Source: an uncultured Candidatus Saccharibacteria bacterium (lineage in GTDB: Bacteria > Patescibacteriota > Minisyncoccia > Phycocordibacterales > 2-02-FULL-43-11). Taken from it: a stretch of DNA of 64,000 nucleotides. Positions 1 through 64,000 of this stretch are shown here, piece after piece. Location of the stretch: positions 66,238-130,237 of the forward strand of contig CAYGDO010000002.1 in NCBI GenBank assembly GCA_964348785.1, read 5' to 3'. Each line of letters starts with the position of its first letter. Positions within the stretch are counted from its first letter, which is position 1. A program made the translations under genes and the position numbers. Below the pieces are notes generated by a model that was given only the letters and a program-made list of their open reading frames with translations, did no database searches and had not been told where the DNA came from.

Positions 1-377
1 AGCTTATAGAAAAATTTTTAAAATGGGTAGAAAGTGTGGGGGAGTGGACTATAGCAGGACAAAACCCATCTTTTGATAGAGACTTCCTCATGAAAACTGC
101 CCATAGATACCATCTAAACTGGCCATTGGCGCACAGAACACTAGATTTACACTCAGTGGCATATATGCATATGGTTAAAGCTAAAATTGAGCCTCCGACA
201 ACCAAAAATCGTTCTGCTTTAAATCTTGATTCAATAACAAAATATTGCGGTTTAGACTTTGAAAGAAAAAAACATAACGCACTCGAGGACACATTACTTG
301 AAGCAGAGTGTTTTTCCAGATTAATGTACAACAAAAAACTTCTACCAGAATTTGAGAAGTTTGAGATACCGTTCTAA
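1..377 (+). CDS. 3'-5' exonuclease, DnaQ/DEDDh-like, C-terminal fragment (5' end outside window)
   Basis: Reading frame is open from the window start. ORF 36..377 begins at an internal GTG. Exo III-like motif 'HNALEDTLLEAECFSRL' is present. Confidence 0.55.
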   Translation, partial: LIEKFLKWVESVGEWTIAGQNPSFDRDFLMKTAHRYHLNWPLAHRTLDLHSVAYMHMVKAKIEPPTTKNRSALNLDSITKYCGLDFERKKHNALEDTLLEAECFSRLMYNKKLLPEFEKFEIPF

Positions 378-406
378 ATTAAAAATCAAATATCAAAAAG
401 TAAAAA

Positions 407-1030
407 ATGAATGAAGAAAAAGGAGATTTGATAAAAGGGAAGTTGGCTAAATTTTATGATTTAGCGACAATAAACTTTAAAGGATTGAAAACAGTACATA
501 AAAAAGCTCTATCCTTAATCAACCCAAAAGAAAATTCTGCTTTACTTGACGTCGGTTGTGGCACAGGAACAATTTTAAAAGCCTTGAGGGAAAAATTTGG
601 ATCAAACATCTCACTTTTTGGCATAGACCCAAGTTTAGATATGCTAGAAATAGCAAAAACAAAAACTAACAATTTAGAAATAACTTTTAAACAGGCCTAC
701 GGGGATGAATTACCTTTTGTAGATAACCAGTTTGATTGGGTCATTTCAATCCTTGCCATGCACCACATATCGAATGAACAAAAAGAAAAAGTGATTTCAG
801 AAATAAAAAGAGTATTAAAACCAAACGGTATAGTTCTAATTTCTGATCTTGGCAGACCTAAAAACTTTGCCGGTAAAATTTTGGCATGGTTTTCAAGAAA
901 CCACTCTTTTACAAGAGGTAACACAGAAACAATCGAAAAAATAATGATGGACAGCGGTTTCAAAATAATAGAAAAAAAGTGGTCCTGGTTTTTTATAGAA
1001 CATATAGTATTTAAGAAAGTCACTAGTTAA
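407..1030 (+). CDS. class I SAM-dependent methyltransferase (UbiE/COQ5-like, Methyltransf_11)
   Basis: Motif I 'LLDVGCGTGT', then acidic motif II and 'PNGIVLISD' motif. Confidence 0.8.
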   Translation: MNEEKGDLIKGKLAKFYDLATINFKGLKTVHKKALSLINPKENSALLDVGCGTGTILKALREKFGSNISLFGIDPSLDMLEIAKTKTNNLEITFKQAYGDELPFVDNQFDWVISILAMHHISNEQKEKVISEIKRVLKPNGIVLISDLGRPKNFAGKILAWFSRNHSFTRGNTETIEKIMMDSGFKIIEKKWSWFFIEHIVFKKVTS

Positions 1031-1109
1031 TAGTTGATAGAGTCTGTAAGGAAAATTGTAAATAAAAAACCTCCTCGAAAGAGAAGGTGGGGGAAGAACA
1101 CAGCCAAAA

Positions 1110-1349
1110 TCAAAGTACGGCTGGATCCATTTCCACACGAACATGTTCTCCGTGCAGGCGTTCAAATGCCCGCTCAACGACTATATTGTGATTCAAAACA
1201 AAACCTCCTCCTTGCTCTTTGTACTCCTCGCGCTGAACAGCCCCAAGAAAAACCAAGGCAAAAGAGTAAGCTTGATGGCTAGCACTACGAGCAATTGCCT
1301 CAGCAAATCTCACAACTGCGTGCCAATCATCGGCAGAAATCACTTTCAT
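1110..1349 (-). CDS. small hypothetical protein (about 80 aa) in a GC-rich island
   Basis: ATG at 1349 is preceded by GGAGGT RBS ('ggaggtaacttcaATG'). Local GC is clearly higher than the AT-rich background. The annotated ORF 1110..1427 over-extends upstream. Confidence 0.45.
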   Translation of the reverse strand: MKVISADDWHAVVRFAEAIARSASHQAYSFALVFLGAVQREEYKEQGGGFVLNHNIVVERAFERLHGEHVRVEMDPAVL

Positions 1350-1502
1350 TGAAGTTACCTCCAAAAAGAATCCTACCACCAAACAATTTAACATACAAAT
1401 TATACAATTTTTTACAAAGTTAGACAAGAAAATTTTAGATAAAAATGGCTCAACAAAGCCATTTTTTAATGTTTGACATACCCCAATCGTTATCGTGTTG
1501 TA

Positions 1503-1531
1503 TTGACAATAAAAACGAAAGGTGATATAAT
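1503..1531 (+). promoter_or_regulatory. sigma70-type promoter: TTGACA, 17-nt spacer, extended -10 TGaTATAAT
   Basis: Exact TTGACA at 1503-1508 and TATAAT at 1526-1531 with 17-nt spacing. Followed by about 120-nt leader with hairpin 'cagaggttcgcctctg' before the 1651 start codon. Confidence 0.5.
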
Positions 1532-1650
1532 AGTAAAGTAATCAGAGGTTCGCCTCTGGTTTTTGTTTGAGACTTTCCAGTATTCGTAAGAGAACAGTTT
1601 CAAACGCTTTCTGGTGCACTTTACAATAAAAGCCGCCAGATTGAAATAAA

Positions 1651-2121
1651 ATGAGTATACAAATAGTTACTAGCATGGTTTTGCTCCTCATGAACTTATA
1701 CAGTGGAACAACGACCACAGAAGCAGTTATACAAAAAAATATAGAGGACAGTTTTAAAAAAGAAATTCAGTCTACGGGACCTATCACTCTTGAGTCTCAC
1801 GTTAGAGAATACTTCAAAGATGACCCAATCTTAGCTGAAATTGCTAAATGCGAAAGCCAATTTAGACATATTGGAAGCACGGGTAAGGTCATAAGAGGTA
1901 AAGCTAATAAAGCTGATGTCGGAGTGATGCAGATAAACGAAAAGTATCACTTAGATCAAGCTGAAAAAATGGGTTACGACTTACATACTCTTGAAGGTAA
2001 TATGGCTTATGCAAAATGGCTATATGAAAAACAAGGTTCTCAACCTTGGTATCCATCAGAGAAATGTTGGAGTAAAGCGGTAATAAATACTGAAAACCAA
2101 AAAGAGTTAGCGAAATCATAA
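1651..2121 (+). CDS. secreted transglycosylase-like (Rpf/lysozyme-like domain) protein
   Basis: N-terminal hydrophobic signal. 'AKCESQF...VGVMQINEKYH...AYAKWLYEKQGSQPW' resembles the transglycosylase-like (Rpf) catalytic Glu region. Confidence 0.65.
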   Translation: MSIQIVTSMVLLLMNLYSGTTTTEAVIQKNIEDSFKKEIQSTGPITLESHVREYFKDDPILAEIAKCESQFRHIGSTGKVIRGKANKADVGVMQINEKYHLDQAEKMGYDLHTLEGNMAYAKWLYEKQGSQPWYPSEKCWSKAVINTENQKELAKS

Positions 2122-2136
2122 AAATTTCTTTCAAAA

Positions 2137-2166
2137 CCGCCACAAAATGTGGCGGTTTTGTTTTTT
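2137..2166 (+). terminator. rho-independent terminator
   Basis: ccgccac/gtggcgg stem followed by TTTTGTTTTTT. Confidence 0.7.
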
Positions 2167-2261
2167 ACTAAACCAAAAAAATTCATTTTAAATTTAATTA
2201 TGAAATAAAATAAAATTTAGTAAATATTTAAATATTTTATAAAAAGTTCATACTTTTAATT

Positions 2262-2723
2262 AGGCGAAGACTTCTCGATCGAACGGAAGAGTCAGGCGAC
2301 TCCTAGAAGCTCAATCGAGATGAGTTGAAAATTCTGCATCTGAACGGGTGTTCAGTCAGGATGAGAGTCCTTTGAAAATAGACTGGAAGATGTGACTTCC
2401 TATTCAGTCTCAAGGACAGAACCATAGCTAAGGTCAAAGGTCACCGTTCCACACGGCAAGCGCAATTCAGTGTCGGTAAGCTCGCGGAAAGGCGCGCTCT
2501 GCCAACGCAATGTGGAATGAACAAAATGCGGGTAACTATAATCCCGCTACCGAAGCTTGGTCCCTCCGGCAAACCATCATCGTCTTGGTTTTGACGATTG
2601 ATTAGGTAAGCCCTAAAAATGCCTCGGCCAAACCGCAGGGTTAAAGGTCGACCAAAGGGGAGGGGGTACGCGTTCTTCGCCTCGTTCTTTGCAACCGGTC
2701 CAGCTTTCAGGGCCGGTTTTTTT
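2262..2723 (+). ncRNA. candidate structured non-coding RNA, class unassigned (about 460 nt)
   Basis: No ORF. GC sharply elevated against flanks. Many perfect local hairpins (CUGAAC-GGGU-GUUCAG; AGACUG...CAGUCU; CGCG-GAAAGG-CGCG; GCGGG...CCCGC). Ends in a GC stem plus U7 terminator at 2694-2723. Confidence 0.45.
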
Positions 2724-3065
2724 ATTTTATATAAAATATTTTTTTAGAAAATCTGTAATGTTTGGAATGAAGTACAAATAAATTTATTTCCATAAATTTT
2801 TATCTATTCATAAAACCCAAAAAAACGACCAAGAAGAATAGGGGGGTAATTTCAAACCTTGCTCTATGACCCCCGTTACCATAAGCGTGTCGCACAATAT
2901 ATCTTTCCGGTAGTTATACCTGAGGGCCTTTAGAAGAGACCTCTCAAACCTTATTGTTAGTATTAATAGATATCAACTCAACATAACCTAAACAATAATT
3001 TAAAGTTTTATTTAGATAATTTATTCTTCTTTATGTATTCCCCCTGCAATAATTAATTATAAAAA

Positions 3066-3098
3066 CAAAAACCGGAGTTTTTTCCGGTTTTTGTTTTT
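3066..3098. terminator. bidirectional intrinsic terminator (A-run, hairpin, T-run)
   Basis: aaaaacaaaa-accggag-tttttt-ccggttt-ttgttttt. Lies at the 3' end of the minus-strand gene 3147..3455. Confidence 0.6.
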
Positions 3099-3146
3099 AA
3101 TTTGTTTAATTTACAAAATTTAAGGATAAAAGACTAAAATCAGACT

Positions 3147-3455
3147 TTAATTGGCCGGGACAACCTGATCAGCCTTACCAGGTATAGCATCCTTTAACTT
3201 CTTTAGGCCTTCTAATCCCAAACCAATAATAACCTTATCCCAAATAAATCTAGCAGGTTTTGCTAAAAGATTATTCCAAATAGTTTTTACTAAGCCCCAA
3301 GCGTATCCCAAATTCTTTTTTACTGTTGGAGAATCAAAAACAGTTTGAATATTTAGACCAAAGAACCCTAAAACTACTAAAGCAATAATGATTAGCACGA
3401 TTGCTTGAAAAAAACCTCCCTGCCCTTTTTTATAAAAAAACATATTATTATTCAT
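3147..3455 (-). CDS. small membrane protein, hypothetical
   Basis: One strong TM segment ('AIVLIIIALVVLGFFGL'). Lies upstream in the same orientation as the M23 peptidase gene. Confidence 0.45.
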   Translation of the reverse strand: MNNNMFFYKKGQGGFFQAIVLIIIALVVLGFFGLNIQTVFDSPTVKKNLGYAWGLVKTIWNNLLAKPARFIWDKVIIGLGLEGLKKLKDAIPGKADQVVPAN

Positions 3456-3507
3456 ATGTCAATATTATATAATAAAAAATAATTTTAGAAAAGAAAAAAG
3501 TTGATAA

Positions 3508-4791
3508 TTATAAATAAATAAGGGGATTCAAATAAGCACGTAGGTCCGCAACAGGCATTATATAACTACCACTACAAACTTTACTCTTTCTACTCATTAT
3601 TTGAACACCTTGAGTGGCATAAACAGTAAAATGTAAATGTGGGCCAGTCGAATAACCAGTATTACCTGAATAGCCAATAGTTTGACCTGTAGAAACTTCT
3701 TGTCCTGCCCCACTAACCTCAAAAGCTGAAAGATGGGCATAAAGAGTTGAAAGACCATTTGGATGTTCAATTAGAATCCATTTACCATAAGAAGTTCCTG
3801 GGCAAGCGGTATCCGTATTACCAAAACCCTTAACAATTCCACCAAGAGAAGCTTTTATTGCCGTTCCAACATTTATAGCCAAATCGATGCCATTATGACC
3901 AGAACCGTTATAAAGTTGAGGATTAGAAAGTGCAAATTTTGTATTACCAAAATATTGACTAATTTTTACCTTATCAAGAGGCCACTGTAAAATACCTTTG
4001 CCTGTTTTTGGATAACTATCAGGATCAATAGCAAACTTAAGTTGAGATTCAAACTCTAAAAGTTCTTTTTCAAAAGCGTCCTTGTTAGCTAATTGATTTT
4101 TTAATAATTTTTGATACTCGGATTCTTTATTTTTAGTTTGAGTTAACAATTTTTCTTGTTCAGCTTTCAAAGATTGCGAGACTTTTTTGTTTCCCAACAA
4201 TTCTAAATTCAAATTCTCTAATTGTTTCTTTATCAAAAGAGCCTGCGCTTTATCTTTCTCTAAACCTTTTTTTGTAACTTTCAAATCTGTAATCAATTTT
4301 GATAGATTAGAAGAGAAAATCTGGTTCTGTCTTAAAGATGACCAATACTCTGACATATTGTCATAAGCCAAAACTGTAAAAATCACCGATTTTGATTCTA
4401 AAACTTCAGTATCCTTAATTGACGATGCAATACCGTCAACGCTTTTTTGTATAGATAAATTTTTGTTATCTATATCAAAACCCAATGATTGAATTTCCAA
4501 CTTTTTACCACCAATTTTCTGTTCAGTGACTTTTATTTGAGCGGTAATCTTTTTCATTTCACCGTCATATATCTTAATTTTATTACTCAAAGTATTCTGA
4601 GCATTTCTAGAAGATTGTATCTGCTTCTCAGTGTTAGCAATTTCTTCCTCCAAAGCTTTAATAGCGTCTTTTCGCAATTGAATTTTACTTTGCAACTCTT
4701 CTGGAGTTTCAGAAAATACAAAAGAAAAACTGACCACCCAAACGAGCGTCAAAAATAAAATAGCCCTTATCTTAAACTGGCACTTATCCAT
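3508..4791 (-). CDS. M23 family metallopeptidase (murein endopeptidase) with N-terminal coiled-coil, EnvC-like
   Basis: Signal/TM, long coiled-coil, 'HNGIDLAI' and 'GNTGYSTGPHLHFTVY' LytM/M23 motifs. Confidence 0.85.
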   Translation of the reverse strand: MDKCQFKIRAILFLTLVWVVSFSFVFSETPEELQSKIQLRKDAIKALEEEIANTEKQIQSSRNAQNTLSNKIKIYDGEMKKITAQIKVTEQKIGGKKLEIQSLGFDIDNKNLSIQKSVDGIASSIKDTEVLESKSVIFTVLAYDNMSEYWSSLRQNQIFSSNLSKLITDLKVTKKGLEKDKAQALLIKKQLENLNLELLGNKKVSQSLKAEQEKLLTQTKNKESEYQKLLKNQLANKDAFEKELLEFESQLKFAIDPDSYPKTGKGILQWPLDKVKISQYFGNTKFALSNPQLYNGSGHNGIDLAINVGTAIKASLGGIVKGFGNTDTACPGTSYGKWILIEHPNGLSTLYAHLSAFEVSGAGQEVSTGQTIGYSGNTGYSTGPHLHFTVYATQGVQIMSRKSKVCSGSYIMPVADLRAYLNPLIYL

Positions 4792-6133
4792 TTATTAATT
4801 TTACCGCAAATTCTATTCTTTTTATTGTTTCGTTCTTCCCCAAGACAGATGCGATTGTAAAAGGGTCTGGAGACTTTTCCTTGCCAGATAGTAAATACCT
4901 AAAAGGCCACAATACCTCTCCCCTTCCATTGCTTTCGGCAAATGGCCAAACAACTTTTTTTATATCCTCAGCGGAAAAATTAGCATCGTTCATCGAAGAT
5001 ATAATTTCCAAGATTCCATTAAGATTCTTTAAGACAGAATTGAGATCACCCTTACCTTTCCAAATAAGATTTTCTTTTTGAAAATTTGGTTGAGCAAAGA
5101 AAAACTGTAAATCATCGTTTGCAACCATAATATCAATATCACCAAACTTATTTATTCGTTCAGTAATAATTGGTTCAATCTTAGAAATCAAATCTTTTTT
5201 ATATCCAGAAATATTATTTTTACTCAACCAATTATCATAAATTTCCTGTCTTTCTTTAGAATCAATTCTTTTTAGATGTTCCTTGTTAACCCAATCTAAT
5301 TTTTCTTCACTCCAAATCGCACCAGCCTTCTGCACTCTTTTTAAATCAAAGACGTTAACTAATTCTTCTAAAGAAAAAATTTCTTGATTATCTTGAGGAT
5401 GCCATCCTAAAAGAGCCAAATAATTTATAATGGCCTCTGGCAAATAACCTCTTTCTAAAAATTCTCTGAGTGCAACAGAACCCTGTCTTTTAGAAAGTTT
5501 AGATCTATCAGAAGCTAAAACTAGAGGTATATGAGCGTATGACAAACCTTTTAAACCTAAAGCCTCTCTAATCAATATTTGCCTTGGAGTATTAGCTAAA
5601 TGCTCCTCCCCTCTTATGACATGGGTCACCCCCATAGCATCGTCATCTACCACATTTGCGAAATGAAAAATCGGTTCATCAAAAGATCTTGCTATAACAA
5701 AATCGCCAAGATCAGAAGTATTAACTTTCACTTCTCCATGTATCAAATCATTAAAAATAACGTCTTTGTTTGGATTTTTAAATCTTATAACCTCATCTTT
5801 CTGCCCTTCTTCCAACACGGTTTCTTTTGATATATAAGCAATACCCTCATTAACAAGTTTTTCAATTAACTTACGATATAGAGGTAAATTGTCTGATTGT
5901 CTATAAACAGGGTCATTATCCCAATTAATGCCCACGAGTTTAAAACCTTTTATGATATCTTCCTCATACTCTTTCTTATTTCTTTTTTTATCAGTATCTT
6001 CAATTCTTAATAAAAATTTACCACCATTTTGTCTAGCAAATAAATAAGAAAATAACGCACTTCTAACACCGCCAATGTGCAAGTACCCGGTCGGACTTGG
6101 AGCAAATCTAGTTACAACTTTTGAATCTTTCAT
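4784..6133 (-). CDS. gltX: glutamate--tRNA ligase
   Basis: 'RFAPSPTGYLHIGGVRSALF' (HIGH) and 'KLSKR' (KMSKS) class I motifs. Confidence 0.9.
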   Translation of the reverse strand: MKDSKVVTRFAPSPTGYLHIGGVRSALFSYLFARQNGGKFLLRIEDTDKKRNKKEYEEDIIKGFKLVGINWDNDPVYRQSDNLPLYRKLIEKLVNEGIAYISKETVLEEGQKDEVIRFKNPNKDVIFNDLIHGEVKVNTSDLGDFVIARSFDEPIFHFANVVDDDAMGVTHVIRGEEHLANTPRQILIREALGLKGLSYAHIPLVLASDRSKLSKRQGSVALREFLERGYLPEAIINYLALLGWHPQDNQEIFSLEELVNVFDLKRVQKAGAIWSEEKLDWVNKEHLKRIDSKERQEIYDNWLSKNNISGYKKDLISKIEPIITERINKFGDIDIMVANDDLQFFFAQPNFQKENLIWKGKGDLNSVLKNLNGILEIISSMNDANFSAEDIKKVVWPFAESNGRGEVLWPFRYLLSGKEKSPDPFTIASVLGKNETIKRIEFAVKLING

Positions 6134-6137
6134 AAAT

Positions 6138-7262
6138 TTATTGATGTGATAAAGAAATTTTTATAAGTTCCTCAGCGATCTTTTTAGCAGAATCTGGTTT
6201 GAAAAAAGCCTTAGCTGAATCAGACATCTTATTTAACAACTCTCTGTTTTCCAAAAGACGTTTAATCTCGGAAACCAAAATAATCGGGGATAAGTTAGAT
6301 TCTTCAACAACTAAACACCCACCAAATCTAGCATAGTTGTAAGCATTTTTTCTTTGATGATCTCCATTAGATTCTGTAATCGGAATAATGATTGAAGGTA
6401 TACCCCAAGATGCAATCTCAAAAATTGATGAGCCTGCTCTTGAGATTATAAAATTGGCCGATCCTGCAACCATAGACATTGCCTCATCGTCAAAATAAGA
6501 AAAAGGATGATACCTCGTCAAAAAATTAACATTGTTTACCACTATAGAAGCTCTCTCTTTTACGTCCTTTATATTACTACGTCCTGTTTGATGTATTACC
6601 TGACAAAATTTCAAAAGTTCCGGCAAAGAAGACAAGATTATCTCATTGATTTTTTCAGCCCCCGAAGACCCGCCCAAAACCAATAAAACTGGCAAATCGT
6701 CTTCAAGGCCTAAAAAATTAAACGCTTCTTCTTTTTTATGTTTTTTTATTGAATCTCGAACTGGCTGTCCCACCCAAGCAGTTTTATTCTTTGGAAAAAA
6801 ATCTGCTGAATCTGGATAAGAAACAGCAACTCTATTTGCTATTTTTCCTAAAAATCTATTAGCGCGCCCTGGGATACTATCTGACTCGTGAATAATCACT
6901 GGTATGCCCCAAATCTTAGCGGCCAAAACTGTAGGGAAACTTGCAAAACCACCCTTACCAAAGACGACATCGGGATAAATCAAAAAAAGTTTAAACCAGG
7001 CGATAATAAAACCAAAAATTGTTTTAAAAATATCAATGAAATTTTTAAAAGAAAAATATAATCTAAATTTTCCAGCCGGTATTTTTACAAATTTTATACC
7101 ATATCTTCTAAGAGTATTTTCATCATAAGGATCTGGAGCACAAAAATACAAAGTTGGTTCAAGCAACTTTTGCTCTTTTACTATCTGCCTTATTTCTTCA
7201 ACTATGGCGATTATGGGATAAAAATGACCACCGCTACCCCCGCCAGTAAAAACAATTTTCAT
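6138..7262 (-). CDS. murG: undecaprenyldiphospho-muramoylpentapeptide beta-N-acetylglucosaminyltransferase
   Basis: 'MKIVFTGGGSGGHFYPIIAI' MurG N-terminus. C-terminal GT28 domain. Confidence 0.9.
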   Translation of the reverse strand: MKIVFTGGGSGGHFYPIIAIVEEIRQIVKEQKLLEPTLYFCAPDPYDENTLRRYGIKFVKIPAGKFRLYFSFKNFIDIFKTIFGFIIAWFKLFLIYPDVVFGKGGFASFPTVLAAKIWGIPVIIHESDSIPGRANRFLGKIANRVAVSYPDSADFFPKNKTAWVGQPVRDSIKKHKKEEAFNFLGLEDDLPVLLVLGGSSGAEKINEIILSSLPELLKFCQVIHQTGRSNIKDVKERASIVVNNVNFLTRYHPFSYFDDEAMSMVAGSANFIISRAGSSIFEIASWGIPSIIIPITESNGDHQRKNAYNYARFGGCLVVEESNLSPIILVSEIKRLLENRELLNKMSDSAKAFFKPDSAKKIAEELIKISLSHQ

Positions 7263-7266
7263 AAAA

Positions 7267-8379
7267 TTAAGTACTCCTTGAAACTCCTAAAGCAACACCA
7301 AGACCAATAAGAGACGCTAGCATTGAACTACCTCCGTGACTAATAAAAACCAGCGCCAAACCCGAAAGCGGTATTAACCCCAACATAGCAAAAATATTTA
7401 CAAATGATTGGGTGGTTATAAGTATAACAATGCCAATAACCACAAGTCTACCAAAAGAATCTGATGTTTTTTTTGCTATTCTAAAACCCTGAAACAAAAA
7501 TGCCATATAAAGAAAAATAATACTTAGACATCCAACAAGCCCAAATTCTTCTCCAATAACTGCAAATATGGAGTCCCCTATCGGTTCTGGCAATCTTCCA
7601 TATTTACTCGCACTTTGACCAAAACCCTTTCCAAAAAGGCCACCTGACCCAATAGCTATTAAAGACTGATTAACCTGATATCCAGAATCAATTAAATCTT
7701 TGCTGGGATCAAAAAAAGTTACAATTCTTTCTTTTATATAAGGCCTGGCTGAAATCAAAACTGAAAAACCTAAAATACCTATTACAAGAAATATGAGCAT
7801 ATCCTTCCATCTCGCTCCAGATACAAAAAACATACCGAAAGCAGAGACTAATAACACAAGCGCGTTATCAGTATCTTTTTGCCACATCATAAAACCCATA
7901 GCAACCGATAAAATAATTATAAAAGGTAATAAACCGTGTGTTCTGGTATTAATTTTATCTTTTACCGAAGCTATCCAAGCAGCAAGATAAATTATTGTGG
8001 CAATCTTTAAAAATTCCGCCGGTTGGACTGTACTACCGAAAATATTAAGCCACCTGGTCGCGCCACCGTGTTCAAAAGCCAAACTCGGAAAAAACAAAAG
8101 AGAATTTATGGCAAGAGCTAATAGAAAAATAAAAATTGAAACTTTCTTCCAAACAACATGTTTAAACTTTGAAATCAGATAGCAAAAAATAATACCCGGA
8201 ATAATGCCAAAAAAAATCTGACTTTTTAAAACAGAATAAAAAATAGGATTGCCTCTTGCCAGCAATCCAAAAGATGCCGAAAAAAAAGCAAAAAAACCTA
8301 CAACTACAAGCAAGATAGAGACTACTAAAAATTGTCTATCAACGCTTTTTTTTACTAAATAAAGATTAGAAAAACTCAT
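7267..8379 (-). CDS. ftsW: SEDS family cell-division/peptidoglycan polymerase FtsW
   Basis: Polytopic protein with SEDS-like loops ('SGYQVNQSLIAIGSGGLFGKGFGQS'). Lies between mraY and murG. Start set at the internal ATG at 8379, 2 nt after the mraY stop. Confidence 0.85.
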   Translation of the reverse strand: MSFSNLYLVKKSVDRQFLVVSILLVVVGFFAFFSASFGLLARGNPIFYSVLKSQIFFGIIPGIIFCYLISKFKHVVWKKVSIFIFLLALAINSLLFFPSLAFEHGGATRWLNIFGSTVQPAEFLKIATIIYLAAWIASVKDKINTRTHGLLPFIIILSVAMGFMMWQKDTDNALVLLVSAFGMFFVSGARWKDMLIFLVIGILGFSVLISARPYIKERIVTFFDPSKDLIDSGYQVNQSLIAIGSGGLFGKGFGQSASKYGRLPEPIGDSIFAVIGEEFGLVGCLSIIFLYMAFLFQGFRIAKKTSDSFGRLVVIGIVILITTQSFVNIFAMLGLIPLSGLALVFISHGGSSMLASLIGLGVALGVSRST

Positions 8380-8381
8380 TT

Positions 8382-9455
8382 TTAAGCTATAAAAGCAATT
8401 ATCATTCCTATAACAGATAAAATAATTGATATAACCCAATACCTCATTACCACCTTATAAGCTGGCCAACCTATAGCTTCGAAATGGTGATGCATGGGGG
8501 CAACTAAGAAAACTTTTTTACCTCTAAATTTTTTTGATAAAACCTGAATAATAACAGAAAGTGCTGTGACAAAAAGAGGCAAAGCGATTATAGGTAAAAC
8601 TGATACCCCGTATCCATCACCAAGAGTATCACTCATAAAAGCGACAACGGTTAAAGCTAAAGTGAGAGCCATCGAGCCAGTCTCCGTCATATAGTATCTA
8701 GCTGGTGGTATGTTAAACCACAAAAAGGCCAGGATAGCTCCCGCCACAACAGCACAAAAAGCCGATAGATTTATTTGATTCTGATGAAAAGCAATACCGG
8801 CGTAAGCTAAAAATATTGACCCAAAAACACCTCCAGCCAGACCATCGAGTCCGTCTATAATTCCACCCGCATAAACCGCAAGGGCTACCAATACAAAGAA
8901 AGGTATAAACCAGTATCCTAAAAATAATTCTTTCCAAAAAGGAATATTTATAGAATCAACATCCAATTTAAAATAAAACCAAAGAGACACCAAAAAAGCA
9001 CAAAGTCCGACAAAAAATAAACGTTTTTTTAGAGACAAACCTCCCACCTTGTAAGTAGAATTACCTTTAATTTCCAAATAGTCATCAACAAAGCCAACAA
9101 AAGCTCCTAAAATTAAGACTGACAAAGGTATCCACGTCTGATCTCTTGAGAGAAAATCTAGCTTATCAAAAAACTGAAAAGGTGTGGCCTTGTCTAAAAA
9201 AACCACCAATAAAGTTGATAGCAAAACTGAAAACCATATCACTACCCCACCCAAACGTGGTACTTGTGTTTCCCTCTCTTTATGAAGTTGATTAAAAATT
9301 GGAGTACCCGTGCCGTCAAAAGAAATGTCTTTAGCCTTTTTCTTCCACATTTCATTTTTGTATAAAAAATTGGCCCAGGGAAAAGTAAAAACAATACCGA
9401 TAAAAAATGAAATGGTTGCCGGAATTAAAACTTTTGCTATATCAGTTAACATCAT
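8382..9455 (-). CDS. mraY: phospho-N-acetylmuramoyl-pentapeptide transferase
   Basis: 'DDYLEI' and 'APMHHHFEAIGW' MraY motifs, polytopic. Confidence 0.9.
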   Translation of the reverse strand: MMLTDIAKVLIPATISFFIGIVFTFPWANFLYKNEMWKKKAKDISFDGTGTPIFNQLHKERETQVPRLGGVVIWFSVLLSTLLVVFLDKATPFQFFDKLDFLSRDQTWIPLSVLILGAFVGFVDDYLEIKGNSTYKVGGLSLKKRLFFVGLCAFLVSLWFYFKLDVDSINIPFWKELFLGYWFIPFFVLVALAVYAGGIIDGLDGLAGGVFGSIFLAYAGIAFHQNQINLSAFCAVVAGAILAFLWFNIPPARYYMTETGSMALTLALTVVAFMSDTLGDGYGVSVLPIIALPLFVTALSVIIQVLSKKFRGKKVFLVAPMHHHFEAIGWPAYKVVMRYWVISIILSVIGMIIAFIA

Positions 9456-9459
9456 AAAA

Positions 9460-10488
9460 TTAATTGTTCTTTTTACTTAAATACTCGAGCGTCGCCGTAG
9501 TTAGTTTTTCAACGTCAGTAAACCTATCTTCAAAAGTTGAACCCAGCGCAACTACAGATATTGGATTACCGAAACCTGCATCAAAAACTATGACCAAATT
9601 TCCACCTGCCAAATTAGTATACCCAGTTTTTGATGCTATGACACCTGGTATGGAGTTGATAGTTTTATTTGTATTTATTGCATTATGTTTCAAATTGCTT
9701 AATGAACTAATTTTTAATTCATCATATTTTGTATTCCTAAATATATTGGGATATTGATTGACTGCATAACCTATCAAAAAAGCCATATCTCTCGCTGAAC
9801 CATAACCACCTGCCAAAAAATCATTCTCATCGAGACCACTTTCATTATTGAAATAAGTCTGTGCCAAACCTAAATCTTTAGCTTTTTCATTCATCATTTT
9901 TATAAAATACTTTCTCCCCTCTTCCCTGCCCGTCTTTACAAAAATTTCTCCCAAACTTGAGGAAACTGTATAAGCGCCATCATTGGATGACTCAATTAAA
10001 ACCAAATTTAACAAATCGCCTAAACGCCATTTTTCGTCGGCATACAATCCGCTGTCACCTTCCATAACTAAATCTGTTTTCTCAACACTTATAATTGTTG
10101 ACTCAGAAACTAATGATAAGGCCGTAACTGCTGTCATTGTTTTGGTCAACGAAGCAAGGGGCAATTGAGAATCACCATTTTTTTCAAAAAATATCTCTCC
10201 AGAATTTACATCAAAAACGTATGCGGATTTGGCTTTTATATCAATATCTTTAAAAAAATCCTCTTTTTTAATTTCGACCAATGCAACACTGGCCTCATTA
10301 TCTTTTGAAAAATTATCTCCAGAAAAAATCTGTCCTCCGCTAAACAAAAATACTAAAATAAAAATAGAAAAAAGGGATAAAAAAATCTCAGTTTTTGTTA
10401 AAAATTTATCCCTTTTTACCTCTATAGGTAAATTTTCAGGAACATAATTATATTCAATACTATTATTCTGTTCCAAGTTGTCCATCAT
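9460..10488 (-). CDS. D-alanyl-D-alanine carboxypeptidase (serine-type, PBP5/6-like, S11)
   Basis: SxxK 'ASLTKTMT', SxN 'ESSND', KTG 'KTGYT'. Confidence 0.8.
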   Translation of the reverse strand: MMDNLEQNNSIEYNYVPENLPIEVKRDKFLTKTEIFLSLFSIFILVFLFSGGQIFSGDNFSKDNEASVALVEIKKEDFFKDIDIKAKSAYVFDVNSGEIFFEKNGDSQLPLASLTKTMTAVTALSLVSESTIISVEKTDLVMEGDSGLYADEKWRLGDLLNLVLIESSNDGAYTVSSSLGEIFVKTGREEGRKYFIKMMNEKAKDLGLAQTYFNNESGLDENDFLAGGYGSARDMAFLIGYAVNQYPNIFRNTKYDELKISSLSNLKHNAINTNKTINSIPGVIASKTGYTNLAGGNLVIVFDAGFGNPISVVALGSTFEDRFTDVEKLTTATLEYLSKKNN

Positions 10489-11074
10489 CTTGTTTTAAAT
10501 CATCTACTAATTGTTCACTTTTCTGTTCTTTTTGTTCATTCACAGAACTCTTAAAACTTTCTATATCCCTTCTTACTTCTTCATAATTAGGCAAATCTTT
10601 TAAATTTGAAACGCCCATAAAAGCAAGCGAGTCTGGGGTCGGCTTATACAAAAGAGCTCTGTGGTCTTTTGGGTCTTCAAATTTCTCTATCAATCCTCTA
10701 ATCATCAAATTTCGTAGAACAAATCCGGAATTAACACCTCTTATGTAATCTATTTCTTTTCTTGAAACTGGCCCCTGATATAAAACAATAGACAAAGTTT
10801 CCATTCCGGCTTTTCCGATATCTCTATTAAACTCATCTTTCGTTAATTCAGAAAAAAAATCAGCCAGGGATGGGTTAGTAGCCAAGACCAATTCATCACC
10901 TGTTTCCATAAGAAAAATACCCCGATTCTTAAGTTCTTCTTTAAGCTTAGTTATAGAATTCTTAACATTTTCCTCATTTTCTTTTAGCAAAGAGGCCACC
11001 TTTTTAATAGTAGTGGGTTCTGCCTTAAAGAATAACAAGGCCTCTATTTTTTGTTCTAAACTTATTTGATCCAT
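10463..11074 (-). CDS. scpB: segregation and condensation protein B
   Basis: 'IEALLFFKAEPTTIKKVASLL' ScpB N-terminal wHTH. Adjacent to scpA. Confidence 0.85.
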   Translation of the reverse strand: MDQISLEQKIEALLFFKAEPTTIKKVASLLKENEENVKNSITKLKEELKNRGIFLMETGDELVLATNPSLADFFSELTKDEFNRDIGKAGMETLSIVLYQGPVSRKEIDYIRGVNSGFVLRNLMIRGLIEKFEDPKDHRALLYKPTPDSLAFMGVSNLKDLPNYEEVRRDIESFKSSVNEQKEQKSEQLVDDLKQDDGQLGTE

Positions 11075-11104
11075 TTGGTCAATTCTAACAGAAAAACGAT
11101 ATTT

Positions 11105-11857
11105 TTAAATGTATTTAGGAGTTCCTATATCCTTTGTTTCTATAGTGATGTCCGAAAAATGTTCCTCCTGAGCGACATGCACTACTCCCTGTTTAACAAG
11201 TTCAAGCATAGCCAAAAAACTAACTATAACGTGTACTTTTTCTTTTTTCCCAAAACCTGAAAATTCTTTAAAACTCATCTTCAAAGAATCTTGGACTCTT
11301 TTTGAGAGATTTTGAATGACTTCTTCTAAGCTAATAACTTTCTGAACTATTGCTTTAGACAATTTCTCAAATTTTGGCAAAGAAAAAATAACTTGTTTTA
11401 TAGATAAAAGTAGATTTGGTAAAGTGATATTTTGATGAGGCGCAAAAACTTTACTAATCATTCTATTTTCCTGAAAAAGCAAAACATTTCTACCAAAAGA
11501 TGGTCTTAGGGTTTTTGATAATTCTTTGAATCTCTGGTAAATCTTTAACCTTCTCTCCAAATCTTCCATACTTCCCTGCTCTTCTTCTGACAATGCCAAC
11601 TCCGGCAAAAGAGCTTTTGATTTTATAAGAAGCAAAGTGGACGCCACCAAAATAAAATTAGCACTTTGTTCAATTGGAAAATCCGTAAAACTATTTACAT
11701 AACTTATATAATCATCAGCCACCTTAGCCAAAGAAATTTCGGTAATAGAAAGTTTTCTTTTTTCTATCAAAGATAAAAGCAACTCAAGTGGCCCCTCAAA
11801 TGCTTCCTGTTTAACTGTAAAAGATGACTGCATAATAAAATTTTTATTTTTTGACAC
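11105..11857 (-). CDS. scpA: segregation and condensation protein A
   Basis: 'FEGPLELLLSLIEKRKLSITEISLAKVADDY' ScpA signature. Confidence 0.85.
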   Translation of the reverse strand: MSKNKNFIMQSSFTVKQEAFEGPLELLLSLIEKRKLSITEISLAKVADDYISYVNSFTDFPIEQSANFILVASTLLLIKSKALLPELALSEEEQGSMEDLERRLKIYQRFKELSKTLRPSFGRNVLLFQENRMISKVFAPHQNITLPNLLLSIKQVIFSLPKFEKLSKAIVQKVISLEEVIQNLSKRVQDSLKMSFKEFSGFGKKEKVHVIVSFLAMLELVKQGVVHVAQEEHFSDITIETKDIGTPKYI

Positions 11858-13262
11858 TAAGACCCAATTCTAATAACTGTTCTTTTGAGATTTCGCTTGG
11901 CGCACTCATCATCAAGTCCTTTCCTTCGCCAGTTTTTGGAAATGCAATAACTTCTCTAATGTTTGGCTCGTTCTGAAGCAACATTACTATTCTATCAATT
12001 CCAGGAGCAAAACCACCGTGTGGAGGAGCTCCATATTTAAAGGCTTCAATCATATGAGCAAACTTTCTCTGTTGATCTTCTTCTCCAACACCAAGCAAAT
12101 CAAAAACTTTTTTCTGAATTTCTGATTTATGAATTCTTATACTTCCTGAAGACAACTCATAACCATTTAAAACTAAGTCATATGAATTTGCTCTGATTTC
12201 AAAAAGATTTTTATCAGTAGGACCAGTTGCGGACATAAACTTTTCTTCATCCTCTTTTTTAATTGAACAAAATGGATGATGTGCCGCTTGAACTTTTCCG
12301 TCATCAGTTCTTTCAAACATTGGAAAATCTACAATCCAAGCGAAAGCTAATTCATCAGGATTGCTTTTGTCTTTTCGAAGATCCGGCTTATCAGATCCAT
12401 ATTTATCCATAGATTCTTTAAAAGTTAATCTTGGGAATGGAGTTTCTGAAATTTTCTTATTTGGATAAACAGTTTTAATAAGTTCAATAAACATTTTTTC
12501 TGTATAAACCAAAACATCTTCTTGTTCAACAAAAGACATTTCAAAATCCAACTGAGTGAATTCTGGCTGTCTGTCGCCTCTTGTATCTTCGTCTCTCATA
12601 CATCTAGCAATCTGAAAATACTTTTCAAAGCCAGCAACCATCGAAAGTTGTTTAAATTGTTGAGGTGATTGAGGTAAGGCGTAAAATCTTCCTTTCTCAA
12701 GTCTTGAAGGAACAACATACTCTCTTGAACCTTCCGGAGTTCCCTTCATAAGTATAGGAGTTTCAATTTCAATGAAATCATTCTTGTGCATGTAGTCTCT
12801 AAAAAAAGCAATAATCTTATCTCTCATTCTGATATTTTTTTGAAGTCTTGATCTTCTCAAATCCAAATAACGATACTTCAATCGAACATCTTCACTAATT
12901 TCTTTTCCGTCAGTTCTAAGATCAAAAGGTGGGGTCTCAGCTTTATTTAGTATTTCTATACCCAATATTTCAAGTTCAATAGAACCATTTTCTTCATCTT
13001 TGTTTATCATCTTTTCAGGTCTGCCGTTTACTTTGGCCTTTAGAGCAAGAACCCATTCTGATCTTATTTCACCGGCAACTTGATGTGCCTCTTTGTGGTT
13101 AGGAAGAACAACAGATTGAACCTTGCCCGTCATATCACGAAAATCAAAGAAAATTAATTTTCCATGATCACGTCTAATATCTACCCAACCCTTCACTAAA
13201 ATTTCTTTACCAATATTATTTTTTAAATCTCTGATATATGTCCTTTCCATATTTTTAGACAT
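11844..13262 (-). CDS. aspS: aspartate--tRNA ligase, short form lacking the full bacterial insertion domain
   Basis: Class IIb motif 2 'RCMRDEDTRGDRQPEFTQLDFEMSF' matches AspRS 'FRDEDLRADRQPEFTQID'. N-terminal OB fold. 472 aa. Confidence 0.85.
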   Translation of the reverse strand: MSKNMERTYIRDLKNNIGKEILVKGWVDIRRDHGKLIFFDFRDMTGKVQSVVLPNHKEAHQVAGEIRSEWVLALKAKVNGRPEKMINKDEENGSIELEILGIEILNKAETPPFDLRTDGKEISEDVRLKYRYLDLRRSRLQKNIRMRDKIIAFFRDYMHKNDFIEIETPILMKGTPEGSREYVVPSRLEKGRFYALPQSPQQFKQLSMVAGFEKYFQIARCMRDEDTRGDRQPEFTQLDFEMSFVEQEDVLVYTEKMFIELIKTVYPNKKISETPFPRLTFKESMDKYGSDKPDLRKDKSNPDELAFAWIVDFPMFERTDDGKVQAAHHPFCSIKKEDEEKFMSATGPTDKNLFEIRANSYDLVLNGYELSSGSIRIHKSEIQKKVFDLLGVGEEDQQRKFAHMIEAFKYGAPPHGGFAPGIDRIVMLLQNEPNIREVIAFPKTGEGKDLMMSAPSEISKEQLLELGLSVKK

Positions 13263-13687
13263 TAACTATTAAAATATTTTTCTAAAACTTTATAATATTC
13301 TGAATTTTCATAAAAATTCTTGTAATTATTTTTATCTACCCATTCAAATTTGTCATGTTCACTTGATAACTTCACTTCACCTTTTTTATACTTACATTTG
13401 AAAGCCACTAAATAAACTTTCTTGGGATAATTTCTATGATTTTTTGGAAACTCATTATACCAAACAGCAAATGGCCGACCGACTTCAATCTCCAAAGTTG
13501 TTTCTTCTCTAACTTCCCTTTCTAAGGCAGAGACCAGACTGTTGGGATTTTCCATCTTGACTTCATCTTCTTGAATTTTTCCACCAGGAAAATCGAGGCC
13601 TAGAACTGGATCCATTAAAACCAAAACTTTATTGTCTTTTTCTATAAAAGCTTTTTGACCTACACAAAATAATGCATCTTCTTTCAT
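13262..13687 (-). CDS. NUDIX hydrolase
   Basis: Nudix box 'GGKIQEDE...ALEREVREETTLEI'. Confidence 0.8.
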   Translation of the reverse strand: MKEDALFCVGQKAFIEKDNKVLVLMDPVLGLDFPGGKIQEDEVKMENPNSLVSALEREVREETTLEIEVGRPFAVWYNEFPKNHRNYPKKVYLVAFKCKYKKGEVKLSSEHDKFEWVDKNNYKNFYENSEYYKVLEKYFNS

Positions 13688-13718
13688 TTTTTAATATTTT
13701 AATTTTTTAAAATAAAGC

Positions 13719-13758
13719 GCCCTCGCAAAAAACCAAAAACTGGTTTTTTGCGAGGGCG
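13719..13758 (-). terminator. 18-bp perfect-stem hairpin, minus-strand intrinsic terminator
   Basis: cgccctcgcaaaaaacca/tggttttttgcgagggcg with a 4-nt loop. Followed on the minus strand by CUUUAUUUU. Confidence 0.55.
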
Positions 13759-13984
13759 TTCTTCGCCAATTGGCGAAACGCGGTACCACCTCACTTTGTC
13801 TGGAATCATGATACAATCCCAAACCTCTTTAATGGCTTTTACAGTGCCAATTCTGTGGAGTTCTACATGGGAAAATACCCAATTCTTCTCCAAGCTCAGC
13901 CGTGTTTTCGGCTTCATCGCTACAAGGGTAGTTTATAACAAAAACATCTCTTTATATATGTTGACAAAACATCATTTTTAATAT

Positions 13985-14773
13985 TTAATTTTCGGTTTTT
14001 GATTTATTGTAGATTTCCGCCACTATCGCCTTATGATCACTCACCCCTTCTATAAGTTCAACATTCTCAACTAAATAATCAGGAGTTGAAAACAGACCGT
14101 CAACCATTAACTTTAAATTTTTTACTCTGTGTAAATTCGGATCAATACTTGAATCATATTTAAGCGGTATATTATCTTTATATCTTAAAGCAATTTTATT
14201 AAAAATTTCACCTCCTCTTGGTGCATTAAAATCTCCACATAAAATCAACGACTCTTTTTTATCACAAAAAGACAATAGTTTTTCAACGTCTTTTTTCTGA
14301 AATTCATTCGCCTTACCATCTGGTGTCCAAGTGAAGTGTGTTGTCGAAATAAAATAACTAACACCGTTCTTAATAACTTCTCCAAAAATAATGACTTTTG
14401 CTTCAATTTCATTCAGTAAAATCAATTGATCCTTTGTCATTGTGGAACTAAAATTTAAATCTTTTGGATCCCAACATTTTACAGAACTCTCATCACCCAC
14501 ATAATAAAATTTTTCTATATTCTTAATTTCAAATTTTGACAAAATTGCGACACCAACTGTATGTCTTACTCCATTTTTTATATCCCAGATAACCATCGGA
14601 GAAAAAACACCAAATACACCTAATTCTTTTTTCAAAGACAAAAAATCTTTTTCTGAGACTTCCTGAAGACAAATTACTTCTGGATCAAATTTATTGAAAA
14701 AATCTAAAACACTACTCAGGTGTTTATCTATTTCAATGTTTATAGAAACAAATCTAATAAAATCTTTGGGCAT
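13985..14773 (-). CDS. endonuclease/exonuclease/phosphatase (EEP) family protein
   Basis: 'VICLQEV', 'CGDFNAPR', 'SDHKAIVAEI' EEP catalytic motifs. Confidence 0.75.
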   Translation of the reverse strand: MPKDFIRFVSINIEIDKHLSSVLDFFNKFDPEVICLQEVSEKDFLSLKKELGVFGVFSPMVIWDIKNGVRHTVGVAILSKFEIKNIEKFYYVGDESSVKCWDPKDLNFSSTMTKDQLILLNEIEAKVIIFGEVIKNGVSYFISTTHFTWTPDGKANEFQKKDVEKLLSFCDKKESLILCGDFNAPRGGEIFNKIALRYKDNIPLKYDSSIDPNLHRVKNLKLMVDGLFSTPDYLVENVELIEGVSDHKAIVAEIYNKSKTEN

Positions 14774-14775
14774 CT

Positions 14776-15750
14776 TTAAAAATCAACACCGACAAGTTTT
14801 CGAACTAATTTCATTTTTTCTACCGCCTTAGATTTTGCCTTTTCACCTCCCTCTTTCAAAATTTTCAAAACACCAGCTTTATCCTTTGCAAACTCTTTTC
14901 TTTTTTCACGAAGTGGAGCAATAAAAGCAATCATGTCAGCCAACAATGCTTCTTTTAGATCTTTATATTTACCCTTTTTCTCTTCATAAAAAGCATCGAG
15001 ATATTTTTTATCTCTAAAGAGTTCATGTATTGCATAAACATTCTTTGGCAAATCACCGGTTGAATCAGTCACAATACCCATAACTAAAGTTTTAAGTTCG
15101 CTATCTTCGGCAAAAAGCGGGATAGTGTTTCCATAGCTTTTAGACATCTTTTGTCCATCAATGCCAGGAATTGTTTTAACAGATTCCAAAATCAAAGGTT
15201 CAGGCAATTTAAATGCTTCTCCAAAAATTCTGTTAAATTTTTCTGCTGTATCTCTTGCATATTCAACGTGTTGCTTTTGATCTTGCCCCACAGGCACAAC
15301 ATCCGCGTCATAAAGCAAAATATCCGCTGACATCAAAAGCGGATAATCAAAAGTACCGACAGAGACTTCCTTACCTTTCGCCATAGCGTCTTTGTACGCA
15401 TGAGCTCTTTCAAGATAAGGCATAGTAGTAATGCAATTAAAAATCCAAGCGAGTTCAGTGTGCTCAATAACATCTGATTGTTTAAATAAGGTGACTTTTT
15501 TTGGATCAAGACCTAATGCCAAGTAATCCAAAGCCAAATCAACAATATTTTCTGAAAGTTCTTTACCATTTTGAAGAGTGGTCAAAGCATGATAATCAGC
15601 AATAAAAACGTAAGAATCATGATCATTTTGCAAATCAACAAATTGTTTCATCGCGCCAAAATAGTTGGCAATATGAGGCCTGCCAGTTGGCTTAACGCCT
15701 GAAAGTAAAATTTTCTTTGAATTCATAAACTCAATGTTATCAGAAACCAA
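14776..15750 (-). CDS. trpS: tryptophan--tRNA ligase
   Basis: About 324 aa class I enzyme. 'SGVKPTGRPHIANYFGA' and 'KMSKS'. Confidence 0.9.
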   Translation of the reverse strand: MVSDNIEFMNSKKILLSGVKPTGRPHIANYFGAMKQFVDLQNDHDSYVFIADYHALTTLQNGKELSENIVDLALDYLALGLDPKKVTLFKQSDVIEHTELAWIFNCITTMPYLERAHAYKDAMAKGKEVSVGTFDYPLLMSADILLYDADVVPVGQDQKQHVEYARDTAEKFNRIFGEAFKLPEPLILESVKTIPGIDGQKMSKSYGNTIPLFAEDSELKTLVMGIVTDSTGDLPKNVYAIHELFRDKKYLDAFYEEKKGKYKDLKEALLADMIAFIAPLREKRKEFAKDKAGVLKILKEGGEKAKSKAVEKMKLVRKLVGVDF

Positions 15751-15829
15751 CTTTTTGAGAAAGAGTTGATTTAGACATACATGTCTTATTTATTTTCTAC
15801 AAGGTTCGACCTTGTAACTTTGAATACTA

Positions 15830-15997
15830 CCAACCATAAGGATAATAGACGGTTAACTCCACAATGTCCCCTTTTGTGTCTGTGGATAGAGTAATGGAAC
15901 CGAAGTGGTCGGTGAGGTGATATGAAAGAGCGGGAGATGGGGTTACTTCTACAGCTTTGGTTTGTTTTACTGCTCCGCCTTTTTTGATGAGTTAGTC
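15830..15997 (-). pseudogene. orphan remnant of an RHS core start (no start codon, begins right after a stop, ends 'YYPYGW*')
   Basis: About 165-nt duplicate, roughly 75% identical, of main-gene segment 17205-17362. Translates to 'IKKGGAVKQTKAVEVTPSPALSYHLTDHFGSITLSTDTKGDIVELTVYYPYGW'. Main-gene counterpart reads '...LIKKGGTIRQLKPIDLTSSSSLSYHLIDHLGSITLSTDTAGKVVELIDYYPYGS'. Confidence 0.6.
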
Positions 15998-16356
15998 CAA
16001 TAGTAAAGTTTAGTAGAATCAGTTGGATAATCACCTCCGCAATCTTTGTCTTTTTGGGGATCCACAATTTTATCAATTTCAACATCAAACATCCGCCAAC
16101 TGGGATTCTTAGCGTACGTATTGTCCCCCCTCTTTTCGTGACTAATAAAATGGCGCTCACTGGCACCGAAATTCTTAAAATTGTCCTGTGCCTGAAGTAA
16201 AGAAACTTCATTGGCTCCCAAAGTTTCAACAAACTTTAGTTGAGAAATGTCATCCTCCCAATTACAAATCGGGCAAATTTCGTAGTGTCCGGGAGGTTCT
16301 GAAAATACATCATACCCACAACACGGGCAAGTGAACATTGTTTCGTCTTTTTTCAT
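15967..16356 (-). CDS. CPCC-family cysteine-rich protein, putative cognate immunity protein of the upstream RHS toxin
   Basis: Literal 'CPCCGYDVFSEPPGHYEICPICNWEDD'. Starts 5 nt after the stop of the 2417-aa toxin gene. Confidence 0.6.
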   Translation of the reverse strand: MKKDETMFTCPCCGYDVFSEPPGHYEICPICNWEDDISQLKFVETLGANEVSLLQAQDNFKNFGASERHFISHEKRGDNTYAKNPSWRMFDVEIDKIVDPQKDKDCGGDYPTDSTKLYYWTNSSKKAEQ

Positions 16357-16361
16357 ACTAA

Positions 16362-19300
16362 TTACTTTAAACTTTTAAGTAAGCTCTTCAAACTGTTTGA
16401 GAGAGACTGCAAGTTGTTAATTAATTGTCCAGCTTGACGATCAAAATACGCCTGACCTGCTGACGGCTTAAAAAATGTATTGATGACAGTACCACCAGTT
16501 TTAGGATTAATTTGAAAAACCGCAAAAGAGTTCGACAAAGAATCGTAGGCCCTTGCCACACCTCCAGCATCTATTTTTAGTGAAGTTTTACCATTCATTG
16601 CGTCAGTTACAAAATCTCTAGCACCTTTTATATACTCCTTAGTATTTTTAAATCCAAATTTCTCTGCATGTTTCCCAGCATGATAAATTGCATTATCGGC
16701 CAACGTTAACTTGGTTCCTTTACTCCAGATACCCTCAAAGACTGGCACCACTTTCCCCGCGGGTATCTCCCCCGCAGTCAATGCCCCAACGGCCGCCATC
16801 CCATAATTTCCTTTATCTACATCATCTATTACTTGGCTGACAGCAACTTGCCCAAGTGGAGTGAGTAACGATTGGGCAAAGGAAGTTATCTGTGGAGCGT
16901 ACATTGTCAAAACCCCTGCAACAGCCACTAGAGCTGGAAGAAACCTCCCATCCGGGTCTTTGTAAGTTACGGGATTATTACCTCCATACGAATACGAATT
17001 CTGAACTTGAGGATTTAAAAGAGCTTCCTTCCCTTCTTTACTCATCCCCACTTCCCAAAACACCGGATCCTGATTAAGAAACTGCCCTCTTGCTCCATCG
17101 TAGTAACGAGCATTAAGGTAAGAAAGTCCTGTACTTGCATCAAACTCCTGCCCTATATACTTCCTCTGTTCTTTTGGAGAACCTCCTTCATCTGCCCTAA
17201 TACTACCATAAGGATAATAGTCGATTAATTCCACAACTTTACCAGCGGTATCTGTGGAGAGAGTAATAGAACCAAGGTGGTCGATTAAGTGGTAAGAGAG
17301 AGATGAAGATGACGTTAGGTCTATAGGCTTTAGCTGGCGGATTGTTCCTCCTTTTTTGATTAAGACGCCACCTCCTTTCTTAACTAGAAGCTTGGAGGCT
17401 TTGAGGTTGATGTAGAGAGTGGAGTCTGCTGTGACAGTAAGAACTTTACCTACAGGGACAATGACAGAAGCGGGAGCGGTAACGGAGCCCACAATAGTAC
17501 ACGAAGAAATCAGCGTGAAATCTCCTGTTTCTGGAATAACACAAGTACCAGCGTTTGCATTTGTTAACTTTGGAGCTACGGGTGTCTTTTTGTCAAAAGT
17601 GGAGAGTAACGTGTCGCCCACAAAAACGTGAGAAGTCTCGGACACAACAACGTCGTCAGAATTGTATCCTGCGTTGAAGTATTTAGATGGATACAAAGTA
17701 ACACCGCCTTTCCCATCAGAAACCTTCACCCTAGCGCCTCCGTGATCATAAGCGTAAGTGGAAGTGGCGAGACCGTTTGCAACAGAAATTAGGCGGTTGT
17801 TGTAGTCATATATATAGGAAATATTGCCAAACGAAATCAAATTACCACTTTTGTCGTAAGAGAGAGTGTTGGTTGCCACAGAACTACCGGTAACCGTCGA
17901 CGCGTGGGGGTTGGCGTAATCGGTACCATCATAAAAATAGTTAGTAGTTGTAAACTTCCCCACAGCACTACTAAATGGGGTATTTTCATTAAAAATAGGA
18001 GCTCCGAAAGCCGTGAGATGGTATGCATTCGCCGTAAAATCGTAATAATTATTGCCAAGTTTGTAGTAAGCAACAAGATTGGCCTCATTCCCACTCAACT
18101 CAGTAAGATAATTGCTATCCAAATCAACAAGCGAACGACTTGTATTCCAAAATCGGACATCGTCAACAAGACCGTCCCAATTATGCGGATTTGGGAAAGT
18201 GGCCTTACCGATAGCCAATTCATTAAACCCGCCATAACCTCTACCGACAGCAAGAGTGGGGCCTTTCACCAAAGTATGCCCGCTGCTAGTTGATGTTGCC
18301 AAATACAAGTTCATTTCTGTGCCATTGTAAGTTCCGACAATATGGTACCAAGAGCCGACAGAGAGGGTGGTGTCATAAATTATTCTTGCCCCCCCAACTC
18401 CTTCTATATGCCTGTCAAAATTAATGTGGTGAGATCCGTCAGTATAGCTTGTAGATAAAGAGTAACCGACATTGGTCACAGCATCCTGTTGAGACGCAAT
18501 AATATTGAACCCAGCGGAAGGCAAACTTTCAGGTTTTATCCAAGCCTCTATAGTAATAGGTCCCCCAGAAATACCAGCATTAGTTGGGACGGAAGCATAC
18601 TGACTAGAGTCTCCTTCAACATCTAAAGAATATGGGTTGAGTGAAACTTGCCCTTCAATTTTACTAATAATATTTCCAAGCGGATTGTAAGCAAAAGATT
18701 GTTGATTTGGCGTCGCCAATGCATCTACCAATCGATACAAATCATCATACTTATACGTCGCGATTTTCTTTGTGTTGGTTTCCGAATTATCCACAATCTG
18801 CAAAATATTTCCGACAGAATCGTAAGTGTAGGACAAATTTTGAAGTTGTAAGTTGTTAGCTGAAAGAGTCTTTTTATTTGTTAAGCGATAAAGTCGCGCT
18901 GGATCATAGGTATTTGTAGCAACAACACCATTACCATAAGTAATCGTTTTTAGCTGACCAAGTGGCGAATAATCAAAAGCGCCGATTTGCGTTACAGGTG
19001 TAGTTGTGGAAACTCCAGTTGCCGATATTGAATCAACTAAACCTGCGGAATTGTATATGTATGAAGTTTTTTTGGAATCAACGCCGGTCATTTCTGTCAC
19101 ACCTCCTCCTAAATTGTAGAGATAACTTGAAATGAAAGTTTTACCTCCAATAATTTTAGTTTCAGTTTTTGCTTGCCCCGCGGGGGTGTATGCGTAGCTA
19201 GTACTATTCATTTCTAAATTTGCCCCGACAGAATCATCGGCATAAGAAACCGCACAAAGCTTACCGATGCCGAAATCACAGGCGTCATAAGTGTAAGTTG

Positions 19301-22300
19301 TCCTAACACCTACAGGGATAGTTGAAATTGGAGAAGAAGCTGCCTCAATTTTCCCCAATCTATTCAACGAATCGTAAGTATAAACTGTTCGCGTACCATT
19401 CGGATCGGTTTTCCCCGTAAGATTGCCGACATCGTCATACTGATATGAGTAAACCCCGAAAGCGGTGTCACTTGGCGTGTGCAAATCTTCCGCCAAAAGT
19501 CGTCTACCGGAAAAGTCATAAGTGAAATTACGAATATTTTGAAGCGCATCTGTGATTTTTACAAGATTTCCTAAAGAATCATATTCATAAAATGTGGAGT
19601 AGGTGTCGGGATAATTAAATTCATCCACACGAGTAAGTCGGCCAAAAACATCTTTATAATATATTTTACTTTTACCGAGCGTGTCGGTAATTTTTGTCTG
19701 ACCGGGACTGAAATATGTATTGGTCGTCCCTAAAGCGTCAGTTTTCTGCACATTCCTACCGAGTGCATCATAAGTAAAGCTAGTATACAAAGAACTGTCA
19801 CTCGTGGCAGAAGTTTTACCTGAACCGTCACTAAAATATGGCAAAGATTGTTTTCCAACGCGACCCTCAGAATCATAAATTATGTCTGACACAATAAAAG
19901 TATTGGGATTTTCAGATTGTTTTCGAGTTTGTATCTCCCTACCAATGCCATCAAAATAAGTGTAGGTTTCGTTTGAAAGAGTACTGTTTATGAAATCAAC
20001 TTTTTTAACAGAAATATTATTTGGAGTATCTGTGTATTGATAAATTGTTTTTGTCACTAAAGAAGCCGAAATACCCGAAACCACGACGGAATTTCCGTCA
20101 GGCTGTTTTTCTTGAAGAGTACGGCCAAAAGCGTCGTATGCTTTGGAATAAATTTGATTATTTGAATCGGTGATTTGAATTGGCTTTCCTAGAGCGTAAT
20201 CGTAAAGATAAGTGGTTTTTTGATTCAAATGATTAGTGACTGAAATCGGAAAAAGATTGTATGTGTCGTAAGAATAACCGGTAGAATTTCCATTTGCATC
20301 GGTTGATGTTGCCACAAGCGCAAACGGATTGTATGTTGCAGAAGTAATGGAATACCTACCATCAGAAATCAAAGATTCTTGTTTTGTGCCATTGCCTTCT
20401 AAAAGTTGACCAAAAGGTAAATCATCAAAATATGTTTTTGATTCCGAAATCACATTTCCAGATTGCGAATTAGTAGTTTTATGAGATACCTCGTAATGAA
20501 TTTGTATTGAAGTTGAAGTGGAAACGCCCGCGTTTGAAGCGTACTCAACATTAGTTATAGTTTTGTCATTTCCAATATCAACAAAAGAATAAGAAGCGAG
20601 CGTGTTTGTTGACGCGGAAGTTACCTCGCCATAATCAACAGAAGAAATTAAATTGCCATTTGAGGTATCGTATGAATATTCCGTAGCGTGATCTTTGTGA
20701 GAAGTCGTGCCGTCAAAACTTTCTTCAATCTTTTTAGAAAGATACACAAATACCGGTGCGGAAGAAGTAAAGCCTGCTGAATTTACTCCCGCTAAAGGAG
20801 ACTCACTATAAATATTTTGATTTCTGGCGAACAACTTACCCTCCCTATCAAAAACTTCTGTTTTATATACAGAGCCGATTTTGCCGTAACTATCCCCTGT
20901 TTCTCCAGTTGAAGAGTTATCACCATTCCCCTGATGAAAATATGAAATTGTCACAGATTTTCCGGAATCTTTTGTAACCTTGCCAAATCCGGCAAATTTT
21001 CTATCGTGCGAACCGTTAAAAAATCCTTGCCCATCTGCGTAAGTGTATGTATCTACTTGTGGCTCTCCACCCACGCCATCGGTTGTAGTTATTTTGGACA
21101 CAATCCAAAGAACTGTTGGCAGTTTTAGATTAAACCGCTCACCCGAAGCGGAAGTTTTGTAATCAATAGATGTTTTTCCGCCTTGCGGGTAAGTTATAGT
21201 TTTTAAAATATCCGCTCTTGTTGTGGGGCCACTTGGAATATCAACGAGGGTGTCACCGTTGGTGTCATAGTAGTCGGTCAGTTGATAGGAAAAATTCCAC
21301 TTCCAATTGTAAGGATTTATTTTAATAAAATATGGAGACTTGAGGGTTGAACTTTTTACAAATCCATTTCCTGTATTTATGTAAACTTCATTATAATCCC
21401 CTGTTGTGTACCCGTTATCAAAATTTGGGTTGTTTGGCAAAACCCAACCACGCAAAACATCAACTAGCCCGTCAGCGTTAATATCCAGATACCGAACCCC
21501 CATATCATTACCGTCACCATCAGTCATCATTAATGTGTGGTCAGGTGAATCACCAAAAATAGGAACCATTGGTCCAGTTAACCCCCCATCTCCAGTACCT
21601 ATACGAAAAGAACTGTATCTATCGCTAGTCTTTGTATCATCTAAACCATCACCATTAACATCCATCGCACCCACTCGCCTCCTCTCCTCCCACCCAGATA
21701 TTTCGCGTCCATAAATTTCTGGTAGGCCATCTCCATTTGTGTCTGCAACGAAAGAGCCTTTGGCTACTAGCAAAGGAGTGGTAGTTGATATGTATGTATA
21801 ACTATTATCCAAACTATTAATACCGCTATTCAGATAAAGTGTCGGTGGATTGGGAGGAGGAGGACAGGTGGCGTTGGTACAACTACCTGCATTAAAGAGT
21901 GTAACCGGAACACCGAAAAAATCAGTTAAACCGTCACCATTCAAATCCGCAATACGCGCACCACTATCCTCTGGGCCTGAACCGTTTGAACCCCTAGTAT
22001 GATAAGCAAATCTTAAATTAGGTAGGGAATTTGAACCCGCTACGCCTAACTTGTTCCACTCCACCTGAATATTAAAACTATTTGATTCATAAGGGTTAAT
22101 TCCAAGCACAAATGAATCTGTGTAGCCATCACCATTCAAATCAGCATAAACATCTCCCCCTCTTTCTGGACCGTAAAAGAAAGAGCCGAGAGCCCAACTA
22201 AACGTACCGGATGAAATAGCAGGCTCAAGCCCCGTCGGTAAAACAGGATTTTCAAACCCCTTCGTGTACTCAAAAGTTGTTTGCGGTAAAGTTGTTGCAA

Positions 22301-23615
22301 CGTTTTGGGAGTCGTAGCCAGTTTCAGTAATTCCTGAAAGGATTGAACGTACGCCGTTTACACCAACTCCGTAGGCAAATTCGTATTTCTTTTTCAAAAT
22401 ATCACTGACACGAATTTCAATTATTTTGAGTCGTTTGGCATTGGTACTTAAAAATGCAAACTTGTATGAAGAAATAGCACTGTCTGAACGAGTATCTTCA
22501 TATACAAAAGTGACTTTGTAAATTCCAGATACAACTTCTCCGGAATTTGCCTGATGATTGGTATAAGTAATTTCAGTTGGATATACCTGACCGCCAGTTA
22601 CCGTATAGTTATATGAAATGTAATTACCGTTTGAATCACGGACTTCATCTAGATACCATTTAGCAACACGAGAAGCATTTGCAGGGTCCGCGTTTCGTGA
22701 AGTTGCCACCGAACCGAAAGTGTAGACTCTGCCGTTTTTATCATAAACCTTCCAACTCGTAGTGGTGGCGTTGTAAACATATTTCAAAAATTCGCCGGAA
22801 TCAACGCGAGGTTGATATAAACCAGCAATTGTAGTTGAGGCTAATTCACCGGATAAGCTGGAACTGAAATAATCTTGACCATACATTACTATATTTCCCT
22901 GCTTATTGATTCTCTCAATTGATGGAATGTTAAAATCCCAACCATACCCCATCGTATTTATGTTGGAATTCTCGGACGAGTTATATGAAATATTTAAAGA
23001 TGTCTCAACACCTGCCCTACCGGAAGGTGTAACAATCGGATAGGAATATGAAAGCGCTCCCGAGGAAGCATTGGCTTCGGGAAGAGTGGTTTTTCTATAA
23101 GCAAAATTGGAATTATCGTAAGTGGTTGGCTTGTTTTCCAACTGAGCGCTAGTGGCTTCAATTTCTGGAGGTAACAAGTCTTGCGCGTCCGGAGAAACCT
23201 CTGGAATTTCAGTGTCCAACTTTGGAGCTTCCGGAGCAATCTCGGGCACCACTTCAGTTTTTGGATTTGCATCTACAGTTGTTTCGGGAGTTATTTGTGT
23301 CGGGTCAGGTAAAATAGTAGAGCCTATTTCAGAATTTTCTGATGCAGAACTGCTTGGTGTTGATGTATCAGGAGAAACGTTGGTCTCAGCTGGGGTAGAT
23401 GGAGATGCAGTTTGGTCAGAGGAGGTTTCAACGGAAGCTACGGGGACAGGAGGTTGCGAAGCAACCTCCTGCGCAAACGCCACAGCAATCGGTTGCATTA
23501 AAAAAGCAACCACCAAAAAACTGGTTACGATTTTTTGCGTATTTGATTTTCTTATTTTCTTTGTAGAAACAATTGAAAAAAAGAAATTCATAGAATTTTT
23601 ACTGACACTTCCCAA
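16362..23615 (-). CDS. Tc-toxin-like TcB/TcC fusion / RHS polymorphic toxin: signal, S/T/P linker, SpvB domain, FG-GAP beta-propeller, YD repeats with LamG insertion, RHS core, C-terminal toxin domain
   Basis: SpvB-like N-terminal region. 'ADLNGDGLTD/DVNGDGLDD/LDINADGLVD' FG-GAP repeats. Many YD repeats ('YTYDALGR','YEYDSLGNL','YQYDDVGNL'). RHS core 'YHLIDHLGS...YYPYG...RYYDGARGQFLNQDPV...NPVTYKDPDGRF'. About 195-aa tip follows. Confidence 0.85.
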   Translation of the reverse strand: MGSVSKNSMNFFFSIVSTKKIRKSNTQKIVTSFLVVAFLMQPIAVAFAQEVASQPPVPVASVETSSDQTASPSTPAETNVSPDTSTPSSSASENSEIGSTILPDPTQITPETTVDANPKTEVVPEIAPEAPKLDTEIPEVSPDAQDLLPPEIEATSAQLENKPTTYDNSNFAYRKTTLPEANASSGALSYSYPIVTPSGRAGVETSLNISYNSSENSNINTMGYGWDFNIPSIERINKQGNIVMYGQDYFSSSLSGELASTTIAGLYQPRVDSGEFLKYVYNATTTSWKVYDKNGRVYTFGSVATSRNADPANASRVAKWYLDEVRDSNGNYISYNYTVTGGQVYPTEITYTNHQANSGEVVSGIYKVTFVYEDTRSDSAISSYKFAFLSTNAKRLKIIEIRVSDILKKKYEFAYGVGVNGVRSILSGITETGYDSQNVATTLPQTTFEYTKGFENPVLPTGLEPAISSGTFSWALGSFFYGPERGGDVYADLNGDGYTDSFVLGINPYESNSFNIQVEWNKLGVAGSNSLPNLRFAYHTRGSNGSGPEDSGARIADLNGDGLTDFFGVPVTLFNAGSCTNATCPPPPNPPTLYLNSGINSLDNSYTYISTTTPLLVAKGSFVADTNGDGLPEIYGREISGWEERRRVGAMDVNGDGLDDTKTSDRYSSFRIGTGDGGLTGPMVPIFGDSPDHTLMMTDGDGNDMGVRYLDINADGLVDVLRGWVLPNNPNFDNGYTTGDYNEVYINTGNGFVKSSTLKSPYFIKINPYNWKWNFSYQLTDYYDTNGDTLVDIPSGPTTRADILKTITYPQGGKTSIDYKTSASGERFNLKLPTVLWIVSKITTTDGVGGEPQVDTYTYADGQGFFNGSHDRKFAGFGKVTKDSGKSVTISYFHQGNGDNSSTGETGDSYGKIGSVYKTEVFDREGKLFARNQNIYSESPLAGVNSAGFTSSAPVFVYLSKKIEESFDGTTSHKDHATEYSYDTSNGNLISSVDYGEVTSASTNTLASYSFVDIGNDKTITNVEYASNAGVSTSTSIQIHYEVSHKTTNSQSGNVISESKTYFDDLPFGQLLEGNGTKQESLISDGRYSITSATYNPFALVATSTDANGNSTGYSYDTYNLFPISVTNHLNQKTTYLYDYALGKPIQITDSNNQIYSKAYDAFGRTLQEKQPDGNSVVVSGISASLVTKTIYQYTDTPNNISVKKVDFINSTLSNETYTYFDGIGREIQTRKQSENPNTFIVSDIIYDSEGRVGKQSLPYFSDGSGKTSATSDSSLYTSFTYDALGRNVQKTDALGTTNTYFSPGQTKITDTLGKSKIYYKDVFGRLTRVDEFNYPDTYSTFYEYDSLGNLVKITDALQNIRNFTYDFSGRRLLAEDLHTPSDTAFGVYSYQYDDVGNLTGKTDPNGTRTVYTYDSLNRLGKIEAASSPISTIPVGVRTTYTYDACDFGIGKLCAVSYADDSVGANLEMNSTSYAYTPAGQAKTETKIIGGKTFISSYLYNLGGGVTEMTGVDSKKTSYIYNSAGLVDSISATGVSTTTPVTQIGAFDYSPLGQLKTITYGNGVVATNTYDPARLYRLTNKKTLSANNLQLQNLSYTYDSVGNILQIVDNSETNTKKIATYKYDDLYRLVDALATPNQQSFAYNPLGNIISKIEGQVSLNPYSLDVEGDSSQYASVPTNAGISGGPITIEAWIKPESLPSAGFNIIASQQDAVTNVGYSLSTSYTDGSHHINFDRHIEGVGGARIIYDTTLSVGSWYHIVGTYNGTEMNLYLATSTSSGHTLVKGPTLAVGRGYGGFNELAIGKATFPNPHNWDGLVDDVRFWNTSRSLVDLDSNYLTELSGNEANLVAYYKLGNNYYDFTANAYHLTAFGAPIFNENTPFSSAVGKFTTTNYFYDGTDYANPHASTVTGSSVATNTLSYDKSGNLISFGNISYIYDYNNRLISVANGLATSTYAYDHGGARVKVSDGKGGVTLYPSKYFNAGYNSDDVVVSETSHVFVGDTLLSTFDKKTPVAPKLTNANAGTCVIPETGDFTLISSCTIVGSVTAPASVIVPVGKVLTVTADSTLYINLKASKLLVKKGGGVLIKKGGTIRQLKPIDLTSSSSLSYHLIDHLGSITLSTDTAGKVVELIDYYPYGSIRADEGGSPKEQRKYIGQEFDASTGLSYLNARYYDGARGQFLNQDPVFWEVGMSKEGKEALLNPQVQNSYSYGGNNPVTYKDPDGRFLPALVAVAGVLTMYAPQITSFAQSLLTPLGQVAVSQVIDDVDKGNYGMAAVGALTAGEIPAGKVVPVFEGIWSKGTKLTLADNAIYHAGKHAEKFGFKNTKEYIKGARDFVTDAMNGKTSLKIDAGGVARAYDSLSNSFAVFQINPKTGGTVINTFFKPSAGQAYFDRQAGQLINNLQSLSNSLKSLLKSLK

Positions 23616-24840
23616 TACAAATATCTCCGTCCGACACTAAATTCCCTGATAGTTTTATATCCCCAGCAACATCGAGTTTTGCCCCTGGAGTAGTAGTTCC
23701 GATTCCCACCCTACCCGTAGACTTTACTATAAGATATGAAGAAGAATTAATATACACGTCCCCTTTTGGTGGCGCGCCGACAGTCACATTATCAGCCGAA
23801 CTAAAACTAATAACATTTCTTTCGGTCCCAGAAGAATCTTTAAATTTTATAGATTGGCTATTATCAAGCAGTATGCTACCGCCACTTATGGTGAGTTTTT
23901 GAGTGGGCGATAAGGTACCTATACCTAATTTACCCCCAGTAAATACCATGTCTGGAGTAAGAGGATTAGAAACAACATTAGCAGTTAAACCAGTAGGGGT
24001 ATACCATCTAAAATCTGTAGCGGTATTTAATTGAACAGTAGCTGCCGTGCCAGAAGGAGTCACTCTATAACCAGCGCTATAAGATGGTTTACCTCCGGTA
24101 GACTGTAAAAACTCATTATTACCAGTCGTGTCGGTCATATATGTACCAAGATTTACATTATCTCCCCCTGTTGCACCTGAAGTTAATCTTAAATATCCTC
24201 CATTCAAAGTTAACCTCTCTGACGGTGAAATCGTCCCGACACCAACATTACCGGTTGAACCGACTATTACCATTCTTGACAGATGACCAGCCTTAAAATT
24301 AATGAGTGAGGTATAATCACCGAAATTAATTGGCAATGTGGTCTTACTGCCTGCCCCACCTGCAAAATAGAAACCAGTTGGATCCATACCAGCAATAATC
24401 TCTCTGTTTCTGTTTGAGAAAATATATCCACTAGTGGTATTACCGATACCAATACTACCGTAGGTTTCAAAAGGATAAAAAGGAGTTGTCGTACCCACCC
24501 CCATTCTTCCCGTCGTATCTATAGTAACTTTTGGATTGGAATTATTGGTGAAAAAATATAAATTGTGATTACTTTGAGTGCCTAGCCAACCACCAGGAAT
24601 TGAAGTATTCCAAACAAAAGTACCCATTTTCACCAAACCGTCTGTATGAACGAGACCATACTTACCGGTAGCTGTTTTTATAGTGAGAGGGCTTTCTGGA
24701 GAAGTCGTCCCGATACCAACATTACCAATGTTAGTATTGTAAATATTATTACCATTACTTTGCCAAAAAGCATCAGCAAAATTAATGTCCAAAAGAGTTA
24801 GAGTTGATAAAAAGACAACCAAAAATATTTTTTTATACAT
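23599..24840 (-). CDS. secreted repeat protein with tail-fiber-like 'G(N/S)VGIGTT(S/T)P' repeats, first gene of the RHS operon
   Basis: Signal peptide. Seven or more 'VGIGTTSP/ VGVGTISP / LGIGTLSP / VGIGTTTPGAKLDV' repeats. Ends 'DICIGKCQ'. Overlaps the RHS gene start by 17 nt. Confidence 0.6.
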   Translation of the reverse strand: MYKKIFLVVFLSTLTLLDINFADAFWQSNGNNIYNTNIGNVGIGTTSPESPLTIKTATGKYGLVHTDGLVKMGTFVWNTSIPGGWLGTQSNHNLYFFTNNSNPKVTIDTTGRMGVGTTTPFYPFETYGSIGIGNTTSGYIFSNRNREIIAGMDPTGFYFAGGAGSKTTLPINFGDYTSLINFKAGHLSRMVIVGSTGNVGVGTISPSERLTLNGGYLRLTSGATGGDNVNLGTYMTDTTGNNEFLQSTGGKPSYSAGYRVTPSGTAATVQLNTATDFRWYTPTGLTANVVSNPLTPDMVFTGGKLGIGTLSPTQKLTISGGSILLDNSQSIKFKDSSGTERNVISFSSADNVTVGAPPKGDVYINSSSYLIVKSTGRVGIGTTTPGAKLDVAGDIKLSGNLVSDGDICIGKCQ

Positions 24841-24983
24841 TTTTAAAATAGATGCCTATTTTACACAGGCAAGCTTTATATACGAGGCATTGATAAATCC
24901 GTCGCTTATAGTACCACTTTTAAAAATCAAGTCAAATTTAAAACAAACTAGATGCTACCAAAAATACCAAATATGAGAAAGTC

Positions 24984-25325
24984 TTATCTATTCAATTCGT
25001 CCTCTAACGATATAATGTAGATCTTATTAGCTACCAACCCCGAAAATTGCCCTCGAGAAGCGTTCATTGGATTAACACTTTCTAAACTCAATCTATAATT
25101 ATTAAAATAATTTTTTAAAACTTTTACATCATCACCATCTTTAAAATTTTTCAGAGTCTGCCACATATACATATCCTCTATATTTAAATCTTCAGAATTA
25201 AAACCTGCCAAATGTGAAGTCTTCCCGGAAACAGCCTCATCCTCGGAAAACTTGCGCATTTCATCTTTAAATACAATAAGCTTCTCCATCTCTAAATTTT
25301 GTTCACCTTGTTCCATATTTGCCAT
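24984..25325 (-). CDS. hypothetical protein
   Basis: ORF only. Acidic, no recognizable motif. Confidence 0.35.
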   Translation of the reverse strand: MANMEQGEQNLEMEKLIVFKDEMRKFSEDEAVSGKTSHLAGFNSEDLNIEDMYMWQTLKNFKDGDDVKVLKNYFNNYRLSLESVNPMNASRGQFSGLVANKIYIISLEDELNR

Positions 25326-25340
25326 AAAATTGTGATTAAA

Positions 25341-26936
25341 TTAATCTAATAAACTCAATTCTACAAAAAATTCTGACCCTTTGCCTTCTCCCTCAGACTC
25401 AACCCAAATTTTTCCGGAGTGTGCTTCTATAATCTTTTTTGCTAAATACAAACCTAAACCTGTACCAAGAATATTGACCTTTGATGCATCCTCCGCCCTG
25501 CTAAACTTCTGAAACAGATGCTCAATTGTCTCCTTCTTAATACCCACACCGGTATCTTTTACAGAAAAAATTGCTTTGTCATCTTTTTTATAGACAGAAA
25601 TCAACATAAAACCTGCCGGTGTATATTTGATTGAATTATCAATTATATTAGCTATTATCTGCCTAATTTTCAATTGATCTGCCATTACAAAAACTTTTTC
25701 GTTTATATTGATCTTCAACTCTAAACCTTTATTATCAATATTTGGCTTTATTTCATTTATCACCTCTTTTACAAGTTCAGATAAATCAAATTTGGCCATT
25801 TCATATTTCATTCTTCCTTGTTCAATTCTCGAAATATTCAAAAAATCTTCCACTAAATCGGCCAGTGAATCACTAGACTGAAAAATAGTTTTTACCGGCT
25901 CTTTTAAATGCGCTGGGACTTCACCAAAATCTCCCTCCATTATTTCTGACGCATAACCTTTTATAGCAGTCAAAGGGCCACGAATTTGATGGCTAGCAAG
26001 AGATAAAAATTCGCTTTTCAATTGATCCAAATCTTTCAATTTATCGTTGGCTTTTTCCAATTCCACTGCCAAGATTTGAATTTTTTCCCTTTGAGCGACT
26101 TCTCTATAAACACTTCTTACCAATAAAATACCAAATACAGTAGTTAATATTAAAACCGTTCCATTTATTAATTGATCAATTAACCTATCAGACAAAACGG
26201 TCCTAAAAAGCAAAATAAGCCATAGAGTTCCGGTCAACATTTCAGCTGAAATAATTCTTACGTTAAACAATTTATATCTCAAAATTGCGATAGTAATAAT
26301 TATTGGATAGAAAGCAAAAAGTGGTAATAAATAAGGAGGAATCTGCACGTTAAAAGTTAAAAAGAATACACTTCCCCCTCCTATAAATCCAAACAAAGAA
26401 GAAAAGAAAACCCACCACAACCTAGGTCTTTCTCTTTTCGCATAATTTTTTATAGCGTTAAACAGAAAAAACTGAGCAAGAATAGTGACTGCAAAAAAAT
26501 AGAAGGTAAAATAAATATAAAGAGGGCCAGCATCGGGAACAAATGGAAATGGGCCTTTGGCTAAGACATCTCTGATGTAGACTTGCGTATTACCAAAATA
26601 TAAAAAGAAAATGGTAAAAGGAATCGTTAAATAAAAATAAAATTTATAGCGATCAAACACTCTTACCAATTTTAAAATAAACAATAAATAAAAAAGTGGT
26701 ATTAAAATAGCCCCATAATGTAATATTTGGTCACTAATAAATGCAGTTTTTTTATCATCAGTAACAATCATCAAAAAATACCCGAAACTCCAGATGGCGG
26801 TGCTTAGGTTTAACAACATCCAAGAATTGCCTTCTTCTTTTTTTGAATCACTAAAATAAACTGCGGCACCAGACAATAAGGCCACTACCCCGCCAAGAAA
26901 AAGAGAAACGCTATAATAATTAAAAATAGAAAACAT
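25341..26936 (-). CDS. sensor histidine kinase with polytopic N-terminal sensor domain
   Basis: H-box 'LSLASHQIRGPLTAIKGY', G-boxes 'DTGVGI' and 'GTGLGLYLAKKIIEAHSGKIWVES'. Six or more TM helices. Confidence 0.85.
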   Translation of the reverse strand: MFSIFNYYSVSLFLGGVVALLSGAAVYFSDSKKEEGNSWMLLNLSTAIWSFGYFLMIVTDDKKTAFISDQILHYGAILIPLFYLLFILKLVRVFDRYKFYFYLTIPFTIFFLYFGNTQVYIRDVLAKGPFPFVPDAGPLYIYFTFYFFAVTILAQFFLFNAIKNYAKRERPRLWWVFFSSLFGFIGGGSVFFLTFNVQIPPYLLPLFAFYPIIITIAILRYKLFNVRIISAEMLTGTLWLILLFRTVLSDRLIDQLINGTVLILTTVFGILLVRSVYREVAQREKIQILAVELEKANDKLKDLDQLKSEFLSLASHQIRGPLTAIKGYASEIMEGDFGEVPAHLKEPVKTIFQSSDSLADLVEDFLNISRIEQGRMKYEMAKFDLSELVKEVINEIKPNIDNKGLELKININEKVFVMADQLKIRQIIANIIDNSIKYTPAGFMLISVYKKDDKAIFSVKDTGVGIKKETIEHLFQKFSRAEDASKVNILGTGLGLYLAKKIIEAHSGKIWVESEGEGKGSEFFVELSLLD

Positions 26937-26943
26937 AATTAAA

Positions 26944-28587
26944 CTACATCTTGTATAAATCTAAATACTTATTACCCAAAACAGACACTTGCGAATCTTT
27001 ATTCAGAAAATCTGCTAAGCCAACCAAAGATGGAAACATAATATTTGAACCGTGGTGTGGCTCTATGTGTATGTCCCCCAAAAATATTTTACCAGAATTA
27101 ATCATTTCGTTAAAAATTTTTAATTTTCCGTCTATGGCATAAATCGCTGACTGCGGAGAAGAACAAGAAACATGAGGATTTGAAATACCATGATAAACCC
27201 AACCTTCTGGAATCTTTTCTGGATGAAAATAACCATGCCAATGCGCCATTGCTAAACCCTTATTTTTTACAAGATTTAAAAACTCATCTTTCGGAGAAAA
27301 CTTCTGTAAAATACTGGCAATTATTACATTACCTACGGCATGAGCCAAAATAACCTTAGTGTCAAAAGATGGCTTATAGTCACTTTTCAAAACTAAACCC
27401 TTAGGAGAACAAAGATGCATTCTCCCATTTTTTAATCCTAATTTAATTATATCCTTATTGGGATCAAAATTAGTTTTATTACAACCGGAACGCAAACTAA
27501 GAACCCAGACTTCTGGCAATTTCATTACATATTTTAAGCCTTTTAAAGATAAAGCGATATATAAATTTCCATCAAAATTGGCAAAGTCTTTGTCGCCGAA
27601 TACAACACCTGAATGATTCTTTATAAAATCATCATAAATGATTAGATCCTCTAATTTAGAAGGTAGCTGTCTAGCAAAAAAACCAAAACTCATACCACTT
27701 CTCTCATCCAAATGAATACTGCCAATCCATTTATAAAAATTATTTCTAAAAGGCAAATCTGCTATTTTTTTGCCGGGTGGGTATAGCTTTGTCTTTTCAA
27801 ATTCTTTAGAACCCTTAATCAAATCGTCGACTGACTCTTTATGAAATGTATCAAAAGGATCAAAAGCGTTTGGTTGAAATACAAACTCAGAAAATTTATT
27901 TGGTCTTATGGGCGCCACAACTTTTGGCACTAAGGCGTGAAGAACAGAATTATTAAAATCTTTTTTTCTGTCATATATCGGATGCGAAGCATTAAAATTA
28001 TACAAAAGCCATTTATCTTTTTTTACTGCAATAACGATATTTGTCATATGATGTGCAAAAAGACTCATAGACGTATCAAAATGTTCCACAAAATCTGACT
28101 CCTCTGAAATACCCTTTGGCCAATTAACAATAGTAATAACAAAACTACCAGAAAAACTTATAGTATGATCCATTGGCAAATTCCAAGTTTCATTTTCTCC
28201 AAGAGCAATTACAGATATGCCCTTCTTTATCTTGTTTCTTCTAAACAAATTCCTGATAGCGCTAAGAGGCACATAATGTCTACTATTATCTAATTTAAAT
28301 ACTCCATTAAAAAAACAAATAAAATTATTTACCAAAATTCTGAAAAGTCTTCTAAAAATTCTAGGGATAGAAACCTTCTCTAAGGCCTCTTCATAAGGAA
28401 CAACATTCACCTTTAAATCACTAAAAGCTTTCTTTAATTGCTCAACAAAAGAAAAAACCTCTTCATCAATATGCTTCCCAACGTGAGGGTAAAAAGTCAC
28501 ATTCATTTTATCAGCCATCTCTTCAGCAGTAATTGAGACTGTTTCTTTTATGCTTAAAATTTTTTCTAGGGCTTCTTGACTTAACAT
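26944..28587 (-). CDS. hypothetical protein (547 aa)
   Basis: Long ORF with no motif I can assign. Confidence 0.45.
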   Translation of the reverse strand: MLSQEALEKILSIKETVSITAEEMADKMNVTFYPHVGKHIDEEVFSFVEQLKKAFSDLKVNVVPYEEALEKVSIPRIFRRLFRILVNNFICFFNGVFKLDNSRHYVPLSAIRNLFRRNKIKKGISVIALGENETWNLPMDHTISFSGSFVITIVNWPKGISEESDFVEHFDTSMSLFAHHMTNIVIAVKKDKWLLYNFNASHPIYDRKKDFNNSVLHALVPKVVAPIRPNKFSEFVFQPNAFDPFDTFHKESVDDLIKGSKEFEKTKLYPPGKKIADLPFRNNFYKWIGSIHLDERSGMSFGFFARQLPSKLEDLIIYDDFIKNHSGVVFGDKDFANFDGNLYIALSLKGLKYVMKLPEVWVLSLRSGCNKTNFDPNKDIIKLGLKNGRMHLCSPKGLVLKSDYKPSFDTKVILAHAVGNVIIASILQKFSPKDEFLNLVKNKGLAMAHWHGYFHPEKIPEGWVYHGISNPHVSCSSPQSAIYAIDGKLKIFNEMINSGKIFLGDIHIEPHHGSNIMFPSLVGLADFLNKDSQVSVLGNKYLDLYKM

Positions 28588-28593
28588 AAAAAA

Positions 28594-29310
28594 TTAATGA
28601 TTATACGTTTTTACTTTAGAGAGTTCTGACACAATTTTTAAAATATTTTTACTAGTTTCTTTATAATAATTAATCTCTGGGTCATGATCATTCTTAAGAA
28701 CCAGATCGCGCGCGTAAATAGGTCTCCCAAAAATCACTCGAACAAATCTTTTTCTCAAGACAAAGTCCCAAAAACCCATCTTATATAAATCAGTAAGCAA
28801 AATAGGAACAATTGGCAATTCTGTTTTTTCAGCAAGAAAAGTAACACCTCCTCTCGCCTCTTCAATCATAACATTTCCAGTCCTGGTTGTTTTACCTTCT
28901 GGAAATATCAAAAGACTATGTCCTTTTTGAATAATGTGAATGTGACGAGATAAAGAAATACCATAATCTTTATATCCCGATATTACAGAATGGGCTCCCC
29001 ATAATTTAAATACGGTCCCGCCATAAAAAATTTGTCTCCAACCACTAGTTTTATAAAAATCTTTTGGTCTTGAAGTGTAAAACATTGGCATAAACTTAGA
29101 TAAAAAAGGCAAACTAGCCGGAACCAAAACGGGATCAAGCTCACCTGTATGATTAGCAGCAAAAATTACGCCTGGAGATAATTTTTGTAAATTATCTAAA
29201 CCCTCCACTTTTAAGTGGAGGAAAAATCTAAAAAGTGGCCGAGTAATCGGCCATATTGCTGTTTGCAAAATTAAGGGGGTAAAGAGAAAAATTTTTTCTA
29301 TATTTTTCAT
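28594..29310 (-). CDS. plsC: 1-acyl-sn-glycerol-3-phosphate acyltransferase
   Basis: 'AANHTGELDP' (HX4D) and 'FPEGKTTRTG' LPLAT motifs. Confidence 0.8.
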   Translation of the reverse strand: MKNIEKIFLFTPLILQTAIWPITRPLFRFFLHLKVEGLDNLQKLSPGVIFAANHTGELDPVLVPASLPFLSKFMPMFYTSRPKDFYKTSGWRQIFYGGTVFKLWGAHSVISGYKDYGISLSRHIHIIQKGHSLLIFPEGKTTRTGNVMIEEARGGVTFLAEKTELPIVPILLTDLYKMGFWDFVLRKRFVRVIFGRPIYARDLVLKNDHDPEINYYKETSKNILKIVSELSKVKTYNH

Positions 29311-29367
29311 CTAATTTTGATGCCCGTATTTTAACATAAAACAACAAAAATAATACAAATTGTAAAG

Positions 29368-29395
29368 TTGCCAAATAAATAAGCAAGAGTAATAT
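29368..29395 (+). promoter_or_regulatory. candidate promoter TTGCCA, 16-nt spacer, TAATAT, driving the ncRNA candidate
   Basis: Sequence match placed about 7 nt before the GC-rich RNA start. Confidence 0.35.
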
Positions 29396-29400
29396 TTTCA

Positions 29401-29758
29401 ATGTCTTCGGTGTCGTGAGAAGGAAACGGAGCCACTGATGGGTCTCCCTGCGGAGATACAGAGGGCTCGTGTGATTCCCAAAAAAGTACCCGAAAGGGAC
29501 ATAAGGGAAGAGCCTAAACCCCGGCTTGGCTGGGGGGTTGAGGGACCTCAACATCACGGTATCTACGAACGGTCGCCGGAATAGGTTCGGCGTGACTTAG
29601 TAGGAGAACCGAGAGGTATCCCAAGTAGGTTCGTGCCATGCGACCGAATCCGTCCCAGAACTCTGGGATAAGGCTAAACTCTGAGCGCCCTTGCGAGCGC
29701 GCTCCTCCGAAGACCCGGACCCCCACGTTGCACAAGCGACGTGGGGTTTTGTTTTTTT
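29401..29758 (+). ncRNA. candidate structured non-coding RNA, class unassigned (about 355 nt)
   Basis: GC-rich island on the plus strand amid minus-strand genes. Long-range perfect 8-bp closing stem GUCUUCGG (29403-29410) with CCGAAGAC (29707-29714). GNRA hairpin CCC-GAAA-GGG. Ends with strong terminator ccccacg..cgtgggg plus U-run at 29721-29758. Annotated ORFs here are short and overlapping. Confidence 0.45.
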
Positions 29759-29765
29759 AAAAAAC

Positions 29766-31289
29766 CTAGAAAGAACTCAGCCCCGAATACTCCATAAGCA
29801 AATATTGAACTCTTTTCATTAAACGATCATCCTGATATTTTTCATACCCAACCGAATAAATTTTTCCATTTTCATTATTCCAAATCTCGTCAAAAAACTT
29901 TTGCGCATCTTTAAAAACCATTTCATCCTTGTCGCCCAAAACCAAAACGTTAGTTTCTAAATTATAATTTCCAAGATTTCTTCTTGTTAAATTTGCAGAG
30001 CCTTGTATGAGAGAATAATGATTACTTTTTCTAAAATTAAATGTTTTGTCACTTAAAGACGCCCCTACGGCATCTCTTTTAAATAAAATCAACTTGGAAT
30101 GACACTGCTCACCATGAGTTAAACACCATCTAACTTCAGTGTTATTTGATTTAAGAAGAACCTCGCTCGCCACTTGCCTATTTGGCACACCATCTTTTTC
30201 CCTACCAAAAGCATCTTTGTTGGGATCAAAAAAAAGTCTTATTTTCACCCCTCGCCTATCAGCCTTTTTTATGGCCCTCACAATATCTCTGTCAGAAATA
30301 TAAAACATTGCCATATCAAGACCGTCTCCACTTTGGAGAGTGCTCATCTCCTCCAAAATAGATTTTTTTATTGATTTCTCTGTTAAAAGTTGAACTCTCA
30401 AAGAAGAGGTCACTGTCTCAAAAATCTTTTTGTTAGAAAAATTTGGTTCTACAAAATTGCCATTTGAAAAATCAACAACTAATTTCTCGCTCTGAAGAAC
30501 ATCTCTCCATAATTTTTCATCCACAACTATGGCCGTATTACTGTGAGCACTTGATCCATCGTGAGGATTAGCAGAAGTTATAAGCACAGAAACTTTAATA
30601 TTATTGCTTTCTAACTTATCAGCCAAAACCACCTTCCTGTGGTTAGCCTTAAAATTAAAAAGGGAAAGGTAGGTTCTAATCCCAAGTTTTTGTCCACCTT
30701 GTTTAAAAGGGTTGGGTAAAAAACCAACCTCAGAACTATTAGGAAACCAACCAAAAAAAGCTCGCCAAAAACCACTATAAAGCGGGTTACTATCCCTTAA
30801 AACCTTCAAATTCGTGATTGTAACGCTTATTCCTGCGTCTTTAAGCTCCTCTAGGTGAATTGCCGTAATACCGCCATAAATCTCATTTATAGGGTCAGTA
30901 ATTACTTGTATGACAATTTCTGGATTTTGACGTTTTTTGGTTATTAATTTTTGAGTTAAATCATAAGATAAAGATTTGTAGGAAGAAGTGGCCGTGCCAA
31001 GCATTCCATTAAACAAAAACATATCCATAAGGATATACGAATGAGCTTCATCTATCATCTTAAAAACTTCATCAAAAATCTGTTGGTCCATTTTTCTACT
31101 GGAGGAATCGTCAATGTATGTCTTATCAGACAAAAATCGGACACTTTCTGAAGAAACATTGAAAACCGTTCCGGAAAAATTCACTCCTTTTGGCAAGAGT
31201 TTTACAAGACCATAAATAGCAAAAAAGACATAAATCAGAATTAAAACAAGAAAAAGTTTTTTACAAAAATTTTTAATTTTTAGAAACAT
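29766..31289 (-). CDS. phospholipase D family protein (cardiolipin synthase-like), N-terminal TM
   Basis: Two HKD-like motifs: 'HRKVVLAD...' and 'HSKLILFK...GSANLTRRN'. Confidence 0.65.
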   Translation of the reverse strand: MFLKIKNFCKKLFLVLILIYVFFAIYGLVKLLPKGVNFSGTVFNVSSESVRFLSDKTYIDDSSSRKMDQQIFDEVFKMIDEAHSYILMDMFLFNGMLGTATSSYKSLSYDLTQKLITKKRQNPEIVIQVITDPINEIYGGITAIHLEELKDAGISVTITNLKVLRDSNPLYSGFWRAFFGWFPNSSEVGFLPNPFKQGGQKLGIRTYLSLFNFKANHRKVVLADKLESNNIKVSVLITSANPHDGSSAHSNTAIVVDEKLWRDVLQSEKLVVDFSNGNFVEPNFSNKKIFETVTSSLRVQLLTEKSIKKSILEEMSTLQSGDGLDMAMFYISDRDIVRAIKKADRRGVKIRLFFDPNKDAFGREKDGVPNRQVASEVLLKSNNTEVRWCLTHGEQCHSKLILFKRDAVGASLSDKTFNFRKSNHYSLIQGSANLTRRNLGNYNLETNVLVLGDKDEMVFKDAQKFFDEIWNNENGKIYSVGYEKYQDDRLMKRVQYLLMEYSGLSSF

Positions 31290-31348
31290 AACGAAAGGTA
31301 TTTTAACATTTTGTCATAAAAAACACCCCTCGCAAACCAAAAGAGATG

Positions 31349-31582
31349 TTAAATCGGCACAATGACAAATCTGTCATTTTCCTGGCACAGTTCGAGCTCG
31401 CGCAAAAACGCCCTGACAACACCAAGCTCAACCCACGTTTTATCATCAACGTGAATGACACTAGTTCCAAGCAACCTGACCAAGTCCTCGTCGCGCCTAA
31501 ATGGTTTAAGAAACCGTTTTGCCCTCTTGCCCAGTTTCAATCCCCTTTTCCGTAATCTATGCAAGAAATTTTTAACAGTCAC
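31349..31582 (-). CDS. small basic hypothetical protein (77 aa) in a GC-rich island
   Basis: GTG start preceded by GGAGGT RBS ('ggaggtataagGTG'). Elevated GC. The overlapping plus-strand ORF 31346..31555 is rejected. Confidence 0.45.
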   Translation of the reverse strand: MTVKNFLHRLRKRGLKLGKRAKRFLKPFRRDEDLVRLLGTSVIHVDDKTWVELGVVRAFLRELELCQENDRFVIVPI

Positions 31583-31632
31583 CTTATACCTCCAGAGAAT
31601 ATGATAACTCTAAAACAAAGAGAATCAAAAAA

Positions 31633-32730
31633 TTATAAACCCTGTTTCTTCAATTCCTCAATCAATTTTTTAGAATCTTTTGAAAGTCTGGTTGGTATAT
31701 CTATCTTTATGTGAATCATCAAATCCCCTCTTCTTGTTTTATCAACCGGAACACCTCTACCTTTTACTCTTAATATTTCACCATGTTTAATTCCTTCGGG
31801 AATTTTTATTTTTATACTTCCATCCAAAGCTTTTATCTCATATTCATCGCCAAGAAGAGCACTAGAAAGTTTAATCGGTAAATCCATCGCCAAATTTGAA
31901 CCCTCCTTTCTAAACATTGGATGATTTCTAACATGAACCTTTATATACAAATCACCACTAACACCTTTTGAAATCGCTTCTCCTTCGCCGGTCATCCTAA
32001 TCATCTCACCATTTTCAATACCAGATGGAATTTTAACTGATATTTCGTGTTGTTTTTTTAACACACCCTCTCCGCGACATTTAGAACATGGTTTTTCAGG
32101 AACCTTTCCTCTTCCTCCGCAGACATTACAATTTCTAACAGTTGAAAAAGAGCCGAGAAAAGATTTTTTAGTTTCTCTAACTTGTCCCTTACCATTGCAA
32201 GTCACACAAATTTTTTCCCCAGTCCCTTTTTCAGCTCCATTCCCACTACAAGAATCACAAACTGAAGTCTTATTTAACAAAACCCTTCTTTCTGTACCAA
32301 AAATTGATTCTTCAAAAGAAAGTTCCACATCTATTGAAATATCTCTACCTCTTTTTTGCCTTCCACCCCCACCACCAAAAAAATCTCCAAATATATCTCC
32401 TAAATCAAACTCATTAGAAAAACCTCCCTGTCCGCCGAAACCTTTAGCAAAATCAGAAAAATCAAAACCACCAAAACCTTGAGATGGGTCAAATCCCCCG
32501 GCCTGCCCTCCACCATTTCCACCAAAAACTCTGCCGTAAGTATCATATTCGGCTCTTTTCTTATCATCAGACAACACTGAATAGGCCTCGCTGGCTTCTT
32601 TAAATTTCTGCTCATCACCACCTTTTTTATCAGGATGATATTTATGAGCTAAATTTCTAAAAGCTTTTTTGACTTCATCTTTTGAGGCTCCTTTTTGCAA
32701 ACCTAAAATTTCGTAATAATCTTTATTCAT
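31633..32730 (-). CDS. dnaJ: molecular chaperone DnaJ
   Basis: J-domain 'DYYEILGL...HKYHPDK', G/F-rich region, four CxxCxGxG repeats. Confidence 0.9.
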
Positions 32731-32821
32731 TTGGCTTGTAGTTTATTATTTAAGAGTTTTGAAAGCAAGGACGAAGACCGAATCGGTTTTTTATAAAACC
32801 GATTCGGTCTTAAAAACAATT

Positions 32822-34738
32822 TTATTTTGTTTCCGCGTCTCTTACATTTCCATCATTAGGAGAAGGGTCTGTTTTGCCTCCTTCTTCTCCATTTGGAGTA
32901 GCGTTGGCATTTTTATTCTGTTCATTCATATACTGGCCAATTTTCTGCATCTCAAGGGACAAAGCTTCAGTTGCACTTTTTATAACTCCCATATCAGTAC
33001 CATCTTTTACCTTTTTTACATCTTCAATTTTTATTTCAATACTCTTAACAACATCAGCTGGAATTTTTTCCTTGTAATCCCTTAAAGATTTTTCTGCCAT
33101 ATAGACTGATTGCTCGGCAATATTTTTCACCTCAACGGATTCTTTCTTTTTCTTGTCTTCTTCACCGTGAAGATCTGCTTCCTTCTTCATCCTCTCAACG
33201 TCAGCGTCCGACAAGCCACTTCTGGCTTCAATTCTTACAGATTGAGTTTTACCACTGGCTTTATCTTTAGCTGTAACTGATAAGATGCCGTTTGCATCAA
33301 CGTCAAAGACAACTTCAACCTGTGGCATACCACGTGGAGCTGGTGGAATTCCGTCCAAAATAAATCGTCCTAGAGATTTGTTATCTCCTGCCATAGCTCT
33401 TTCACCTTGAACAATGTGAATTTCTACAGAAGTCTGATTATCGGCCGCAGTTGAAAAAACTTGAGACTTAGAAGTTGGAATTGTGGTATTTTTATCAATC
33501 AATTTTGTCGCCACACCACCCAAAGTCTCAATACCAAGAGAAAGTGGAATGACATCAAGAAGTAAAATATCCCTAACGTCTCCAGAGATGACTCCACCTT
33601 GGATAGCGGCGCCAATGGCCACAACTTCGTCAGGGTTTACTCCCATATGAGGTTCTTTACCGAAAAAGTCTTTAACCATTTTCTGCATTGCAGGCATTCT
33701 TGTTTGACCTCCCACAAGAACCACTTCATTTATATCTCCTACTTTAAACGGAGAATTATCCATAGCTCTTTTTGTAATGGTCATAGCTCTATCCAAAAAT
33801 TCCGAGGCAAGTTCTTCAAGCTTGGCTCTGGTTAATTTCATAAGCAAATGCTTTGGACCGTTAGCATCAGAGGTAATAAAAGGTATATTGATTTCAGTCT
33901 CTACGGCCGTAGAAAGTTCAATCTTAGCCTTTTCAGAAGCCTCATCTAGTCTTTGCAGGGCCAATGGATCTTTGGTCACATCTATACCATTTTCTTTCTT
34001 AAATTGATCTGCTACAAAATTTATAATTTTCGCATCGATATCTCTACCTCCCAAGTGAGAATCCCCATCGGTTGATTTTACTTCAACTACATCATCTCCA
34101 ACTTCAAGAATCGAAACATCGAAAGTTCCTCCACCGAAGTCAAAGACTGCAATTTTCTCATCTTTCTTTTTGTTAAATCCGTACGCAAGAGCGGCGGCGG
34201 TTGGTTCGTTAATAATTCTTTTTACATCAAGGCCTGCAATCTTACCAGCATCTTTTGTGGCTTGTCTTTGGCTATCGTTAAAATAAGCAGGTACTGTGAT
34301 AACAGCTTCAGTAATTTTTTCTCCAAGCCTTGCCTCAGCATCTTGTTTAAATTTCTGAAGAATCATGGCCGAAACTTCTTCTGGTGTCATCCACTTGCCT
34401 GCCTTGCCGTCAGGCAGGTCACCAAGCTTTACTTCAACGCCACCATTTGATGCCTTTCTTACTTCAAACGAAACATTTTTTATATCCTTCTGAACTGCAG
34501 GATCGTCAAAGGTGTGTCCGATAAATCTTTTAATTTGAAAGATTGTATTTTTTGGATTTGTAACGGCTTGTCTTTTTGCAAGTAAGCCCACCAACCTCTC
34601 TCCAGTTTTCGAAGCTGAAATAATTGATGGTGTAGTTCGGACACCTTCTGCATTTTCTATTATCTTTGGTGTACCACCTTCCATAATGGCCATAGCTGAA
34701 TATGTAGTACCCAAGTCTATTCCTAATATTTTACTCAT
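32822..34738 (-). CDS. dnaK: molecular chaperone DnaK (Hsp70)
   Basis: '[15 protein letters not shown]', '[12 protein letters not shown]' Hsp70 signatures. Confidence 0.95.
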
Positions 34739-34762
34739 AGTTTTTTTAATTAGTTGTTAATC

Positions 34763-34789
34763 GCCTCATCGGCGATCTGCCGATGAGGC
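34763..34789 (-). promoter_or_regulatory. perfect 11-bp inverted repeat (GCCTCATCGGC-N5-GCCGATGAGGC) 25-50 nt upstream of dnaK start
   Basis: Palindrome in the dnaK 5' region. It is not the CIRCE consensus and is not followed by a U-run on the minus strand. Confidence 0.35.
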
Positions 34790-34937
34790 AGATTTATAAC
34801 CTTACTCGATAAGAACACGTTAAAAAAATAAAACCTCAATCAGTTACCGATTCATCGTTTTTTTCAATGAAAATTGGTTCACCAGTTGGCTAATTGAGAA
34901 TTGTCTCGCATGGCGAAATTCCGCCTAGCGGGAAAAA

Positions 34938-35237
34938 TTAAAAAGATGGAGCTCTAGTCATCTGACTGACAAAAAATTGATTTTGAAGGTAAGGAGAAAC
35001 CCTTTCAGAAAATTTTCTAAAAATATTTCGATTTTCAATATATTTCTTACTACCACATAAAAGGCAAAGCCTTGAATCATTTGAGTCAAAATTTGAATCT
35101 ACCGGAACCAGACTGACCACTTTCCAAAAAAATTTACCTCCTTTAAATACAACAAGAAAACTGGCCTGATATTCATTACCAGATTTATCAAAAATACGTC
35201 TCTCTACAATTTTTGCTCTATAATTTAAATCAAGCAT
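34938..35237 (-). CDS. hypothetical protein between grpE and dnaK
   Basis: ORF only. Confidence 0.35.
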   Translation of the reverse strand: MLDLNYRAKIVERRIFDKSGNEYQASFLVVFKGGKFFWKVVSLVPVDSNFDSNDSRLCLLCGSKKYIENRNIFRKFSERVSPYLQNQFFVSQMTRAPSF

Positions 35238-35243
35238 TTTATT

Positions 35244-35825
35244 TTATTTTGAAACGTACCTTCCAACCCTCACTTTGGCCGGTCTTAACACTCTATCATA
35301 GATTTTATATCCCTTCTGTAAAACATCGATAATAAAACCATCCTGTTTTTCATCCGCCACATCAACCATCTCAACTGCCAAATGTTTAGCAGGCTCAAAT
35401 TCTTCACCTTTTGGATCATCGGCTTTAATATTATTTTTCTCCAATGCCAAAATCAATTGAGAATAAATCATTTCCATCCCCTTTCTAAAGTTTACGTCAG
35501 CATTTTCCCAAGCTGGACTATTTTTAGCGGAATCAAAACTATCCATAGCATTTAAAATATCATTGGCTAACGGTTCAACAGCAAACTTTAAAAACTCAGC
35601 TCTTTCTGAAACTTCTCTCTTTTTATAATTTACAAAATCTGCCTGATTCCTTTGCCACCCAGTAAGATACTCGGTTGCTTTTGATTCGGCCTCCTTCAAC
35701 TTTAATCGCAATTTCTTTATAGTCTCAGCTTGAGATTCTTCAGCAACAACAGAGTCGTCAAGATCAGAATCTTGTTCTATTACAACGTCATTTTCGTCTT
35801 TGTTTTGCTTATTATCTTCGTCCAT
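35244..35825 (-). CDS. grpE: nucleotide exchange factor GrpE
   Basis: Acidic N-terminus, coiled-coil, 'GWQRNQADFVNYKKR' GrpE core. Confidence 0.85.
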   Translation of the reverse strand: MDEDNKQNKDENDVVIEQDSDLDDSVVAEESQAETIKKLRLKLKEAESKATEYLTGWQRNQADFVNYKKREVSERAEFLKFAVEPLANDILNAMDSFDSAKNSPAWENADVNFRKGMEMIYSQLILALEKNNIKADDPKGEEFEPAKHLAVEMVDVADEKQDGFIIDVLQKGYKIYDRVLRPAKVRVGRYVSK

Positions 35826-35913
35826 AGTCCATCTATTTTATACAAAAACTAGATAAAATCAAATGACGACATTTATAAAAAAATCCCGCTTGTGTAGCGG
35901 GATTTTTTTATAA

Positions 35914-36321
35914 TTAACGTTTGGACCACTGTGGAGCCTTTCTGGCCTTCTTCAAACCGAACTTTCTTCTTTCCTTACTTCTTGGGTCTCTCTTTAAAAA
36001 TCCTGCTTTTTTTAATTTCCTTCTAAGTTCCTGATCTTTTTCAACCAATACTCTTGCCAAACCGTGTCTTATGGCTTCAGCTTGCGAAGAAAAACCTCCG
36101 CCCTGAACCATAACTTCAACTTTAAATTTATCTTCAACTTTTGCTTTTGAAAATGCCTCAGTGGCAACTCTGTTGCCTTCTTTTGATTTAAAATAATCTT
36201 CAACGTTTTTACCATTCACAGTAAAAGAAGACTTTGTTGCAGGAGAAACTCTAACTCTGGCGATTGAAGTTTTTCTTCTACCCACTGCTTCTACATATGC
36301 TTTTTTTGTATCATTTTCCAT
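35914..36321 (-). CDS. rpsI: 30S ribosomal protein S9
   Basis: C-terminal '...GLKKARKAPQWSKR'. Confidence 0.9.
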   Translation of the reverse strand: MENDTKKAYVEAVGRRKTSIARVRVSPATKSSFTVNGKNVEDYFKSKEGNRVATEAFSKAKVEDKFKVEVMVQGGGFSSQAEAIRHGLARVLVEKDQELRRKLKKAGFLKRDPRSKERRKFGLKKARKAPQWSKR

Positions 36322-36331
36322 ATAACTTTTA

Positions 36332-36685
36332 TTATTCTGTAACCGATAGTTTCTTTAATCTGCCGACCTGTAGTCTATTTCTTGGCATCATTTTTCTTAC
36401 AGCCCCTCTAAATGCTTCGCCGATACCTTTCTTAGCAATAAGAGCTTCTAAAGAAAAACTTCGGAGACCTCCTGGATAACCAGAATATTTTGTATAAGTC
36501 TTGTTTTTCAATTTCTTTTCAGAAATATTAACTTTTGAAGCATTGATAATCTCAACACTTCCATCATAGACTTCATTCTTGGAGAAACTAACACTTTCTT
36601 TCCCCATAAGAATACTAGCTGCTTTTGAAGCAACTCTTCCGAACGATTTACCTGTAGCGTCTATGGTGTGTTTGTTCATAATCAA
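36332..36685 (-). CDS. rplM: 50S ribosomal protein L13
   Basis: L13 N-terminal signature. Immediately upstream of rpsI. Confidence 0.9.
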   Translation of the reverse strand: MIMNKHTIDATGKSFGRVASKAASILMGKESVSFSKNEVYDGSVEIINASKVNISEKKLKNKTYTKYSGYPGGLRSFSLEALIAKKGIGEAFRGAVRKMMPRNRLQVGRLKKLSVTE

Positions 36686-36718
36686 CGATTCTATAATAAA
36701 AACCTTTTAAAAATCAAC

Positions 36719-37066
36719 TTATACAAACTCAATGACTGCCATCTTGGCACCGTCACTCTTTCTAATTTTGGTTTTGATAATTCTTGTGTAACCACCACTC
36801 CTTTTTTCATACTTTGAAGCTAAATCGGTAAAAACCTTATCAGCAACTCTTTTTGAAGATCTTGAAGTAAGAAGTCTTTTTGAAGCTTGGCCACCTCTTT
36901 TACCAAGAGTAATCAATTTCTCAACAAAAGGACGTATTTCCCTAGCCTTCGCTTCAGTTGTTTGAATTTTTCCATTACTAAACAAACCTTCAATTAAAGT
37001 TTTTATAAGGGCTCTTCTTACCCCTTTTTCTCTACCAAATTTTCTTATGTTCTTTTTCTTTTTCAT
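36719..37066 (-). CDS. rplQ: 50S ribosomal protein L17
   Basis: L17 signature. Follows rpoA. Confidence 0.9.
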   Translation of the reverse strand: MKKKKNIRKFGREKGVRRALIKTLIEGLFSNGKIQTTEAKAREIRPFVEKLITLGKRGGQASKRLLTSRSSKRVADKVFTDLASKYEKRSGGYTRIIKTKIRKSDGAKMAVIEFV

Positions 37067-37078
37067 CTTTCTCTAAAA

Positions 37079-38053
37079 TTATTTCAATTTAATGCCTAAA
37101 TCTGAAAGAACCTTCTTAATTTCTTGAACACCTTTTGTGCCTAAACCATCAATATCTAAAATATCAGCTTCGCCCTTTCTTGCAAGACCACCGACTGTTC
37201 TGATATTAGCATTGATAAGAGCATTAGAAGTTCTCTGTGACAATTCAAGGGCTTCGATTCTAGTTTTCAAAATTTCTGGATCAACTTCCTTTTTAGGTTC
37301 TTTAGAAACTTCTTTTTCTGCTGAGGTGTTATTTTCAACAGGAGCTTCCTCTATAGGCGCTTCTTCAAAACCCACGACGGCTTTCAACTGATCAATCATA
37401 ATTTTTATTGATTGTTCTAAAGCATCATTGGGTGTAATTGTACCGTTAGTTTCAATAAACAATTTCAATCGATTGAAATCCGTTCTATTGCCAACTCTCA
37501 TATTTTCAACTTCATAATTAACCCTTTTTATAGGAGTGAAGCTGGCATCAAGAGCAATTTCTCCAATTGAAACTCTATCCTTTTGAATAGATTCTTTTGG
37601 CATGTAACCCAAACCTTGTTCAACTTTAATTTCCATATCTAATACAGCACCCTTTTCAGTTAAAGTGGCAATGTGTTGATCAGGATTCAAAACTTCAATT
37701 TGTCCAGGCACTTCAATATCACCGGCCTTAACTTCACATGGACCAGTAGCCTTAATTCTTAAAACTTGCGGCTCTTCAGTGGTTGCTTTGAAAATAACCT
37801 TCTTCAAATTAAGAATGATCATTATAACGTCCTCCTTTACTCCAGAAATAGTAGAAAATTCGTGACCAACATTTTCTATTTTTAAAGAAATTGGAGCAAC
37901 ACCAGGCAAAGAAGAAAGAATTATTCTTCTTAAAGAATTTCCTAGTGTATGACCATAACCAGGATAAAGACTGTCAATTTCATAAGAACCAGAGTTTTCT
38001 GATTCTTTAACTATCCTTGGCTTTGATGGCAAGACTATTTTTATATCAGGCAT
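37079..38053 (-). CDS. rpoA: DNA-directed RNA polymerase subunit alpha
   Basis: 'SLYPGYGHTLGNSLRRILLSSLPG' N-terminal domain, C-terminal domain HhH. Confidence 0.95.
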   Translation of the reverse strand: MPDIKIVLPSKPRIVKESENSGSYEIDSLYPGYGHTLGNSLRRIILSSLPGVAPISLKIENVGHEFSTISGVKEDVIMIILNLKKVIFKATTEEPQVLRIKATGPCEVKAGDIEVPGQIEVLNPDQHIATLTEKGAVLDMEIKVEQGLGYMPKESIQKDRVSIGEIALDASFTPIKRVNYEVENMRVGNRTDFNRLKLFIETNGTITPNDALEQSIKIMIDQLKAVVGFEEAPIEEAPVENNTSAEKEVSKEPKKEVDPEILKTRIEALELSQRTSNALINANIRTVGGLARKGEADILDIDGLGTKGVQEIKKVLSDLGIKLK

Positions 38054-38097
38054 ACTAATAAAAATTAGCTTTTAAAAATAAAAAATAAAAAATTAAA

Positions 38098-38700
38098 CTA
38101 TCTTCTGTAAAACTCCAAAATTGTAAAGATATCAAAAGCCAATTCTGTTGGGGAAAATCTTGGCAAAGACAAGACCTTACCCTCCATCTTTGAAACATCA
38201 AAATTAAGCCAATTTGGGACATTTGCTTCTTTTGATTTTTCTGCAATATTTGAAAAAATCTTCTTTCCTTTACTACTTGCTACTACAGTGACCAAATCAC
38301 CAATAGAAGCTGTAAAAGATGGCACATCTACTCTTTTGCCGTTAACTGCTATATGTCCGTGAGAAACCATTTGTCTTGAAGCAAGTCTTGTAGGAGCCAA
38401 ACCTAATCTGTATACAACATTGTCTAATCTTGTTTCAAGGGCTTCTATCAAACTTTCCTCTGGTTTCTTACTCTTCTCTGCAATAGCTTTTTCGGCATAT
38501 TTTTTAAACTGTCTTTCATTCATCAAATAAGTAAAACGGGCTTTTTGTTTTTCAAGCAAAGCTTTACCGAAATCAGTAACCATGCCCTCAAACTTTTTAC
38601 CCTTTCTTGACATTCGAGCAGCAAATTTTTGAGTTTGAGTTTTCTCAAATATTGCCGGTCCCAATCTTCTTGCTATTTTATATTTTGACTTTATTTGCAT
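38098..38700 (-). CDS. rpsD: 30S ribosomal protein S4
   Basis: S4 N-terminus and S4 RNA-binding domain. Confidence 0.9.
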   Translation of the reverse strand: MQIKSKYKIARRLGPAIFEKTQTQKFAARMSRKGKKFEGMVTDFGKALLEKQKARFTYLMNERQFKKYAEKAIAEKSKKPEESLIEALETRLDNVVYRLGLAPTRLASRQMVSHGHIAVNGKRVDVPSFTASIGDLVTVVASSKGKKIFSNIAEKSKEANVPNWLNFDVSKMEGKVLSLPRFSPTELAFDIFTILEFYRR

Positions 38701-38732
38701 ATACCTTTTGATCTTTTAAGTAAAATAATATT

Positions 38733-39161
38733 TTAGACTCTTCTTGGTTTTGGCGGTCTTGGCCCGTTATGTGGTACGGGGGTTGCGTCCTTTATTTTTT
38801 TCAAAACAATTCCTTTTGATATAAAACCTCTAACCGCTGATTCTCTACCCGCTCCAACACCGGAGATAACAACAGAAACTTCTCTCATGCCATATTCATT
38901 AGCTTTGTCAGCCAAAGTCTCTCCGACTTTCGCTGCGGCAAAAGGAGTACCTTTCTTTGCACCCTTGAAACCCAAAGCTCCGCTTGAAGATGAAAAAGCA
39001 ATATTACCCTTTTCATCAGCAACAGATAAGATAGTATTGTTATAAGTAGAACTAACAAAAAGAACACCGGAAGTTAAAACTTTCTTTTTTGATGACTTCC
39101 CAACTTTACTATTTTTATCGCTGGAAGTTTCGTTTGTTGTTACTATTCTTTTCTTTCCCAT
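38733..39161 (-). CDS. rpsK: 30S ribosomal protein S11
   Basis: S11 core 'ILSVADEKGNIAFSSSSGALGFKGAKKGTPFAA'. Confidence 0.9.
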   Translation of the reverse strand: MGKKRIVTTNETSSDKNSKVGKSSKKKVLTSGVLFVSSTYNNTILSVADEKGNIAFSSSSGALGFKGAKKGTPFAAAKVGETLADKANEYGMREVSVVISGVGAGRESAVRGFISKGIVLKKIKDATPVPHNGPRPPKPRRV

Positions 39162-39179
39162 TTTTTAAAAAATTATTTT

Positions 39180-39560
39180 TTATTTTTTCTCAGCAGCCCT
39201 TCTTCCTGTACCCATAGTCTTTCTAATGTTACCCCTTCTTGTTCTTGAATTTGTCTTTGTTCTCTGCCCTCTTGAAGGTAAACTTCTTGCGTGTCTTGCT
39301 CCTCTATAACACTTTACATCTTTAAGTCTTTTTATGTTTCCTGAAACTTCTCTTTTTAAATCGCCTTCAATTTTGTAACTCTCAATCACTTTTCTTATTG
39401 CATTCTCTTCATCCGCAGTGACTTCCTGTGATTTCTTATTAAGATCAACTTTGGCCTTTTTTAAAATTTCATTTGCTCTAGAGTGACCGATACCGAAAAG
39501 ATAAGTCAAAGCAATATCTATTCTTTTATTTTCTGGAAGTGTTATACCTAAAATTCTCAT
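39180..39560 (-). CDS. rpsM: 30S ribosomal protein S13
   Basis: 'MRILGITLPENKRIDIALTYLFGIG'. Confidence 0.9.
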   Translation of the reverse strand: MRILGITLPENKRIDIALTYLFGIGHSRANEILKKAKVDLNKKSQEVTADEENAIRKVIESYKIEGDLKREVSGNIKRLKDVKCYRGARHARSLPSRGQRTKTNSRTRRGNIRKTMGTGRRAAEKK

Positions 39561-39595
39561 TTTTTTTCAGAATAAGATTATAAAAAATAATTTGA

Positions 39596-39712
39596 TTAAC
39601 CCTGTCTCTGTTTATGTCTTGGGTTACCTGTACAAATAACATAAAGATAGCCCTTTCTACGGACTGTCTTACATTTCGGACACAACTTTTTTACTGATGC
39701 CTTGACTCTCAT
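39596..39712 (-). CDS. rpmJ: 50S ribosomal protein L36 (38 aa; below the ORF-track size cut-off)
   Basis: Hand translation gives '[38 protein letters not shown]' (C-x2-C...C-x-H zinc ribbon). Lies between infA and rpsM as in canonical operons. Confidence 0.85.
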
Positions 39713-39778
39713 CTATTTTTATTACAAAAACAAAAAACCTTTTTGTAGGCAGAAGCTTAACATCTCCTTGATTTTAAG

Positions 39779-40003
39779 TCAAAGTCTTTTGACAATTCTG
39801 CCTTTACCACCATAAGGATCCAAAACCAATCTTACCTTATCACCCAAAAGTACCCTTATATGGTTCATTCTCATTTTGCCAGCCAAATATGCCAAAATTA
39901 CATTCCCCCCATCTATTTCAACCTTAAATAAGGCATTTGGCAGGGCATCGACGACTACCCCGGCAACTTCATTTTGAATTGGTTTTTCAACGTTTTCTGA
40001 CAT
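39779..40003 (-). CDS. infA: translation initiation factor IF-1
   Basis: S1-like OB fold '...GKMRMNHIRVLLGDKV...GRIV'. Confidence 0.9.
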   Translation of the reverse strand: MSENVEKPIQNEVAGVVVDALPNALFKVEIDGGNVILAYLAGKMRMNHIRVLLGDKVRLVLDPYGGKGRIVKRL

Positions 40004-40044
40004 TTAAACAATTTTATACGTAGTACAATATAAGTCAATAAAGA

Positions 40045-41328
40045 TTACTCAGTTTTTACAACAATCTTCTCAGCAGAATCAGGAAAATGAATCATCCACA
40101 CCGGAGAAAGTATTGCTTCTGCACTAACCAATCCTTCATAATTAGGAAAAACTTCTTCTCTAATTTCCTTCCTTGTCTTACCAGCAACATCCATTGATAA
40201 TTTTTCGGAATCGATAACCCAAGTAAACAAGGCATTACCAGAAAGTCTAAAATCTATTTCCGGTGAATCAATTTTTGGTCTTTTTTTCCAAGAAAAATTA
40301 AGACCTTCATTAGATACGGAAACTCTAGCAGTAGAAGAGGAATTAGAAAAGATAGTTTTTGATACTATGTTTTCTTCCCAAACATCTTTTTCAAAAGCAA
40401 AAACATTCATAGTGGCTTTTTCCCTTACCAAGACGTTGGAACCACTTTTTGGATCAATAGGTAAAGACTCAAACTCTATGGTATAAGCTCCAGACGGAAA
40501 TACCTTACCTTCTGGTACTTTAGTAATTGCCTCAGCGATCATAGATTTCTCTAAATTGGCACGAAGTTCAGTTTTAACTGTTTTTTGTTTTGCGTCAGAC
40601 AACACATTTGTTACTCCAGAGTAACCCCCGGTCATTGGTGTTTTTGATTTTGCATAAAATCCGGCAAACCTTTTAGCATCAGATTTAAATCCTGGTATGG
40701 TAAAATCTGCCAAATCAATATTGTATTTCTCACCGGCCTCATCTGCATAAACCACCGCCTCAACGCTACCAAAGACAGATTCACCGTTTACAACCTTCAT
40801 ACCTGGGATATCAACCGATCTGTCTATTCTGTAAATCAAACCGTCTTTTGTCTCAAATCTAGTATTTTTTATCAATCTTTGAATGTCTTTAGAAAAAGCA
40901 TTGTAGATAGTTATAGTACCTGTAGCTTTTTTAGTAACCTGTTTTCTGCCATCAGCCGGAACTTCCTTACTTTCAATTTTAGAAAACGAAGCGCCGTAAT
41001 ACTTTAAAAAACCATCAGATTCAAGAGAAGAAATTTTCGCTTTCATATCAAGAGCTATTTCCTGACTTTCTGTTTTCGGAACAATTACAATCTCCGCTTT
41101 AGAAAAAACATAAGAAAGAGCAAACAAAAGAAACAAAACTGCCAATACAGCCACAACCCATAAACCTTTTCTGCTTGTATGTTTATATTCAATCATCTTT
41201 TCTTTTGTCTGGTGATAAACCGTTCCCCACTCTTTAGAATCCTTATTTACAACCTCTTTAGAAGATGACCGAACATAACTTTTAGGCAAAACATCCCTCA
41301 AAAAATTTTTTTTATTCATCTCACTCAT
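40045..41328 (-). CDS. membrane-anchored hypothetical protein (single TM after about 55-aa cytoplasmic N-terminus), possible PilN/PilO-like partner
   Basis: TM 'GLWVVAVLAVLFLLFALSYVF'. Directly downstream of the actin-fold ATPase gene. Confidence 0.4.
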   Translation of the reverse strand: MSEMNKKNFLRDVLPKSYVRSSSKEVVNKDSKEWGTVYHQTKEKMIEYKHTSRKGLWVVAVLAVLFLLFALSYVFSKAEIVIVPKTESQEIALDMKAKISSLESDGFLKYYGASFSKIESKEVPADGRKQVTKKATGTITIYNAFSKDIQRLIKNTRFETKDGLIYRIDRSVDIPGMKVVNGESVFGSVEAVVYADEAGEKYNIDLADFTIPGFKSDAKRFAGFYAKSKTPMTGGYSGVTNVLSDAKQKTVKTELRANLEKSMIAEAITKVPEGKVFPSGAYTIEFESLPIDPKSGSNVLVREKATMNVFAFEKDVWEENIVSKTIFSNSSSTARVSVSNEGLNFSWKKRPKIDSPEIDFRLSGNALFTWVIDSEKLSMDVAGKTRKEIREEVFPNYEGLVSAEAILSPVWMIHFPDSAEKIVVKTE

Positions 41329-41358
41329 TGAAATATAAAACTATTATAACACAACGAA

Positions 41359-42615
41359 CTAATTTTGTTGATGATAGTGGAAAAGAAAATCATTAAAAAA
41401 TACTGTTTGAGCAAATAAAAATGGATCTCTTTCAATAATACTTGGTGAATTTAAATATTTAATAAACAAATCAGCATCTAAAGCCTCAGCATTTATCGGA
41501 TAGGGACTCCTGCCGAAGACGGGTATTTTTTTACTCGTAATCAAATCGGCAAAAAGATGTCCTGAACCATCTCCCACTAAAATAAAAGCTTTGCTAGGCA
41601 TAAAAAATTGCCTAGAAATATCAGAAATCGATTCTGAAAATAATGCTAGCCAATCTTCCTCAACTTGTTTCAAAATATTTTTTAATTTTTCAGATAATTT
41701 TGGGCTGGTATTCTTTTCATCATGCACTCTAATCATTGAGAGAGCTAGATTGGGAGTAAGTCCGTGCATATCTTCCATAATTTTTCTGGCGATAAAATTT
41801 CTTCCTAGTGGAAAAGAGGCGTTGTCAGTAACGATACCATTTTTTACAACTGTAATATCTGTCGTCTCTCCGCTAATGTGAATAAGCATAAAATCTTTTT
41901 CATCGGGAAAAACTTTCCCCAAGACATCGTTGTAAACATGAACAGCTGAGTGAAATTCTATATCTGCACCGACAAAGTGCTTTAAACAAATTTTAGACAA
42001 ACTCCTTTCAACATCCTTAGACATCACACTAAAAAACATAAATAGCTCTAGCTCGGAACATTCTTTATTAAAAATATTTTTTACGTTATAACCATTAACA
42101 AAAGAGCCGACGACCACTTTCTCCACAACTTCAAAATGTTTAATTTCGCCCACAATATCATATTCTTCTTTAGCTTCTTTAGATAAAGAATGAAGAAATT
42201 GTTCTGATTCTCTATCAAGCAACTCCTTTAAAAATTTCTTATCAATCATAACAGGCTTTTGAAAAGAAAAATTTAAAGATTTTGTAGCATCAATATTCCA
42301 AGGAGAAGATACTGAACAAAAAATTTTATAGTAACTTGCTTTAACATCCTTTCCGTTCTTTCCAAGCAAAAAGGCCTTATCGGCCACCGACTTTAAAACA
42401 TCATCCAAAACACCAGACATCAAAGGTAACATCCTATGATTTGAAGACTTCAATTGTATTGGTATTTGTTTTCTTACAGAAAAAATAATCTCCGGTTTAG
42501 CTTCTTTTTGAAAATTAACTAAAGAAGCACCAACACTTCCACCACCAATATCTACCAAAATCGCTCTTCCTTCTGTAAATTCCTTATGTCCTTTAAGCAA
42601 TGAGAAAAAACTCAT
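41359..42615 (-). CDS. actin-fold ATPase, FtsA/PilM-like
   Basis: 'AILVDIGGGSVGASLV' phosphate-1 and 'HISGETTDITVVKNG' phosphate-2 motifs. Confidence 0.6.
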   Translation of the reverse strand: MSFFSLLKGHKEFTEGRAILVDIGGGSVGASLVNFQKEAKPEIIFSVRKQIPIQLKSSNHRMLPLMSGVLDDVLKSVADKAFLLGKNGKDVKASYYKIFCSVSSPWNIDATKSLNFSFQKPVMIDKKFLKELLDRESEQFLHSLSKEAKEEYDIVGEIKHFEVVEKVVVGSFVNGYNVKNIFNKECSELELFMFFSVMSKDVERSLSKICLKHFVGADIEFHSAVHVYNDVLGKVFPDEKDFMLIHISGETTDITVVKNGIVTDNASFPLGRNFIARKIMEDMHGLTPNLALSMIRVHDEKNTSPKLSEKLKNILKQVEEDWLALFSESISDISRQFFMPSKAFILVGDGSGHLFADLITSKKIPVFGRSPYPINAEALDADLFIKYLNSPSIIERDPFLFAQTVFFNDFLFHYHQQN

Positions 42616-42644
42616 TAAAATATTATAACATTTATGAATGTTTT

Positions 42645-44516
42645 TTAAACAAGCACGGCCTTGATTCTTCTTACTCCAGCTGAAACAGCTTCTTCTTTAG
42701 AAATTTTAAACGTACCAACAAGCTCGCTGGTATTCGAAACATGAGGACCTCCACAAAATTCTTTTGAGTATGCGTTGTCTAATGTATCTCCAATGTAATA
42801 GATGGAGACCTCATCACCATATTTCTCACCAAAAAAATGTCTGGCTCCAGTTTTTTCAGCATCTTTTAAAGGCATAACGATCTTGTTAACTGGCAATTTA
42901 GCTTTTATTTTATCATTTACTATTTCTTCTGCTTTCTTAATTTGTTCTGCTGTCATTTTTTGGGGATATGAAAAATCAAATCGAAGTCTTTCGGAAGTAA
43001 TATTACTTCCCTTTTGACCTACGCCTTCGCCCAAGACATCATGCAAAGCTTGATGCAATAGATGCGTCGCAGTGTGATATCGGACAACTTGCTCACTATT
43101 GTCAGCCAAACCTCCTTTAAATTTTTGTTCGGCGCCTGCGCGAGAAAGATCTTGATGTTTTTTCATTTCAGATTTAAATCCCTCTAAATCAACCGCGACA
43201 CCCCTTTCGACTGCAAGTTCCAAAGTCATCTCAATCGGAAATCCGTAACTAGAAAAAAGGACAAACGCGTCCCTGCCAGAAATATTATTTTTTGCTAATT
43301 TCTCAAATTCACGCAAACCGAACATAATTGTACCAACGAATTTAGTTTCCTCTAGAGCGATTTTATTTTCTATTTCTGCCTGTTTTGCCAAAAGGTTTGG
43401 ATAACAATCTTTATACTCCTCAATTATCTTGCCGACAAAAAAAGCTGCCGAGATGTCAGATTTAAGCTTATGAAGATGGTATACCGCTCTTCGCAAAATC
43501 CGTCTAACGAAATAACCTTGATCAGTATTTGAAGGATCAACACCGTCACCAATCAAAAATACAACGGCACGTAGATGATCTGCAACGATACGAAAGGATT
43601 TTTTCAGCGATAAGTCTCCGTAAGATTTTCCAGACAATTTCTCTAATTCTTTTATAAATGAATCAAAAACATCAATATTAAAAATATCTCTATAATCATT
43701 AACAGCCATCGCCATACGCTCTAATCCTCCACCGAAATCTACATTCCTCTGCGGTAATTTTGAAAAAGTTCCATCAACATTTTTCTTGTATTCCATAAAC
43801 ACATTATTACCGATCTCCAAAAAACGCCCGCAATCGCAGTTGGGGTGACAATGCTCACCAAACTTTTTGTCATGAATAATATCTGTAAATTCATAGAACA
43901 TTTCTGAATCCGGTCCTCCTGGCTCTCCTTTTGGCATATTCTCAGGAATTCCAGCTCTACTCCACCAATTTTTCCTAGCATCGTAATAAAAAATTCTTCC
44001 GCCTTGCATACCCAACTTATAACCATTTTCTTCGCTACCTATTTCTACTTCCTTGGCTTCCAATCCTTTTTGATTAAAGAGATTTTTCCATAACTCTGCG
44101 GATTCAACATCTTTAGGAATATTATTTTTTTTGTCACCAATAAAAACTGTAAAATATAATTTTTTAGGATCAATATTCATCTCTTCCGTTAAAAACTTAA
44201 ACATCCACTCTACCTGCTCTTTTTTAAAATAGTCACCAAGAGACCAATTACCCAACATTTCAAAAAAAGTAGTGTGACGATTGTCACCCACTTCTTCTAT
44301 ATCTACTGTACGAAAAGATTTCTGTGAATCAGCAATTCTACTGCCGAGAGGATGTTTTTCTCCAAGCAAATAAGGCACCATAGGTTGCATACCAGAACCA
44401 GTAAAAAGTGTAGTTGGGTCATTTTCAGGCACCAAAGAAGCAGAAGGAATGATGGCATGTCCTCTTTTTTTAAAGAAATCTAAAAATCTTTGCCTTATTT
44501 CATTTGAAGTTAACAT
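42645..44516 (-). CDS. alaS: alanine--tRNA ligase, short form lacking the C-terminal C-Ala domain
   Basis: AlaRS N-terminus '...DPTTLFTGSGMQ...FEMLGNWSLGDYFK'. Editing-domain 'HTATHLLHQAL' and 'CGGPHV'. 623 aa. Confidence 0.85.
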   Translation of the reverse strand: MLTSNEIRQRFLDFFKKRGHAIIPSASLVPENDPTTLFTGSGMQPMVPYLLGEKHPLGSRIADSQKSFRTVDIEEVGDNRHTTFFEMLGNWSLGDYFKKEQVEWMFKFLTEEMNIDPKKLYFTVFIGDKKNNIPKDVESAELWKNLFNQKGLEAKEVEIGSEENGYKLGMQGGRIFYYDARKNWWSRAGIPENMPKGEPGGPDSEMFYEFTDIIHDKKFGEHCHPNCDCGRFLEIGNNVFMEYKKNVDGTFSKLPQRNVDFGGGLERMAMAVNDYRDIFNIDVFDSFIKELEKLSGKSYGDLSLKKSFRIVADHLRAVVFLIGDGVDPSNTDQGYFVRRILRRAVYHLHKLKSDISAAFFVGKIIEEYKDCYPNLLAKQAEIENKIALEETKFVGTIMFGLREFEKLAKNNISGRDAFVLFSSYGFPIEMTLELAVERGVAVDLEGFKSEMKKHQDLSRAGAEQKFKGGLADNSEQVVRYHTATHLLHQALHDVLGEGVGQKGSNITSERLRFDFSYPQKMTAEQIKKAEEIVNDKIKAKLPVNKIVMPLKDAEKTGARHFFGEKYGDEVSIYYIGDTLDNAYSKEFCGGPHVSNTSELVGTFKISKEEAVSAGVRRIKAVLV

Positions 44517-44544
44517 AGAGAAAAATATACCAGAAAAAAGGCCA

Positions 44545-44575
44545 ATAAAAAAGGGCGGATTGCTCCACCCGCGAG
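44545..44575 (-). terminator. intrinsic terminator after the GC-rich ORF
   Basis: Minus strand: GGGTGGA-gcaa-TCCGCCC then TTTTTT. Confidence 0.5.
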
Positions 44576-45070
44576 TCAGTCCTTCCTCATTCTATAAGGA
44601 CTGGGCCCGTCTGGAGATCGGTCCAATAACTCTTGAACCCGATCCCTCATCCGAGGTTCCATTTTCTGAAGCAACCCCGCCATCGTGTCCGGACAAGCAG
44701 GTGAAGTCTCAGCGGTCAGTTGTGGCCAACCACCATCACCGTCCGCCGGATCCTGCATAGGCCAACCGTTGCCAGTTTCGGCCGTAACGGGAGGTGTAGA
44801 AGCCGGGACAAGTTCCACATCCGGCTCTCCAAACATTCGACACAAAACTGTCAGAATATTATTCTCCGCATCAATCCCAATCCCTAAAAACCTTCCCAGG
44901 GCATCCGAGACTACGGTAGAATCTGGGACACACTCACCGTGCGCAACGAAGCCCTGCTCTCCAACACTTACCCACTGACCGAACATCGGCGAACCGTCGA
45001 GCTGAAGACCGAGAATTCTCTGACGAGCTTCAGAAGTCAAAAAATTCACACCAGCTTTTTCATTACTCAT
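44576..45070 (-). CDS. hypothetical protein in a strongly GC-rich island
   Basis: ATG preceded by AGGAGG RBS (8-nt spacing). GC far above neighbours. Own terminator. Confidence 0.5.
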   Translation of the reverse strand: MSNEKAGVNFLTSEARQRILGLQLDGSPMFGQWVSVGEQGFVAHGECVPDSTVVSDALGRFLGIGIDAENNILTVLCRMFGEPDVELVPASTPPVTAETGNGWPMQDPADGDGGWPQLTAETSPACPDTMAGLLQKMEPRMRDRVQELLDRSPDGPSPYRMRKD

Positions 45071-45108
45071 AGAAAGATCCTCCTAAACACCAATTTACTC
45101 CAAAAAAA

Positions 45109-45444
45109 TCAGGCGTCAACAACCATAGATTCTTCCTTCAAAATCTTCTCTTTATTTTTAATTCCACGATTATACCCACCAAGAGAACCGTCAGATTTTA
45201 TAACTCGATGACACGGAACTTTAGGATTATAATTTGTATGTAAAATTGCTCCAACAGCTCGCGTTGCTTTTTCATTTCCAGCCAACTTTGCCACTTCCTT
45301 ATAAGACAAAGTCTCACCTTTTTTTATTTTTCGAACAATAGAAAAAACTTTATCCCTGAAAGAGAGTTTGTCCTGAATTTGCTTTTGATTCTTTTTTAAT
45401 TTTTGTTTTCTTTTCTCCATCTTCTTTTTTTTCTTCATTATCAA
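45109..45444 (-). CDS. ogt: methylated-DNA--protein-cysteine methyltransferase
   Basis: 'VPCHRVIKSDGSLGGY' MGMT active-site motif. 5' end overlaps the upstream nuclease ORF, so the true start may be the internal Met near 45420. Confidence 0.8.
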   Translation of the reverse strand: MIMKKKKKMEKRKQKLKKNQKQIQDKLSFRDKVFSIVRKIKKGETLSYKEVAKLAGNEKATRAVGAILHTNYNPKVPCHRVIKSDGSLGGYNRGIKNKEKILKEESMVVDA

Positions 45445-46207
45445 TTTTTAAATTCATCACAGAATCTTTAAATGCTTTGCCAGCCGATTCTCTATATTCA
45501 CAATACTCGCAACCTTGTCCAGATTTTGGTATTTTTTCTGAAACTAAACAATTTTTTATTTTTGGCAAAACCTCATCTATCCAATCCGCGTTTCCTGTAT
45601 ATGGAATTATATTCACATCAAATTCAAGTTTGGCATCAAAAGCTTCTCTATCCCTCTGACCATTAACATAAACAAAATAACCAGTATCCGACACTTCAAA
45701 ATTATTTTTTCGAAGTAACCATTGATAAACTTCCATCTGTCTTCTGTATTGATTATGCCAACGAGTGTCTTCCAATTCTTTGACCTCTTTATCCTTACTT
45801 GTAGCCTTATAATCAACCACATGAAGTTCACCAGTTTTGTTATTTTTCCAAATATCATCAACGGCTCCAAATATCAACAAATTTGTTTCCTTATCTAAAT
45901 ATTGAACACCGGTAAAATTATGCCTCCACTCATCCATCATTTCATTTTGAAAAGGTACAGCATCAACTCCAAAACTTTTCATCAAAGGGTGTGCTGTCTC
46001 TTTTGCCCTATGAAGATCAAATTCTTTCTTAAGAAGATGGTCAACAGCATTATTGAGCGTGAAAGACGGAATCGAAGGCCTACCCACTCCCAACCTCTGT
46101 TCAAGATAAAAACATCTAGAGCATTCCAAAAATAAATCAATTTTTGACCTTGAGACTTTAAATGGATTTTTCTGATTAGGAACAAATGGATTTTTTTTAA
46201 AAGGCAT
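45350..46207 (-). CDS. Cas4/RecB-like PD-(D/E)xK nuclease with Cys cluster
   Basis: 'GAVDDIW...LHVVDYKATS' (D...DYK motif III), N-terminal 'CSRC' and C-terminal 'CEYCEY' cysteines. Confidence 0.6.
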   Translation of the reverse strand: MPFKKNPFVPNQKNPFKVSRSKIDLFLECSRCFYLEQRLGVGRPSIPSFTLNNAVDHLLKKEFDLHRAKETAHPLMKSFGVDAVPFQNEMMDEWRHNFTGVQYLDKETNLLIFGAVDDIWKNNKTGELHVVDYKATSKDKEVKELEDTRWHNQYRRQMEVYQWLLRKNNFEVSDTGYFVYVNGQRDREAFDAKLEFDVNIIPYTGNADWIDEVLPKIKNCLVSEKIPKSGQGCEYCEYRESAGKAFKDSVMNLKIDNEEKKEDGEKKTKIKKESKANSGQTLFQG

Positions 46208-47066
46208 TTTGTTTAATATTATTTTGATGTGTTTGCTCCTGACTACAAACCTGTCTAGCTTCTTCAGAAATAATTTTTATACTTTGTTCTGAAAAACCCA
46301 AATTAACAAGTTTACTTGCATCCATTGCGTCCTTACATAAAACAACCCCAGATTCTATAAGAGTTCTTTTTTCAACCTGACTAATAGAATTAAGACAAGT
46401 TATAGGATGAAGCCCGACATCTTCGATAAAATCATGGAGATTGTGTTCTCTTGGATAATTCCAACCCATAAGACGAAGTCCGGCGCATCTAGCATAAGAA
46501 ATCGCCCTATCTGTAAATTTAGTATTTGTTATTAACCAAAATTCATCAAGTTTTCTTTTTTTACCGTAAGAAAAATCAATATTTTTTAAATCATCAGCTC
46601 TAGCTTTTACATAAAGTGCCACCTTTAAATCAGATTTTAAACCGATCTGATTATGAAATTTTGCTTCTGCCATTATAAGTTTATTCTCATTCCAAGCTAC
46701 CAAATCAATTTCATGCTCAGCACAATGCCCTTTTACAAAATGATTATTGTCCGATTCATAACCATACATCTTAAAAACACTAGCCATAAATTTTTCAAAA
46801 GGAAATCCTGAAGGACCAAGTTCTCCAAGAGCGCGTCTTAAAGAATATCTAGCGGCGGCAGGTTTTATTTTTTTACCCAATAGGTAAAAAGCATGATCAT
46901 AAATCATAGACGTGGACATTCCGTCTTCTAATTCCCTAGCAATATGTTCAACCACACCCTTAGCGACATTAACCTCCGCACCAGAATTCAAAAGTGATTG
47001 CTCTAGTTTATCTGGATTGAAAATCTCTCTCTGACCATTAGATTTTGTAATGTATATATCTTTCAC
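46197..47066 (-). CDS. ATP-cone domain fused to Mrr-like restriction-endonuclease-fold domain
   Basis: N-terminal ATP-cone-like 'ITKSNGQREIFNPDKL...'. C-terminal 'HEIDLVAWNENKLIMAEAKF' D-x-E-x-K-like core. Confidence 0.55.
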   Translation of the reverse strand: MKDIYITKSNGQREIFNPDKLEQSLLNSGAEVNVAKGVVEHIARELEDGMSTSMIYDHAFYLLGKKIKPAAARYSLRRALGELGPSGFPFEKFMASVFKMYGYESDNNHFVKGHCAEHEIDLVAWNENKLIMAEAKFHNQIGLKSDLKVALYVKARADDLKNIDFSYGKKRKLDEFWLITNTKFTDRAISYARCAGLRLMGWNYPREHNLHDFIEDVGLHPITCLNSISQVEKRTLIESGVVLCKDAMDASKLVNLGFSEQSIKIISEEARQVCSQEQTHQNNIKQNAF

Positions 47067-47107
47067 AGAGAAATTATACTACAGAAAAGAACCTTCGTTT
47101 AAAGGCT

Positions 47108-48310
47108 TTATGCCACTATTCCACCCCCCATACAAATATCACCTTTATAAAAAACTATTGATTGCCCCGATGCCACCATTTGAGGTTTTTTAAATTTTAC
47201 CTCTATTCCATTACTCATTTTTGCAATCTTGCAATTCTCAAGCTCTTGCCTATACCTAGTTCTAGCTAAAAAACCCTTTGTTCCTTCCTTTAAAAAAACA
47301 TTATCGTCAACTAACAAATTTAATTTCTTCAAGATTATTTTTTCATTTCTAAAATAAAAATTTTTATCATTTGAAACAGTAACCGTGTTATTTTTCAAAT
47401 CTTTAGCCACAACAAAATATGGTCTATCGTTTGGAGTTTTTTCTGTAATAGTAAAACCACCCCTTTCACCAATAGTCACAAAATAAGCCCCATCATGAAA
47501 ACCAATTTTTTTACCTTTTTCATTAAAAACTTCACCTTTTTTAGTTTTAATATAATGTTTCAGAAAATCTTTCATATCAACTTTGCCCAGAAAACAAACT
47601 CCCTGGCTATCTTTTTTCTTTGCCGTTGGTAAATTAAATTTCTTAGCCAACTTTCTGACTTCGCTTTTTTCCAAATGACCAACAGGAAAAAGTATTTTAG
47701 ACAGATGTTCTTTTTTAATATTCCACAAAAAATAACTTTGATCTTTATTTTTATCAATGCCAACCAACATTTGATAATGGAAAGTAGAAGGTAGAAAGTA
47801 GCCAGACTTTTGACTCTCATCTTTTTTCATTCCACTTTCCAATTTCAACTTTCTACTTTCCAATATTTGTGCATAATGTCCAGTCGCCACATAATCCGCA
47901 CCTTGCCTTATTGCCCAATCAAAAAAAGCTCCGAATTTTATTTCCTTATTACACATCACATCAGGATTGGGAGTTTTCCCTTTTCTATATTCCTCAATCA
48001 TATAATCAGCCACTTTTTCTTTATACTCCTTCTCTAAATCTAAAGTCATAAAAGGAATATCGAGAGTTGCGCAAACTCTCATGGCATCAAGTCTCTCTTC
48101 CTTCCAAGTACATTCCATAAAATCTGGTGACCATGTTTTTATAAAAACACCAACAACATCAAAACCTGCCTTTTTAAGTAAAGCAGCAGAGACCGAAGAA
48201 TCCACACCTCCGGACATACCGACAAAGGCCTTATTTTTATTTATTTTTTCTAATTGACTTATCACAAAAATGATGTTATCACGTATCATGGTTAAACCCA
48301 AGTTCATCAT
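47108..48310 (-). CDS. mnmA: tRNA-specific 2-thiouridylase
   Basis: PP-loop 'VGMSGGVDSS', 'CFLG' catalytic Cys region. Confidence 0.85.
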   Translation of the reverse strand: MMNLGLTMIRDNIIFVISQLEKINKNKAFVGMSGGVDSSVSAALLKKAGFDVVGVFIKTWSPDFMECTWKEERLDAMRVCATLDIPFMTLDLEKEYKEKVADYMIEEYRKGKTPNPDVMCNKEIKFGAFFDWAIRQGADYVATGHYAQILESRKLKLESGMKKDESQKSGYFLPSTFHYQMLVGIDKNKDQSYFLWNIKKEHLSKILFPVGHLEKSEVRKLAKKFNLPTAKKKDSQGVCFLGKVDMKDFLKHYIKTKKGEVFNEKGKKIGFHDGAYFVTIGERGGFTITEKTPNDRPYFVVAKDLKNNTVTVSNDKNFYFRNEKIILKKLNLLVDDNVFLKEGTKGFLARTRYRQELENCKIAKMSNGIEVKFKKPQMVASGQSIVFYKGDICMGGGIVA

Positions 48311-48650
48311 GTCGCCGTCATCTTTTCAAAAATCAGAACCCCAAACGCTGTCGGAGTTTGTCGCCCTGAGTCAAGAAATGGGTATAGTGGTCAAAAATCC
48401 CCCGACAAGTGTCGATCTCGATCGGCTAGCTGAGAGGTTCGCCGGTATAGAAATACCCCTTCAGCCTCTCCCTTGTTCTTTCAGTTATTTCGGTGGTTGG
48501 TATAGTGACCAATGGAAACGCGAAGTCCGGACAGAAGATGGTCGGTTACTTTTCACCATCAGGATCGGCGATCAACATATCTGCAGATTTCACTTCACTC
48601 TCACCATAGAGCCAGAAGCGTTCAGGCTTCTCTCTATACCGATACCATAA
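48309..48650 (+). CDS. hypothetical plus-strand ORF in a GC-rich island (could instead be non-coding)
   Basis: GC-rich. Plus-strand terminator hairpin at 48651-48680. No convincing RBS. 5' end overlaps the mnmA start divergently. Confidence 0.3.
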   Translation: MSPSSFQKSEPQTLSEFVALSQEMGIVVKNPPTSVDLDRLAERFAGIEIPLQPLPCSFSYFGGWYSDQWKREVRTEDGRLLFTIRIGDQHICRFHFTLTIEPEAFRLLSIPIP

Positions 48651-48713
48651 AGATTGCGCACGCAGTCTTTTTTATTTTCTATACCCCACTCTCCACCTTC
48701 TACTCTCTAACTC

Positions 48714-49733
48714 CTACCTCAAATATTTCTCCTTATTCAAAACATGTTCATCGTGTGTCGAAGCGTAATACATTTTGCCATCCTTACCAGTTAAATAATA
48801 AAGATAATTAGATTTTTTTGGATAAATAACAGCTTTAATAGAATCAAGCCCCGGATTGGTTATTGGGGTAGGAGGCAAACCAATTCTAGTATAAGTATTG
48901 TAAGGAGAATCCTCTTTTAAATCCTCAGTAGTTAAAGTAAAAGAATGTTTACCATTCCAATATCGAAAGACCGCATCCACTTGAAGTGGCATCTTTATAT
49001 CCAATCTTTTCCACAAAATTCCAGCAATCATTTGTTTACTTAAATAATCCTTACCCTCTTCTTCAACAATAGAGGCCATATTTATTATTTGATCTAAAGT
49101 GCGTTTGGTTTTTTTAATATCTGATTCAAGAGGTTTAATCTTTAATAAAAAATTATTGTTCAAAGTTTTTATAACATCATCGGGGCTTACATCATACAAA
49201 AATAAATAAGTGTCAGGAAAAAGTTTTCCTTCAAAAGCTAACGCTTTTTTTACAAATTCCTCACTTTTAAAATCACTAATTTTTTGTTTCAAAATTTCTG
49301 CCATTTCTTTGACGGATGTTCCTTCAGGAAAAACAAACTCTAGAGATTCAAAGCCCCTCTTTCCTTCAACCAAACGGTACAAAACAAAAAAAAGATTTTG
49401 CCTTTTATCAAATAAATAAGCCTCAGCTTTAACCTTTGCGTCACCCGGAAAAAAAGAAACCAAAACCCTAAAAGCTAAAGGTGATTTTATAATTTTTTCT
49501 TTATCCAGTCTTAAAGCGACCGCATTTAAAGTCTCACCTTTTTCAATTTTAAAAATAAAACTTTTTTCTCCTTTGAGAAAATTAACCGGAGTTGCAATAA
49601 AAATAAAATAAAAAACTAAAAAAATAAAGCCGAAAAACCCAAAGATATAAAATAATCGTTTGAGTCTAGAATCCCTTTTACCGTACAAATCAAAAAAATG
49701 ATTGTCTCTTATATTTTTATTGTCAAAATCCAT
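48714..49733 (-). CDS. mltG: endolytic murein transglycosylase MltG (YceG family)
   Basis: N-terminal TM. '...GLPPTPITNPGLDSIKAVIYP...YLYYLTGKDGKMYYASTHDEHVLNKEKY' YceG motif. Confidence 0.8.
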   Translation of the reverse strand: MDFDNKNIRDNHFFDLYGKRDSRLKRLFYIFGFFGFIFLVFYFIFIATPVNFLKGEKSFIFKIEKGETLNAVALRLDKEKIIKSPLAFRVLVSFFPGDAKVKAEAYLFDKRQNLFFVLYRLVEGKRGFESLEFVFPEGTSVKEMAEILKQKISDFKSEEFVKKALAFEGKLFPDTYLFLYDVSPDDVIKTLNNNFLLKIKPLESDIKKTKRTLDQIINMASIVEEEGKDYLSKQMIAGILWKRLDIKMPLQVDAVFRYWNGKHSFTLTTEDLKEDSPYNTYTRIGLPPTPITNPGLDSIKAVIYPKKSNYLYYLTGKDGKMYYASTHDEHVLNKEKYLR

Positions 49734-49739
49734 AAAAAA

Positions 49740-51119
49740 CTAACGTGGTAAATTGGTAGGCGGCTCCGATTTCTTTGAAGGAATTCTACCCAAAGTTGGA
49801 GTGCCAGCGACAGTACCAGGAAAATGAAAAATTGTTGCCAATTCTTCAGTCATTAAAATCATAGGCGTAGCTTCAAAATTCTTAAACGGATACTGAAAAA
49901 AAGACCGCATTTTGTAAGCTTCAAGCATTTCCTCCTCCATAACGTTTCTTCTAAATCTTTTCAAATCTCTCCACGGTTCATCTGGATCCGTATACCAGCC
50001 AAGCTTAAAGCCATTTGAGTTAGCTGAATTATATTGACGAAAACTACCAACCAAACCAGTTATAGAAATTGGTGTAAAAGATTCTTTAGTACAAACATAT
50101 ATACCACGAATGATAGCTTCAAACGGAAATTTGTCTCGGCTGCGCTCAAGAGATTTTATAGTTTCAATTTGTCCAGGAGTATAATTTGGAAAACCTGGAA
50201 TTTTTTCTCCATCGGAATTTATTCTAACGGAGGTCGCCTCTTTCTTTATTTCCGCTATCTTCTCATCTATTTCCTCTTTCCAGTCACCTTTCAATCCTAA
50301 AAATCTACCGTCAATAGTCTTTTCTTTTCTATGGGCTTGAACAATTATCTGAATCCAAACCTGCTCACCCTTCTTTAAAGATCCTAAGTATTCTAAAACG
50401 GAAGTCATTGGATCAATTTTAAATTCTTCTTTTGTATCTAGTTTATCTAAACCATAATCTACATATGTTTTTATAGGGAAAACATCTTCTTTTTCTAAAG
50501 TGAAATAGGTTCCCCACATCGGAAAATTAATTGGGTCGTGATGAATAGATTTTGTATAATCTTCGGCTTCATAAATCTCGATAGTTGGATACTGAGCATA
50601 AAGTTGAGCTTCTATTAAATTTCTCCATTTTTTCAAAGCCCAAATAAAAAACCTTACTTCACCATCAATGGAAGCTATTTCAAAAGAAAACCAAGGCCTT
50701 ACCTTTCCTAAAGAAAAAGCTTCCTTGGTAGTTGCGGAACCAGTTTGATATAAAGAAGTAAAAAATATCTCCATTGCCAGGGGGCTTTTATTGGTCTCTT
50801 TAGGGATTTTTATTTCAAGAAGAACTGACCCCTCTTTCCTTATCCAAGCAGCCCTTATGTATCTCATATAATAGTTGAAAAGTATGTTAGCCAAAATCAA
50901 AGGAACAAAAAATGGTGCAAAAACCATAACCATTTTGATAACCCCAAAAATTATCGGGCTATGAAAGAAAAAACCTCCAAAAAAATAAACTGAGACTAAA
51001 ATACCTAAAAAAGAAAGCCAAAAGACCGACCACTCCAAAAAATGTCCGCTTTTTGGTTCAGCCAGTTTATAAAATAAATCTAAAAGTTCGTAAAAAAGTT
51101 TTTTAAGAAACTTCAACAC
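49740..51119 (-). CDS. hypothetical membrane protein (459 aa)
   Basis: Two N-terminal TM helices. No assignable motif. Confidence 0.45.
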   Translation of the reverse strand: MLKFLKKLFYELLDLFYKLAEPKSGHFLEWSVFWLSFLGILVSVYFFGGFFFHSPIIFGVIKMVMVFAPFFVPLILANILFNYYMRYIRAAWIRKEGSVLLEIKIPKETNKSPLAMEIFFTSLYQTGSATTKEAFSLGKVRPWFSFEIASIDGEVRFFIWALKKWRNLIEAQLYAQYPTIEIYEAEDYTKSIHHDPINFPMWGTYFTLEKEDVFPIKTYVDYGLDKLDTKEEFKIDPMTSVLEYLGSLKKGEQVWIQIIVQAHRKEKTIDGRFLGLKGDWKEEIDEKIAEIKKEATSVRINSDGEKIPGFPNYTPGQIETIKSLERSRDKFPFEAIIRGIYVCTKESFTPISITGLVGSFRQYNSANSNGFKLGWYTDPDEPWRDLKRFRRNVMEEEMLEAYKMRSFFQYPFKNFEATPMILMTEELATIFHFPGTVAGTPTLGRIPSKKSEPPTNLPR

Positions 51120-51191
51120 AACTCTATTTTACATCATATTTAGAAATCAAAAAACCGTCCTTTTTAAAAAAGACGGTTTTTTGATTAAAAT

Positions 51192-52229
51192 TTACGATAT
51201 ATGGTACCTATTCTCTTTATCTTTATAAAAATATCGAGTATTTTGTAGATTAACCAAAATGGTATTTTCCTTTACGTATCTTTCTTTCATGACCTTATCA
51301 ATAATCTCCTGTTTAGTCATCGGACCATTTTTATCCAAAACCTTCTTTATTACGTCTTTGACTACGCCAGAAACATAACCCCACTCCGACAAAGCATAAA
51401 GACCTCTACCCACCAAAACAAATCTTTTATCTTTTATGAGTTCATTGTGAGTGGTGGCAATGTGAGCCTTTTTACCAAAAAGTTTTTCAATAGATTTGGC
51501 TACTTCCACAAAGTGAATCGGTGAACCGTGTTTTCTAAGAACCAAAAAAGCGTAATCTCTTATACCTTTTGCTTTAATATTCGGAGAAGAAACTAAACCC
51601 CATTCACCAAGAGGATTTTTACCAATGGTCTTTGAAATCGATAACCATCTTCTGATAATGTCGTCCTTCTTATAATGATCGGCAACATCCTCAACATGAG
51701 TCAAAAATTGAGCAATAATATCAAGTTCTGAAACTAAATGGTCTTCATTCAAATTTTCATAAAGTTTTTTTAATGCCTTGTGAACTTTCTCAGCGAGTTG
51801 TTCATTAACATACCAACGATGTTTAAAATGGTCATCATCTTTTTCTTTTTTGAACGAACCTCCTAACACCAAAAGAAAATGTATGTGGTTCTGTATACTT
51901 TTATCATTTGAGATATGGTTCAATAGATCATCCTCTCCAACCATTCCACCAAGAGTCTCCAAGAGTTGCTCTAATTCAACAAAAACATCCTTTTCTTTAG
52001 AATAGATTTCTGACTTTTTTATACTATGAAGAGCGTAATTTTCTATTTGCCTAACTCTTTCTCTTGTAATGCCATATTTCTTGCCAATAGCCTCCAGTGT
52101 CATCTTGTGAGAATCCTTTCCTAAACCAAATCTGCCCGTCAAAACATCCCTTGCTCTGTCAGGCAAAGCGGTTAGAAGTCTCTTCACTACCTGCTTTGGC
52201 TTGCTATTTATTGCATTTTTGGCACTCAT
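51192..52229 (-). CDS. sigma-70 region-4-like HTH domain protein
   Basis: 'TLEAIGKKYGITRERVRQIE' region-4.2-like HTH at the N-terminus. C-terminal HTH-like 'GPMTKQEIIDKV'. Confidence 0.5.
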   Translation of the reverse strand: MSAKNAINSKPKQVVKRLLTALPDRARDVLTGRFGLGKDSHKMTLEAIGKKYGITRERVRQIENYALHSIKKSEIYSKEKDVFVELEQLLETLGGMVGEDDLLNHISNDKSIQNHIHFLLVLGGSFKKEKDDDHFKHRWYVNEQLAEKVHKALKKLYENLNEDHLVSELDIIAQFLTHVEDVADHYKKDDIIRRWLSISKTIGKNPLGEWGLVSSPNIKAKGIRDYAFLVLRKHGSPIHFVEVAKSIEKLFGKKAHIATTHNELIKDKRFVLVGRGLYALSEWGYVSGVVKDVIKKVLDKNGPMTKQEIIDKVMKERYVKENTILVNLQNTRYFYKDKENRYHIS

Positions 52230-52336
52230 TTTTTTATTTTTATAAATTTAAGTAATTAATCAAAACAATTGGAGATTGTTTTTTATCATTAACTATCATT
52301 CTAGTCAAGTCAAGACTTTTGTCAATAGTTAAACCG

Positions 52337-55300
52337 CTAAACGACCAAACTTACCAGCTTACCTTTAACATAAATTTCCTTTTTTATACTCTTACCCTCT
52401 ATCCAATTCTGCACCTCTTTAAGGCTTTTTGCCCTAGCAAACACTTCATCTTCCGATATGTCCTTCGAAACTAAAAATTGCCCTCTAATTTTGCCATTTA
52501 TTTGAACCATTATCATAAACTCATCATCAACCATCTTAGTTTCATCATATTTTGGCCAACTTTCTAGCGCAATAATGTCTTTATTCCCTAACTCATTCCA
52601 TAGTTCTTCCGCTAAATGAGGGGCGAATGGCGAAAAAATTTTAAGATAATCTTCAAACATCTTTTTTGGAACAAAATCAGAAGAATCCATCTCATTGGCA
52701 CAAATCATAAGAGCTGAAATGGTCGTGTTAAATCTCATACCCTCTATATCTTCACCAACTTTTTTTATAGTCTTATGAACAAGAGTTTCTAATTTATTAT
52801 TAATGTTTTCTTTTGTAGCCTCTATCCTAGAGTTGGCGAGCTGGCTTACAACTTTTTGTCCTATTCTCCATACTTTTTCAACAAATCTTCTTGCTCCAAC
52901 AATTCCATCAACACTCCAACTAATGGCCTGATCAAAAGGTCCCATAAACATTTCATAAATGCGCAAAGAATCAGCACCAAGTTTGTTTACAATATCATCA
53001 GGATTTATAACGTTCCCTTTAGATTTGGACATTTTTACGCCACCTTCTGCCAAAATAAGACCGTGGGAAGTTCTCTTATTATAGGGTTCTTTGGTTGGCA
53101 CAACACCAATATCAAATAAAAATTTATGCCAAAAACGAGAATACAAAAGGTGCAATGTTGTATGTTCCATTCCACCGTTATACCAATCCACGGGGCCAGT
53201 TTTTAGTTGATAGTTTTTAGTTGATAGTTTTTCGGAAATACCGGACCAATAATTAAATTCTTTATCAAAATCTTGAATCTTTAATTTTTTATTTTTGATT
53301 TTTGATTTCATCAAATACGCGAGGTAATACCAAGAACTACCGGCCCAATTTGGCATAGTGTCAGTCTCTCTTCTAGCATGCCCTCCACAATGAGGACATT
53401 TTGTATTCACCCATTTTTCAATAGATGATAAAGGTGACTCACCGTCATCAGTTGGTTGATATTTCTCCACATTGGGTAATTTAACAGGCAAATCTTTTTC
53501 TGGAACTGGGATAAATCCCGATGGAATTGTTAGACCAAAAACTGCTGGTTCATCAGATCCACAAAAATGTCTATCAGAAGGATAAGCAAAATTGACTTCA
53601 ACTCCATATGCTAAGGCCAAAGCATCATTTTCTTTTTTTGGAATAACGCCCTCCGAACTATCACCTAGCACTTCAACAAATTTTGTCTTAGTCCGAGCTT
53701 TTTTGAAATCAAACTCCCAATCATTACTTTTTTCAACACCCTCTCTTCTCTTATCAGAAAAGTTGGGGCTAATAAAGCTGTCTACAAAAACTACTTTATG
53801 AATTTTCGTCTTGAGTCTCGGCAAAAGCTTGTGGACAACAATTCCCCCCAAACTGTGGGCAACGATAATCGTATTTTCATTAAATTCAACATTTTTAAGC
53901 AAAAAATCTACCTGTTCGTCTATTTTTATACCATCCTTACCAATCGGTAAATTTTTAGCAAAGACCGAGTGCCCACCCGCTAATAATCTTCTTTTGAGTT
54001 CCGGGAAAAAATTAGCGTCTACTGAACCACCTCTGCCATGAATGATGACAAAATTAAATTTTTGCTTGGCACATTGTTCACAAAAAACTACTGGAATTGG
54101 TTCACCCCAATAATGTTGTCTTGAAAAAACCCAATCGCGAAGTTTATAATTAATAGCTTTTTTGCCCCAACCATTTTTAATCAAAAACTTTATGATGTCT
54201 TCCCGCGCCTCATCCCATCTTCGCCCTTTGAATTCTACCGGCTCTTCAAGAATACCATCCTCCTCCCGATAAAAAATTTCTTGTTTCCTAACAAGCTCGG
54301 CCTTAACCTCGTCTTTTGGAAAAAGCACTGGATGAAGTGGTATATCGAATTTTTTGGCAAAAGCATAATCTCGTTCATCATGAAAACTACAATTAACAAC
54401 ACCCGTACCATAATCAGAGACAACAAACGAAGCGACCCAGATTGGTAACTGTCTTTTAGCTGGAATATAATCAACATATCGCCCTGTAAAAATTCCATCC
54501 ATCTCACCTGTCTTTTCGTAAACACCGTTTGAACGTTTAGCAATCATCTCTTTCGCCTTCTTCATTACACCGTCCTCAAACTGTGTACCTTTTACTAGTT
54601 CAAAAAGCTTTGGATGATCCGGAGCAATTACAGTGAAAGTCTGCGCCATATAGGTTTGAGGAATTGAATCATACATCTCAAAATGCATATCTAGATCTTT
54701 AACTTTGAACTGTAGATTAACTCCTTCTGAACGTCCGATCCAATTTCTTTGCTGAATTTTTATTTTTTCCAAAAAATTTACATCGTCTAAATCTTTATCC
54801 AATCTGTCAGCATATTTTGTAATAGCAAGCATCCACTGCTCTTTGTCTTTCTTTTCAACTGGAGTACCACATCTTTCACAACATCCATCAACCACCTCTT
54901 CATTTGCTAAACCAATTTTATCTTTTGGACACCAATTTATAGGCATTTTCTTTTTGTATGCCAAACCATGTTTCAACAATTGAAGAAAAATCCATTGCGT
55001 CCATTTGTAATATTTAGGATCAGTAGTATTTATTTCTCTATCCCAATCAAAAGAAAATCCTACCGCCTTCAACTGCCTCCTGAAAGTATCTGTGTTTTGT
55101 TTAGTAACCTTTATGGGATGAATACCTGTTTTGATAGCATAATTTTCTGTTGGTAATCCGAAAGCATCCCAACCAATAGGATACAAAACATTAAAACCCT
55201 CCATCCTTCTTTTTCGACAAATCACATCCATAGCTGTATTCGAGCGAATATGCCCAACGTGAAGTCCATCGCCTGAAGGATAAGGAAATTCAATCAACCC

Positions 55301-55402
55301 GTAAAATTTAGGTTTTTTACTTCCATCAACGGCCTTGAAAATTTTCTTCTTTTCCCAAACTTTTTGCCATTTATTTTCTATCTTTTTATGGTCATAATCC
55401 AT
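52337..55402 (-). CDS. leuS: leucine--tRNA ligase carrying an inserted alpha/beta-hydrolase-like domain
   Basis: 'P..GDGLHVGH' HIGH, 'KMSKSKGN'. CP1 'IWVASFVVSDYGTGVVNCSFHDERDYAFAKKF'. About 230-aa insertion between 'CEQCAK' and 'KCPHCGG' contains 'IIHGRGGS' and 'AHSLGG'. Confidence 0.9.
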   Translation of the reverse strand: MDYDHKKIENKWQKVWEKKKIFKAVDGSKKPKFYGLIEFPYPSGDGLHVGHIRSNTAMDVICRKRRMEGFNVLYPIGWDAFGLPTENYAIKTGIHPIKVTKQNTDTFRRQLKAVGFSFDWDREINTTDPKYYKWTQWIFLQLLKHGLAYKKKMPINWCPKDKIGLANEEVVDGCCERCGTPVEKKDKEQWMLAITKYADRLDKDLDDVNFLEKIKIQQRNWIGRSEGVNLQFKVKDLDMHFEMYDSIPQTYMAQTFTVIAPDHPKLFELVKGTQFEDGVMKKAKEMIAKRSNGVYEKTGEMDGIFTGRYVDYIPAKRQLPIWVASFVVSDYGTGVVNCSFHDERDYAFAKKFDIPLHPVLFPKDEVKAELVRKQEIFYREEDGILEEPVEFKGRRWDEAREDIIKFLIKNGWGKKAINYKLRDWVFSRQHYWGEPIPVVFCEQCAKQKFNFVIIHGRGGSVDANFFPELKRRLLAGGHSVFAKNLPIGKDGIKIDEQVDFLLKNVEFNENTIIVAHSLGGIVVHKLLPRLKTKIHKVVFVDSFISPNFSDKRREGVEKSNDWEFDFKKARTKTKFVEVLGDSSEGVIPKKENDALALAYGVEVNFAYPSDRHFCGSDEPAVFGLTIPSGFIPVPEKDLPVKLPNVEKYQPTDDGESPLSSIEKWVNTKCPHCGGHARRETDTMPNWAGSSWYYLAYLMKSKIKNKKLKIQDFDKEFNYWSGISEKLSTKNYQLKTGPVDWYNGGMEHTTLHLLYSRFWHKFLFDIGVVPTKEPYNKRTSHGLILAEGGVKMSKSKGNVINPDDIVNKLGADSLRIYEMFMGPFDQAISWSVDGIVGARRFVEKVWRIGQKVVSQLANSRIEATKENINNKLETLVHKTIKKVGEDIEGMRFNTTISALMICANEMDSSDFVPKKMFEDYLKIFSPFAPHLAEELWNELGNKDIIALESWPKYDETKMVDDEFMIMVQINGKIRGQFLVSKDISEDEVFARAKSLKEVQNWIEGKSIKKEIYVKGKLVSLVV

Positions 55403-55465
55403 AGCGAAATATTACACTAGAAGTGTCTATTTTCAAAAAAGGAAATTTGATGGGCAAATATACTT

Positions 55466-58400
55466 TTAATTTGTCACAACATCAGTAGAAGAGGCTGTCG
55501 GTTCTATAATCGCCGGCATAGTCGTAGTAGATATATCGATAACAGGTAAAGTTGTTGACGCTTGAGAGTTCGGATTAAAAACAACTACAGTCCTTGTGGA
55601 AGTGGCAAAATTCATCATTGAATCATGGGCAACCCAAACTACTTCATAGGTACCCTCTCTAGATGTGTCCACTGTGCTACTTGCCAAATCAGGCATCAAG
55701 CTTTGCCCTTTAGAATCTAAAGCTGTGGCCCCCAAATCAATATACGTAGAATTTAAAGCGATTTCTGATGGGTTATTACCAATAAGAGTAATGACGGGTG
55801 TAGAAGTTGATACTACATTTGTCTGATTATCAATTTTTATATTAGAAAATACAGTTTTAAATTGTTCTTTAGTAACACATATATCCTCCAAACAAAGTTC
55901 TTTAGTCTCAACTCGATCAAACACTCCTAAAACTGAAGTAATTTTTGAGCCCATCCACTCAGCAACATTTGAGACAAAACTAGAAACCGTAGAAGTTGAA
56001 ATTTTAGATTCTAAATTCAAAATTCTTGATTCAATATCATTTAGACGAATAGAAGAAAAAACCGGAACGGAAATTAAAGTTGAGGAGGCCGTTGAAGATG
56101 CAATGGAAAAAGTGCTTGTTGCCGTCTGCCTCATATTTAAAACTGAAGCCAAATCTTGAACCGCAGAAACTGTTAAAGCTGTTAAGTTGCCATAAGAAAT
56201 ACCTTTACTACCCTCTTCACCAGAAACCACTTCAGGAATTTCTTTCTCGATATCTTGAGCAATAAAACCTATTTGAGGTAAGTGGTTCCCTTTCATCTCA
56301 TAATAAACAGGTTTTAAATTTAAAATGGATTGAAAAGAATATTTATTATTTAAAGGAATAATATTTTCCTTGTACGAAATATCAGATGCGCTAGTCCAAG
56401 CTCCAGCAGCATTTAAAGTCGCAGTATTTAATGACCCCCCTGTATCTCCTCCCAAAAAGGACATTACCCCAGACGTATTCATATATATGCTACGAAAATC
56501 AGTATTACCCGTTTCAGCTATATAAAGACCGCCCGTTTGATCATTAGCCGATTGAGTAATTGATAATCTGGCAGTAGGCGATGTTGTGCCCAATCCAATA
56601 ACACCAGTATTTTTAACTATAAAATCAGTTCTAGTTGAGGAGCCAATAACAAAAGATGGTCCGCCTATGCTATTTGGATTTATAGAAAATTGACCCCATG
56701 GAGTAGTAGTACCAACACCTAAATTACCATCAGAAGATTGTGCATAAAAAGTCGGATATAAATTATTTATAAAAGTTGAAATATATGATGATGTGCCGTG
56801 GATCACATCCTTAAGGCCATCACCATTTACATCCCCGACTGCAATTGAATTACCAGCCCCAACCGTATTATAAAGTTTTCGTGTTCTGAAAGTTCCATTA
56901 CCATTATTAATCAAAACTGATATTTGAGCTGTATTATTATTAGGAATAACTATATCTGGCCTAGTATCATCATTTAAATCACCGATAGCTATAACGAAAG
57001 GATTAACAATAGAAATACTATAAGCAACAGGTGATGCCAAAGTTCCACTAGTACTTCCCATAAAAATTGATACAGTACTTGGACCATTTGCGTTTGTAGA
57101 AACAACGTCATCATAGCCATCACCATCGAAGTCATCTACTCCTACCCAATAAGGCTGACCACTATTTGGCGAATAATCCGTCCTTGTGGCAAGAGTCCCA
57201 TCACCATTATTTAAAAAAATAGAAATTTTTGAACTACTCCAACAAGCAGTTGCGACATCCAACCAACCATCACCGTTAAAATCACCAAAAGTTGCCCCTC
57301 TTGAAGCAGAAAGATTCGAATAAGATACATAAGATGCAAAAGTGCCATCGCCATTATTCAAAAGAACGGAAATACCGCTAGCTCCTTGTGCCACCGCAAC
57401 AATATCATTCCAACCATCCCGATTAATATCACCAATATCGACACCATTAGGCCCAGCGCCAGTTGAATAATCAACTTTATTAGCAAAAGTTCCATCACCA
57501 TTATTTATAAAAACAGAAATAGTATTCGCGGTATAATTCCCAACAATTACATCTTGCGAACCGTCATTGTTTACATCACCTATAATAGAATCAATAGGAT
57601 TTGTACCCGCAGTATAGGTTACAGGAGCAGATAACACACCGGAGCTATTTAAAAACACTGTCATATTACTATTTGTATAATCCACACCAACAGCGTCAAC
57701 CCGTCCGTCACCATTTAAATCAGCAGTTTTGTCTCCCAAGGCGGCGCCAGTTGCAGATAAATCTACTCTTGTAGCAAAACTACTATCCATTTTAGAAACA
57801 GTTAAACCGGATGGTCCATTAACCTTCAGAGAACCAGCAAAAGTAGACGTGGCATTATAAGTATTAGTAGTTAAATTACCAGAAACAAATGCGTCACCAA
57901 CCACAGTAAACTTAACAAAAGGTGAGGATGTACCAACGCCAACATTACCTCCATTAGTGACAACAAAATTTGTAGCGGTAGAAGAACCTATCACAAAAGA
58001 TGGTGTTGTTATGCCATTTGGATTTATAGAAAATTGACCCCAAGGTGTACTAGTCCCGACTCCGATTCTGTTATTAATAGAATCGACATATAAAGTCCCA
58101 GAATCAAAATTGACATCGCTTGAAATTGTAGAAGTACCCGAACTTAAAGAAACAGTGAGTACTCCAGAAATAGTTGTGGAACCGCCAGATAAAGCTCCAG
58201 AAAAATTTCCGGTAACACTATCTAATCCTCCAGTTAAAGTGATAGAAGAACCGGAAAAAGAAGAATCTGAAATTGTGGCTCCACTTATAGTAACACTCGA
58301 TAATTTATCTATTTTATTAGATAAAGATATAGCTTGATAAACAGGAGCTAAAGATAAAGAATTATATGCTTGCTGTTTTTGTTGTTGATTAGCAACTAAA

Positions 58401-58873
58401 TATTTTATTTCGCTAATTTGTCTCTCCAATTTAAGCTTCAAATCATTAACGGAATTATCTATATCATTTTGAGATACACCAGAAATTTCTATTGTTTTAA
58501 TAATTTTTATTTGAGGTTCTTTTTTTTCTTCGGGCACAATATCTTGTGATTGTCTTGGCGTTGTTGAACTAACAACCGTGTTTAAATTTGCACCAAAACT
58601 TAAAGAATTTACAGAAGCCGGCAAATGATTGACCTTATCAAGCAAAACTGAAAAAGATGCTGAGGTATGATTAAAAATTCTAACCACTGTTCTGTTAAAA
58701 TTTAAAGCAAAATAAAAAGGAGCTCTTAAAACTTCAGAAAATGAAAGGGCCGAAGCAAAAGAGGGTGAAAAAATAAAAGAAGTAAACACCAAAATAACCA
58801 AAAAAATGTTTAGATTATTTTTTATGCTTTTATTCCACATACTTAAGACAAAAAACTTTTTTATCTCGTTCAT
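55466..58873 (-). CDS. large secreted surface protein: tail-fiber-like GxGTxTP repeats, FG-GAP beta-propeller, peptidase-S74 intramolecular-chaperone domain, C-terminal Ig-like (DUF5011-like) domain
   Basis: Signal peptide. 'NRIGVGTSTPWGQFSINPN' repeated. Seven 'D(L/V/F)N(G/N/R/D)DG..D' FG-GAP motifs. 'SDISYKENIIPLNN...LKPVYYEMKGNHLPQIGFIAQDIEKEIPEVV' S74 chaperone motif. 'VITLIGNNPSEIALNSTYIDLGATALD' Ig-like. Confidence 0.7.
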   Translation of the reverse strand: MNEIKKFFVLSMWNKSIKNNLNIFLVILVFTSFIFSPSFASALSFSEVLRAPFYFALNFNRTVVRIFNHTSASFSVLLDKVNHLPASVNSLSFGANLNTVVSSTTPRQSQDIVPEEKKEPQIKIIKTIEISGVSQNDIDNSVNDLKLKLERQISEIKYLVANQQQKQQAYNSLSLAPVYQAISLSNKIDKLSSVTISGATISDSSFSGSSITLTGGLDSVTGNFSGALSGGSTTISGVLTVSLSSGTSTISSDVNFDSGTLYVDSINNRIGVGTSTPWGQFSINPNGITTPSFVIGSSTATNFVVTNGGNVGVGTSSPFVKFTVVGDAFVSGNLTTNTYNATSTFAGSLKVNGPSGLTVSKMDSSFATRVDLSATGAALGDKTADLNGDGRVDAVGVDYTNSNMTVFLNSSGVLSAPVTYTAGTNPIDSIIGDVNNDGSQDVIVGNYTANTISVFINNGDGTFANKVDYSTGAGPNGVDIGDINRDGWNDIVAVAQGASGISVLLNNGDGTFASYVSYSNLSASRGATFGDFNGDGWLDVATACWSSSKISIFLNNGDGTLATRTDYSPNSGQPYWVGVDDFDGDGYDDVVSTNANGPSTVSIFMGSTSGTLASPVAYSISIVNPFVIAIGDLNDDTRPDIVIPNNNTAQISVLINNGNGTFRTRKLYNTVGAGNSIAVGDVNGDGLKDVIHGTSSYISTFINNLYPTFYAQSSDGNLGVGTTTPWGQFSINPNSIGGPSFVIGSSTRTDFIVKNTGVIGLGTTSPTARLSITQSANDQTGGLYIAETGNTDFRSIYMNTSGVMSFLGGDTGGSLNTATLNAAGAWTSASDISYKENIIPLNNKYSFQSILNLKPVYYEMKGNHLPQIGFIAQDIEKEIPEVVSGEEGSKGISYGNLTALTVSAVQDLASVLNMRQTATSTFSIASSTASSTLISVPVFSSIRLNDIESRILNLESKISTSTVSSFVSNVAEWMGSKITSVLGVFDRVETKELCLEDICVTKEQFKTVFSNIKIDNQTNVVSTSTPVITLIGNNPSEIALNSTYIDLGATALDSKGQSLMPDLASSTVDTSREGTYEVVWVAHDSMMNFATSTRTVVVFNPNSQASTTLPVIDISTTTMPAIIEPTASSTDVVTN

Positions 58874-58907
58874 TTTAGCACGAAAACAAAAAAATTATGT
58901 GGAAAAG

Positions 58908-60062
58908 TTAGATTTTGAACTCAATCACATCTCCATCCTTAACAACATACTCTTTGCCCTCAGTCTTCACCCATCCTTTTTCTCGAGCAAGAGAATAAGA
59001 ACCAGCTTCAAGCAGTTTGTCCCAATGTACAACCTCAGCCCTTATAAATTTCTCTTTAAAATCTGTGTGTATTGCCATACCTGCAATTGGCGCAGTAGAA
59101 CCGACTTTAACAGTCCAAGCCCTGGTTTCGTCTTCACCGGTCGTAAAATATGTCATGAGACCTAAAATTTCATAACTTTTTACGATTAAGTCATCTACAC
59201 CTCCCGCAAAAGCACCCATTTCTTTTTTCATTGTTTCTTTTTCTTCACCACTCATATCTTTCAAATCACTTTCAACTGAAGCATCAATCAAAACCCAACC
59301 CGAATTTGTTTCTTTGAAAAATTCCATGAGTTTAGTCCACCGAGGATCAACTACTTCACTTGCCCCGTTAGAAGTAGCCCCTCCCGCCGCGGGCGGGGCG
59401 TCAGTTCTAATGGGGTCCAAATTTTTACCTCCTGATTTTTTGTTTAAAACATAAAGAATTGGCTTTGAGGTCAAAAGATTTACTTGCTTTAAAATATTTT
59501 TCTCATCTTCAGTTAAAACAACACTGTTAGCCAATTTACTATCTTCTAAGACTGGTTTGATTTTTGATAAAATTTCGTGCTCAGCGATCGCTTCTTTTTT
59601 TCTAGCTTTTACATCTTTATTTAAGGATTCCATTCTTTTTGTAACAGTTTCAAGATCAGACAAAATCAATTCTAAATTTATAACCCCAACATCTCTTAAT
59701 GGATCAATTCCCCCATCAACGTGAATAACCTTGTCATCTTCAAAAATACGAACTACTTCAGCAATCGCATCTGTTTCTCTAATATGAGATAAAAATTTAT
59801 TACCCAAACCCTGACCTTCTGACGCTCCTTTTACAAGCCCGGCAATATCTACAAATTCGACAATGGCGGGGATAGTTTTTAATGATTTACTAAATACAGA
59901 TAATTTTCCTAGTCTATCGTCTGGCACGGCAACCACCCCAACTGACGGGTCGATAGTACAAAATGGATAATTTTCAGCTGGAACACTCTTCTTTGTTAAA
60001 GCGTTAAAAAGCGTTGATTTGCCGACATTCGGTAATCCCACAATCCCAATTGATAAATTCAT
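58908..60062 (-). CDS. ychF: ribosome-binding ATPase YchF/Ola1 with in-frame 18-aa insertion
   Basis: 'IGIVGLPNVGKSTLFNALT', 'NYPFCTIDPSVGVV', 'VDIAGLVKGASEGQGLGNKFL', TGS C-terminus. Insertion 'PIRTDAPPAAGGATSNGA' is encoded by the palindromic element at 59362-59415. Confidence 0.9.
   Translation of the reverse strand: MNLSIGIVGLPNVGKSTLFNALTKKSVPAENYPFCTIDPSVGVVAVPDDRLGKLSVFSKSLKTIPAIVEFVDIAGLVKGASEGQGLGNKFLSHIRETDAIAEVVRIFEDDKVIHVDGGIDPLRDVGVINLELILSDLETVTKRMESLNKDVKARKKEAIAEHEILSKIKPVLEDSKLANSVVLTEDEKNILKQVNLLTSKPILYVLNKKSGGKNLDPIRTDAPPAAGGATSNGASEVVDPRWTKLMEFFKETNSGWVLIDASVESDLKDMSGEEKETMKKEMGAFAGGVDDLIVKSYEILGLMTYFTTGEDETRAWTVKVGSTAPIAGMAIHTDFKEKFIRAEVVHWDKLLEAGSYSLAREKGWVKTEGKEYVVKDGDVIEFKI
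59362..59415. repeat. MITE-like palindromic element copy 1, in-frame inside ychF
   Basis: TIRs GCCCCGTTAGAA ... TTCTAATGGGG flank GC palindrome cccgccgcgggcggg. Local GC spike. Confidence 0.5.
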
Positions 60063-60102
60063 ATTAAATGCGAAACAACTAATAACAAATGACCACTTCT
60101 CG

Positions 60103-60146
60103 CCCCGTTAGAAATAGCTCTTTTAAGAGCGTTATTTCTATTGGGG
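60103..60146. repeat. MITE-like palindromic element copy 2, intergenic upstream of ychF
   Basis: Same TIRs GCCCCGTTAGAA ... TTCTATTGGGG with a different internal palindrome AGCTCTTttAAGAGCG. Confidence 0.5.
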
Positions 60147-60210
60147 CCGACATTCGGTAGGCCTACAATCCCAATTGATAAACTCATATTAAATGCGATG
60201 CAACTAATAA
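60146..60210. repeat. about 65-bp direct duplicate (roughly 90% identical) of the ychF 5' end, including a start codon and the first 10 codons (copy at 60021-60085)
   Basis: gccgacattcggtaggcctacaatcccaattgataaactcatattaaatgcgatgcaactaataa versus gccgacattcggtaatcccacaatcccaattgataaattcatattaaatgcgaaacaactaataa. The two copies flank element copy 2. Confidence 0.5.
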
Positions 60211-60292
60211 TAAACCGCCAATCAAAGACATAAAAAAGAGTATATATTAAATACTCATCATTATCTAGATTAATCTATTAAAAACAAAAAAC

Positions 60293-60766
60293 TTAAAAAC
60301 CCTTCGTAACACATCCGGATTTAGAAGTGAAATCCCATTCAGCATTACCGATATACCAACCAGACGCATTATAACCCAAACCGCATACTATATATCTATT
60401 TACTCCATCAAACACAGATATGGCATATCTAGGAACTGAAATATCACTAGTCCAACCACCACACGCGACACCGCAATATCTAAAACCTGTATCTGTTATA
60501 TTTGGCAGAACAGCCACATCACCATTACAAACATTTCCTCCTCCAAGGGCATCGCTTGCTGGAATATTCAAAGCAACTCCACCATTCAAACAATTATGTG
60601 CCACATCATTTACAACCATCATCATCTGAATTATCTTCGCCTGTTTAGCTTTTGTCCTTGCACTACTTAAGCTTGCAAAAACTACTGAAGATAAAACTCC
60701 AATTATTGATATAACCACCAAAAGTTCAACTAGAGTAAAAGCTTTATTACTATGAAAAATTGACAT
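60293..60766 (-). CDS. type IV pilin / pseudopilin-like protein with prepilin N-terminal methylation motif
   Basis: 'KAFTLVELLVVISIIGVLSSVV' class III signal. Cys-rich C-terminal globular part. Confidence 0.75.
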   Translation of the reverse strand: MSIFHSNKAFTLVELLVVISIIGVLSSVVFASLSSARTKAKQAKIIQMMMVVNDVAHNCLNGGVALNIPASDALGGGNVCNGDVAVLPNITDTGFRYCGVACGGWTSDISVPRYAISVFDGVNRYIVCGLGYNASGWYIGNAEWDFTSKSGCVTKGF

Positions 60767-60834
60767 TATGATATTTTTCTAAAATAGAAAAAATAAACTA
60801 CCAATCGAGTATAATAATGATAATATAAAACCAA

Positions 60835-63800
60835 ATGAATTCCAAATTTACACATCTCCACACTCATTCCCACTATTCACTTCTTTCTGCTTTACCAAAG
60901 ATTGATGAGTTAATCACAAAAACCAAAGAAAAAGGAATGAACGCCATCGCCCTTACTGATAATGGTAATTTATATGGTGCAATTGAATTTTACAAAGCTT
61001 GCAAAAAAGCAGAAATCAAACCAATAATCGGGATTGATGGCTATATGGCAATAAGAAAAGCAACTGACAAACAAGCAGGTATAGACAACAAAAGAACCCG
61101 TCTAATACTTCTCGCAAAAAATAACGATGGTTATAAAAATCTAATAAGATTGACTACGGAGTCCCACACAGAAGGCTTCTACTACAAACCTAGAATGGAT
61201 TTTGCAATGCTTGAAAAGTACAAAGAAGGATTAATAGCAATAATTCCATCATTTTCTGGAGATATTATAAATTCACTACGATACGACGATGAAGAAAAAG
61301 CTTTAGAAAAGCTAAAAAAATATCAAGAAATTTTTGGAAAGGACTTATATTTTGAAATAACTCACCACAGCGAACTTGAAGGTCACGAAGAAAACATAAA
61401 AAAAATAATAGATTTTGCCAAAAAACAAAAAATTCCATTGGTCGCTTGCCATGACGTTTATTATTTGGAAAAAGAAGACCATAAAGCAAGAGAAACGCTT
61501 GTTGCTGTAAATAACCAAACCGATTTTGCTGATAGAGAAAGGAATGAGGCTGATTTTTCTTTTGTCGGAGAAGAAGAAATAAATAAATGGTTCAAAAATA
61601 ACCCTGAGGCTATAGAAAATACACAAAAAATAGCTGAAATGTGTAACGTAACACTAGATTTAGGAAAATGGGTTTTCCCTGCTTACAAAACTAAAGATGG
61701 AGTAACACCGGACGAAGAATTAAAAAGGTTAGCTTATGAAGGGGTAAAAACTAGAGGGGTAAAAGATACCGAAGAACTTAGAAAAAGAGTTGACTACGAA
61801 CTTGAAGTTATAAAAAATAAAGGTTATTCACCATACTTTTTAGTTGTGTCTGATTTGTTAAGACATGCTAAAAAGACTGGCATTTTAAGCACCACAAGAG
61901 GCTCGGCCGGAGGTTCAATGGTTTCTTACCTTACATATATCACCACAGTAAACCCGATAGAATACAATTTGCCCTTCGAAAGATTTTTAAATCCGGAAAG
62001 ACCTTCGGCTCCCGATATTGATATGGATATAGCGGACGACAAACGTGATGCAATGATTGATTACGTTAAACAAAAATATGGTGCCGACAAAGTTGCCCAA
62101 GTTGGAACTTTTGGAACAATGATGGCAAGAGGTAGTGTAAGAGATGTAGCAAGAGCACTTGGACATCCATATACCTTAGGAGATCAAATAGCAAAATTAA
62201 TTCCTATGGGTTCACAAGGATTTCCAATGACGATAGAGCATGCCTTTGAAATTGTACCGGAACTTAAAAAACTTTATGACGGCGATAAAACTGTACAAGA
62301 AATAATTGACACCGCAAAAAAAATTGAAGGTTGTGCAAGACATGTTTCAGTCCACGCGGCAGGTGTGGTTATTGCCCCAGAACCACTGACAAACTTCACA
62401 CCTCTCCAATACGATCCCAAAGGTGAAGGTAAAATTATTACTCAATACGACATGTATTCCATAGAAGAAGCTGGTTTATTAAAATTTGATTTTCTTGGAA
62501 TTAAAAACCTTTCCATTTTAGCTGACGCAGTCCACCGTGTTGAAGTAATAGAAAATAAAAAAATAGATTTAGATAATATACCAATTGATGATAAAAAAAC
62601 TTACGAGATGCTAGCGCGAGGCGAAACTACCGGTGTTTTCCAATTGGGAGGTGACGGGATGACAAAATATTTAAAAGATTTGAGACCTTCTAGAGTTGAT
62701 GATATTAGCGTTATGGTCGCATTGTACCGTCCAGGCCCAATGGACAATATCGATGAATATATTGCACGAAAACACGGCCAAAAACCCGTCAAATATCTTC
62801 ATCCAAAAATGAAAGACTTTCTTGACAGAACTTTTGGCGTGCTTGTTTATCAAGACGATCTCCTTATGACCGCTCTTGTTCTCGCTGGATATTCTTGGGG
62901 TGAAGTCGATAAATTCAGAAAAGCTGTTGGTAAAAAAATCCCCGAAGAAATGGCAAAACAACACAAGATATTCGTGGAGGGATGTAAAAAACATAGCGAT
63001 ATTCCAACTGAAAAAGCCGAAGAAATTTGGAAATTGTTCGAACCCTTTCAAGGTTACGGTTTCAACAAAGCCCACGCTGCGAGCTACGGCCGTCTTGCCT
63101 ATCAAACTGCTTACATGAAAGCCAACTTCCCTGCCATCTATATGTCTTCAGTTCTTACGGCCGATTCAGGTGATGTGGAAAAAATTGGAGAAACAATCAC
63201 CGAATGCAAAAGAATGGGTATCCCAGTTTTACCTCCATCTGTTAACGAAAGCTATTCTGGCTTTTCAGTCGTCCGAACTGATGTGCCAGAAAATGACAAA
63301 ATTCGTTTCGGTTTAACAACAATAAAAAACTTTGGTGAAGGGATTGCAAAAATCATCATTGAGGAAAGAAAACTTGGCGGAAAATTTAAATCGCTTTCAG
63401 ATTTTTTAAAAAGAGCAAAAGACAGAAATTTAAATAAAAAATCAATCGAGGCCCTTGTTATGTCTGGCGCACTTGATGAATTTGGTGAGAGAGGACAAAT
63501 GATGGCCAATATGGAAAAAATTTTAGCTTTCGTAAAAGAAGAAGGGAACAAAGCTACTGATCAGACTTCCCTTTTCTTTGGCTTTCAATCAAATGTAGGT
63601 GAAAACGTTGACGAATTAAAACTTGATAAATCAGAACCAGCAAAAACCGAAGACAAACTAGCTTGGGAAAAAGAATTGCTTGGTCTTTATATTTCTGGAC
63701 ATCCGCTTGATAAATTCAGAGATGTTCTAGAAAAAAGAGATGTAAATGTCAAAAAAGTTAAAGAAGAAATGAAAGAAGGAATGATTGTAGTAATCGGAGG

Positions 63801-64000
63801 AATTTTAGAAGAAATAAGAACAACAATCACAAAAAAGAACGACCAAATGGCTTTTGCCAAAATCAGTGATTTTTCTGGGGGAATTGATACAGTATTTTTC
63901 CCTAAAGTCTACGAAGAATTTAAATCCTTAATTATAGGAGAAGCTTGTATTGCCGTGAAAGGTAGAGTTTCAGATAGAAATGGAGAAAAAAGCATTGTTG
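60835..64000 (+). CDS. dnaE: DNA polymerase III subunit alpha (3' end outside window)
   Basis: PHP domain 'HLHTHSHYSLLSALPKIDELI...IALTDNGNLYGAIEFYKAC'. Pol III alpha core motifs. Frame open to window end. Confidence 0.9.
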   Translation, partial: MNSKFTHLHTHSHYSLLSALPKIDELITKTKEKGMNAIALTDNGNLYGAIEFYKACKKAEIKPIIGIDGYMAIRKATDKQAGIDNKRTRLILLAKNNDGYKNLIRLTTESHTEGFYYKPRMDFAMLEKYKEGLIAIIPSFSGDIINSLRYDDEEKALEKLKKYQEIFGKDLYFEITHHSELEGHEENIKKIIDFAKKQKIPLVACHDVYYLEKEDHKARETLVAVNNQTDFADRERNEADFSFVGEEEINKWFKNNPEAIENTQKIAEMCNVTLDLGKWVFPAYKTKDGVTPDEELKRLAYEGVKTRGVKDTEELRKRVDYELEVIKNKGYSPYFLVVSDLLRHAKKTGILSTTRGSAGGSMVSYLTYITTVNPIEYNLPFERFLNPERPSAPDIDMDIADDKRDAMIDYVKQKYGADKVAQVGTFGTMMARGSVRDVARALGHPYTLGDQIAKLIPMGSQGFPMTIEHAFEIVPELKKLYDGDKTVQEIIDTAKKIEGCARHVSVHAAGVVIAPEPLTNFTPLQYDPKGEGKIITQYDMYSIEEAGLLKFDFLGIKNLSILADAVHRVEVIENKKIDLDNIPIDDKKTYEMLARGETTGVFQLGGDGMTKYLKDLRPSRVDDISVMVALYRPGPMDNIDEYIARKHGQKPVKYLHPKMKDFLDRTFGVLVYQDDLLMTALVLAGYSWGEVDKFRKAVGKKIPEEMAKQHKIFVEGCKKHSDIPTEKAEEIWKLFEPFQGYGFNKAHAASYGRLAYQTAYMKANFPAIYMSSVLTADSGDVEKIGETITECKRMGIPVLPPSVNESYSGFSVVRTDVPENDKIRFGLTTIKNFGEGIAKIIIEERKLGGKFKSLSDFLKRAKDRNLNKKSIEALVMSGALDEFGERGQMMANMEKILAFVKEEGNKATDQTSLFFGFQSNVGENVDELKLDKSEPAKTEDKLAWEKELLGLYISGHPLDKFRDVLEKRDVNVKKVKEEMKEGMIVVIGGILEEIRTTITKKNDQMAFAKISDFSGGIDTVFFPKVYEEFKSLIIGEACIAVKGRVSDRNGEKSIV

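Follow-up and report, generated by a model that had tools for sequence, protein, structure and literature searches.

The question raised by this locus is what a hydrolase-like domain is doing inside the zinc knuckle of a leucyl-tRNA synthetase (LeuRS), and whether it serves the synthetase or is only housed by it. The initial annotation of the window (the whole 64-kb stretch of DNA that was analysed) had described a 1021-aa LeuRS about 200 aa longer than usual, with an alpha/beta-hydrolase domain of about 230 aa lying between the two halves of a Cys4 zinc knuckle. It had suggested either an extra editing or deacylase module or a moonlighting lipase or esterase. The coordinates below are positions within the window and all leuS features lie on the minus strand. 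The host gene and its landmarks are:

52337..55402, minus strand: leuS, bacterial-type leucyl-tRNA synthetase of 1021 aa, host of the nested domain (open reading frame and TIGR00396)
55250..55261, minus strand: HVGH (HIGH) class I signature, aa 48-51 (alignment A3)
53021..53035, minus strand: KMSKS class I signature, aa 790-794 (alignment A3)
53198..53308, minus strand: second small lineage-specific insertion, about aa 699-735 (unaligned against 1h3n)

The whole protein scored 882.7 bits on the TIGR00396 (leuS_bact) profile, for which the cut-off is 548.4. The insert-free close relatives of this LeuRS are 805-830 aa long, which confirmed the excess of about 200 aa over the usual length. In alignment A3 the residues H48, G50 and H51 of the HIGH motif were invariant and V49 nearly invariant, and for the KMSKS motif K790, S792, K793 and S794 were invariant and M791 nearly so. 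The AF2 model of the full-length protein (pLDDT 85.7, pTM 0.78) was compared with the E. coli and T. thermophilus LeuRS structures and gave target-normalised TM values of 0.77-0.83, the value for E. coli being 0.83. As both signatures and the four zinc cysteines are kept and the core is predicted to be LeuRS-like, the protein should still charge tRNALeu. The class Ia core and the HIGH and KMSKS motifs are common to the window protein and the bacterial LeuRS of T. thermophilus (1h3n, 2bte) and E. coli (4aq7), and the likeness extends to the CP1 domain after ZN-1, the ZN-2 Cys4 knuckle and the anticodon-binding and C-terminal domains. Unlike these two enzymes, the window protein carries a 183-aa enzyme domain within ZN-2, is without the leucine-specific domain, has a divergent T-rich editing motif and bears an extra low-confidence insertion of about 40 aa at aa 699-735. 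This last insertion is separate from the hydrolase domain; its pLDDT was 49-54 in places and fell below 50 for aa 725-735.

The boundaries of the nested domain were then defined by the zinc knuckle in which it lies:

54071..54082, minus strand: first CxxC of the ZN-2 zinc knuckle, Cys441 and Cys444 (alignments)
53519..54067, minus strand: nested RBBP9/YdeN-family serine hydrolase domain, aa 446-628, 183 aa
53387..53398, minus strand: second CxxC of the ZN-2 zinc knuckle, Cys669 and Cys672 (alignment A3)

The insert lies cleanly between Cys444 and Gly629, which correspond to C442/G443 in ZN-2 of T. thermophilus LeuRS. The phmmer alignment to 1h3n broke at query position 445 (T. thermophilus 443) and restarted at query position 629 (again T. 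thermophilus 443), and no host residue was lost at the junction. The presence of an insert was thus upheld and its size revised, since the inserted segment is 183 aa and 230 is the spacing of the Cys pairs. The remaining approximately 40 aa between the Cys pairs (GFIPVPEKDLPVKLP...) are native ZN-2 sequence, found also in insert-free LeuRS. The two Cys pairs lie in the motifs FCEQCAK (aa 440-446) and KCPHCGG (aa 668-674); C441, C444, C669 and C672 were invariant across 50 LeuRS relatives and aligned with T. thermophilus C439, C442, C484 and C487. The ZN-2 Cys4 zinc knuckle is specific to bacterial and mitochondrial LeuRS. In LeuRS1 of N. magadii, Cys-to-Ala mutation in either ZN-2 pair abolishes aminoacylation (PMC4005665).

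The open reading frame was uninterrupted from 52337 to 55402, in accordance with the frame continuity noted earlier, and the reported absence of intein termini also held. The first two residues of the insert are K446-Q447 and the last two P627-S628, G629 of the host coming next, with no Cys, Ser or Thr at its start and no terminal His-Asn with a following nucleophile, and the Pfam scan of the window protein gave no HINT/intein family. The GC3 value was 0.284 for the insert and 0.288 for the host parts, showing no compositional break, and this match to the host suggests long residence. The search for flanking repeats around the insert gave only an imperfect 15-nt direct repeat of 80% identity bracketing it, which was judged to be a chance occurrence and no mobile-element signature. 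This weak repeat was the sole support found for the explanation that the domain is an assembly chimera or an intein-like element that gets removed. Such an origin is practically negligible, as the identical in-frame architecture occurs across many dozens of independent assemblies (NCBI, JGI, ENA, Logan), the junction is clean with all the host residues kept, the codon composition of the insert equals that of the host, and the insert ends are not those of an intein.

The residues expected to form the active site of the nested domain are:

54035..54040, minus strand: His455-Gly456, HG oxyanion-hole motif after strand beta1 (H9 and G10 in alignment A1)
53843..53860, minus strand: nucleophile elbow AHSLGG, aa 515-520, with Ser517 at 53852-53854 (S71 in alignment A1)
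53651..53662, minus strand: candidate triad acids, Asp581 at 53660-53662 and Glu584 at 53651-53653 (alignment A2 and hhalign)
53567..53569, minus strand: triad histidine His612 (H166 in alignment A1)

The Pfam family PF06821 matched the insert alone with 29.0 bits and the whole protein with 24.9 bits (gathering cut-off 22). The match to the window copy was mainly over the N-terminal half, and scores reached 53 bits in the inserts of relatives at the same site. The hhalign comparison of the insert with RBBP9 gave a probability of 99.3% (E 1.4e-20). On these profile comparisons the hydrolase identity is far above chance. The model of the insert covered, at high confidence, the complete minimal lid-less alpha/beta-hydrolase fold of the type having about 180-190 aa. 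Judged from profiles and model, the insert is an RBBP9/YdeN-type lid-less serine hydrolase (PF06821, COG3545). The fold check proposed by the initial annotation gave an alpha/beta-hydrolase fold, in agreement with PF06821 and hhalign, for a domain placed in ZN-2 as claimed, and the oxyanion HG motif (H455-G456, within IIHGRGGS) and the AHSLGG elbow with Ser517 were found to be kept. The profile and fold comparisons matched the insert to alpha/beta-hydrolase families alone and revealed no homology to CP1, AlaX, YbaK or DTD.

The conservation of the catalytic residues was analysed using alignment A1, consisting of 29 LeuRS inserts with 17-70% identity, and alignment A2, consisting of 8 sequences of the close subgroup. 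H9, G10, S71 and H166 were invariant in all the 29 inserts of A1, and invariance over such a range of identity indicates catalytic residues under selection. In hhalign, Ser517 aligned with RBBP9 Ser75 and His612 with RBBP9 His165. For the triad acid, Asp581 (insert D135) was invariant in the closest subgroup (A2), and Glu584 (insert E138) was placed opposite RBBP9 D138 by hhalign, in a column that is not conserved in the main subtype. The acid follows strand beta7 in the known enzymes (RBBP9 D138, ML-005 D164), whereas Asp581 of the window protein is three residues earlier and appears shifted. These residues suggest that the nested domain is apparently catalytically active. A catalytically dead structural or regulatory spacer, for example a scaffold for protein-protein contacts, would agree with a Pfam match lying mainly in the N-terminal half and with the poor conservation at the canonical Asp position; it is nevertheless very unlikely, as HG, the nucleophile Ser and the His show no variation across 29 highly divergent copies, an alternative invariant Asp is present three residues upstream and the complete fold was modelled at high confidence.

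Human RBBP9 (PDB 2qs9, 7oex), B. subtilis YdeN (PDB 1uxo) and ML-005 have an HG motif, a GxSxG elbow and a C-terminal His at positions equivalent to those in the window insert. The sequence identity of the window insert to these proteins is only 19-25%, and they are free proteins whereas the window domain is nested inside another enzyme. ML-005, a bacterial member of the family, is a short-chain esterase having the same Ala-His-Ser-Leu-Gly pentapeptide (PMC6119806). RBBP9 is an aminopeptidase which cleaves aminoacyl amides, requires a free alpha-amine and prefers aromatic residues, not Leu (PMC8866121). It is also reported as a valacyclovir (L-valyl ester) activating enzyme in a title cited in PMC7730578. 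The alpha-amine is anchored in RBBP9 by Glu108, for which the window equivalent is Arg in the hhalign register; near this position the window insert has an invariant Asp (insert D104) two residues earlier. The substrates of the nested domain would most likely be small soluble acyl or alpha-aminoacyl esters or amides, as in the relatives ML-005 and RBBP9.

The distribution of the module was analysed in LeuRS and in other proteins. The same insert was found in the LeuRS of related genomes, as the initial annotation had proposed to check, and the hydrolase domain occupied exactly this site in 30 of the 120 closest LeuRS. The profile search gave 9279 relatives, and among the best 150, which were classed, approximately 60 were embedded in LeuRS and 70 were free-standing. 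A scan of loci in GTDB species genomes, queried with the 8-sequence alignment A2, revealed relatives of the module encoded in 339 species genomes; the best 80 loci comprised 76 in LeuRS (at the ZN-2 site, designated site C, or at the CP1 entry) and 4 in IleRS. LeuRS was the commonest host observed; LeuRS inserts had supplied the search profile, and the host counts are biased for that reason. The module-bearing LeuRS occur in many Patescibacteria and DPANN archaea. The other hosts were SecA, TsaD, AlaRS, Adk, Der and an unassigned class I synthetase, and further partners were NUDIX fusions, Peptidase_S51, IMPase and glyoxalase. In the LeuRS relatives, NUDIX, Ham1/ITPase-like and HAD domains were found in neighbouring loops; together with the hydrolase, these guests occupy three LeuRS loops in at least 8 combinations, giving proteins of up to 1536 aa. 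A second, YdeN-like hydrolase subtype occurs at the same ZN-2 site in some LeuRS, and insert-free relatives carry 8-aa expansions at the insertion point, one of them having an unrelated 50-aa expansion, which indicates that the ZN-2 loop is permissive.

In the domain tree the nearest neighbour was at the same site for 63 of 68 site-C copies and for 82 of 83 CP1-entry copies. The LeuRS tree calculated without CP1 placed the window protein within a 13-member insert-bearing clade, and a few singletons such as P0006 were still discordant. An apparent scattering of the insert across the LeuRS tree was found to be partly an artefact of CP1 mosaicism, as the tree without CP1 grouped these 13 insert-bearers.

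The surroundings of the free-standing copies bear on the substrate. One such copy lies within a NUDIX / Ser_hydrolase / HAD / NTPase_I-T gene cluster. In another (L086) the start and stop codons overlap with a Peptidase_S51 gene, the two being co-transcribed, two more (L087 and L088) adjoin the aminopeptidase Peptidase_M29, and in P0242 the module is fused to Peptidase_S51. Such peptidase partners, the aminopeptidase activity of RBBP9 and the presence of three synthetases for aliphatic amino acids among the known hosts agree with a role in amino-acid supply, in which an aminopeptidase placed beside the synthetase would free N-terminal hydrophobic residues from scavenged peptides and help auxotrophic, peptide-dependent cells to charge tRNALeu (or tRNAIle and tRNAAla). 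This role is distinctly unlikely, given the short-chain esterase activity of a characterised bacterial member, the preference of RBBP9 for aromatic residues over Leu, the non-synthetase hosts and the association with NUDIX, HAD and ITPase; moreover, the free amino acid would diffuse off and the benefit of channelling is not obvious.

The relation of the insert to proofreading was analysed through the existing editing domain of the protein:

54182..54748, minus strand: CP1 editing domain, aa 219-407, divergent class (Pfam PF13603)

PF13603 scored 123.5 bits across aa 219-407. The T-rich motif TTRPDT is replaced by YDSIPQT, in which T252 is kept and T247, T248, R249 and D251 are substituted, and the HDERD motif is kept. 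The conserved Asp of CP1 is D345 in E. coli. The gene is mosaic in this region: the window CP1 showed 81-84% identity to the CP1 of the insert-free P0004 and P0007 and only about 27-39% identity to that of P0002 and P0006. The closest CP1 relatives (P0004, P0007 and P0009) are without the hydrolase insert, so the LeuRS shows no dependence on it. A canonical or near-canonical TTRPDT was present in 23 of the 30 insert-bearing LeuRS at site C, and hence the insert does not track the loss of CP1 editing. The proposal that the hydrolase compensates for a degenerate CP1 was rejected on these two grounds.

An extra proofreading or deacylase site would hydrolyse mischarged or surplus aminoacyl-tRNALeu, or a non-cognate aminoacyl-adenylate. 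The action of RBBP9 on aminoacyl amides with a free alpha-amine and its reported L-valyl ester activity (by the title mentioned above) are consistent with it, as are the dependence of aminoacylation on ZN-2 (PMC4005665), the recurrence of the module in three editing synthetases, namely IleRS, AlaRS and, at two sites, LeuRS, the non-canonical T-rich motif of the window CP1 and the pTM of 0.78, by which the domain may sit in a defined position. On this explanation the synthetase would contain its own 'trans-editing factor', with a fold for which no editing use is known. Neither the alpha/beta-hydrolase fold nor a Ser-His-Asp triad is known from the CP1, AlaX/second additional domain, YbaK/INS and DTD modules. 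The likeness to these modules would be one of chemistry, namely hydrolysis of the A76 aminoacyl ester, if the deacylase reading is right, and the window protein already carries a CP1 domain. Extra proofreading is unlikely on the whole, because the module is also housed by SecA, Der, Adk and TsaD, the same LeuRS loops receive NUDIX, ITPase-like and HAD domains with no plausible editing role, and CP1 conservation and the insert-free relatives sharing the divergent CP1 separate the insert from editing loss. The suggestion that the domain is primarily an editing or deacylase module was consequently not sustained, the clustering of free copies with the same enzymes or with peptidases also speaking against it; the alternative of a moonlighting esterase appears closer to the reading favoured here.

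The favoured explanation is an autonomous housekeeping acyl or aminoacyl hydrolase nested in a permissive LeuRS loop, and it is preferred because free-standing copies occur in NUDIX/HAD/ITPase clusters or beside peptidases. The proposal as a whole is given about an even chance. According to it, a single polypeptide comprises a bacterial-type LeuRS and a self-contained hydrolase looping out from ZN-2 straight after the first CxxC. The nested domain folds independently; it would use a Ser517-His612-acid triad (Asp581 or Glu584) with the HG455-456 oxyanion hole, and it would act outside the aminoacylation and proofreading cycle. The architecture, the fold, the conserved catalytic residues, the distribution and the mosaicism are demonstrated by the sequence and model comparisons; catalysis, the class of substrate and the independence from the tRNA cycle are inferred. 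Its location may reflect a habit of Patescibacteria and DPANN by which small hydrolases are kept free-standing or clustered, fused to one another, or nested, the nesting sites probably being permissive surface loops of large, essential and constitutively made proteins. The modules would be inherited along with the LeuRS genes and occasionally swapped between them.

Certain observations are in tension with an autonomous role. The great majority of the subfamily closest to the window insert resides in LeuRS and forms two site-specific clades, and IleRS, AlaRS and the unassigned class I synthetase are hosts as well. IleRS and AlaRS both edit and TsaD, too, works on tRNA; the synthetase and TsaD hosts could reflect a tRNA-linked role. 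The chemistry of RBBP9, which hydrolyses alpha-aminoacyl esters or amides whose amine is free, is exactly that of aminoacyl-tRNA deacylation. A further, third type of site for proofreading or deacylation, in which a CP1-independent Ser-His-Asp module of alpha/beta-hydrolase fold acts on aminoacyl-tRNA or aminoacyl-adenylate in the LeuRS, IleRS and AlaRS of CPR and DPANN, appears improbable. The same low probability applies jointly to its broader version, in which LeuRS of CPR and DPANN would be a multi-enzyme 'quality-control hub' whose nested NUDIX, ITPase and HAD domains clear Ap4A, aa-AMP and PPi arising from aminoacylation, and whose composite gene moved between bacteria and archaea.

Aminoacyl-tRNA synthetases are a textbook case of modular evolution, the known additions being editing, RNA-binding and signalling domains. 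To these the window protein adds a new architecture, in which the essential ZN-2 zinc knuckle houses an entire second enzyme from an unrelated superfamily, and a literature search within one searchable collection gave no description of a hydrolase-bearing LeuRS. The window LeuRS is one case of a broader nesting pattern in Patescibacteria and DPANN, and the nesting of housekeeping hydrolases in essential translation proteins is apparently widespread and undescribed in ultra-small bacteria and archaea. An autonomous hydrolase would illustrate the way in which housekeeping enzymes are packed into essential genes when genomes are extremely reduced; one coupled to the tRNA cycle would represent a new class of proofreading domain. 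The protein further offers a clean natural system for studying tolerance to domain insertion, a way into the function of the YdeN family, which is poorly understood in bacteria, and a marker by which genes transferred between CPR bacteria and DPANN archaea can be traced. The nearest annotated likeness is NCBIfam NF040702 (IleRS, N-acetyltransferase domain-containing), on which the window protein scored 79 bits against a cut-off of 1999. It differs in the host (IleRS), the guest (GNAT) and the site, and it resembles the window LeuRS, at the level of annotation, in being a class Ia synthetase with an unrelated nested enzyme.

The leuS gene was read as a single unbroken open reading frame, so the continuous frame claimed in the initial annotation was confirmed, and the motifs quoted there were all recovered. 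The product was identified as a bacterial-type LeuRS (TIGR00396: 882.7 bits, cut-off 548.4). Pfam located the class I catalytic domain, the LeuRS editing domain CP1 (aa 219-407) and the anticodon-binding domain, and the HIGH and KMSKS motifs are intact. The features of the gene are as follows.

52337-55402, minus strand: leuS, one uninterrupted ORF, 1021 aa
53519-54067, minus strand: inserted hydrolase segment, aa 446-628, 183 aa
aa 440-446: FCEQCAK
oxyanion motif region containing H455-G456: IIHGRGGS
aa 515-520: AHSLGG
aa 668-674: KCPHCGG

Against T. thermophilus LeuRS (1h3n), the alignment breaks at query 445 (Tt 443) and restarts at query 629 (again Tt 443), while CxxC-G-(W/I)-V-P-V-P-E-K-D-L-P is unbroken in insert-free relatives. 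The inserted segment is therefore 183 aa, not the about 230 aa first proposed, and no host residue was lost at the insertion. Close relatives without the insert have a LeuRS of 805-830 aa. The zinc-knuckle cysteines C441, C444, C669 and C672 do not vary among 50 relatives, insert-bearing or insert-free. In N. magadii LeuRS1 aminoacylation requires the ZN-2 cysteines (PMC4005665), and ZN-2 is conserved in the window protein. The intein signature is absent from the insert, as had been stated, and GC3 is 0.284 for the insert and 0.288 for the host parts. An imperfect direct repeat of 15 nt (80% identity; window 53522-53536 and 54092-54106; encoding G-L-T-I-P and G-E-P-I-P on the coding strand) flanks the insert close to both junctions, but is probably due to chance.

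When the full-length model (pLDDT 85.7, pTM 0.78; 85-96 within the insert) is superposed on the aminoacylation-state structure of E. coli LeuRS, the target-normalised TM is 0.83. The protein belongs with bacterial LeuRS but has an atypical editing motif, and around aa 780-800 it lacks the leucine-specific domain that precedes KMSKS in the T. thermophilus and E. coli enzymes. A second small lineage-specific insertion was seen at 53198-53308 (aa ~699-735), KNKKLKIQDFDKEFNYWSGISEKLSTKNYQLKTG; model confidence is low over aa ~700-740, with pLDDT < 50 at aa 725-735.

The alpha/beta-hydrolase fold suggested for the insert was borne out by sequence profiles and by structure prediction. Pfam PF06821 (Ser_hydrolase) scored 29 bits against a gathering threshold of 22, and the best solved relatives by sequence were B. 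subtilis YdeN (E 2e-7) and human RBBP9. A profile built from 29 LeuRS inserts matched RBBP9 with 99.3% probability (E 1.4e-20). AlphaFold2 with the same alignment gave pLDDT 96.5 and pTM 0.93, and Foldseek placed RBBP9 and YdeN on top (TM 0.79-0.83). Score, fold and the Ser and His residues all place the guest in the RBBP9/YdeN family of lid-less serine hydrolases. Five columns are invariant across the 29 inserts, which share just 17-70% identity with the window copy; four of these columns are H455 and G456 (the HG oxyanion motif), the nucleophile Ser517 and His612. Asp581 is additionally invariant in a close subgroup, and the column of Glu584, which aligns with RBBP9 Asp138, is variable, so both stay candidate triad acids. 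A dead scaffold is very improbable.

RBBP9 is an aminopeptidase that needs a free alpha-amine, anchored by Glu108 (PMC8866121), and a reference title in PMC7730578 names it as a valacyclovir-activating enzyme. ML-005, which is homologous to YdeN and shares the AHSLG elbow, acts as a short-chain esterase and loses its activity when Ser, Asp or His is mutated (PMC6119806). By analogy with this biochemistry, the nested domain is most probably catalytically active and would hydrolyse small esters or amides of the acyl or aminoacyl type. Its service as an aminopeptidase that supplies amino acids is doubtful.

A protein identical to the window LeuRS is on record from NCBI, ENA and Logan, and 30 of its 120 best LeuRS homologues, all Patescibacteria-like, carry a hydrolase at exactly the same site. 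The insert is neither an artefact, a reading of practically negligible probability, nor unique. The same 120 homologues revealed three insertion hot spots and eight architectures, the largest protein having 1536 aa.

Insertion hot spots in LeuRS (reference positions)
Site A: entry to CP1, 207 or 235-237
Site B: inside CP1, 363
Site C: zinc knuckle, 445

By Pfam, NUDIX guests lie mostly at site B and at times at site A, Ham1/ITPase-like guests at A or B, and a HAD guest at B, and site A of two homologues (P0113 and P0116) holds the same serine hydrolase. Other nested enzymes, namely NUDIX (single or tandem), Ham1/ITPase-like and HAD, were noted at the CP1 entry or within CP1, following 'DIPLHPV', in relatives P0006, P0019, P0023, P0026, P0042, P0084, P0113 and P0115; P0019 has an extra ~180-aa segment upstream of its NUDIX domain.

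Exhaustive profile searching across 1.84 billion representatives returned 9279 relatives of the hydrolase (E ≤ 1e-3); among the best 150, ~70 are free-standing (175-200 aa) and ~60 embedded in LeuRS. Relatives occur in 339 GTDB species genomes. Bacterial-type LeuRS accounts for 76 of the best 80 loci (CP1 entry roughly 50, site C roughly 25) and IleRS for four. The IleRS loci (L076, L077, L079, L080; MAGs labelled Saccharibacteria) carry the hydrolase at the CP1 entry, with an ArsC/LMW-phosphatase-like (L077), GNAT (L080) or NUDIX (L079) co-guest. At L089:1-3487 an IleRS-like class I synthetase bears a nested His_Phos_1 and is closely followed downstream by a free-standing hydrolase gene.

Coupling of the hydrolase to the LeuRS cycle, as an extra deacylase or editing site, is a less likely alternative. 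Its chemistry suits aminoacyl-tRNA deacylation, the link with LeuRS is dominant and old, and IleRS and AlaRS are hosts too. However, besides AlaRS, where it follows the catalytic domain, the family has other nesting or fusion partners among relatives P0145, P0184, P0203, P0209 and P0222: SecA, with the hydrolase in the wing/scaffold region; TsaD, where it separates the two halves; adenylate kinase, at the C-terminus; and Der/EngA, where it separates the GTPase domains. Fusions with NUDIX, Peptidase_S51, IMPase and glyoxalase also occur. The same LeuRS loops are used by NUDIX, ITPase-like and HAD domains, and at loci L081-L083 (about 4066-7754 in L081) a free-standing copy belongs to a NUDIX / Ser_hydrolase / HAD_2 / NTPase_I-T gene cluster, a set that is also nested in LeuRS. 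Further free-standing copies overlap an upstream Peptidase_S51 gene by 4 nt (L086, 4366-5537) or adjoin a Peptidase_M29 aminopeptidase (L087, 4001-5741). The post-CxxC loop is itself variable, with 8-aa expansions and once an unrelated 50-aa insertion in insert-free relatives; most insert-bearing LeuRS keep the canonical editing motif, and relatives sharing the divergent CP1 of the window do without the insert. These arguments favour a housekeeping hydrolase that acts autonomously and is carried in a permissive loop of a LeuRS that remains functional, a reading with about an even chance of being right; the hydrolase would sit in a naturally variable loop and work independently of its host. The evidence so far does not indicate that the insert alters the workings of LeuRS.

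The window LeuRS is a patchwork of modules. Residues 1-224 are 94% identical to the insert-bearing LeuRS P0002, and CP1 (54182-54748, aa 219-407) shares 81-84% identity with the domain in P0004 and P0007, which have no insert, but only about 27-39% with that in P0002 and P0006. For the hydrolase, the best match is the copy in P0006 at 70% identity (the LeuRS core of P0006 reaches only 59.5%), followed by copies at 41-49%. Two CP1 classes occur in Patescibacteria: a canonical one (TTRPDT, ~180-200 bits on PF13603) and a divergent one (YDSIPQT/YNSVPQT or FSAHFEA, ~120-135 bits), the FSAHFEA motif being without a Thr252 equivalent. With CP1 removed, the window protein groups in a 13-member insert-bearing clade. 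This placement and the patchwork identities show that LeuRS gene modules move between lineages.

Fifteen of the LeuRS loci among the best 80 are in DPANN archaeal MAGs (L020, L036, L038, L041, L042, L048-L050, L053, L056, L058, L060, L064, L068, L069). These LeuRS, from Woese-, Pace-, Nano- and Iainarchaeota, score 890-927 bits on the bacterial-type model TIGR00396. They carry the hydrolase at the CP1 entry, and their match to the bacterial reference stops before the C-terminal domain. In L036 and L058 leuS adjoins a short bacterial-type AlaRS amid archaeal neighbours (EndA, PACE-CTERM S-layer protein), which suggests inter-domain transfer of the composite gene. A 268-domain tree gave site-specific clades: same-site nearest neighbours were found for 63 of the 68 copies at site C and for 82 of the 83 at the CP1 entry. 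Site C is also occupied by a small, separate YdeN-like clade. This topology indicates at least two or three independent captures, followed by long vertical retention.

The combination is known to automatic annotation (JGI 'leucyl-tRNA synthetase/predicted alpha/beta hydrolase family esterase'), and an NCBIfam model describes the same idea with a different host and guest, IleRS with a nested GNAT domain. Full-text searches within the searchable library found no paper on hydrolase-bearing LeuRS or the wider nesting pattern. Such a LeuRS would be a real surprise to synthetase specialists and is experimentally tractable.

A search of the 64 kb window for tRNA genes found none. All 30 ORFs of at least 250 aa in window 1-64000 lie on the minus strand, including the following.

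16362-23615, minus strand: RHS/SpvB/TcdB-type toxin-like protein, 2417 aa
42645-44516, minus strand: short AlaRS without nested domains, 623 aa
51192-52229, minus strand: Sigma70 region 4 and HARE-HTH domain protein, 345 aa, immediately downstream of leuS
55466-58873, minus strand: FG-GAP repeat protein with Peptidase_S74 (endosialidase chaperone) and Ig-like domain, 1135 aa, immediately upstream of leuS

Follow-up and report, generated by a model that had tools for sequence, protein, structure and literature searches.

An accessory Patescibacteria gene for a predicted S74-matured surface fibre with an FG-GAP propeller in its shaft

A gene between leuS and ychF in the window (the whole stretch of 64,000 nucleotides that was analysed) is accessory, and we consider it probable, at about 60%, that it encodes a Sec-exported, homotrimeric beta-helical surface fibre that is matured by an S74 domain, carries a propeller and likely serves in host attachment. 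The protein fits best into a large family of cellular S74-matured beta-helical fibres that is common in Patescibacteria. Its features are as follows.

55442..58906, no strand: accessory-gene indel of ~3.47 kb, missing at the ychF-leuS junction of the closest relative, L163
55466..58873, minus strand: whole gene, fibre precursor of 1135 aa (open reading frame listing; ATG start; 119 kDa, pI 4.5)
58748..58873, minus strand: aa 1-42, signal peptide or signal anchor (hydrophobic core aa 21-39, A-S-A before L43)
58475..58747, minus strand: aa 43-133, N-terminal region, fold unassigned (AF2 pLDDT <50)
58349..58474, minus strand: aa 134-175, long helix (AF2 helix 135-170, pLDDT 69-84)
57785..58348, minus strand: aa 176-363, first beta-helical fibre segment, holding unit A
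57890..58096, minus strand: aa 260-328, fibre unit A, two GVGTxxP capping-loop motifs (aa 271, 312)
56759..57784, minus strand: aa 364-705, seven-bladed FG-GAP beta-propeller (Pfam FG-GAP_3, AF2)
56387..56758, minus strand: aa 706-829, second fibre segment and neck (AF2 pLDDT 76-89, beta-strands)
Within the second fibre segment: aa 708-776, fibre unit B, two motifs (aa 719 and 760)
56099..56386, minus strand: aa 830-925, S74 chaperone/autoprotease core and long helix (Pfam Peptidase_S74)
56384..56386 (S830) and 56369..56371 (K835), minus strand: predicted catalytic dyad, with the predicted scissile bond between A829 and S830
55838..56098, minus strand: aa 926-1012, S/T-rich linker, helices and Cys-hairpin (AF2 secondary structure)
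55580..55792, minus strand: aa 1028-1098, Ig-like domain (Pfam)
55466..55579, minus strand: aa 1099-1135 and stop, S/T/P-rich tail, anchor signal absent

The accessory gene between ychF and leuS

The open reading frame has the extent originally predicted, and an identical protein is found in public assemblies (P0001). Calling it giant was an overstatement, because relatives can be as long as 2000-5000 aa. Pfam verified the two adjoining genes on the same strand as LeuS (52337..55402) and YchF (58908..60062), as had been claimed. The surroundings encode AlaRS, MnmA, YceG, GrpE, a sigma-like protein, LeuS, YchF, a pilin-like protein and DnaE, and these housekeeping flanks agree with the earlier statement that there is no prophage context. 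Candidatus Taylorbacteria sequences share 74-76% identity with the YchF protein, and the host belongs to the ultrasmall Patescibacteria (CPR; Paceibacterota, near Candidatus Taylorbacteria).

In the closest relative, L163, whose YchF is 87% identical, the gene order is pilin-like, ychF, 38 nt, leuS, and the leuS promoter-like box 'CCTTTT(TT)GAAAATA..GTGTAATATTT' directly follows the ychF stop. BLASTN collinearity with L163 ends at window positions 58903 and 55382. Since ychF and leuS are adjacent in L163, the fibre gene is an accessory gene of ~3.5 kb, without counterpart between these two genes.

Shaft, propeller and C-terminal region

All domain matches of the precursor exceeded the curated Pfam cut-offs, including those to S74 and FG-GAP. 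Its single hydrophobic segment (aa 21-43, the only 19-mer above 1.7) is N-terminal and ends in A-S-A, and similar signal peptides were found at the start of P0108, P0094 and P0073. Secretion, part of the original prediction, is suggested by this segment, and signal peptidase would presumably cleave the precursor. The long helix at aa 134-175 likely forms a trimeric coiled coil at the fibre base, as judged from the model; aa 119-228 match the equivalent part of the CPR fibre P0108 (E 8e-9). The shaft was modelled by AF2 as a monomer only, with pLDDT <50.

Units A and B share 56.5% identity over 69 aa (E 6e-22), and each is 55-71% identical to the tandem units of the propeller-less P0073 and P0094. 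The propeller sits between these two duplicated units, which are contiguous tandem repeats in propeller-less relatives, and by its sequence context is an insert inside the fibre shaft rather than an N-terminal module of its own. Downstream, the neck 'SITQSAN..GGLYIAETGNTDFRS..' runs to the predicted cleavage site and is conserved in P0035, P0073, P0129, P0130 and L003.

Seven FG-GAP motifs had been proposed, and seven loops of the calcium-binding DxNxDGxxD type were indeed counted (aa 385, 433, 482, 531, 581, 632 and 681), spaced by ~49 aa; these loops probably bind Ca2+. Pfam FG-GAP_3 matched with E 1.9e-48 (163 bits versus a cut-off of 26.9) and FG-GAP with 1.3e-19. The AF2 model of the 342-aa propeller (mean pLDDT 86.3, pTM 0.84) has 28 strands, i.e. 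seven blades of four. Foldseek matched it to CRTAC1, the lectins AAL2, PVL and PAL, UmbA4, integrin alpha and TcB. Not every FG-GAP propeller is a lectin, which counts against a lectin reading; non-lectins among the top matches include CRTAC1, BBSome and KICSTOR propellers, TcB and Bap1.

The window protein is the only one of the 57 closest S74 representatives to have a propeller. FG-GAP cassettes with conserved junctions are nevertheless present in the relatives P0056, L007, P0053, P0117 and P0014, with two cassettes and a MAT-type N-domain in L007; the upstream cassette junction of the window protein is divergent. Other inserts on the same framework are Kelch (L003), LVIVD (P0381) and a ConA-like lectin domain (P0117). 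Such varied inserts on a common framework are the mosaic pattern expected of binding modules.

The S74 motif had been placed at about 56200-56400, and Pfam Peptidase_S74 matched at 56225..56386 (aa 830-883; E 9.6e-10, 39.1 bits versus a cut-off of 22). S830 and K835 were invariant in 94/94 aligned relatives, which is why autocleavage between A829 and S830 is predicted. They were also kept in all 57 S74-bearing representatives from an exhaustive search, and this strict conservation argues for cleavage happening. The i/i+5 spacing of the dyad equals that of endoNF (S911/K916) and MyRF (S587/K592). The dyad is catalytic in both, and MyRF is cut between P586 and S587 (PMC8326128); Bdellovibrio Bd3182 has the same i/i+5 spacing, and its S782A mutation blocks cleavage (PMC10769870). 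In at least one close relative, L003, the dyad is degenerate (S to A, K to N), so family members need not all be cleaved. By Foldseek, the S74 model resembles the MyRF ICA (7dc3, TM 0.6), and a profile of the C-terminal module matches a phage tail fibre (8jov, 2e-16), Bd2133 (8ond, 2e-14), 6f45, 7dc3, 3gud and further MAT fibres. The originally proposed trimeric adhesin or fibre with a self-cleaving S74 domain fits the dyad, the fold and these profile matches; trimerisation and cleavage themselves are predicted from them.

The S74 domain is internal: ~250 aa follow, comprising a helical region, a Cys-hairpin and an Ig domain. The original prediction had seen the non-terminal position without treating it as unusual. 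Tails of >150 aa after S74 occur in 35/57 of the closest representatives, whereas the median tail of 100 S74 domains taken from diverse genomes is 36 aa. Two helices (944-973) are followed by the Cys-hairpin 'KELCLEDICVTKEQF' (C994, C999) and a short helix, with pLDDT ~75 for residues 990-1010. A Cys pair after S74 was found in 36 of the 57 close representatives, and also at the C-termini of Bdellovibrionota fibres. The DUF5011-like Ig domain said to follow S74 was recovered as Bact_surface_Ig-like PF16403 (formerly DUF5011; E 1.5e-9); it is modelled with pLDDT 85-95, and Foldseek matches it to Big_3 (2kpn), SusCD-associated lipoproteins and the S-layer protein SlpX. No TM segment or LPxTG was found in the S/T/P-rich tail, and among 74 long post-S74 tails no such anchor signal was seen apart from one borderline hydrophobic segment.

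Relatives and characterised systems

The closest relatives are cellular CPR proteins with 44-61% identity, whereas viral matches are confined to S74, almost all of them with <=40% identity, and none extends past it. The chaperone called phage-type in the original prediction is thus present, in a protein of a MAT-like cellular family. Named sources of relatives are Parcubacteria, Paceibacterota and Kaiserbacteria; the S74 module also has relatives in many non-symbiotic phyla, Bacteroidota and Planctomycetota among them. Patescibacteria proteins annotated as 'tail fiber domain-containing' or 'DUF5011 domain-containing' (P0108, P0374, P0381, P0474, P0456, L007 and P0056) share the module of neck, S74, Cys-hairpin and Ig domain, with identities of 33-61%. 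P0056 and L007 share FG-GAP propeller cassettes with the window protein, whereas most family members lack a propeller.

Mosaic adhesive trimer (MAT) fibres, the best-characterised cellular members of the S74-matured fibre superfamily, were described in Bdellovibrio bacteriovorus (Caulton et al. 2024, PMC10769870), with S74 (e.g. Bd3182) and NS74 (e.g. Bd2133) subgroups. They are displayed on the surface, and one binds prey glycans; all 21 MATs share a beta-rich N-terminal domain of ~130 aa that is presumed to keep the fibre on the cell (PMC10769870). Predation is hardly or not at all impaired by MAT deletions, which leaves even the function of these reference fibres weakly established. Like the S74 MATs, the window protein is cellular, signal-peptide-bearing, ~1000 aa long and equipped with an S74 domain with SDxxxK. 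Its beta-helix shaft units have a V-G-x-G-T-x-x-P-x-x-x-L type capping-loop motif, and profile matches comprise 8oml, 8ojn, 8ol4 and 8on4 besides 8ond. Both families swap binding modules in mosaic fashion, and Bdellovibrio also lives on other bacteria. Unlike MATs, the window protein has no conserved ~130-aa N-domain, which counts against its reading as a surface fibre. Its aa 43-133 were considered as a MAT-type beta-rich N-domain and rejected: the best BLASTP E-value against two Bdellovibrionota MAT N-domains was 0.18 (these two match each other at 4e-25), and the MAT N-domain HMM misses the precursor, though it detects P0117 and P0180. Binding-type modules are at the C-terminal tip in MATs, whereas the FG-GAP propeller is mid-shaft here, and S74 ends the MAT protein, whereas ~250 aa follow it here. 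The MAT paper and its supplements do not mention 'propeller', and its list of hosts does not include Patescibacteria (PMC10769870).

Phage chaperone domains (endosialidase endoNF of K1F, the T5 L-shaped fibre, the putative tail fibre 8jov, the long-tail-fibre distal subunit 6f45 and the GA-1 neck appendage 3gud) share the Peptidase_S74 core, the Ser-Lys dyad and the helix that follows, and the domain would be expected to act as in phages, templating a trimeric beta-helix and then cutting itself. Unlike these, the window gene has a housekeeping context, a signal peptide and the extra post-S74 extension. In MyRF/MrfA, the S74/ICA domain is likewise internal with the same dyad, and cleavage would in both cases leave two polypeptides with folded domains on each. 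The C-terminal product of MyRF is a membrane anchor, whereas the window protein and 73/74 long-tailed relatives lack a TM or sortase signal after S74; as eukaryotic membrane-bound transcription factors, MyRF/MrfA also belong to a wholly different biological setting. The lectins PVL (Psathyrella velutina), AAL2 (Agrocybe), PAL and UmbA4 have the same seven-bladed FG-GAP propeller with DxNxDGxxD loops and are among the best Foldseek matches (E ~1e-10), at sequence identities of only 18-24%. PVL, AAL2 and PAL are Ca-dependent GlcNAc lectins and UmbA4 is the teichuronic-acid-bound lectin spoke of a Streptomyces umbrella toxin, which similarly has many lectin propellers on an elongated scaffold and targets other microbes. 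Those lectins are free and UmbA4 is a toxin-particle spoke, whereas the propeller of the window protein is inserted in a fibre predicted to be trimeric.

Assembly, alternative readings and biological role

In the favoured reading, three chains would be exported and their C-terminal S74 domains (aa 830 to ~1010) would associate and template folding of the upstream intertwined beta-helix from C-terminus to N-terminus. Upon correct trimer assembly, the S830-K835 dyad would cut between A829 and S830. The products would be a mature fibre with chains of ~81.5 kDa each (aa 43-829) and a C-terminal fragment of 33 kDa that holds the chaperone, Cys-hairpin and Ig domain. Each chain would exit the beta-helix mid-shaft, form the Ca2+-stabilised propeller and re-enter, so that the fibre would present three lateral lectin-like modules plus a tip exposed by cleavage. 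This scheme assigns no role to the Ig domain on the released fragment.

It is possible, though unlikely, that the C-terminal part is kept, with S74 chiefly serving to trimerise the chains and the Cys-hairpin plus Ig domain forming the functional distal tip, or with the 33-kDa fragment, once cleaved, bound non-covalently in a role of its own; that fragment might then hide the tip as a cap before contact is made, or serve during assembly as a handle that binds the cell wall or S-layer. The long tails and Cys-hairpins of close representatives, compared with the short tails of the diverse S74 set and with viral matches that stop at S74, indicate a conserved extension and therefore imply a function. 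PF16403 is typical of bacterial surface proteins, in keeping with its fold matches; L003 retains the module despite its lost dyad, and in MyRF, as a precedent, both products are functional. Strict dyad conservation and the scarcity of anchor signals in long tails argue against retention, and all characterised S74 systems shed the C-terminal domain from the mature fibre. We regard as rather improbable a general extracellular matrix, envelope or biofilm protein with a propeller for cell-cell or cell-matrix cohesion instead of host recognition. FG-GAP/VCBS proteins are very common and extracellular in many free-living bacteria, the fold match Bap1 is a Vibrio biofilm matrix protein, and S74-module relatives extend to non-symbiotic phyla, but the gene is missing from L163, the family swaps modules as is typical of specificity determinants, and the adhesins that come nearest among characterised homologues bind prey.

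It is very improbable that this is a phage tail-fibre gene, stray or domesticated (part of a prophage remnant, a moron or a tailocin), which serves a virus-like particle instead of the cell. The best-known S74 domains are those of phage tailspikes and fibres, PHROGs matches are weak (phrog_28992, function unknown, 1.5e-6), related modules occur on viral contigs, and the gene is inserted relative to L163 and has a GC3 of 0.21 versus 0.28-0.29 in its neighbours. Phage genes are absent for at least 10 kb on either side, however, the signal-peptide-like N-terminus is absent from virion proteins, and the viral matches, more distant than the CPR relatives, lack the Cys-hairpin and Ig extension. Equally hard to credit is that the fibre works in trans, for targeting or delivery, with a toxin locus of the Rhs/Tc type (16362..24840). 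The 413-aa open reading frame 23599..24840 overlaps the start of a 2417-aa SpvB/TcdB/RHS protein, which itself has an FG-GAP_3 segment. The original prediction related the repeats of this RHS-operon partner to those of the fibre, and G(V/L)GTxxP is found in five and four copies, respectively, and in no other open reading frame of the window (at least two copies in 0/5000 shuffles). The 413-aa protein alone matches the MAT structure 8ojn (E 9e-4), and lectin-decorated toxin particles exist, with UmbA4 among the propeller matches. The claimed link to the toxin locus was not supported, as the shared repeat is the generic capping-loop motif of the fibre superfamily, common to thousands of fibres in many phyla. 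The best local alignment of the two proteins has just 15/35 identities (E 1e-4), and their similarity is limited to this motif. Moreover, a distance of 31 kb that includes housekeeping genes separates the two, and the fibre gene has its own indel between ychF and leuS.

Surface fibres for host attachment, related to the prey-binding fibres of Bdellovibrio, are plausible by analogy. The fibre would likely recognise and attach to surface glycans or proteins of a host microbe, and its absence from L163 fits the expectation for a variable host-range determinant.

Domain layout and predicted processing

The fibre gene occupies 55466..58873, as originally predicted; it is on the minus strand, starts with ATG and encodes 1135 aa. 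The Pfam search gave HMM support for S74 and FG-GAP, and each of the three proposed domains (FG-GAP, Peptidase_S74 and a DUF5011-like Ig domain) scored over its curated cut-off. An NCBIfam search of the protein returned no match over cut-off, and a PHROGs search returned weak matches only, the best being to a family of unknown function.

Features of the 1135-aa protein (residue numbers; gene on the minus strand; basis in parentheses)
aa 1-42: signal-peptide-like segment, the only hydrophobic stretch in the protein, ending in A-S-A
aa 43-133: region of unknown fold (AF2)
aa 134-175: long helix, confident (AF2)
aa 176-363: S/T/G/N-rich beta-helical segment, including fibre unit A at 260-328 (motifs and unit alignment)
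aa 364-705: propeller (Pfam and AF2)
aa 706-829: fibre unit B at 708-776 and conserved neck (unit alignment, relatives)
aa 830-925: S74 core and its long helix (Pfam, AF2)
aa 926-990: linker and two helices (AF2)
aa 991-1012 (nt 55838..55903, minus strand): Cys-hairpin 'ELCLEDICVTKEQF' (AF2)
aa 1028-1098: Ig-like domain (Pfam, AF2)
aa 1099-1135: S/T/P-rich tail, no anchor signal (TM/LPxTG scan)

The hydrophobic segment near the N-terminus (aa 21-39), together with A-S-A, is a putative signal peptide or uncleaved signal anchor. For the N-terminal region AF2 predicted helices with low confidence. Full-length AF2 with a mixed alignment reached a mean pLDDT of 54 and left propeller and shaft unfolded in the model; the shaft stayed below a pLDDT of 50 in this monomer prediction.

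The Peptidase_S74 match (PF13884, 9.6e-10, 39.1 bits vs a cut-off of 22) covers aa 830-883 (nt 56225..56386) and, of the 58 profile positions, 1-57. The domain opens with the dyad motif S830-D-I-S-Y-K835 (SDxxxK). S830 and K835 are invariant in 94/94 aligned relatives, and the Ser-Lys dyad is kept in all 57 S74-bearing representatives from an exhaustive search. Catalytic i/i+5 Ser-Lys dyads are known from endoNF (S911/K916) and from MyRF (S587/K592), the latter being cut at P586|S587 (PMC8326128), and in Bdellovibrio Bd3182 the substitution S782A abolishes self-cleavage (PMC10769870). AF2 modelled aa 830-920 with pLDDT values of 84-97 and a helix at 894-924, and Foldseek matched the model to 7dc3, the crystal structure of the MyRF intramolecular chaperone autocleavage (ICA) domain (E 2.6e-4, TM 0.60-0.63, 123 columns). 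As modelled, the ICA fold is present, with a beta-rich core followed by a long helix. Because of the conserved dyad, the endoNF, MyRF and Bd3182 precedents and the MyRF-like S74 model, autocleavage is predicted at A829|S830. The calculated masses of the predicted products are 81.5 kDa (aa 43-829) and 33.0 kDa (aa 830-1135).

The terminal S74 position of phage proteins and of the mosaic adhesive trimers (MATs) of Bdellovibrio was not found in the window protein, which continues for 220 aa beyond the S74 core alignment; for 100 S74 domains from 79 genome loci the median is 36 aa. MyRF demonstrates that a terminal position is not essential to S74 activity (PMC8326128). In the exhaustive search, more than 150 aa follow S74 in 35 of the 57 close relatives, and 36 of the 57 carry the Cys-hairpin. 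The Ig domain matches the full profile (1-71) of PF16403 Bact_surface_Ig-like, formerly DUF5011 (1.5e-9, 38.2 bits vs 27). Its AF2 model has pLDDT values of 85-95, Foldseek matches it to the Big_3 structure 2kpn, and the family profile reaches the same structure at 1.3e-4.

A Cys pair recurs after the S74 coiled coil, outside the Pfam S74 model, with spacings from C-x4-C to C-x10-C and the consensus 'ELC[VI]xxxC[VI]TxE'. It was seen in two genome-collection loci (L071, L048) and three homologous proteins (P0035, P0073, P0108), and also at the extreme C-terminus of Bdellovibrionota fibres ('ALCELGKQQFC', 'YICKKDPEAPNC'). Because AF2 models the pair as a beta-hairpin, it may act as a disulfide staple.

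Scanning for a TM or LPxTG anchor found none in the tail of the window protein and none in 73/74 long post-S74 tails of relatives. Release from an anchor in the manner of MyRF is therefore unlikely, and we rejected it.

The shaft carries a propeller (FG-GAP_3 1.9e-48, FG-GAP 1.3e-19, both over the Pfam curated cut-offs). The seven FG-GAP motifs of the original prediction correspond to seven DxNxDGxxD-type loops, spaced some 49 aa apart between aa 385 and 681. Positions D1, N/D3, D5 and D9 are kept in 7/7 loops and G6 in 6/7, the sixth loop reading DLNDDTRPD, and the Asp columns are invariant across a 25-sequence alignment. By motif, the loops are of the predicted Ca-binding type D-x-(D/N)-x-D-G-x-x-D. 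When the propeller alone was modelled with a clean alignment of trimmed homologous segments, AF2 gave a mean pLDDT of 86.3, a pTM of 0.84 and 28 strands arranged as seven four-stranded blades, which we read as a closed seven-bladed fold of the FG-GAP/integrin type. Foldseek matched this model to CRTAC1 (1.3e-11), AAL2, PVL, PAL, integrin alphaV and alphaIIb, TcB and Bap1, and also to UmbA4, the teichuronic-acid-bound lectin spoke of the Streptomyces umbrella toxin. AAL2, PVL and PAL are Ca-dependent GlcNAc lectins, and from these fold neighbours and the intact Ca loops we infer a lectin-like function.

Fibre units A and B share 56.5% identity (E 6e-22), and each matches tandem units that are contiguous in relatives without the propeller. 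For this reason the propeller is taken as an insertion between two shaft units and not a separate N-terminal domain.

Relationship to Bdellovibrio fibres and to CPR proteins

A phmmer search of the PDB with the S74 region as single sequence found no match. With a 40-sequence profile of the C-terminal module, the PDB matches included phage tail fibre 8jov (2e-16), Bdellovibrio Bd2133 (8ond, 2e-14) and four further Bdellovibrio fibre structures of the 'cell wall surface anchor family', as well as the phage long-tail-fibre distal subunit 6f45, MyRF 7dc3 and the GA-1 neck appendage 3gud. The MAT superfamily comprises 21 surface-displayed trimeric beta-helix fibres, 13 of them ending in S74, with capping-loop motifs of the type V-G-x-x-x-x-P-x-x-x-L and swappable adhesive tips, and one of the fibres binds prey glycans (PMC10769870). 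The window protein holds four copies of [VIL]G[VL]GT..P...[FL], which the profile aligns to Bd2133 and four other MAT structures; the 'GxGTxTP repeat' of the original prediction is the MAT capping-loop unit.

The N-terminal end does not follow the MAT pattern. All 21 B. bacteriovorus MATs have a beta-rich domain of about 130 aa right after the signal peptide (PMC10769870). Compared with two Bdellovibrionota N-domains (L029, L048), the window protein gave a best BLASTP E-value of 0.18, against 4e-25 for the L029-L048 control. It was likewise undetected by an N-domain HMM that found the homologous proteins P0117 (4e-16) and P0180. A MAT-type N-domain is present in two propeller-bearing fibres, L007 and P0117. 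The order of the other modules is also different: whereas MATs end in S74 or a variable adhesive tip, the window protein continues from S74 into Cys-hairpin and Ig domain and has its variable binding-type domain, the propeller, in mid-shaft, a layout undescribed for MATs. Neither the MAT paper with its supplements nor a 2025 review mentions a propeller, DUF5011 or Patescibacteria, and our literature search, whose coverage was incomplete, found no paper on S74, MAT-like or FG-GAP fibres in CPR bacteria.

More closely related proteins, uncharacterised and annotated as 'tail fiber domain-containing proteins', come from Taylorbacteria, Parcubacteria, Paceibacterota, Gottesmanbacteria, Kaiserbacteria and Minisyncoccia. 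The S74 module in the broader sense extends to Bdellovibrionota, Bacteroidota, Planctomycetota and other groups. The exhaustive search collected 22,553 representatives at E <=1e-3 and 470 at <=1e-30, many of the top matches resting on tandem Ig repeats alone. It supplied our counts of relatives; the first homolog search was dominated by generic FG-GAP proteins, and the search with the C-terminal module left out long proteins, including the window protein's own entry.

Among the 57 closest S74 representatives, the propeller occurs in the window protein alone. Just two other fibres combining S74 with FG-GAP were found, P0056, which has the same four-domain set, and L007; three more, P0053, P0117 and P0014, are FG-GAP fibres without S74. 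Cassette junctions are strongly conserved among these fibres, and in the window protein the downstream junction is kept and the upstream one divergent. Because relatives carry other mid-shaft inserts, namely Kelch (L003), LVIVD (P0381) and ConA-like (P0117), the insertion of modules into the shaft is a theme of the CPR branch.

Two relatives illustrate the range of layouts. L007 (1807..7155, plus strand, MAG JAUSIP010000017) encodes 1783 aa. Its N-terminal domain is MAT-like, and it has capping-loop units and two FG-GAP cassettes, each complete with seven loops and the two nearly identical in their junctions; S74 (dyad intact), Cys-hairpin and DUF5011 Ig domain are present as well. It bridges the Bdellovibrio MAT layout and that of the window protein. 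L003 (34..6837, plus strand, Patescibacteria MAG JAIEOU010000006) is the closest relative in the genome collection, a fibre of >2267 aa that shares the module of neck, S74 and 'ELCIEDVC' with the window protein. Instead of FG-GAP it has two long blocks of 'HSIQRPDGxFLxV..IYDPxxNT' repeats, which match Kelch_6 weakly. Since its dyad is degenerate, with A in place of S and N in place of K ('TTPADVEHNED'), L003 is probably a non-cleaving variant.

On sequence evidence, the window protein belongs to the S74/MAT-like superfamily as one of its CPR members. Its FG-GAP propeller in mid-shaft is rare, whereas the Ig extension after S74 is typical of the family, though undescribed.

Gene context and the Rhs locus

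The fibre gene shares its strand with its neighbours YchF (58908..60062) and LeuS (52337..55402). The flanks encode DnaE, a pilin-like protein, YchF, LeuS, a sigma-like protein, YceG, MnmA, AlaRS and GrpE; no phage genes were found among these housekeeping neighbours, in agreement with the predicted absence of prophage context. YchF is 74-76% identical to Candidatus Taylorbacteria sequences, all named top matches are Patescibacteria, and the taxonomy of the window was taken from these YchF relatives.

The fibre gene is not shared by the closest relative found. In L163, whose YchF is 87% identical, a pilin-like gene and ychF are followed after 38 nt by leuS with the same hydrolase insert, and the fibre gene is missing; a second contig, L164, has the same spacing. 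In BLASTN, collinearity is lost at the ychF stop and regained at a conserved box upstream of leuS (TTGAAA-N16-TAATAT, also in L163), so that some 3.47 kb, roughly 55442..58906, is found in the window alone. Promoter and terminator scans gave counts equal to shuffle expectation. GC3 is 0.21 in the fibre gene and 0.28-0.29 in its neighbours. The difference may reflect gain in the window or loss in the relative.

Three of the neighbouring genes have features of their own. LeuS contains an inserted alpha/beta-hydrolase-like domain at about aa 451-548 (Pfam Ser_hydrolase PF06821, 2.2e-5, and Abhydrolase_1; nucleophile-elbow motif 'AHSLGG'), between the editing domain and the C-terminal half of the catalytic core, and the insert is also annotated in L163 LeuS. 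YchF has 384 aa here and 365 aa in most relatives, the extra residues forming a G/A/P-rich insert at about aa 205-245 ('...DAPPAAGGATSNGASEVVDP...'). Just upstream of ychF, in a position kept in L163, lies a type IV pilin-like gene (60293..60766, minus strand; N_methyl motif, 1.8e-7). Because a family member, P0235, joins a pilin N-methylation motif and an S74 domain in one protein, pili may be where some S74 fibres are displayed.

The window also carries an Rhs locus (16362..24840, minus strand). Its 2417-aa protein has SpvB, TcdB_toxin_midN, FG-GAP_3, RHS repeats, Laminin_G_3 and DUF6443, and is by its domains a Tc/Rhs-type toxin. The start of its gene overlaps by 17 nt the end of the gene for a 413-aa protein, which bears a signal peptide and five MAT-type capping-loop units and ends in 'GDICIGKCQ'. 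This short MAT-like fibre may be a partner of the toxin and is worth its own look. Because GC is 0.40-0.42 over 16-24 kb vs 0.32-0.36 elsewhere in the window, the Rhs region is suggested to be an acquired island.

Proposed role and alternatives

We propose that the window protein is an exported homotrimeric fibre which would be folded from its C-terminus by the S74 chaperone, cleave itself at A829|S830, present three lectin-like propellers, stabilised by Ca, along its shaft and serve to attach to the surface of host cells. We give this reading a probability of about 0.6, each functional step being one that we infer. The original interpretation is largely upheld, except for its toxin link and its 'phage-type' emphasis.

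The most serious competitor, though a distinctly less probable one, is the same fibre with a C-terminal fragment that is retained or functional on its own; in its favour, the long post-S74 tail is typical of close relatives (>150 aa in 35/57, with the Cys-hairpin in 36/57). We consider it unlikely that the product is a general matrix or envelope protein. A role as trans-acting partner of the Rhs locus seems very improbable. The claimed repeat similarity to the 413-aa protein (23599..24840) is real: G(V/L)GTxxP occurs four times in the window protein, five times there and in no other ORF of the window, and 5000 shuffles gave at most one copy each. However, this generic repeat is all that links the fibre to the toxin locus, 31 kb from the RHS gene; the best local alignment has 15/35 identities (E 1e-4), and the 413-aa protein itself independently matches a MAT fibre, 8ojn (E 9e-4). 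We hold it just as improbable that the protein is a stray phage fibre, as the flanks are housekeeping genes without phage genes, and the viral matches all stop near the end of S74 and lack the post-S74 extension. Prophage origin was rejected on gene context and on the coverage of the viral matches.

Beyond the self-cleaving, host-binding fibre proposed here, we offer a tentative generalization: host recognition in Patescibacteria might depend on a set of MAT-like S74 fibres that varies from strain to strain, with specificity modules (propellers of the FG-GAP, Kelch or LVIVD kind, ConA-like lectins) in mid-shaft as side-arms and not just at the tip, and with S74 cleavage as a two-product switch. 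Such a switch may yield the mature fibre and an Ig-tagged C-terminal fragment with its own role (assembly handle, tip cap or decoy); if true, bacteria would have their own version of the logic known from MyRF.

How the ultrasmall CPR/Patescibacteria recognize and bind host cells is largely obscure, and, according to two papers, type IV pili are the sole CPR host-binding factors tested to date (PMC12206443, PMC13194787). The present data bring a Paceibacterota genome into the fibre superfamily whose Bdellovibrio members stand on the cell surface and serve to bind prey glycans, with two design features, as read from the sequence, that are undescribed for that superfamily: a lectin-like shaft propeller and a conserved post-S74 Ig extension. 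Should our interpretation be wrong, it would still be useful to have a well-annotated example of the common 'tail fiber domain-containing protein', here in a gene context that is not of phage origin. Because near relatives differ cleanly in having or lacking the gene, and because the family swaps its inserted modules, the fibre is a candidate host-range determinant, and its candidate role in host recognition is testable by recombinant fragments without culturing.

What the first reader, a model, noticed from the sequence alone, without database searches (positions are those of the whole stretch)
59362..60210. MITE-like palindromic element tolerated in-frame inside ychF, with a second copy and a duplicated gene 5' end upstream
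A 54-nt element with inverted ends GCCCCGTTAGAA/TTCTAATGGGG and a GC palindrome core sits in-frame in ychF. It adds 'PIRTDAPPAAGGATSNGA' in a loop between the G domain and the helical/TGS part. YchF is about 21 aa longer than usual. A second copy with a different internal palindrome lies at 60103-60146. It is flanked by two copies, about 90% identical, of a 65-nt segment containing the ychF start codon and first codons (60021-60085 and 60146-60210), which creates a decoy start. This suggests a small mobile or repeat element, active or fossil, that reshaped an essential gene.
Basis: seen in the sequence. Interest (0 to 1): 0.6.

Follow-up and report, generated by a model that had tools for sequence, protein, structure and literature searches.

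The report
Cross-phylum hairpin repeat inside ychF
Two copies of a tiny palindromic DNA element, found here to be scattered through genomes and housekeeping genes of many uncultivated bacterial phyla, lie in and just upstream of ychF in a Parcubacteria genome: one adds 19 tolerated amino acids to a surface loop, and the other sits where the gene's original start was cut off and replaced.

Summary
A 53-nt hairpin (59363-59415) plus 4 nt forms an exact 57-nt, 19-codon insertion in ychF compared with a 92%-identical relative that has an empty site. A 44-nt sister copy (60103-60146) lies between two 69-nt repeats that carry the ychF start. Two independent assemblies reproduce the locus base for base.

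The hairpin belongs to a large family with no match in Rfam or the searched literature: R-CCCCGTTAGAA-RY...RY-TTCTAACGGGG-Y. A capped scan returned 120 loci or more from Planctomycetota, Omnitrophota, Nitrospirota, Desulfobacterota, Patescibacteria and others.
- 58% of copies have identical 4-nt flanks.
- All copies inside genes (UvrA, PolA, IF-2, GlyRS, MutM and others) are 3n+2 nt long, so element plus 4 nt keeps the frame. They are stop-free.

This resembles the Rickettsia palindromic elements, but the elements are far shorter and cross phyla.

Hairpin-bearing YchF proteins are scattered across the Parcubacteria tree. One relative is a recombination mosaic that carries the hairpin patch.

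Upstream, the window still holds the native promoter and start remnant. The working start sits on a substitute 5' end of unknown origin, which was later duplicated in tandem.

No mobilising enzyme was found, and the two window copies have no flank duplication. The mechanism of movement remains inferred.

The parts
58908..60062 (-). ychF coding sequence (384 aa), the working gene
   Evidence: It is the ORF. Pfam hits are MMR_HSR1 and YchF-GTPase_C. It matches solved YchF structures 1JAL, 8KIE and 2DBY.
59359..59415 (-). 57-nt in-frame inserted block: HP1 core plus CAAG on the coding strand. It encodes PIRTDAPPAAGGATSNGAS.
   Evidence: Alignment with the empty-site allele L123 shows TTGGA|TGAAG in L123 against TTGGA[57 nt]TGAAG in the window.
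59363..59415 (.). HP1 hairpin core (53 nt): outer arms CCCCGTTAGAA / TTCTAATGGGG and an inner GC-rich stem
   Evidence: Covariation among eight ychF copies is shown.
60103..60146 (.). HP2 hairpin core (44 nt), of the same subfamily (GAA-ATAACG-stem-CTAT-TTC). It starts after GG of the Gly14 codon of the Walker A motif in the decoy copy.
60090..60102 (-). 13-nt linker CGAGAAGTGGTCA between HP2 and the substitute leader
   Evidence: It is also present (CGAGAGTTGGTGA) in relative L127.
60021..60089 (-). Repeat copy A: substitute leader (60063-60089), the working ATG (60060-60062) and the first codons of ychF
   Evidence: Repeat family D1.
60146..60214 (-). Repeat copy B (90% identical to copy A): leader, decoy ATG (60185-60187) and 14 ychF-like codons
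   Evidence: Repeat family D1.
60059..60187 (-). Decoy ORF of 42 codons (MSLSIGIVGLPNVG-PNRNNALKRAISNGA-RSGHLLLVVSHLI*). It reads HP2 in the same P.R...SNGA frame as HP1. Its TGA stop overlaps the working ATG (ATGA).
60184..60231 (-). Remnant of the native ychF start (MSLIGGLLLVASHLI*). Its TGA stop overlaps the decoy ATG.
   Evidence: The native UTR and ATGTCTTT are identical to L123.
60239..60267 (-). Promoter-like site of the native gene. Its -10 hexamer TATACT ends 7 nt before the native ATG.
   Evidence: The same sequence is found in L123. This is a consensus match only.

Best explanation
What it is. HP1 and HP2 are two copies of a miniature, non-coding palindromic repeat. I found no description of this family. 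It has a 14-bp terminal stem (R-CCCCGTTAGAA-RY / RY-TTCTAACGGGG-Y), a variable core of about 5 to more than 100 nt, and usually the same 4 nt on both sides. It is dispersed in the chromosomes of many uncultivated phyla.

Why it survives inside genes. Two of the three reading frames are stop-free through both arms on both strands. Copies inside genes are always 3n+2 nt long, so element plus 4 nt keeps the frame.

HP1 (shown). It is a 53+4 nt insertion that is read as 19 amino acids. The site is a variable loop directly after the G4 strand of YchF, and the only model of that loop is low-confidence (disordered there). Closest relatives lack the insertion. The hairpin-bearing allele has moved between related lineages by homologous recombination.

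HP2 (partly inferred). It sits exactly where the native 5' end of ychF is cut off, inside the Walker A codons. A clean insertion there would split the P-loop. The gene now runs from a substitute leader, ATG and first four codons. That substitute 5' end probably came from a diverged ychF allele, for example by homology-facilitated illegitimate recombination. In this lineage the 125-nt unit of leader, 5' codons, hairpin and linker was later duplicated in tandem.

I read the hairpins as passengers (selfish or fossil DNA) rather than functional parts of ychF. The enzyme that moves them is unknown.
For: Family membership.
109 of 125 hits have the exact arms. My estimate of chance matches for the degenerate pattern is about 17.
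- Features not required by the pattern: the stem extends by exactly one pair outward (95/125) and two inward (106 and 84/125) and then stops. The 4-nt flanks are identical in 72/125 copies, but only 1 copy has an identical 5-nt flank.
- Subfamilies with conserved cores of 53 and 59 nt are visible by eye in the listing.
- No conserved neighbouring gene was found.

Life inside genes.
- 27/27 copies in long ORFs are 3n+2 nt long.
- With a looser criterion, removing element plus 4 nt keeps the ORF in 29/32 copies. Only 5/45 copies of other lengths restore an ORF when removed, so those are intergenic.
- Hosts include UvrA, PolA, IF-2, GlyRS, HypF, PrmC and MutM.

HP1.
- The empty site is exact.
- Hairpin-bearing YchFs sit in at least 7 places on the tree, each with a hairpin-free sister.
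- There are two insertion positions in the loop, NLD|E and LND|E.
- L127 resembles L123 (93-100% identity) except for a patch around HP1 that resembles the window (95-97%).
- The insertion maps between residues 217 and 230 of 1JAL, after the G4 strand. It is low-pLDDT coil in the model.

HP2 and the 5' end.
- Relative L123 has only a 52-nt spacer, and the window keeps that native UTR and start remnant.
- L127 shows an intermediate state: native 14 codons (now decayed), hairpin, linker, leader, new ATG.
- The new start uses AGT TTA TCA where the native one has TCT TTA AGT. The amino acids are the same but the serine codon families differ.
- The leader has no other copy in the window.
Against: - No transposase, HUH or integrase family was found among 49 window ORFs, and none recurs next to copies elsewhere.
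- The two window copies have no flank duplication: TGGA/CAAG for HP1 and TCGG/CGAG for HP2.
- All eight ychF copies share the right flank CA(A/G)G and the same orientation. This fits a common origin, or an element that carries its own 3' tetranucleotide, better than independent cut-and-paste events with a target duplication.
- There are only two copies in 64 kb, both at one gene. About 400 kb of other Parcubacteria ychF neighbourhoods hold no further copy.
- The arm codons are 100% identical at third positions among lineages, against 41% elsewhere in the gene. This could mean selection on the hairpin itself.
- Copies as short as 29-32 nt are unusually small for DDE-type MITEs.
- No donor was found for the substitute leader.
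Confidence: 0.68

Rival explanations
1. The family is the same, but the chemistry differs. The hairpin would move as single-stranded DNA through an HUH/Y1 enzyme, like IS200/IS605 or REP/REPIN with RAYT. It would carry its own 3' tetranucleotide and insert next to a matching tetranucleotide, rather than being a DDE-type MITE that duplicates its target.
For: - Copies are very short (29-62 nt) and are essentially one hairpin.
- A sizeable class has C(A/G)(A/G)G on one side regardless of the other flank, including all ychF copies. The inserted block in ychF is hairpin plus CAAG with no duplication.
- A seamless empty site in a 92%-identical relative is compatible with precise excision.
- HP1 has GTAG next to a GC-rich inner palindrome, as REPs do.
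Against: - No Y1/HUH gene was seen in the window or recurring near copies.
- The outer positions of the 4-nt flanks are complementary to each other (T..A or C..G). From general knowledge, such symmetric targets are typical of staggered cuts by DDE enzymes.
- From general knowledge, REP/REPIN families are extragenic and lineage-specific.
Confidence: 0.2
2. The hairpin is a functional cis-acting structure kept by selection, such as an mRNA stabiliser, attenuator, terminator or protein-binding site, rather than selfish or fossil DNA.
For: - Arm codons are invariant at synonymous sites across seven lineages, against 41% third-position identity elsewhere in the gene.
- The inner stems differ between lineages but stay paired: 92% of cells paired, 8/18 pairs with changes on both sides, 0/500 shuffles as high.
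- The inner stem of HP2 scores as terminator-like.
- 22 intergenic copies lie within 30 nt of a stop codon.
Against: - Copies lie at unrelated positions inside unrelated genes and in intergenic DNA, with no consistent relation to gene starts or ends.
- Close relatives do without it.
- From general knowledge, palindromes can keep their arms matched through template-switch 'quasipalindrome correction' without selection.
- HP1 has no T-run.
Confidence: 0.08
3. HP1 is a native, vertically inherited loop extension of YchF, and its palindromic character is incidental.
For: The post-G4 loop varies in length across Parcubacteria, and several loops look like decayed versions ending in ...GASE.
Against: - An exact empty site exists in the closest relative.
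- Hairpin-bearing proteins are scattered across the tree.
- The same hairpin occurs in unrelated genes and phyla.
Confidence: 0.02
4. The structure is an assembly or chimera artefact around a palindrome.
For: Palindromes and short repeats can mislead assemblers.
Against: - The sequence is identical in two independent assemblies from different runs.
- A diverged but homologous arrangement exists in a third sample, L127.
- The 3n+2 rule for copies inside genes across many studies is a signature of selection, not of artefact.
Confidence: 0.01

Closest known systems
Rickettsia palindromic elements (RPE; Ogata et al. 2000, as summarised in the MITE review PMC10969869)
   Same: Both are palindromic, non-coding repeats inserted in frame into unrelated housekeeping genes. 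They are translated as extra peptide segments at sites compatible with protein function.
   Different: RPEs are about 100-150 bp and confined to Rickettsia. The family here is 29-62 nt or longer, with a 14-bp invariant stem shared by at least 8 phyla, 4-nt flank repeats and a strict 3n+2 length rule inside genes. There is no sequence similarity to RPEs.
Bacterial MITEs (Correia/NEMIS, ERIC, BOX, Nezha and others; review PMC10969869)
   Same: Both have terminal inverted repeats, no coding capacity, short flank repeats, dispersed copies, and occasional in-frame fusions with host ORFs.
   Different: No matching autonomous insertion sequence was found. The elements are much shorter than typical MITEs. 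The terminal repeats are conserved across phyla. The window copies lack target duplications.
REP / REPIN elements mobilised by RAYT (Y1 HUH) transposases
   Same: Both are short GC-containing hairpins with conserved inverted arms around a variable spacer, with many copies and no own enzyme. HP1 has GTAG beside a GC palindrome.
   Different: REPs and REPINs are extragenic and specific to a species or genus, and a RAYT gene is flanked by them. Here many copies lie inside genes, the arms are shared across phyla, and no RAYT was seen.
Integron attC recombination sites
   Same: Both have conserved inverted core sequences (GTTAGAA / TTCTAAC resemble the attC cores GTTRRRY / RYYYAAC) around a variable centre of variable length.
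   Different: The order of the cores is reversed. Here it is 5'-GTTAGAA...TTCTAAC-3', whereas attC is 5'-RYYYAAC...GTTRRRY-3'. There are no cassette arrays and no integrase.
Homology-facilitated illegitimate recombination (HFIR) in naturally transformable bacteria
   Same: HFIR would produce what is seen upstream. One crossover lies in conserved ychF codons and one illegitimate joint lies at the hairpin. This leaves the recipient's own 5' end as a truncated duplicate.
   Different: This is inferred only. No donor sequence was found and transformation was not demonstrated for this organism.

Membership tests
MITE (miniature inverted-repeat transposable element) | Terminal inverted repeats | tested here: met
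   11-nt arms extend to a sharply bounded 14-bp stem. 109/125 hits have the exact arms, and the extra pairs are present in 95, 106 and 84 of 125. Both window copies have the arms.
MITE (miniature inverted-repeat transposable element) | Target-site duplication flanking the element | tested here: inconclusive
   The family shows identical 4-nt flanks in 72/125 copies, and the 3n+2 rule implies that 4 extra nt come with each insertion. The window copies do not: HP1 has TGGA/CAAG and HP2 has TCGG/CGAG.
MITE (miniature inverted-repeat transposable element) | Multiple dispersed copies in a genome | tested here: inconclusive
   There are only two copies in this 64-kb window, both at ychF. Other genomes have several copies, for example L066, L117 and MAG UBA1562 on 5 contigs. 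The rest of this genome was not available.
MITE (miniature inverted-repeat transposable element) | A parent autonomous insertion sequence with the same terminal repeats | tested here: not met
   No conserved protein was found near 120 loci. No long element bounded by the arms contains a transposase. No transposase family was found among 49 window ORFs. The search was limited to about 1 Mb.
MITE (miniature inverted-repeat transposable element) | Occupied and empty sites in related genomes | tested here: met
   L123-L126 have an exact empty site in ychF and no upstream structure.
Rickettsia palindromic elements | In-frame insertion into protein-coding genes and translation as a peptide | tested here: met
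   HP1 lies in ychF. All 27 copies in long ORFs are in frame and stop-free.
Rickettsia palindromic elements | Membership of the RPE sequence families of Rickettsia | tested here: not met
   The length class is different (29-62 nt against about 100-150 bp; PMC10969869). The hosts are Parcubacteria and other phyla. No direct sequence comparison with RPE consensus sequences was run.
REP/REPIN-RAYT | Extragenic location | tested here: not met
   34/125 copies lie inside ORFs. HP1 lies inside ychF.
REP/REPIN-RAYT | An associated RAYT (Y1 transposase) gene flanked by the repeats | tested here: not met
   None was found in the window and none recurs near copies. Whole genomes were not searched.
Integron attC site | Core sites in the order RYYYAAC ... 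GTTRRRY, in cassette arrays next to intI | tested here: not met
   Read directly from the sequence, the order here is GTTAGAA...TTCTAAC. Copies are single and scattered.
Any Rfam RNA family | A match at the gathering score | tested here: not met
   There is no match over the hairpins in the window at E<=10, in 18 loci at gathering threshold, or in L041 at E<=10.
YchF/OLA1 ATPase (host gene) | G domain with P-loop, inserted coiled-coil and C-terminal TGS-like domain | tested here: met
   Pfam hits are MMR_HSR1 and YchF-GTPase_C. The match to 1JAL has E = 6.6e-97, in two blocks that flank the insertion.

The most novel reading that the evidence does not exclude
The hairpin represents a previously unrecognised, cross-phylum class of mobile DNA adapted to living inside genes. 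It has stop-free arms and a 3n length once its 4-nt flank is counted. On this reading it moves as a single hairpin carrying its own 3' tetranucleotide, using a widely shared but unidentified enzyme. It spreads among co-habiting groundwater and sediment phyla (Patescibacteria, Omnitrophota, Planctomycetota, Nitrospirota, Desulfobacterota). It would then be a general source of new surface loops, and occasionally of broken and rebuilt gene ends, in housekeeping proteins of uncultivated bacteria.
Probability: 0.3. Interest if true: 0.8.

Novelty: new variant of a known kind. Interest (0 to 1): 0.6.

Why it matters
- In-frame palindromic 'selfish DNA' in essential genes has been regarded as mainly a Rickettsia oddity. 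This family shows the same behaviour in at least eight phyla, with one shared 14-bp stem. That implies either a very widespread mobilising activity or extensive horizontal spread among organisms known only from metagenomes.
- It gives a concrete mechanism for lineage-specific loop insertions in conserved proteins of CPR bacteria and others.
- It is a recognisable signature for annotators. Peptides of the form P-V/I-R...S-N-G in housekeeping proteins flag the element.
- It may serve as a tracer of DNA exchange between episymbiotic CPR bacteria and their neighbours.
- The ychF locus also documents how a gene whose P-loop codons were interrupted can be kept working through a substitute 5' end.

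Tried and rejected
- Known RNA families: none matched.
- Literature search by sequence and by topic found no description.
- Integron attC: the core order is reversed.
- CRISPR repeat: copies are single, not arrayed.
- Phage origin: only 2 hits in 2.9 million viral contigs.
- Conserved neighbouring gene or transposase: none. Small GIY-YIG ORFs lie near copies in only 2 loci.
- Long elements bounded by the arms: the pairs found are just separate small copies flanking pilin-like or unrelated genes.
- Origin of the substitute leader: no other copy in the window or in L123. It is not present upstream of ychF in five other relatives.
- HP2 plus linker as a copy of HP1 plus its right flank: the flank similarity is not significant.
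- Other long YchF loop inserts of the 'TN.RI' type as palindromic elements: in L222 the DNA is made of ACGAAT-like direct repeats and does not fold (-0.9 kcal/mol).
- The single metagenome scan, run with the YchF protein, returned mostly distant relatives (76% identity or less) and added no new occupied sites.
- The structure model is weak (mean pLDDT 66). I use it only for the local statement that the insert is low-confidence coil.
Full report
**Setting**

The window is AT-rich (33-37% GC) and encodes core genes such as ribosomal proteins, aminoacyl-tRNA synthetases, DnaK/DnaJ/GrpE and RpoA. The best YchF homologues are named Candidatus Taylorbacteria or Paceibacterota, so this is a Parcubacteria (CPR) genome. 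ychF lies on the minus strand at 58908-60062 (384 aa). It is downstream of a pilin-like gene (60293-60766) and upstream of a large surface protein and LeuRS.

**Checking the observation**

- The hairpin in ychF has a 53-nt core at 59363-59415. Its arms are CCCCGTTAGAA / TTCTAATGGGG and it has a GC-rich inner stem.
- The second copy is 44 nt, at 60103-60146.
- Both fold far better than shuffled sequence.
- The two direct repeats are 69 nt long and 90% identical, at 60021-60089 and 60146-60214.
- A relaxed search for paired arms finds no other copy in the 64 kb, against 0-1 in shuffles.
- The whole arrangement is identical over 351 nt in two independent assemblies from different sequencing runs. 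It is not an assembly artefact.

**Empty site**

The closest homologue without the extra residues (P0003, 365 aa, 92% identical over aligned positions) was recovered on four JGI contigs. At the DNA level it reads TTGGA|TGAAG where the window reads TTGGA[CCCC...GGGGCAAG]TGAAG. That is an exact 57-nt, 19-codon insertion: the 53-nt hairpin plus CAAG. There is no flank duplication (TGGA against CAAG). The same relative has only 52 nt between the pilin gene and the ychF ATG.

**The hairpin is a member of a large family**

The hosts are:
- Planctomycetota (Pirellulales, Phycisphaerae), Omnitrophota, Nitrospirota and Desulfobacterota;
- many Patescibacteria classes, including a single-cell genome;
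- Elusimicrobia, Riflebacteria and a few others.

Several properties were not part of the search pattern:
- 109/125 hits carry the exact arms.
- The stem extends by exactly one pair outward (95/125) and two inward (106 and 84/125), and then stops.
- The four bases on the two sides are identical in 72/125 copies, but the fifth almost never is (1 copy). The outer bases of the 4-mer are complementary (T..A or C..G).
- Core length has peaks at 32/33, 53, 59 and 62 nt. Recognisable core subfamilies occur in Planctomycetota (59 nt) and Omnitrophota (53 nt) (by eye in the listing).

No protein family recurs near the copies. No Rfam family matches. Only two copies occur in 2.9 million viral contigs. 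Literature searches by sequence and by topic found nothing.

**Life inside genes**

- 27 of 125 copies lie in long ORFs with at least 40 codons on each side, against 59% of random positions. The element is therefore depleted from genes but not excluded.
- All 27 are 3n+2 nt long.
- Of 32 copies in ORFs by a looser criterion, 29 keep the ORF when element plus 4 nt is removed in silico. Only 5/45 copies of other lengths restore an ORF on removal, so those are intergenic. This is the signature of selection on real insertions. It also shows independently that 4 nt come with each insertion.
- Each arm has a stop in one frame (TAG or TAA) and is open in the other two. 23 of the 27 copies are read P-V/I-R...S-N-G, as in the window, and four are read P-L-E...L-T-G.
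- Host proteins include UvrA, DNA polymerase I, IF-2, GlyRS, PheT, HypF, PrmC, a DinG-like helicase and MutM.
- In Planctomycetota the element recurs in the leader of pilin-like proteins, at GFT|LIE.

This behaviour matches that described for Rickettsia palindromic elements (review PMC10969869).

**HP1 within YchF**

Placement. The alignment to H. influenzae YchF (1JAL) breaks into residues 2-217 and 253-383 of the query. This places the insertion right after the G4 strand, inside the G domain. A weak AlphaFold model (mean pLDDT 66) shows residues 220-236 as low-confidence coil between a strand and a helix.

Distribution. Among the 120 best homologues the basal loop is five residues (E-x-x-D-E/P). 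At least ten proteins carry a P-I/V-R...S-N-G-A-S insert or a decayed version of it. On a neighbour-joining tree they sit in at least seven places, each beside a hairpin-free sister.

DNA of eight copies:
- The arms and the short CT(G/A)ACG / CTACT segments are conserved. The inner stem is different in each lineage yet always paired.
- 92% of cells are paired and 8/18 pairs have changes on both sides. No shuffle out of 500 reaches this, and the slid controls are far lower.
- Arm codons are identical at third positions in all pairs (CCC, AGA, TCT, AAC, GGG). Third-position identity at invariant residues elsewhere in the gene is 41%.
- There are two insertion points, NLD|E and LND|E, both of the form GA|YGAA.
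- All copies share the orientation and the right flank CA(A/G)G.

These facts do not fit simple vertical descent with neutral drift. They also do not fit a textbook cut-and-paste MITE. I leave them as the main unexplained point. Candidate explanations are repeated acquisition of an element that carries its own 3' tetranucleotide, selection on the hairpin itself, or both.

Recombination. Relative L127 is 93-100% identical to the empty-site lineage over most of ychF. Around the hairpin it is 95-97% identical to the window. The sequence just 3' of the insert differs sharply between the window and L123 (VVDPRW against EKGEKW). The hairpin-bearing patch has therefore moved between lineages by homologous recombination.

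**The 5' end**

Read on the coding strand, the window contains, in order:
1. the native promoter-like site and native UTR with ATGTCTTT, identical to L123, followed by a short remnant (60184-60231);
2. a 27-nt leader, an ATG and 14 ychF codons (the decoy);
3. HP2, which begins after GG of the Gly14 codon of the Walker A motif;
4. a 13-nt linker;
5. the leader again, followed by the working ATG.

L127 shows a simpler state: native UTR, native-type 14 codons (now with a frameshift and a stop), a degenerate hairpin, the linker, the leader and then the new ATG.

The new start encodes M-S-L-S with AGT TTA TCA where the native one uses TCT TTA AGT. From codon 5 onward the two are identical. The leader has no other copy in the window or in five relatives.

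My inference has three steps:
- The hairpin lies exactly at the breakpoint of the native gene. A clean in-frame insertion there would have split GxxxxGKS.
- The gene body was joined to a substitute leader and first codons taken from a diverged ychF allele. Homology-facilitated illegitimate recombination would give exactly this topology.
- In the window lineage the 125-nt unit was then duplicated by unequal crossing-over, and the oldest copy was partly deleted.

Whether the hairpin caused the break or merely sits at it is not shown.

The three successive ORFs end in ATGA overlaps with the next start. The native -10 hexamer ends 7 nt before the native ATG. This suggests a leaderless transcript with translational coupling down to ychF. 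However, the chain is broken in L127 and could be chance. My rough estimate of the chance probability is a few per cent.

**Mechanism and verdict**

The best-supported reading is a non-autonomous palindromic repeat, with no match in Rfam or the searched literature, that behaves like Rickettsia palindromic elements.
- One copy is tolerated as 19 extra residues in a permissive loop.
- The other marks a rebuilt gene start.

Still inferred or unknown:
- How the element moves. A DDE enzyme with a 4-bp target duplication is one option. An HUH-type single-strand hairpin mechanism, carrying a 3' tetranucleotide, is the other.
- Which enzyme moves it.
- Whether the hairpin is under selection in its own right.

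No transposase, HUH or integrase family is present among 49 ORFs of the window, so the local copies may be fossils.

Noticed in passing
window 16365-23591 (minus strand): A 2409-aa ORF has RHS repeat, SpvB, TcdB-middle and FG-GAP domains, like a Tc-toxin or RHS polymorphic toxin. It sits in the only GC-rich patch of the window (40-42% against 33-36%), which suggests horizontal acquisition.
   Followed up: no
window 60184-60267 and L123 1030-1065: The native ychF start appears to be leaderless, because a TATACT -10-like hexamer ends 7 nt before the ATG in both the window remnant and the intact relative. In the window, three ORFs (15, 42 and 384 codons) are chained by ATGA stop/start overlaps down to the working ychF.
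   Followed up: partly
L127 (whole ychF) compared with L123 and the window: ychF of L127 is a recombination mosaic. It is 93-100% identical to the hairpin-free lineage, except for about 150 nt around the hairpin that are 95-97% identical to the window.
   Followed up: yes
L027 1815-2576 and 3360-4235; L047 1465-2358; L086 1654-2238: In Planctomycetota and Riflebacteria the hairpin recurs inside the signal peptide of pilin-like proteins, for example RRGFT[PLE...FLTGFT]LIELL. The element plus its TTTA flank regenerates the G|FT cleavage motif, so the insertion lies in the part that is removed.
   Followed up: partly
L017 112-143, L040 225-256, L117 95-126 and 162-193: The identical 32-nt variant CCCCGTTAGAAATCAAAGATTTTCTAACGGGG occurs in a Saccharibacteria MAG and in Planctomycetia MAGs. 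This means either recent transfer between phyla or binning contamination.
   Followed up: no
L066 6500-7110: A Nitrospirae contig carries at least five copies within 600 nt, in very different sizes. These range from 29-nt minimal hairpins to a 103-nt copy with TGGG flank repeats.
   Followed up: partly
YchF post-G4 loop in homologues (alignment A2; L222 10640-10700): This loop is hypervariable across Parcubacteria, from 5 to 27 residues. A second recurrent insert type (for example DTNTRIGANDTN) is built from ACGAAT-like direct repeats and is not palindromic.
   Followed up: partly
L101 5053-5310; L114 1613-1918: Small stand-alone GIY-YIG nuclease ORFs lie near the hairpin: 37 nt away in L101 and about 630 nt away in L114. 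With only two loci this is not an enrichment.
   Followed up: partly
L104 3598-3659 and 5370-5431: Two 62-nt copies have reverse-complementary cores. One lies upstream of a hypF-like ORF and the other lies in frame within it. There is no transposase between them.
   Followed up: partly
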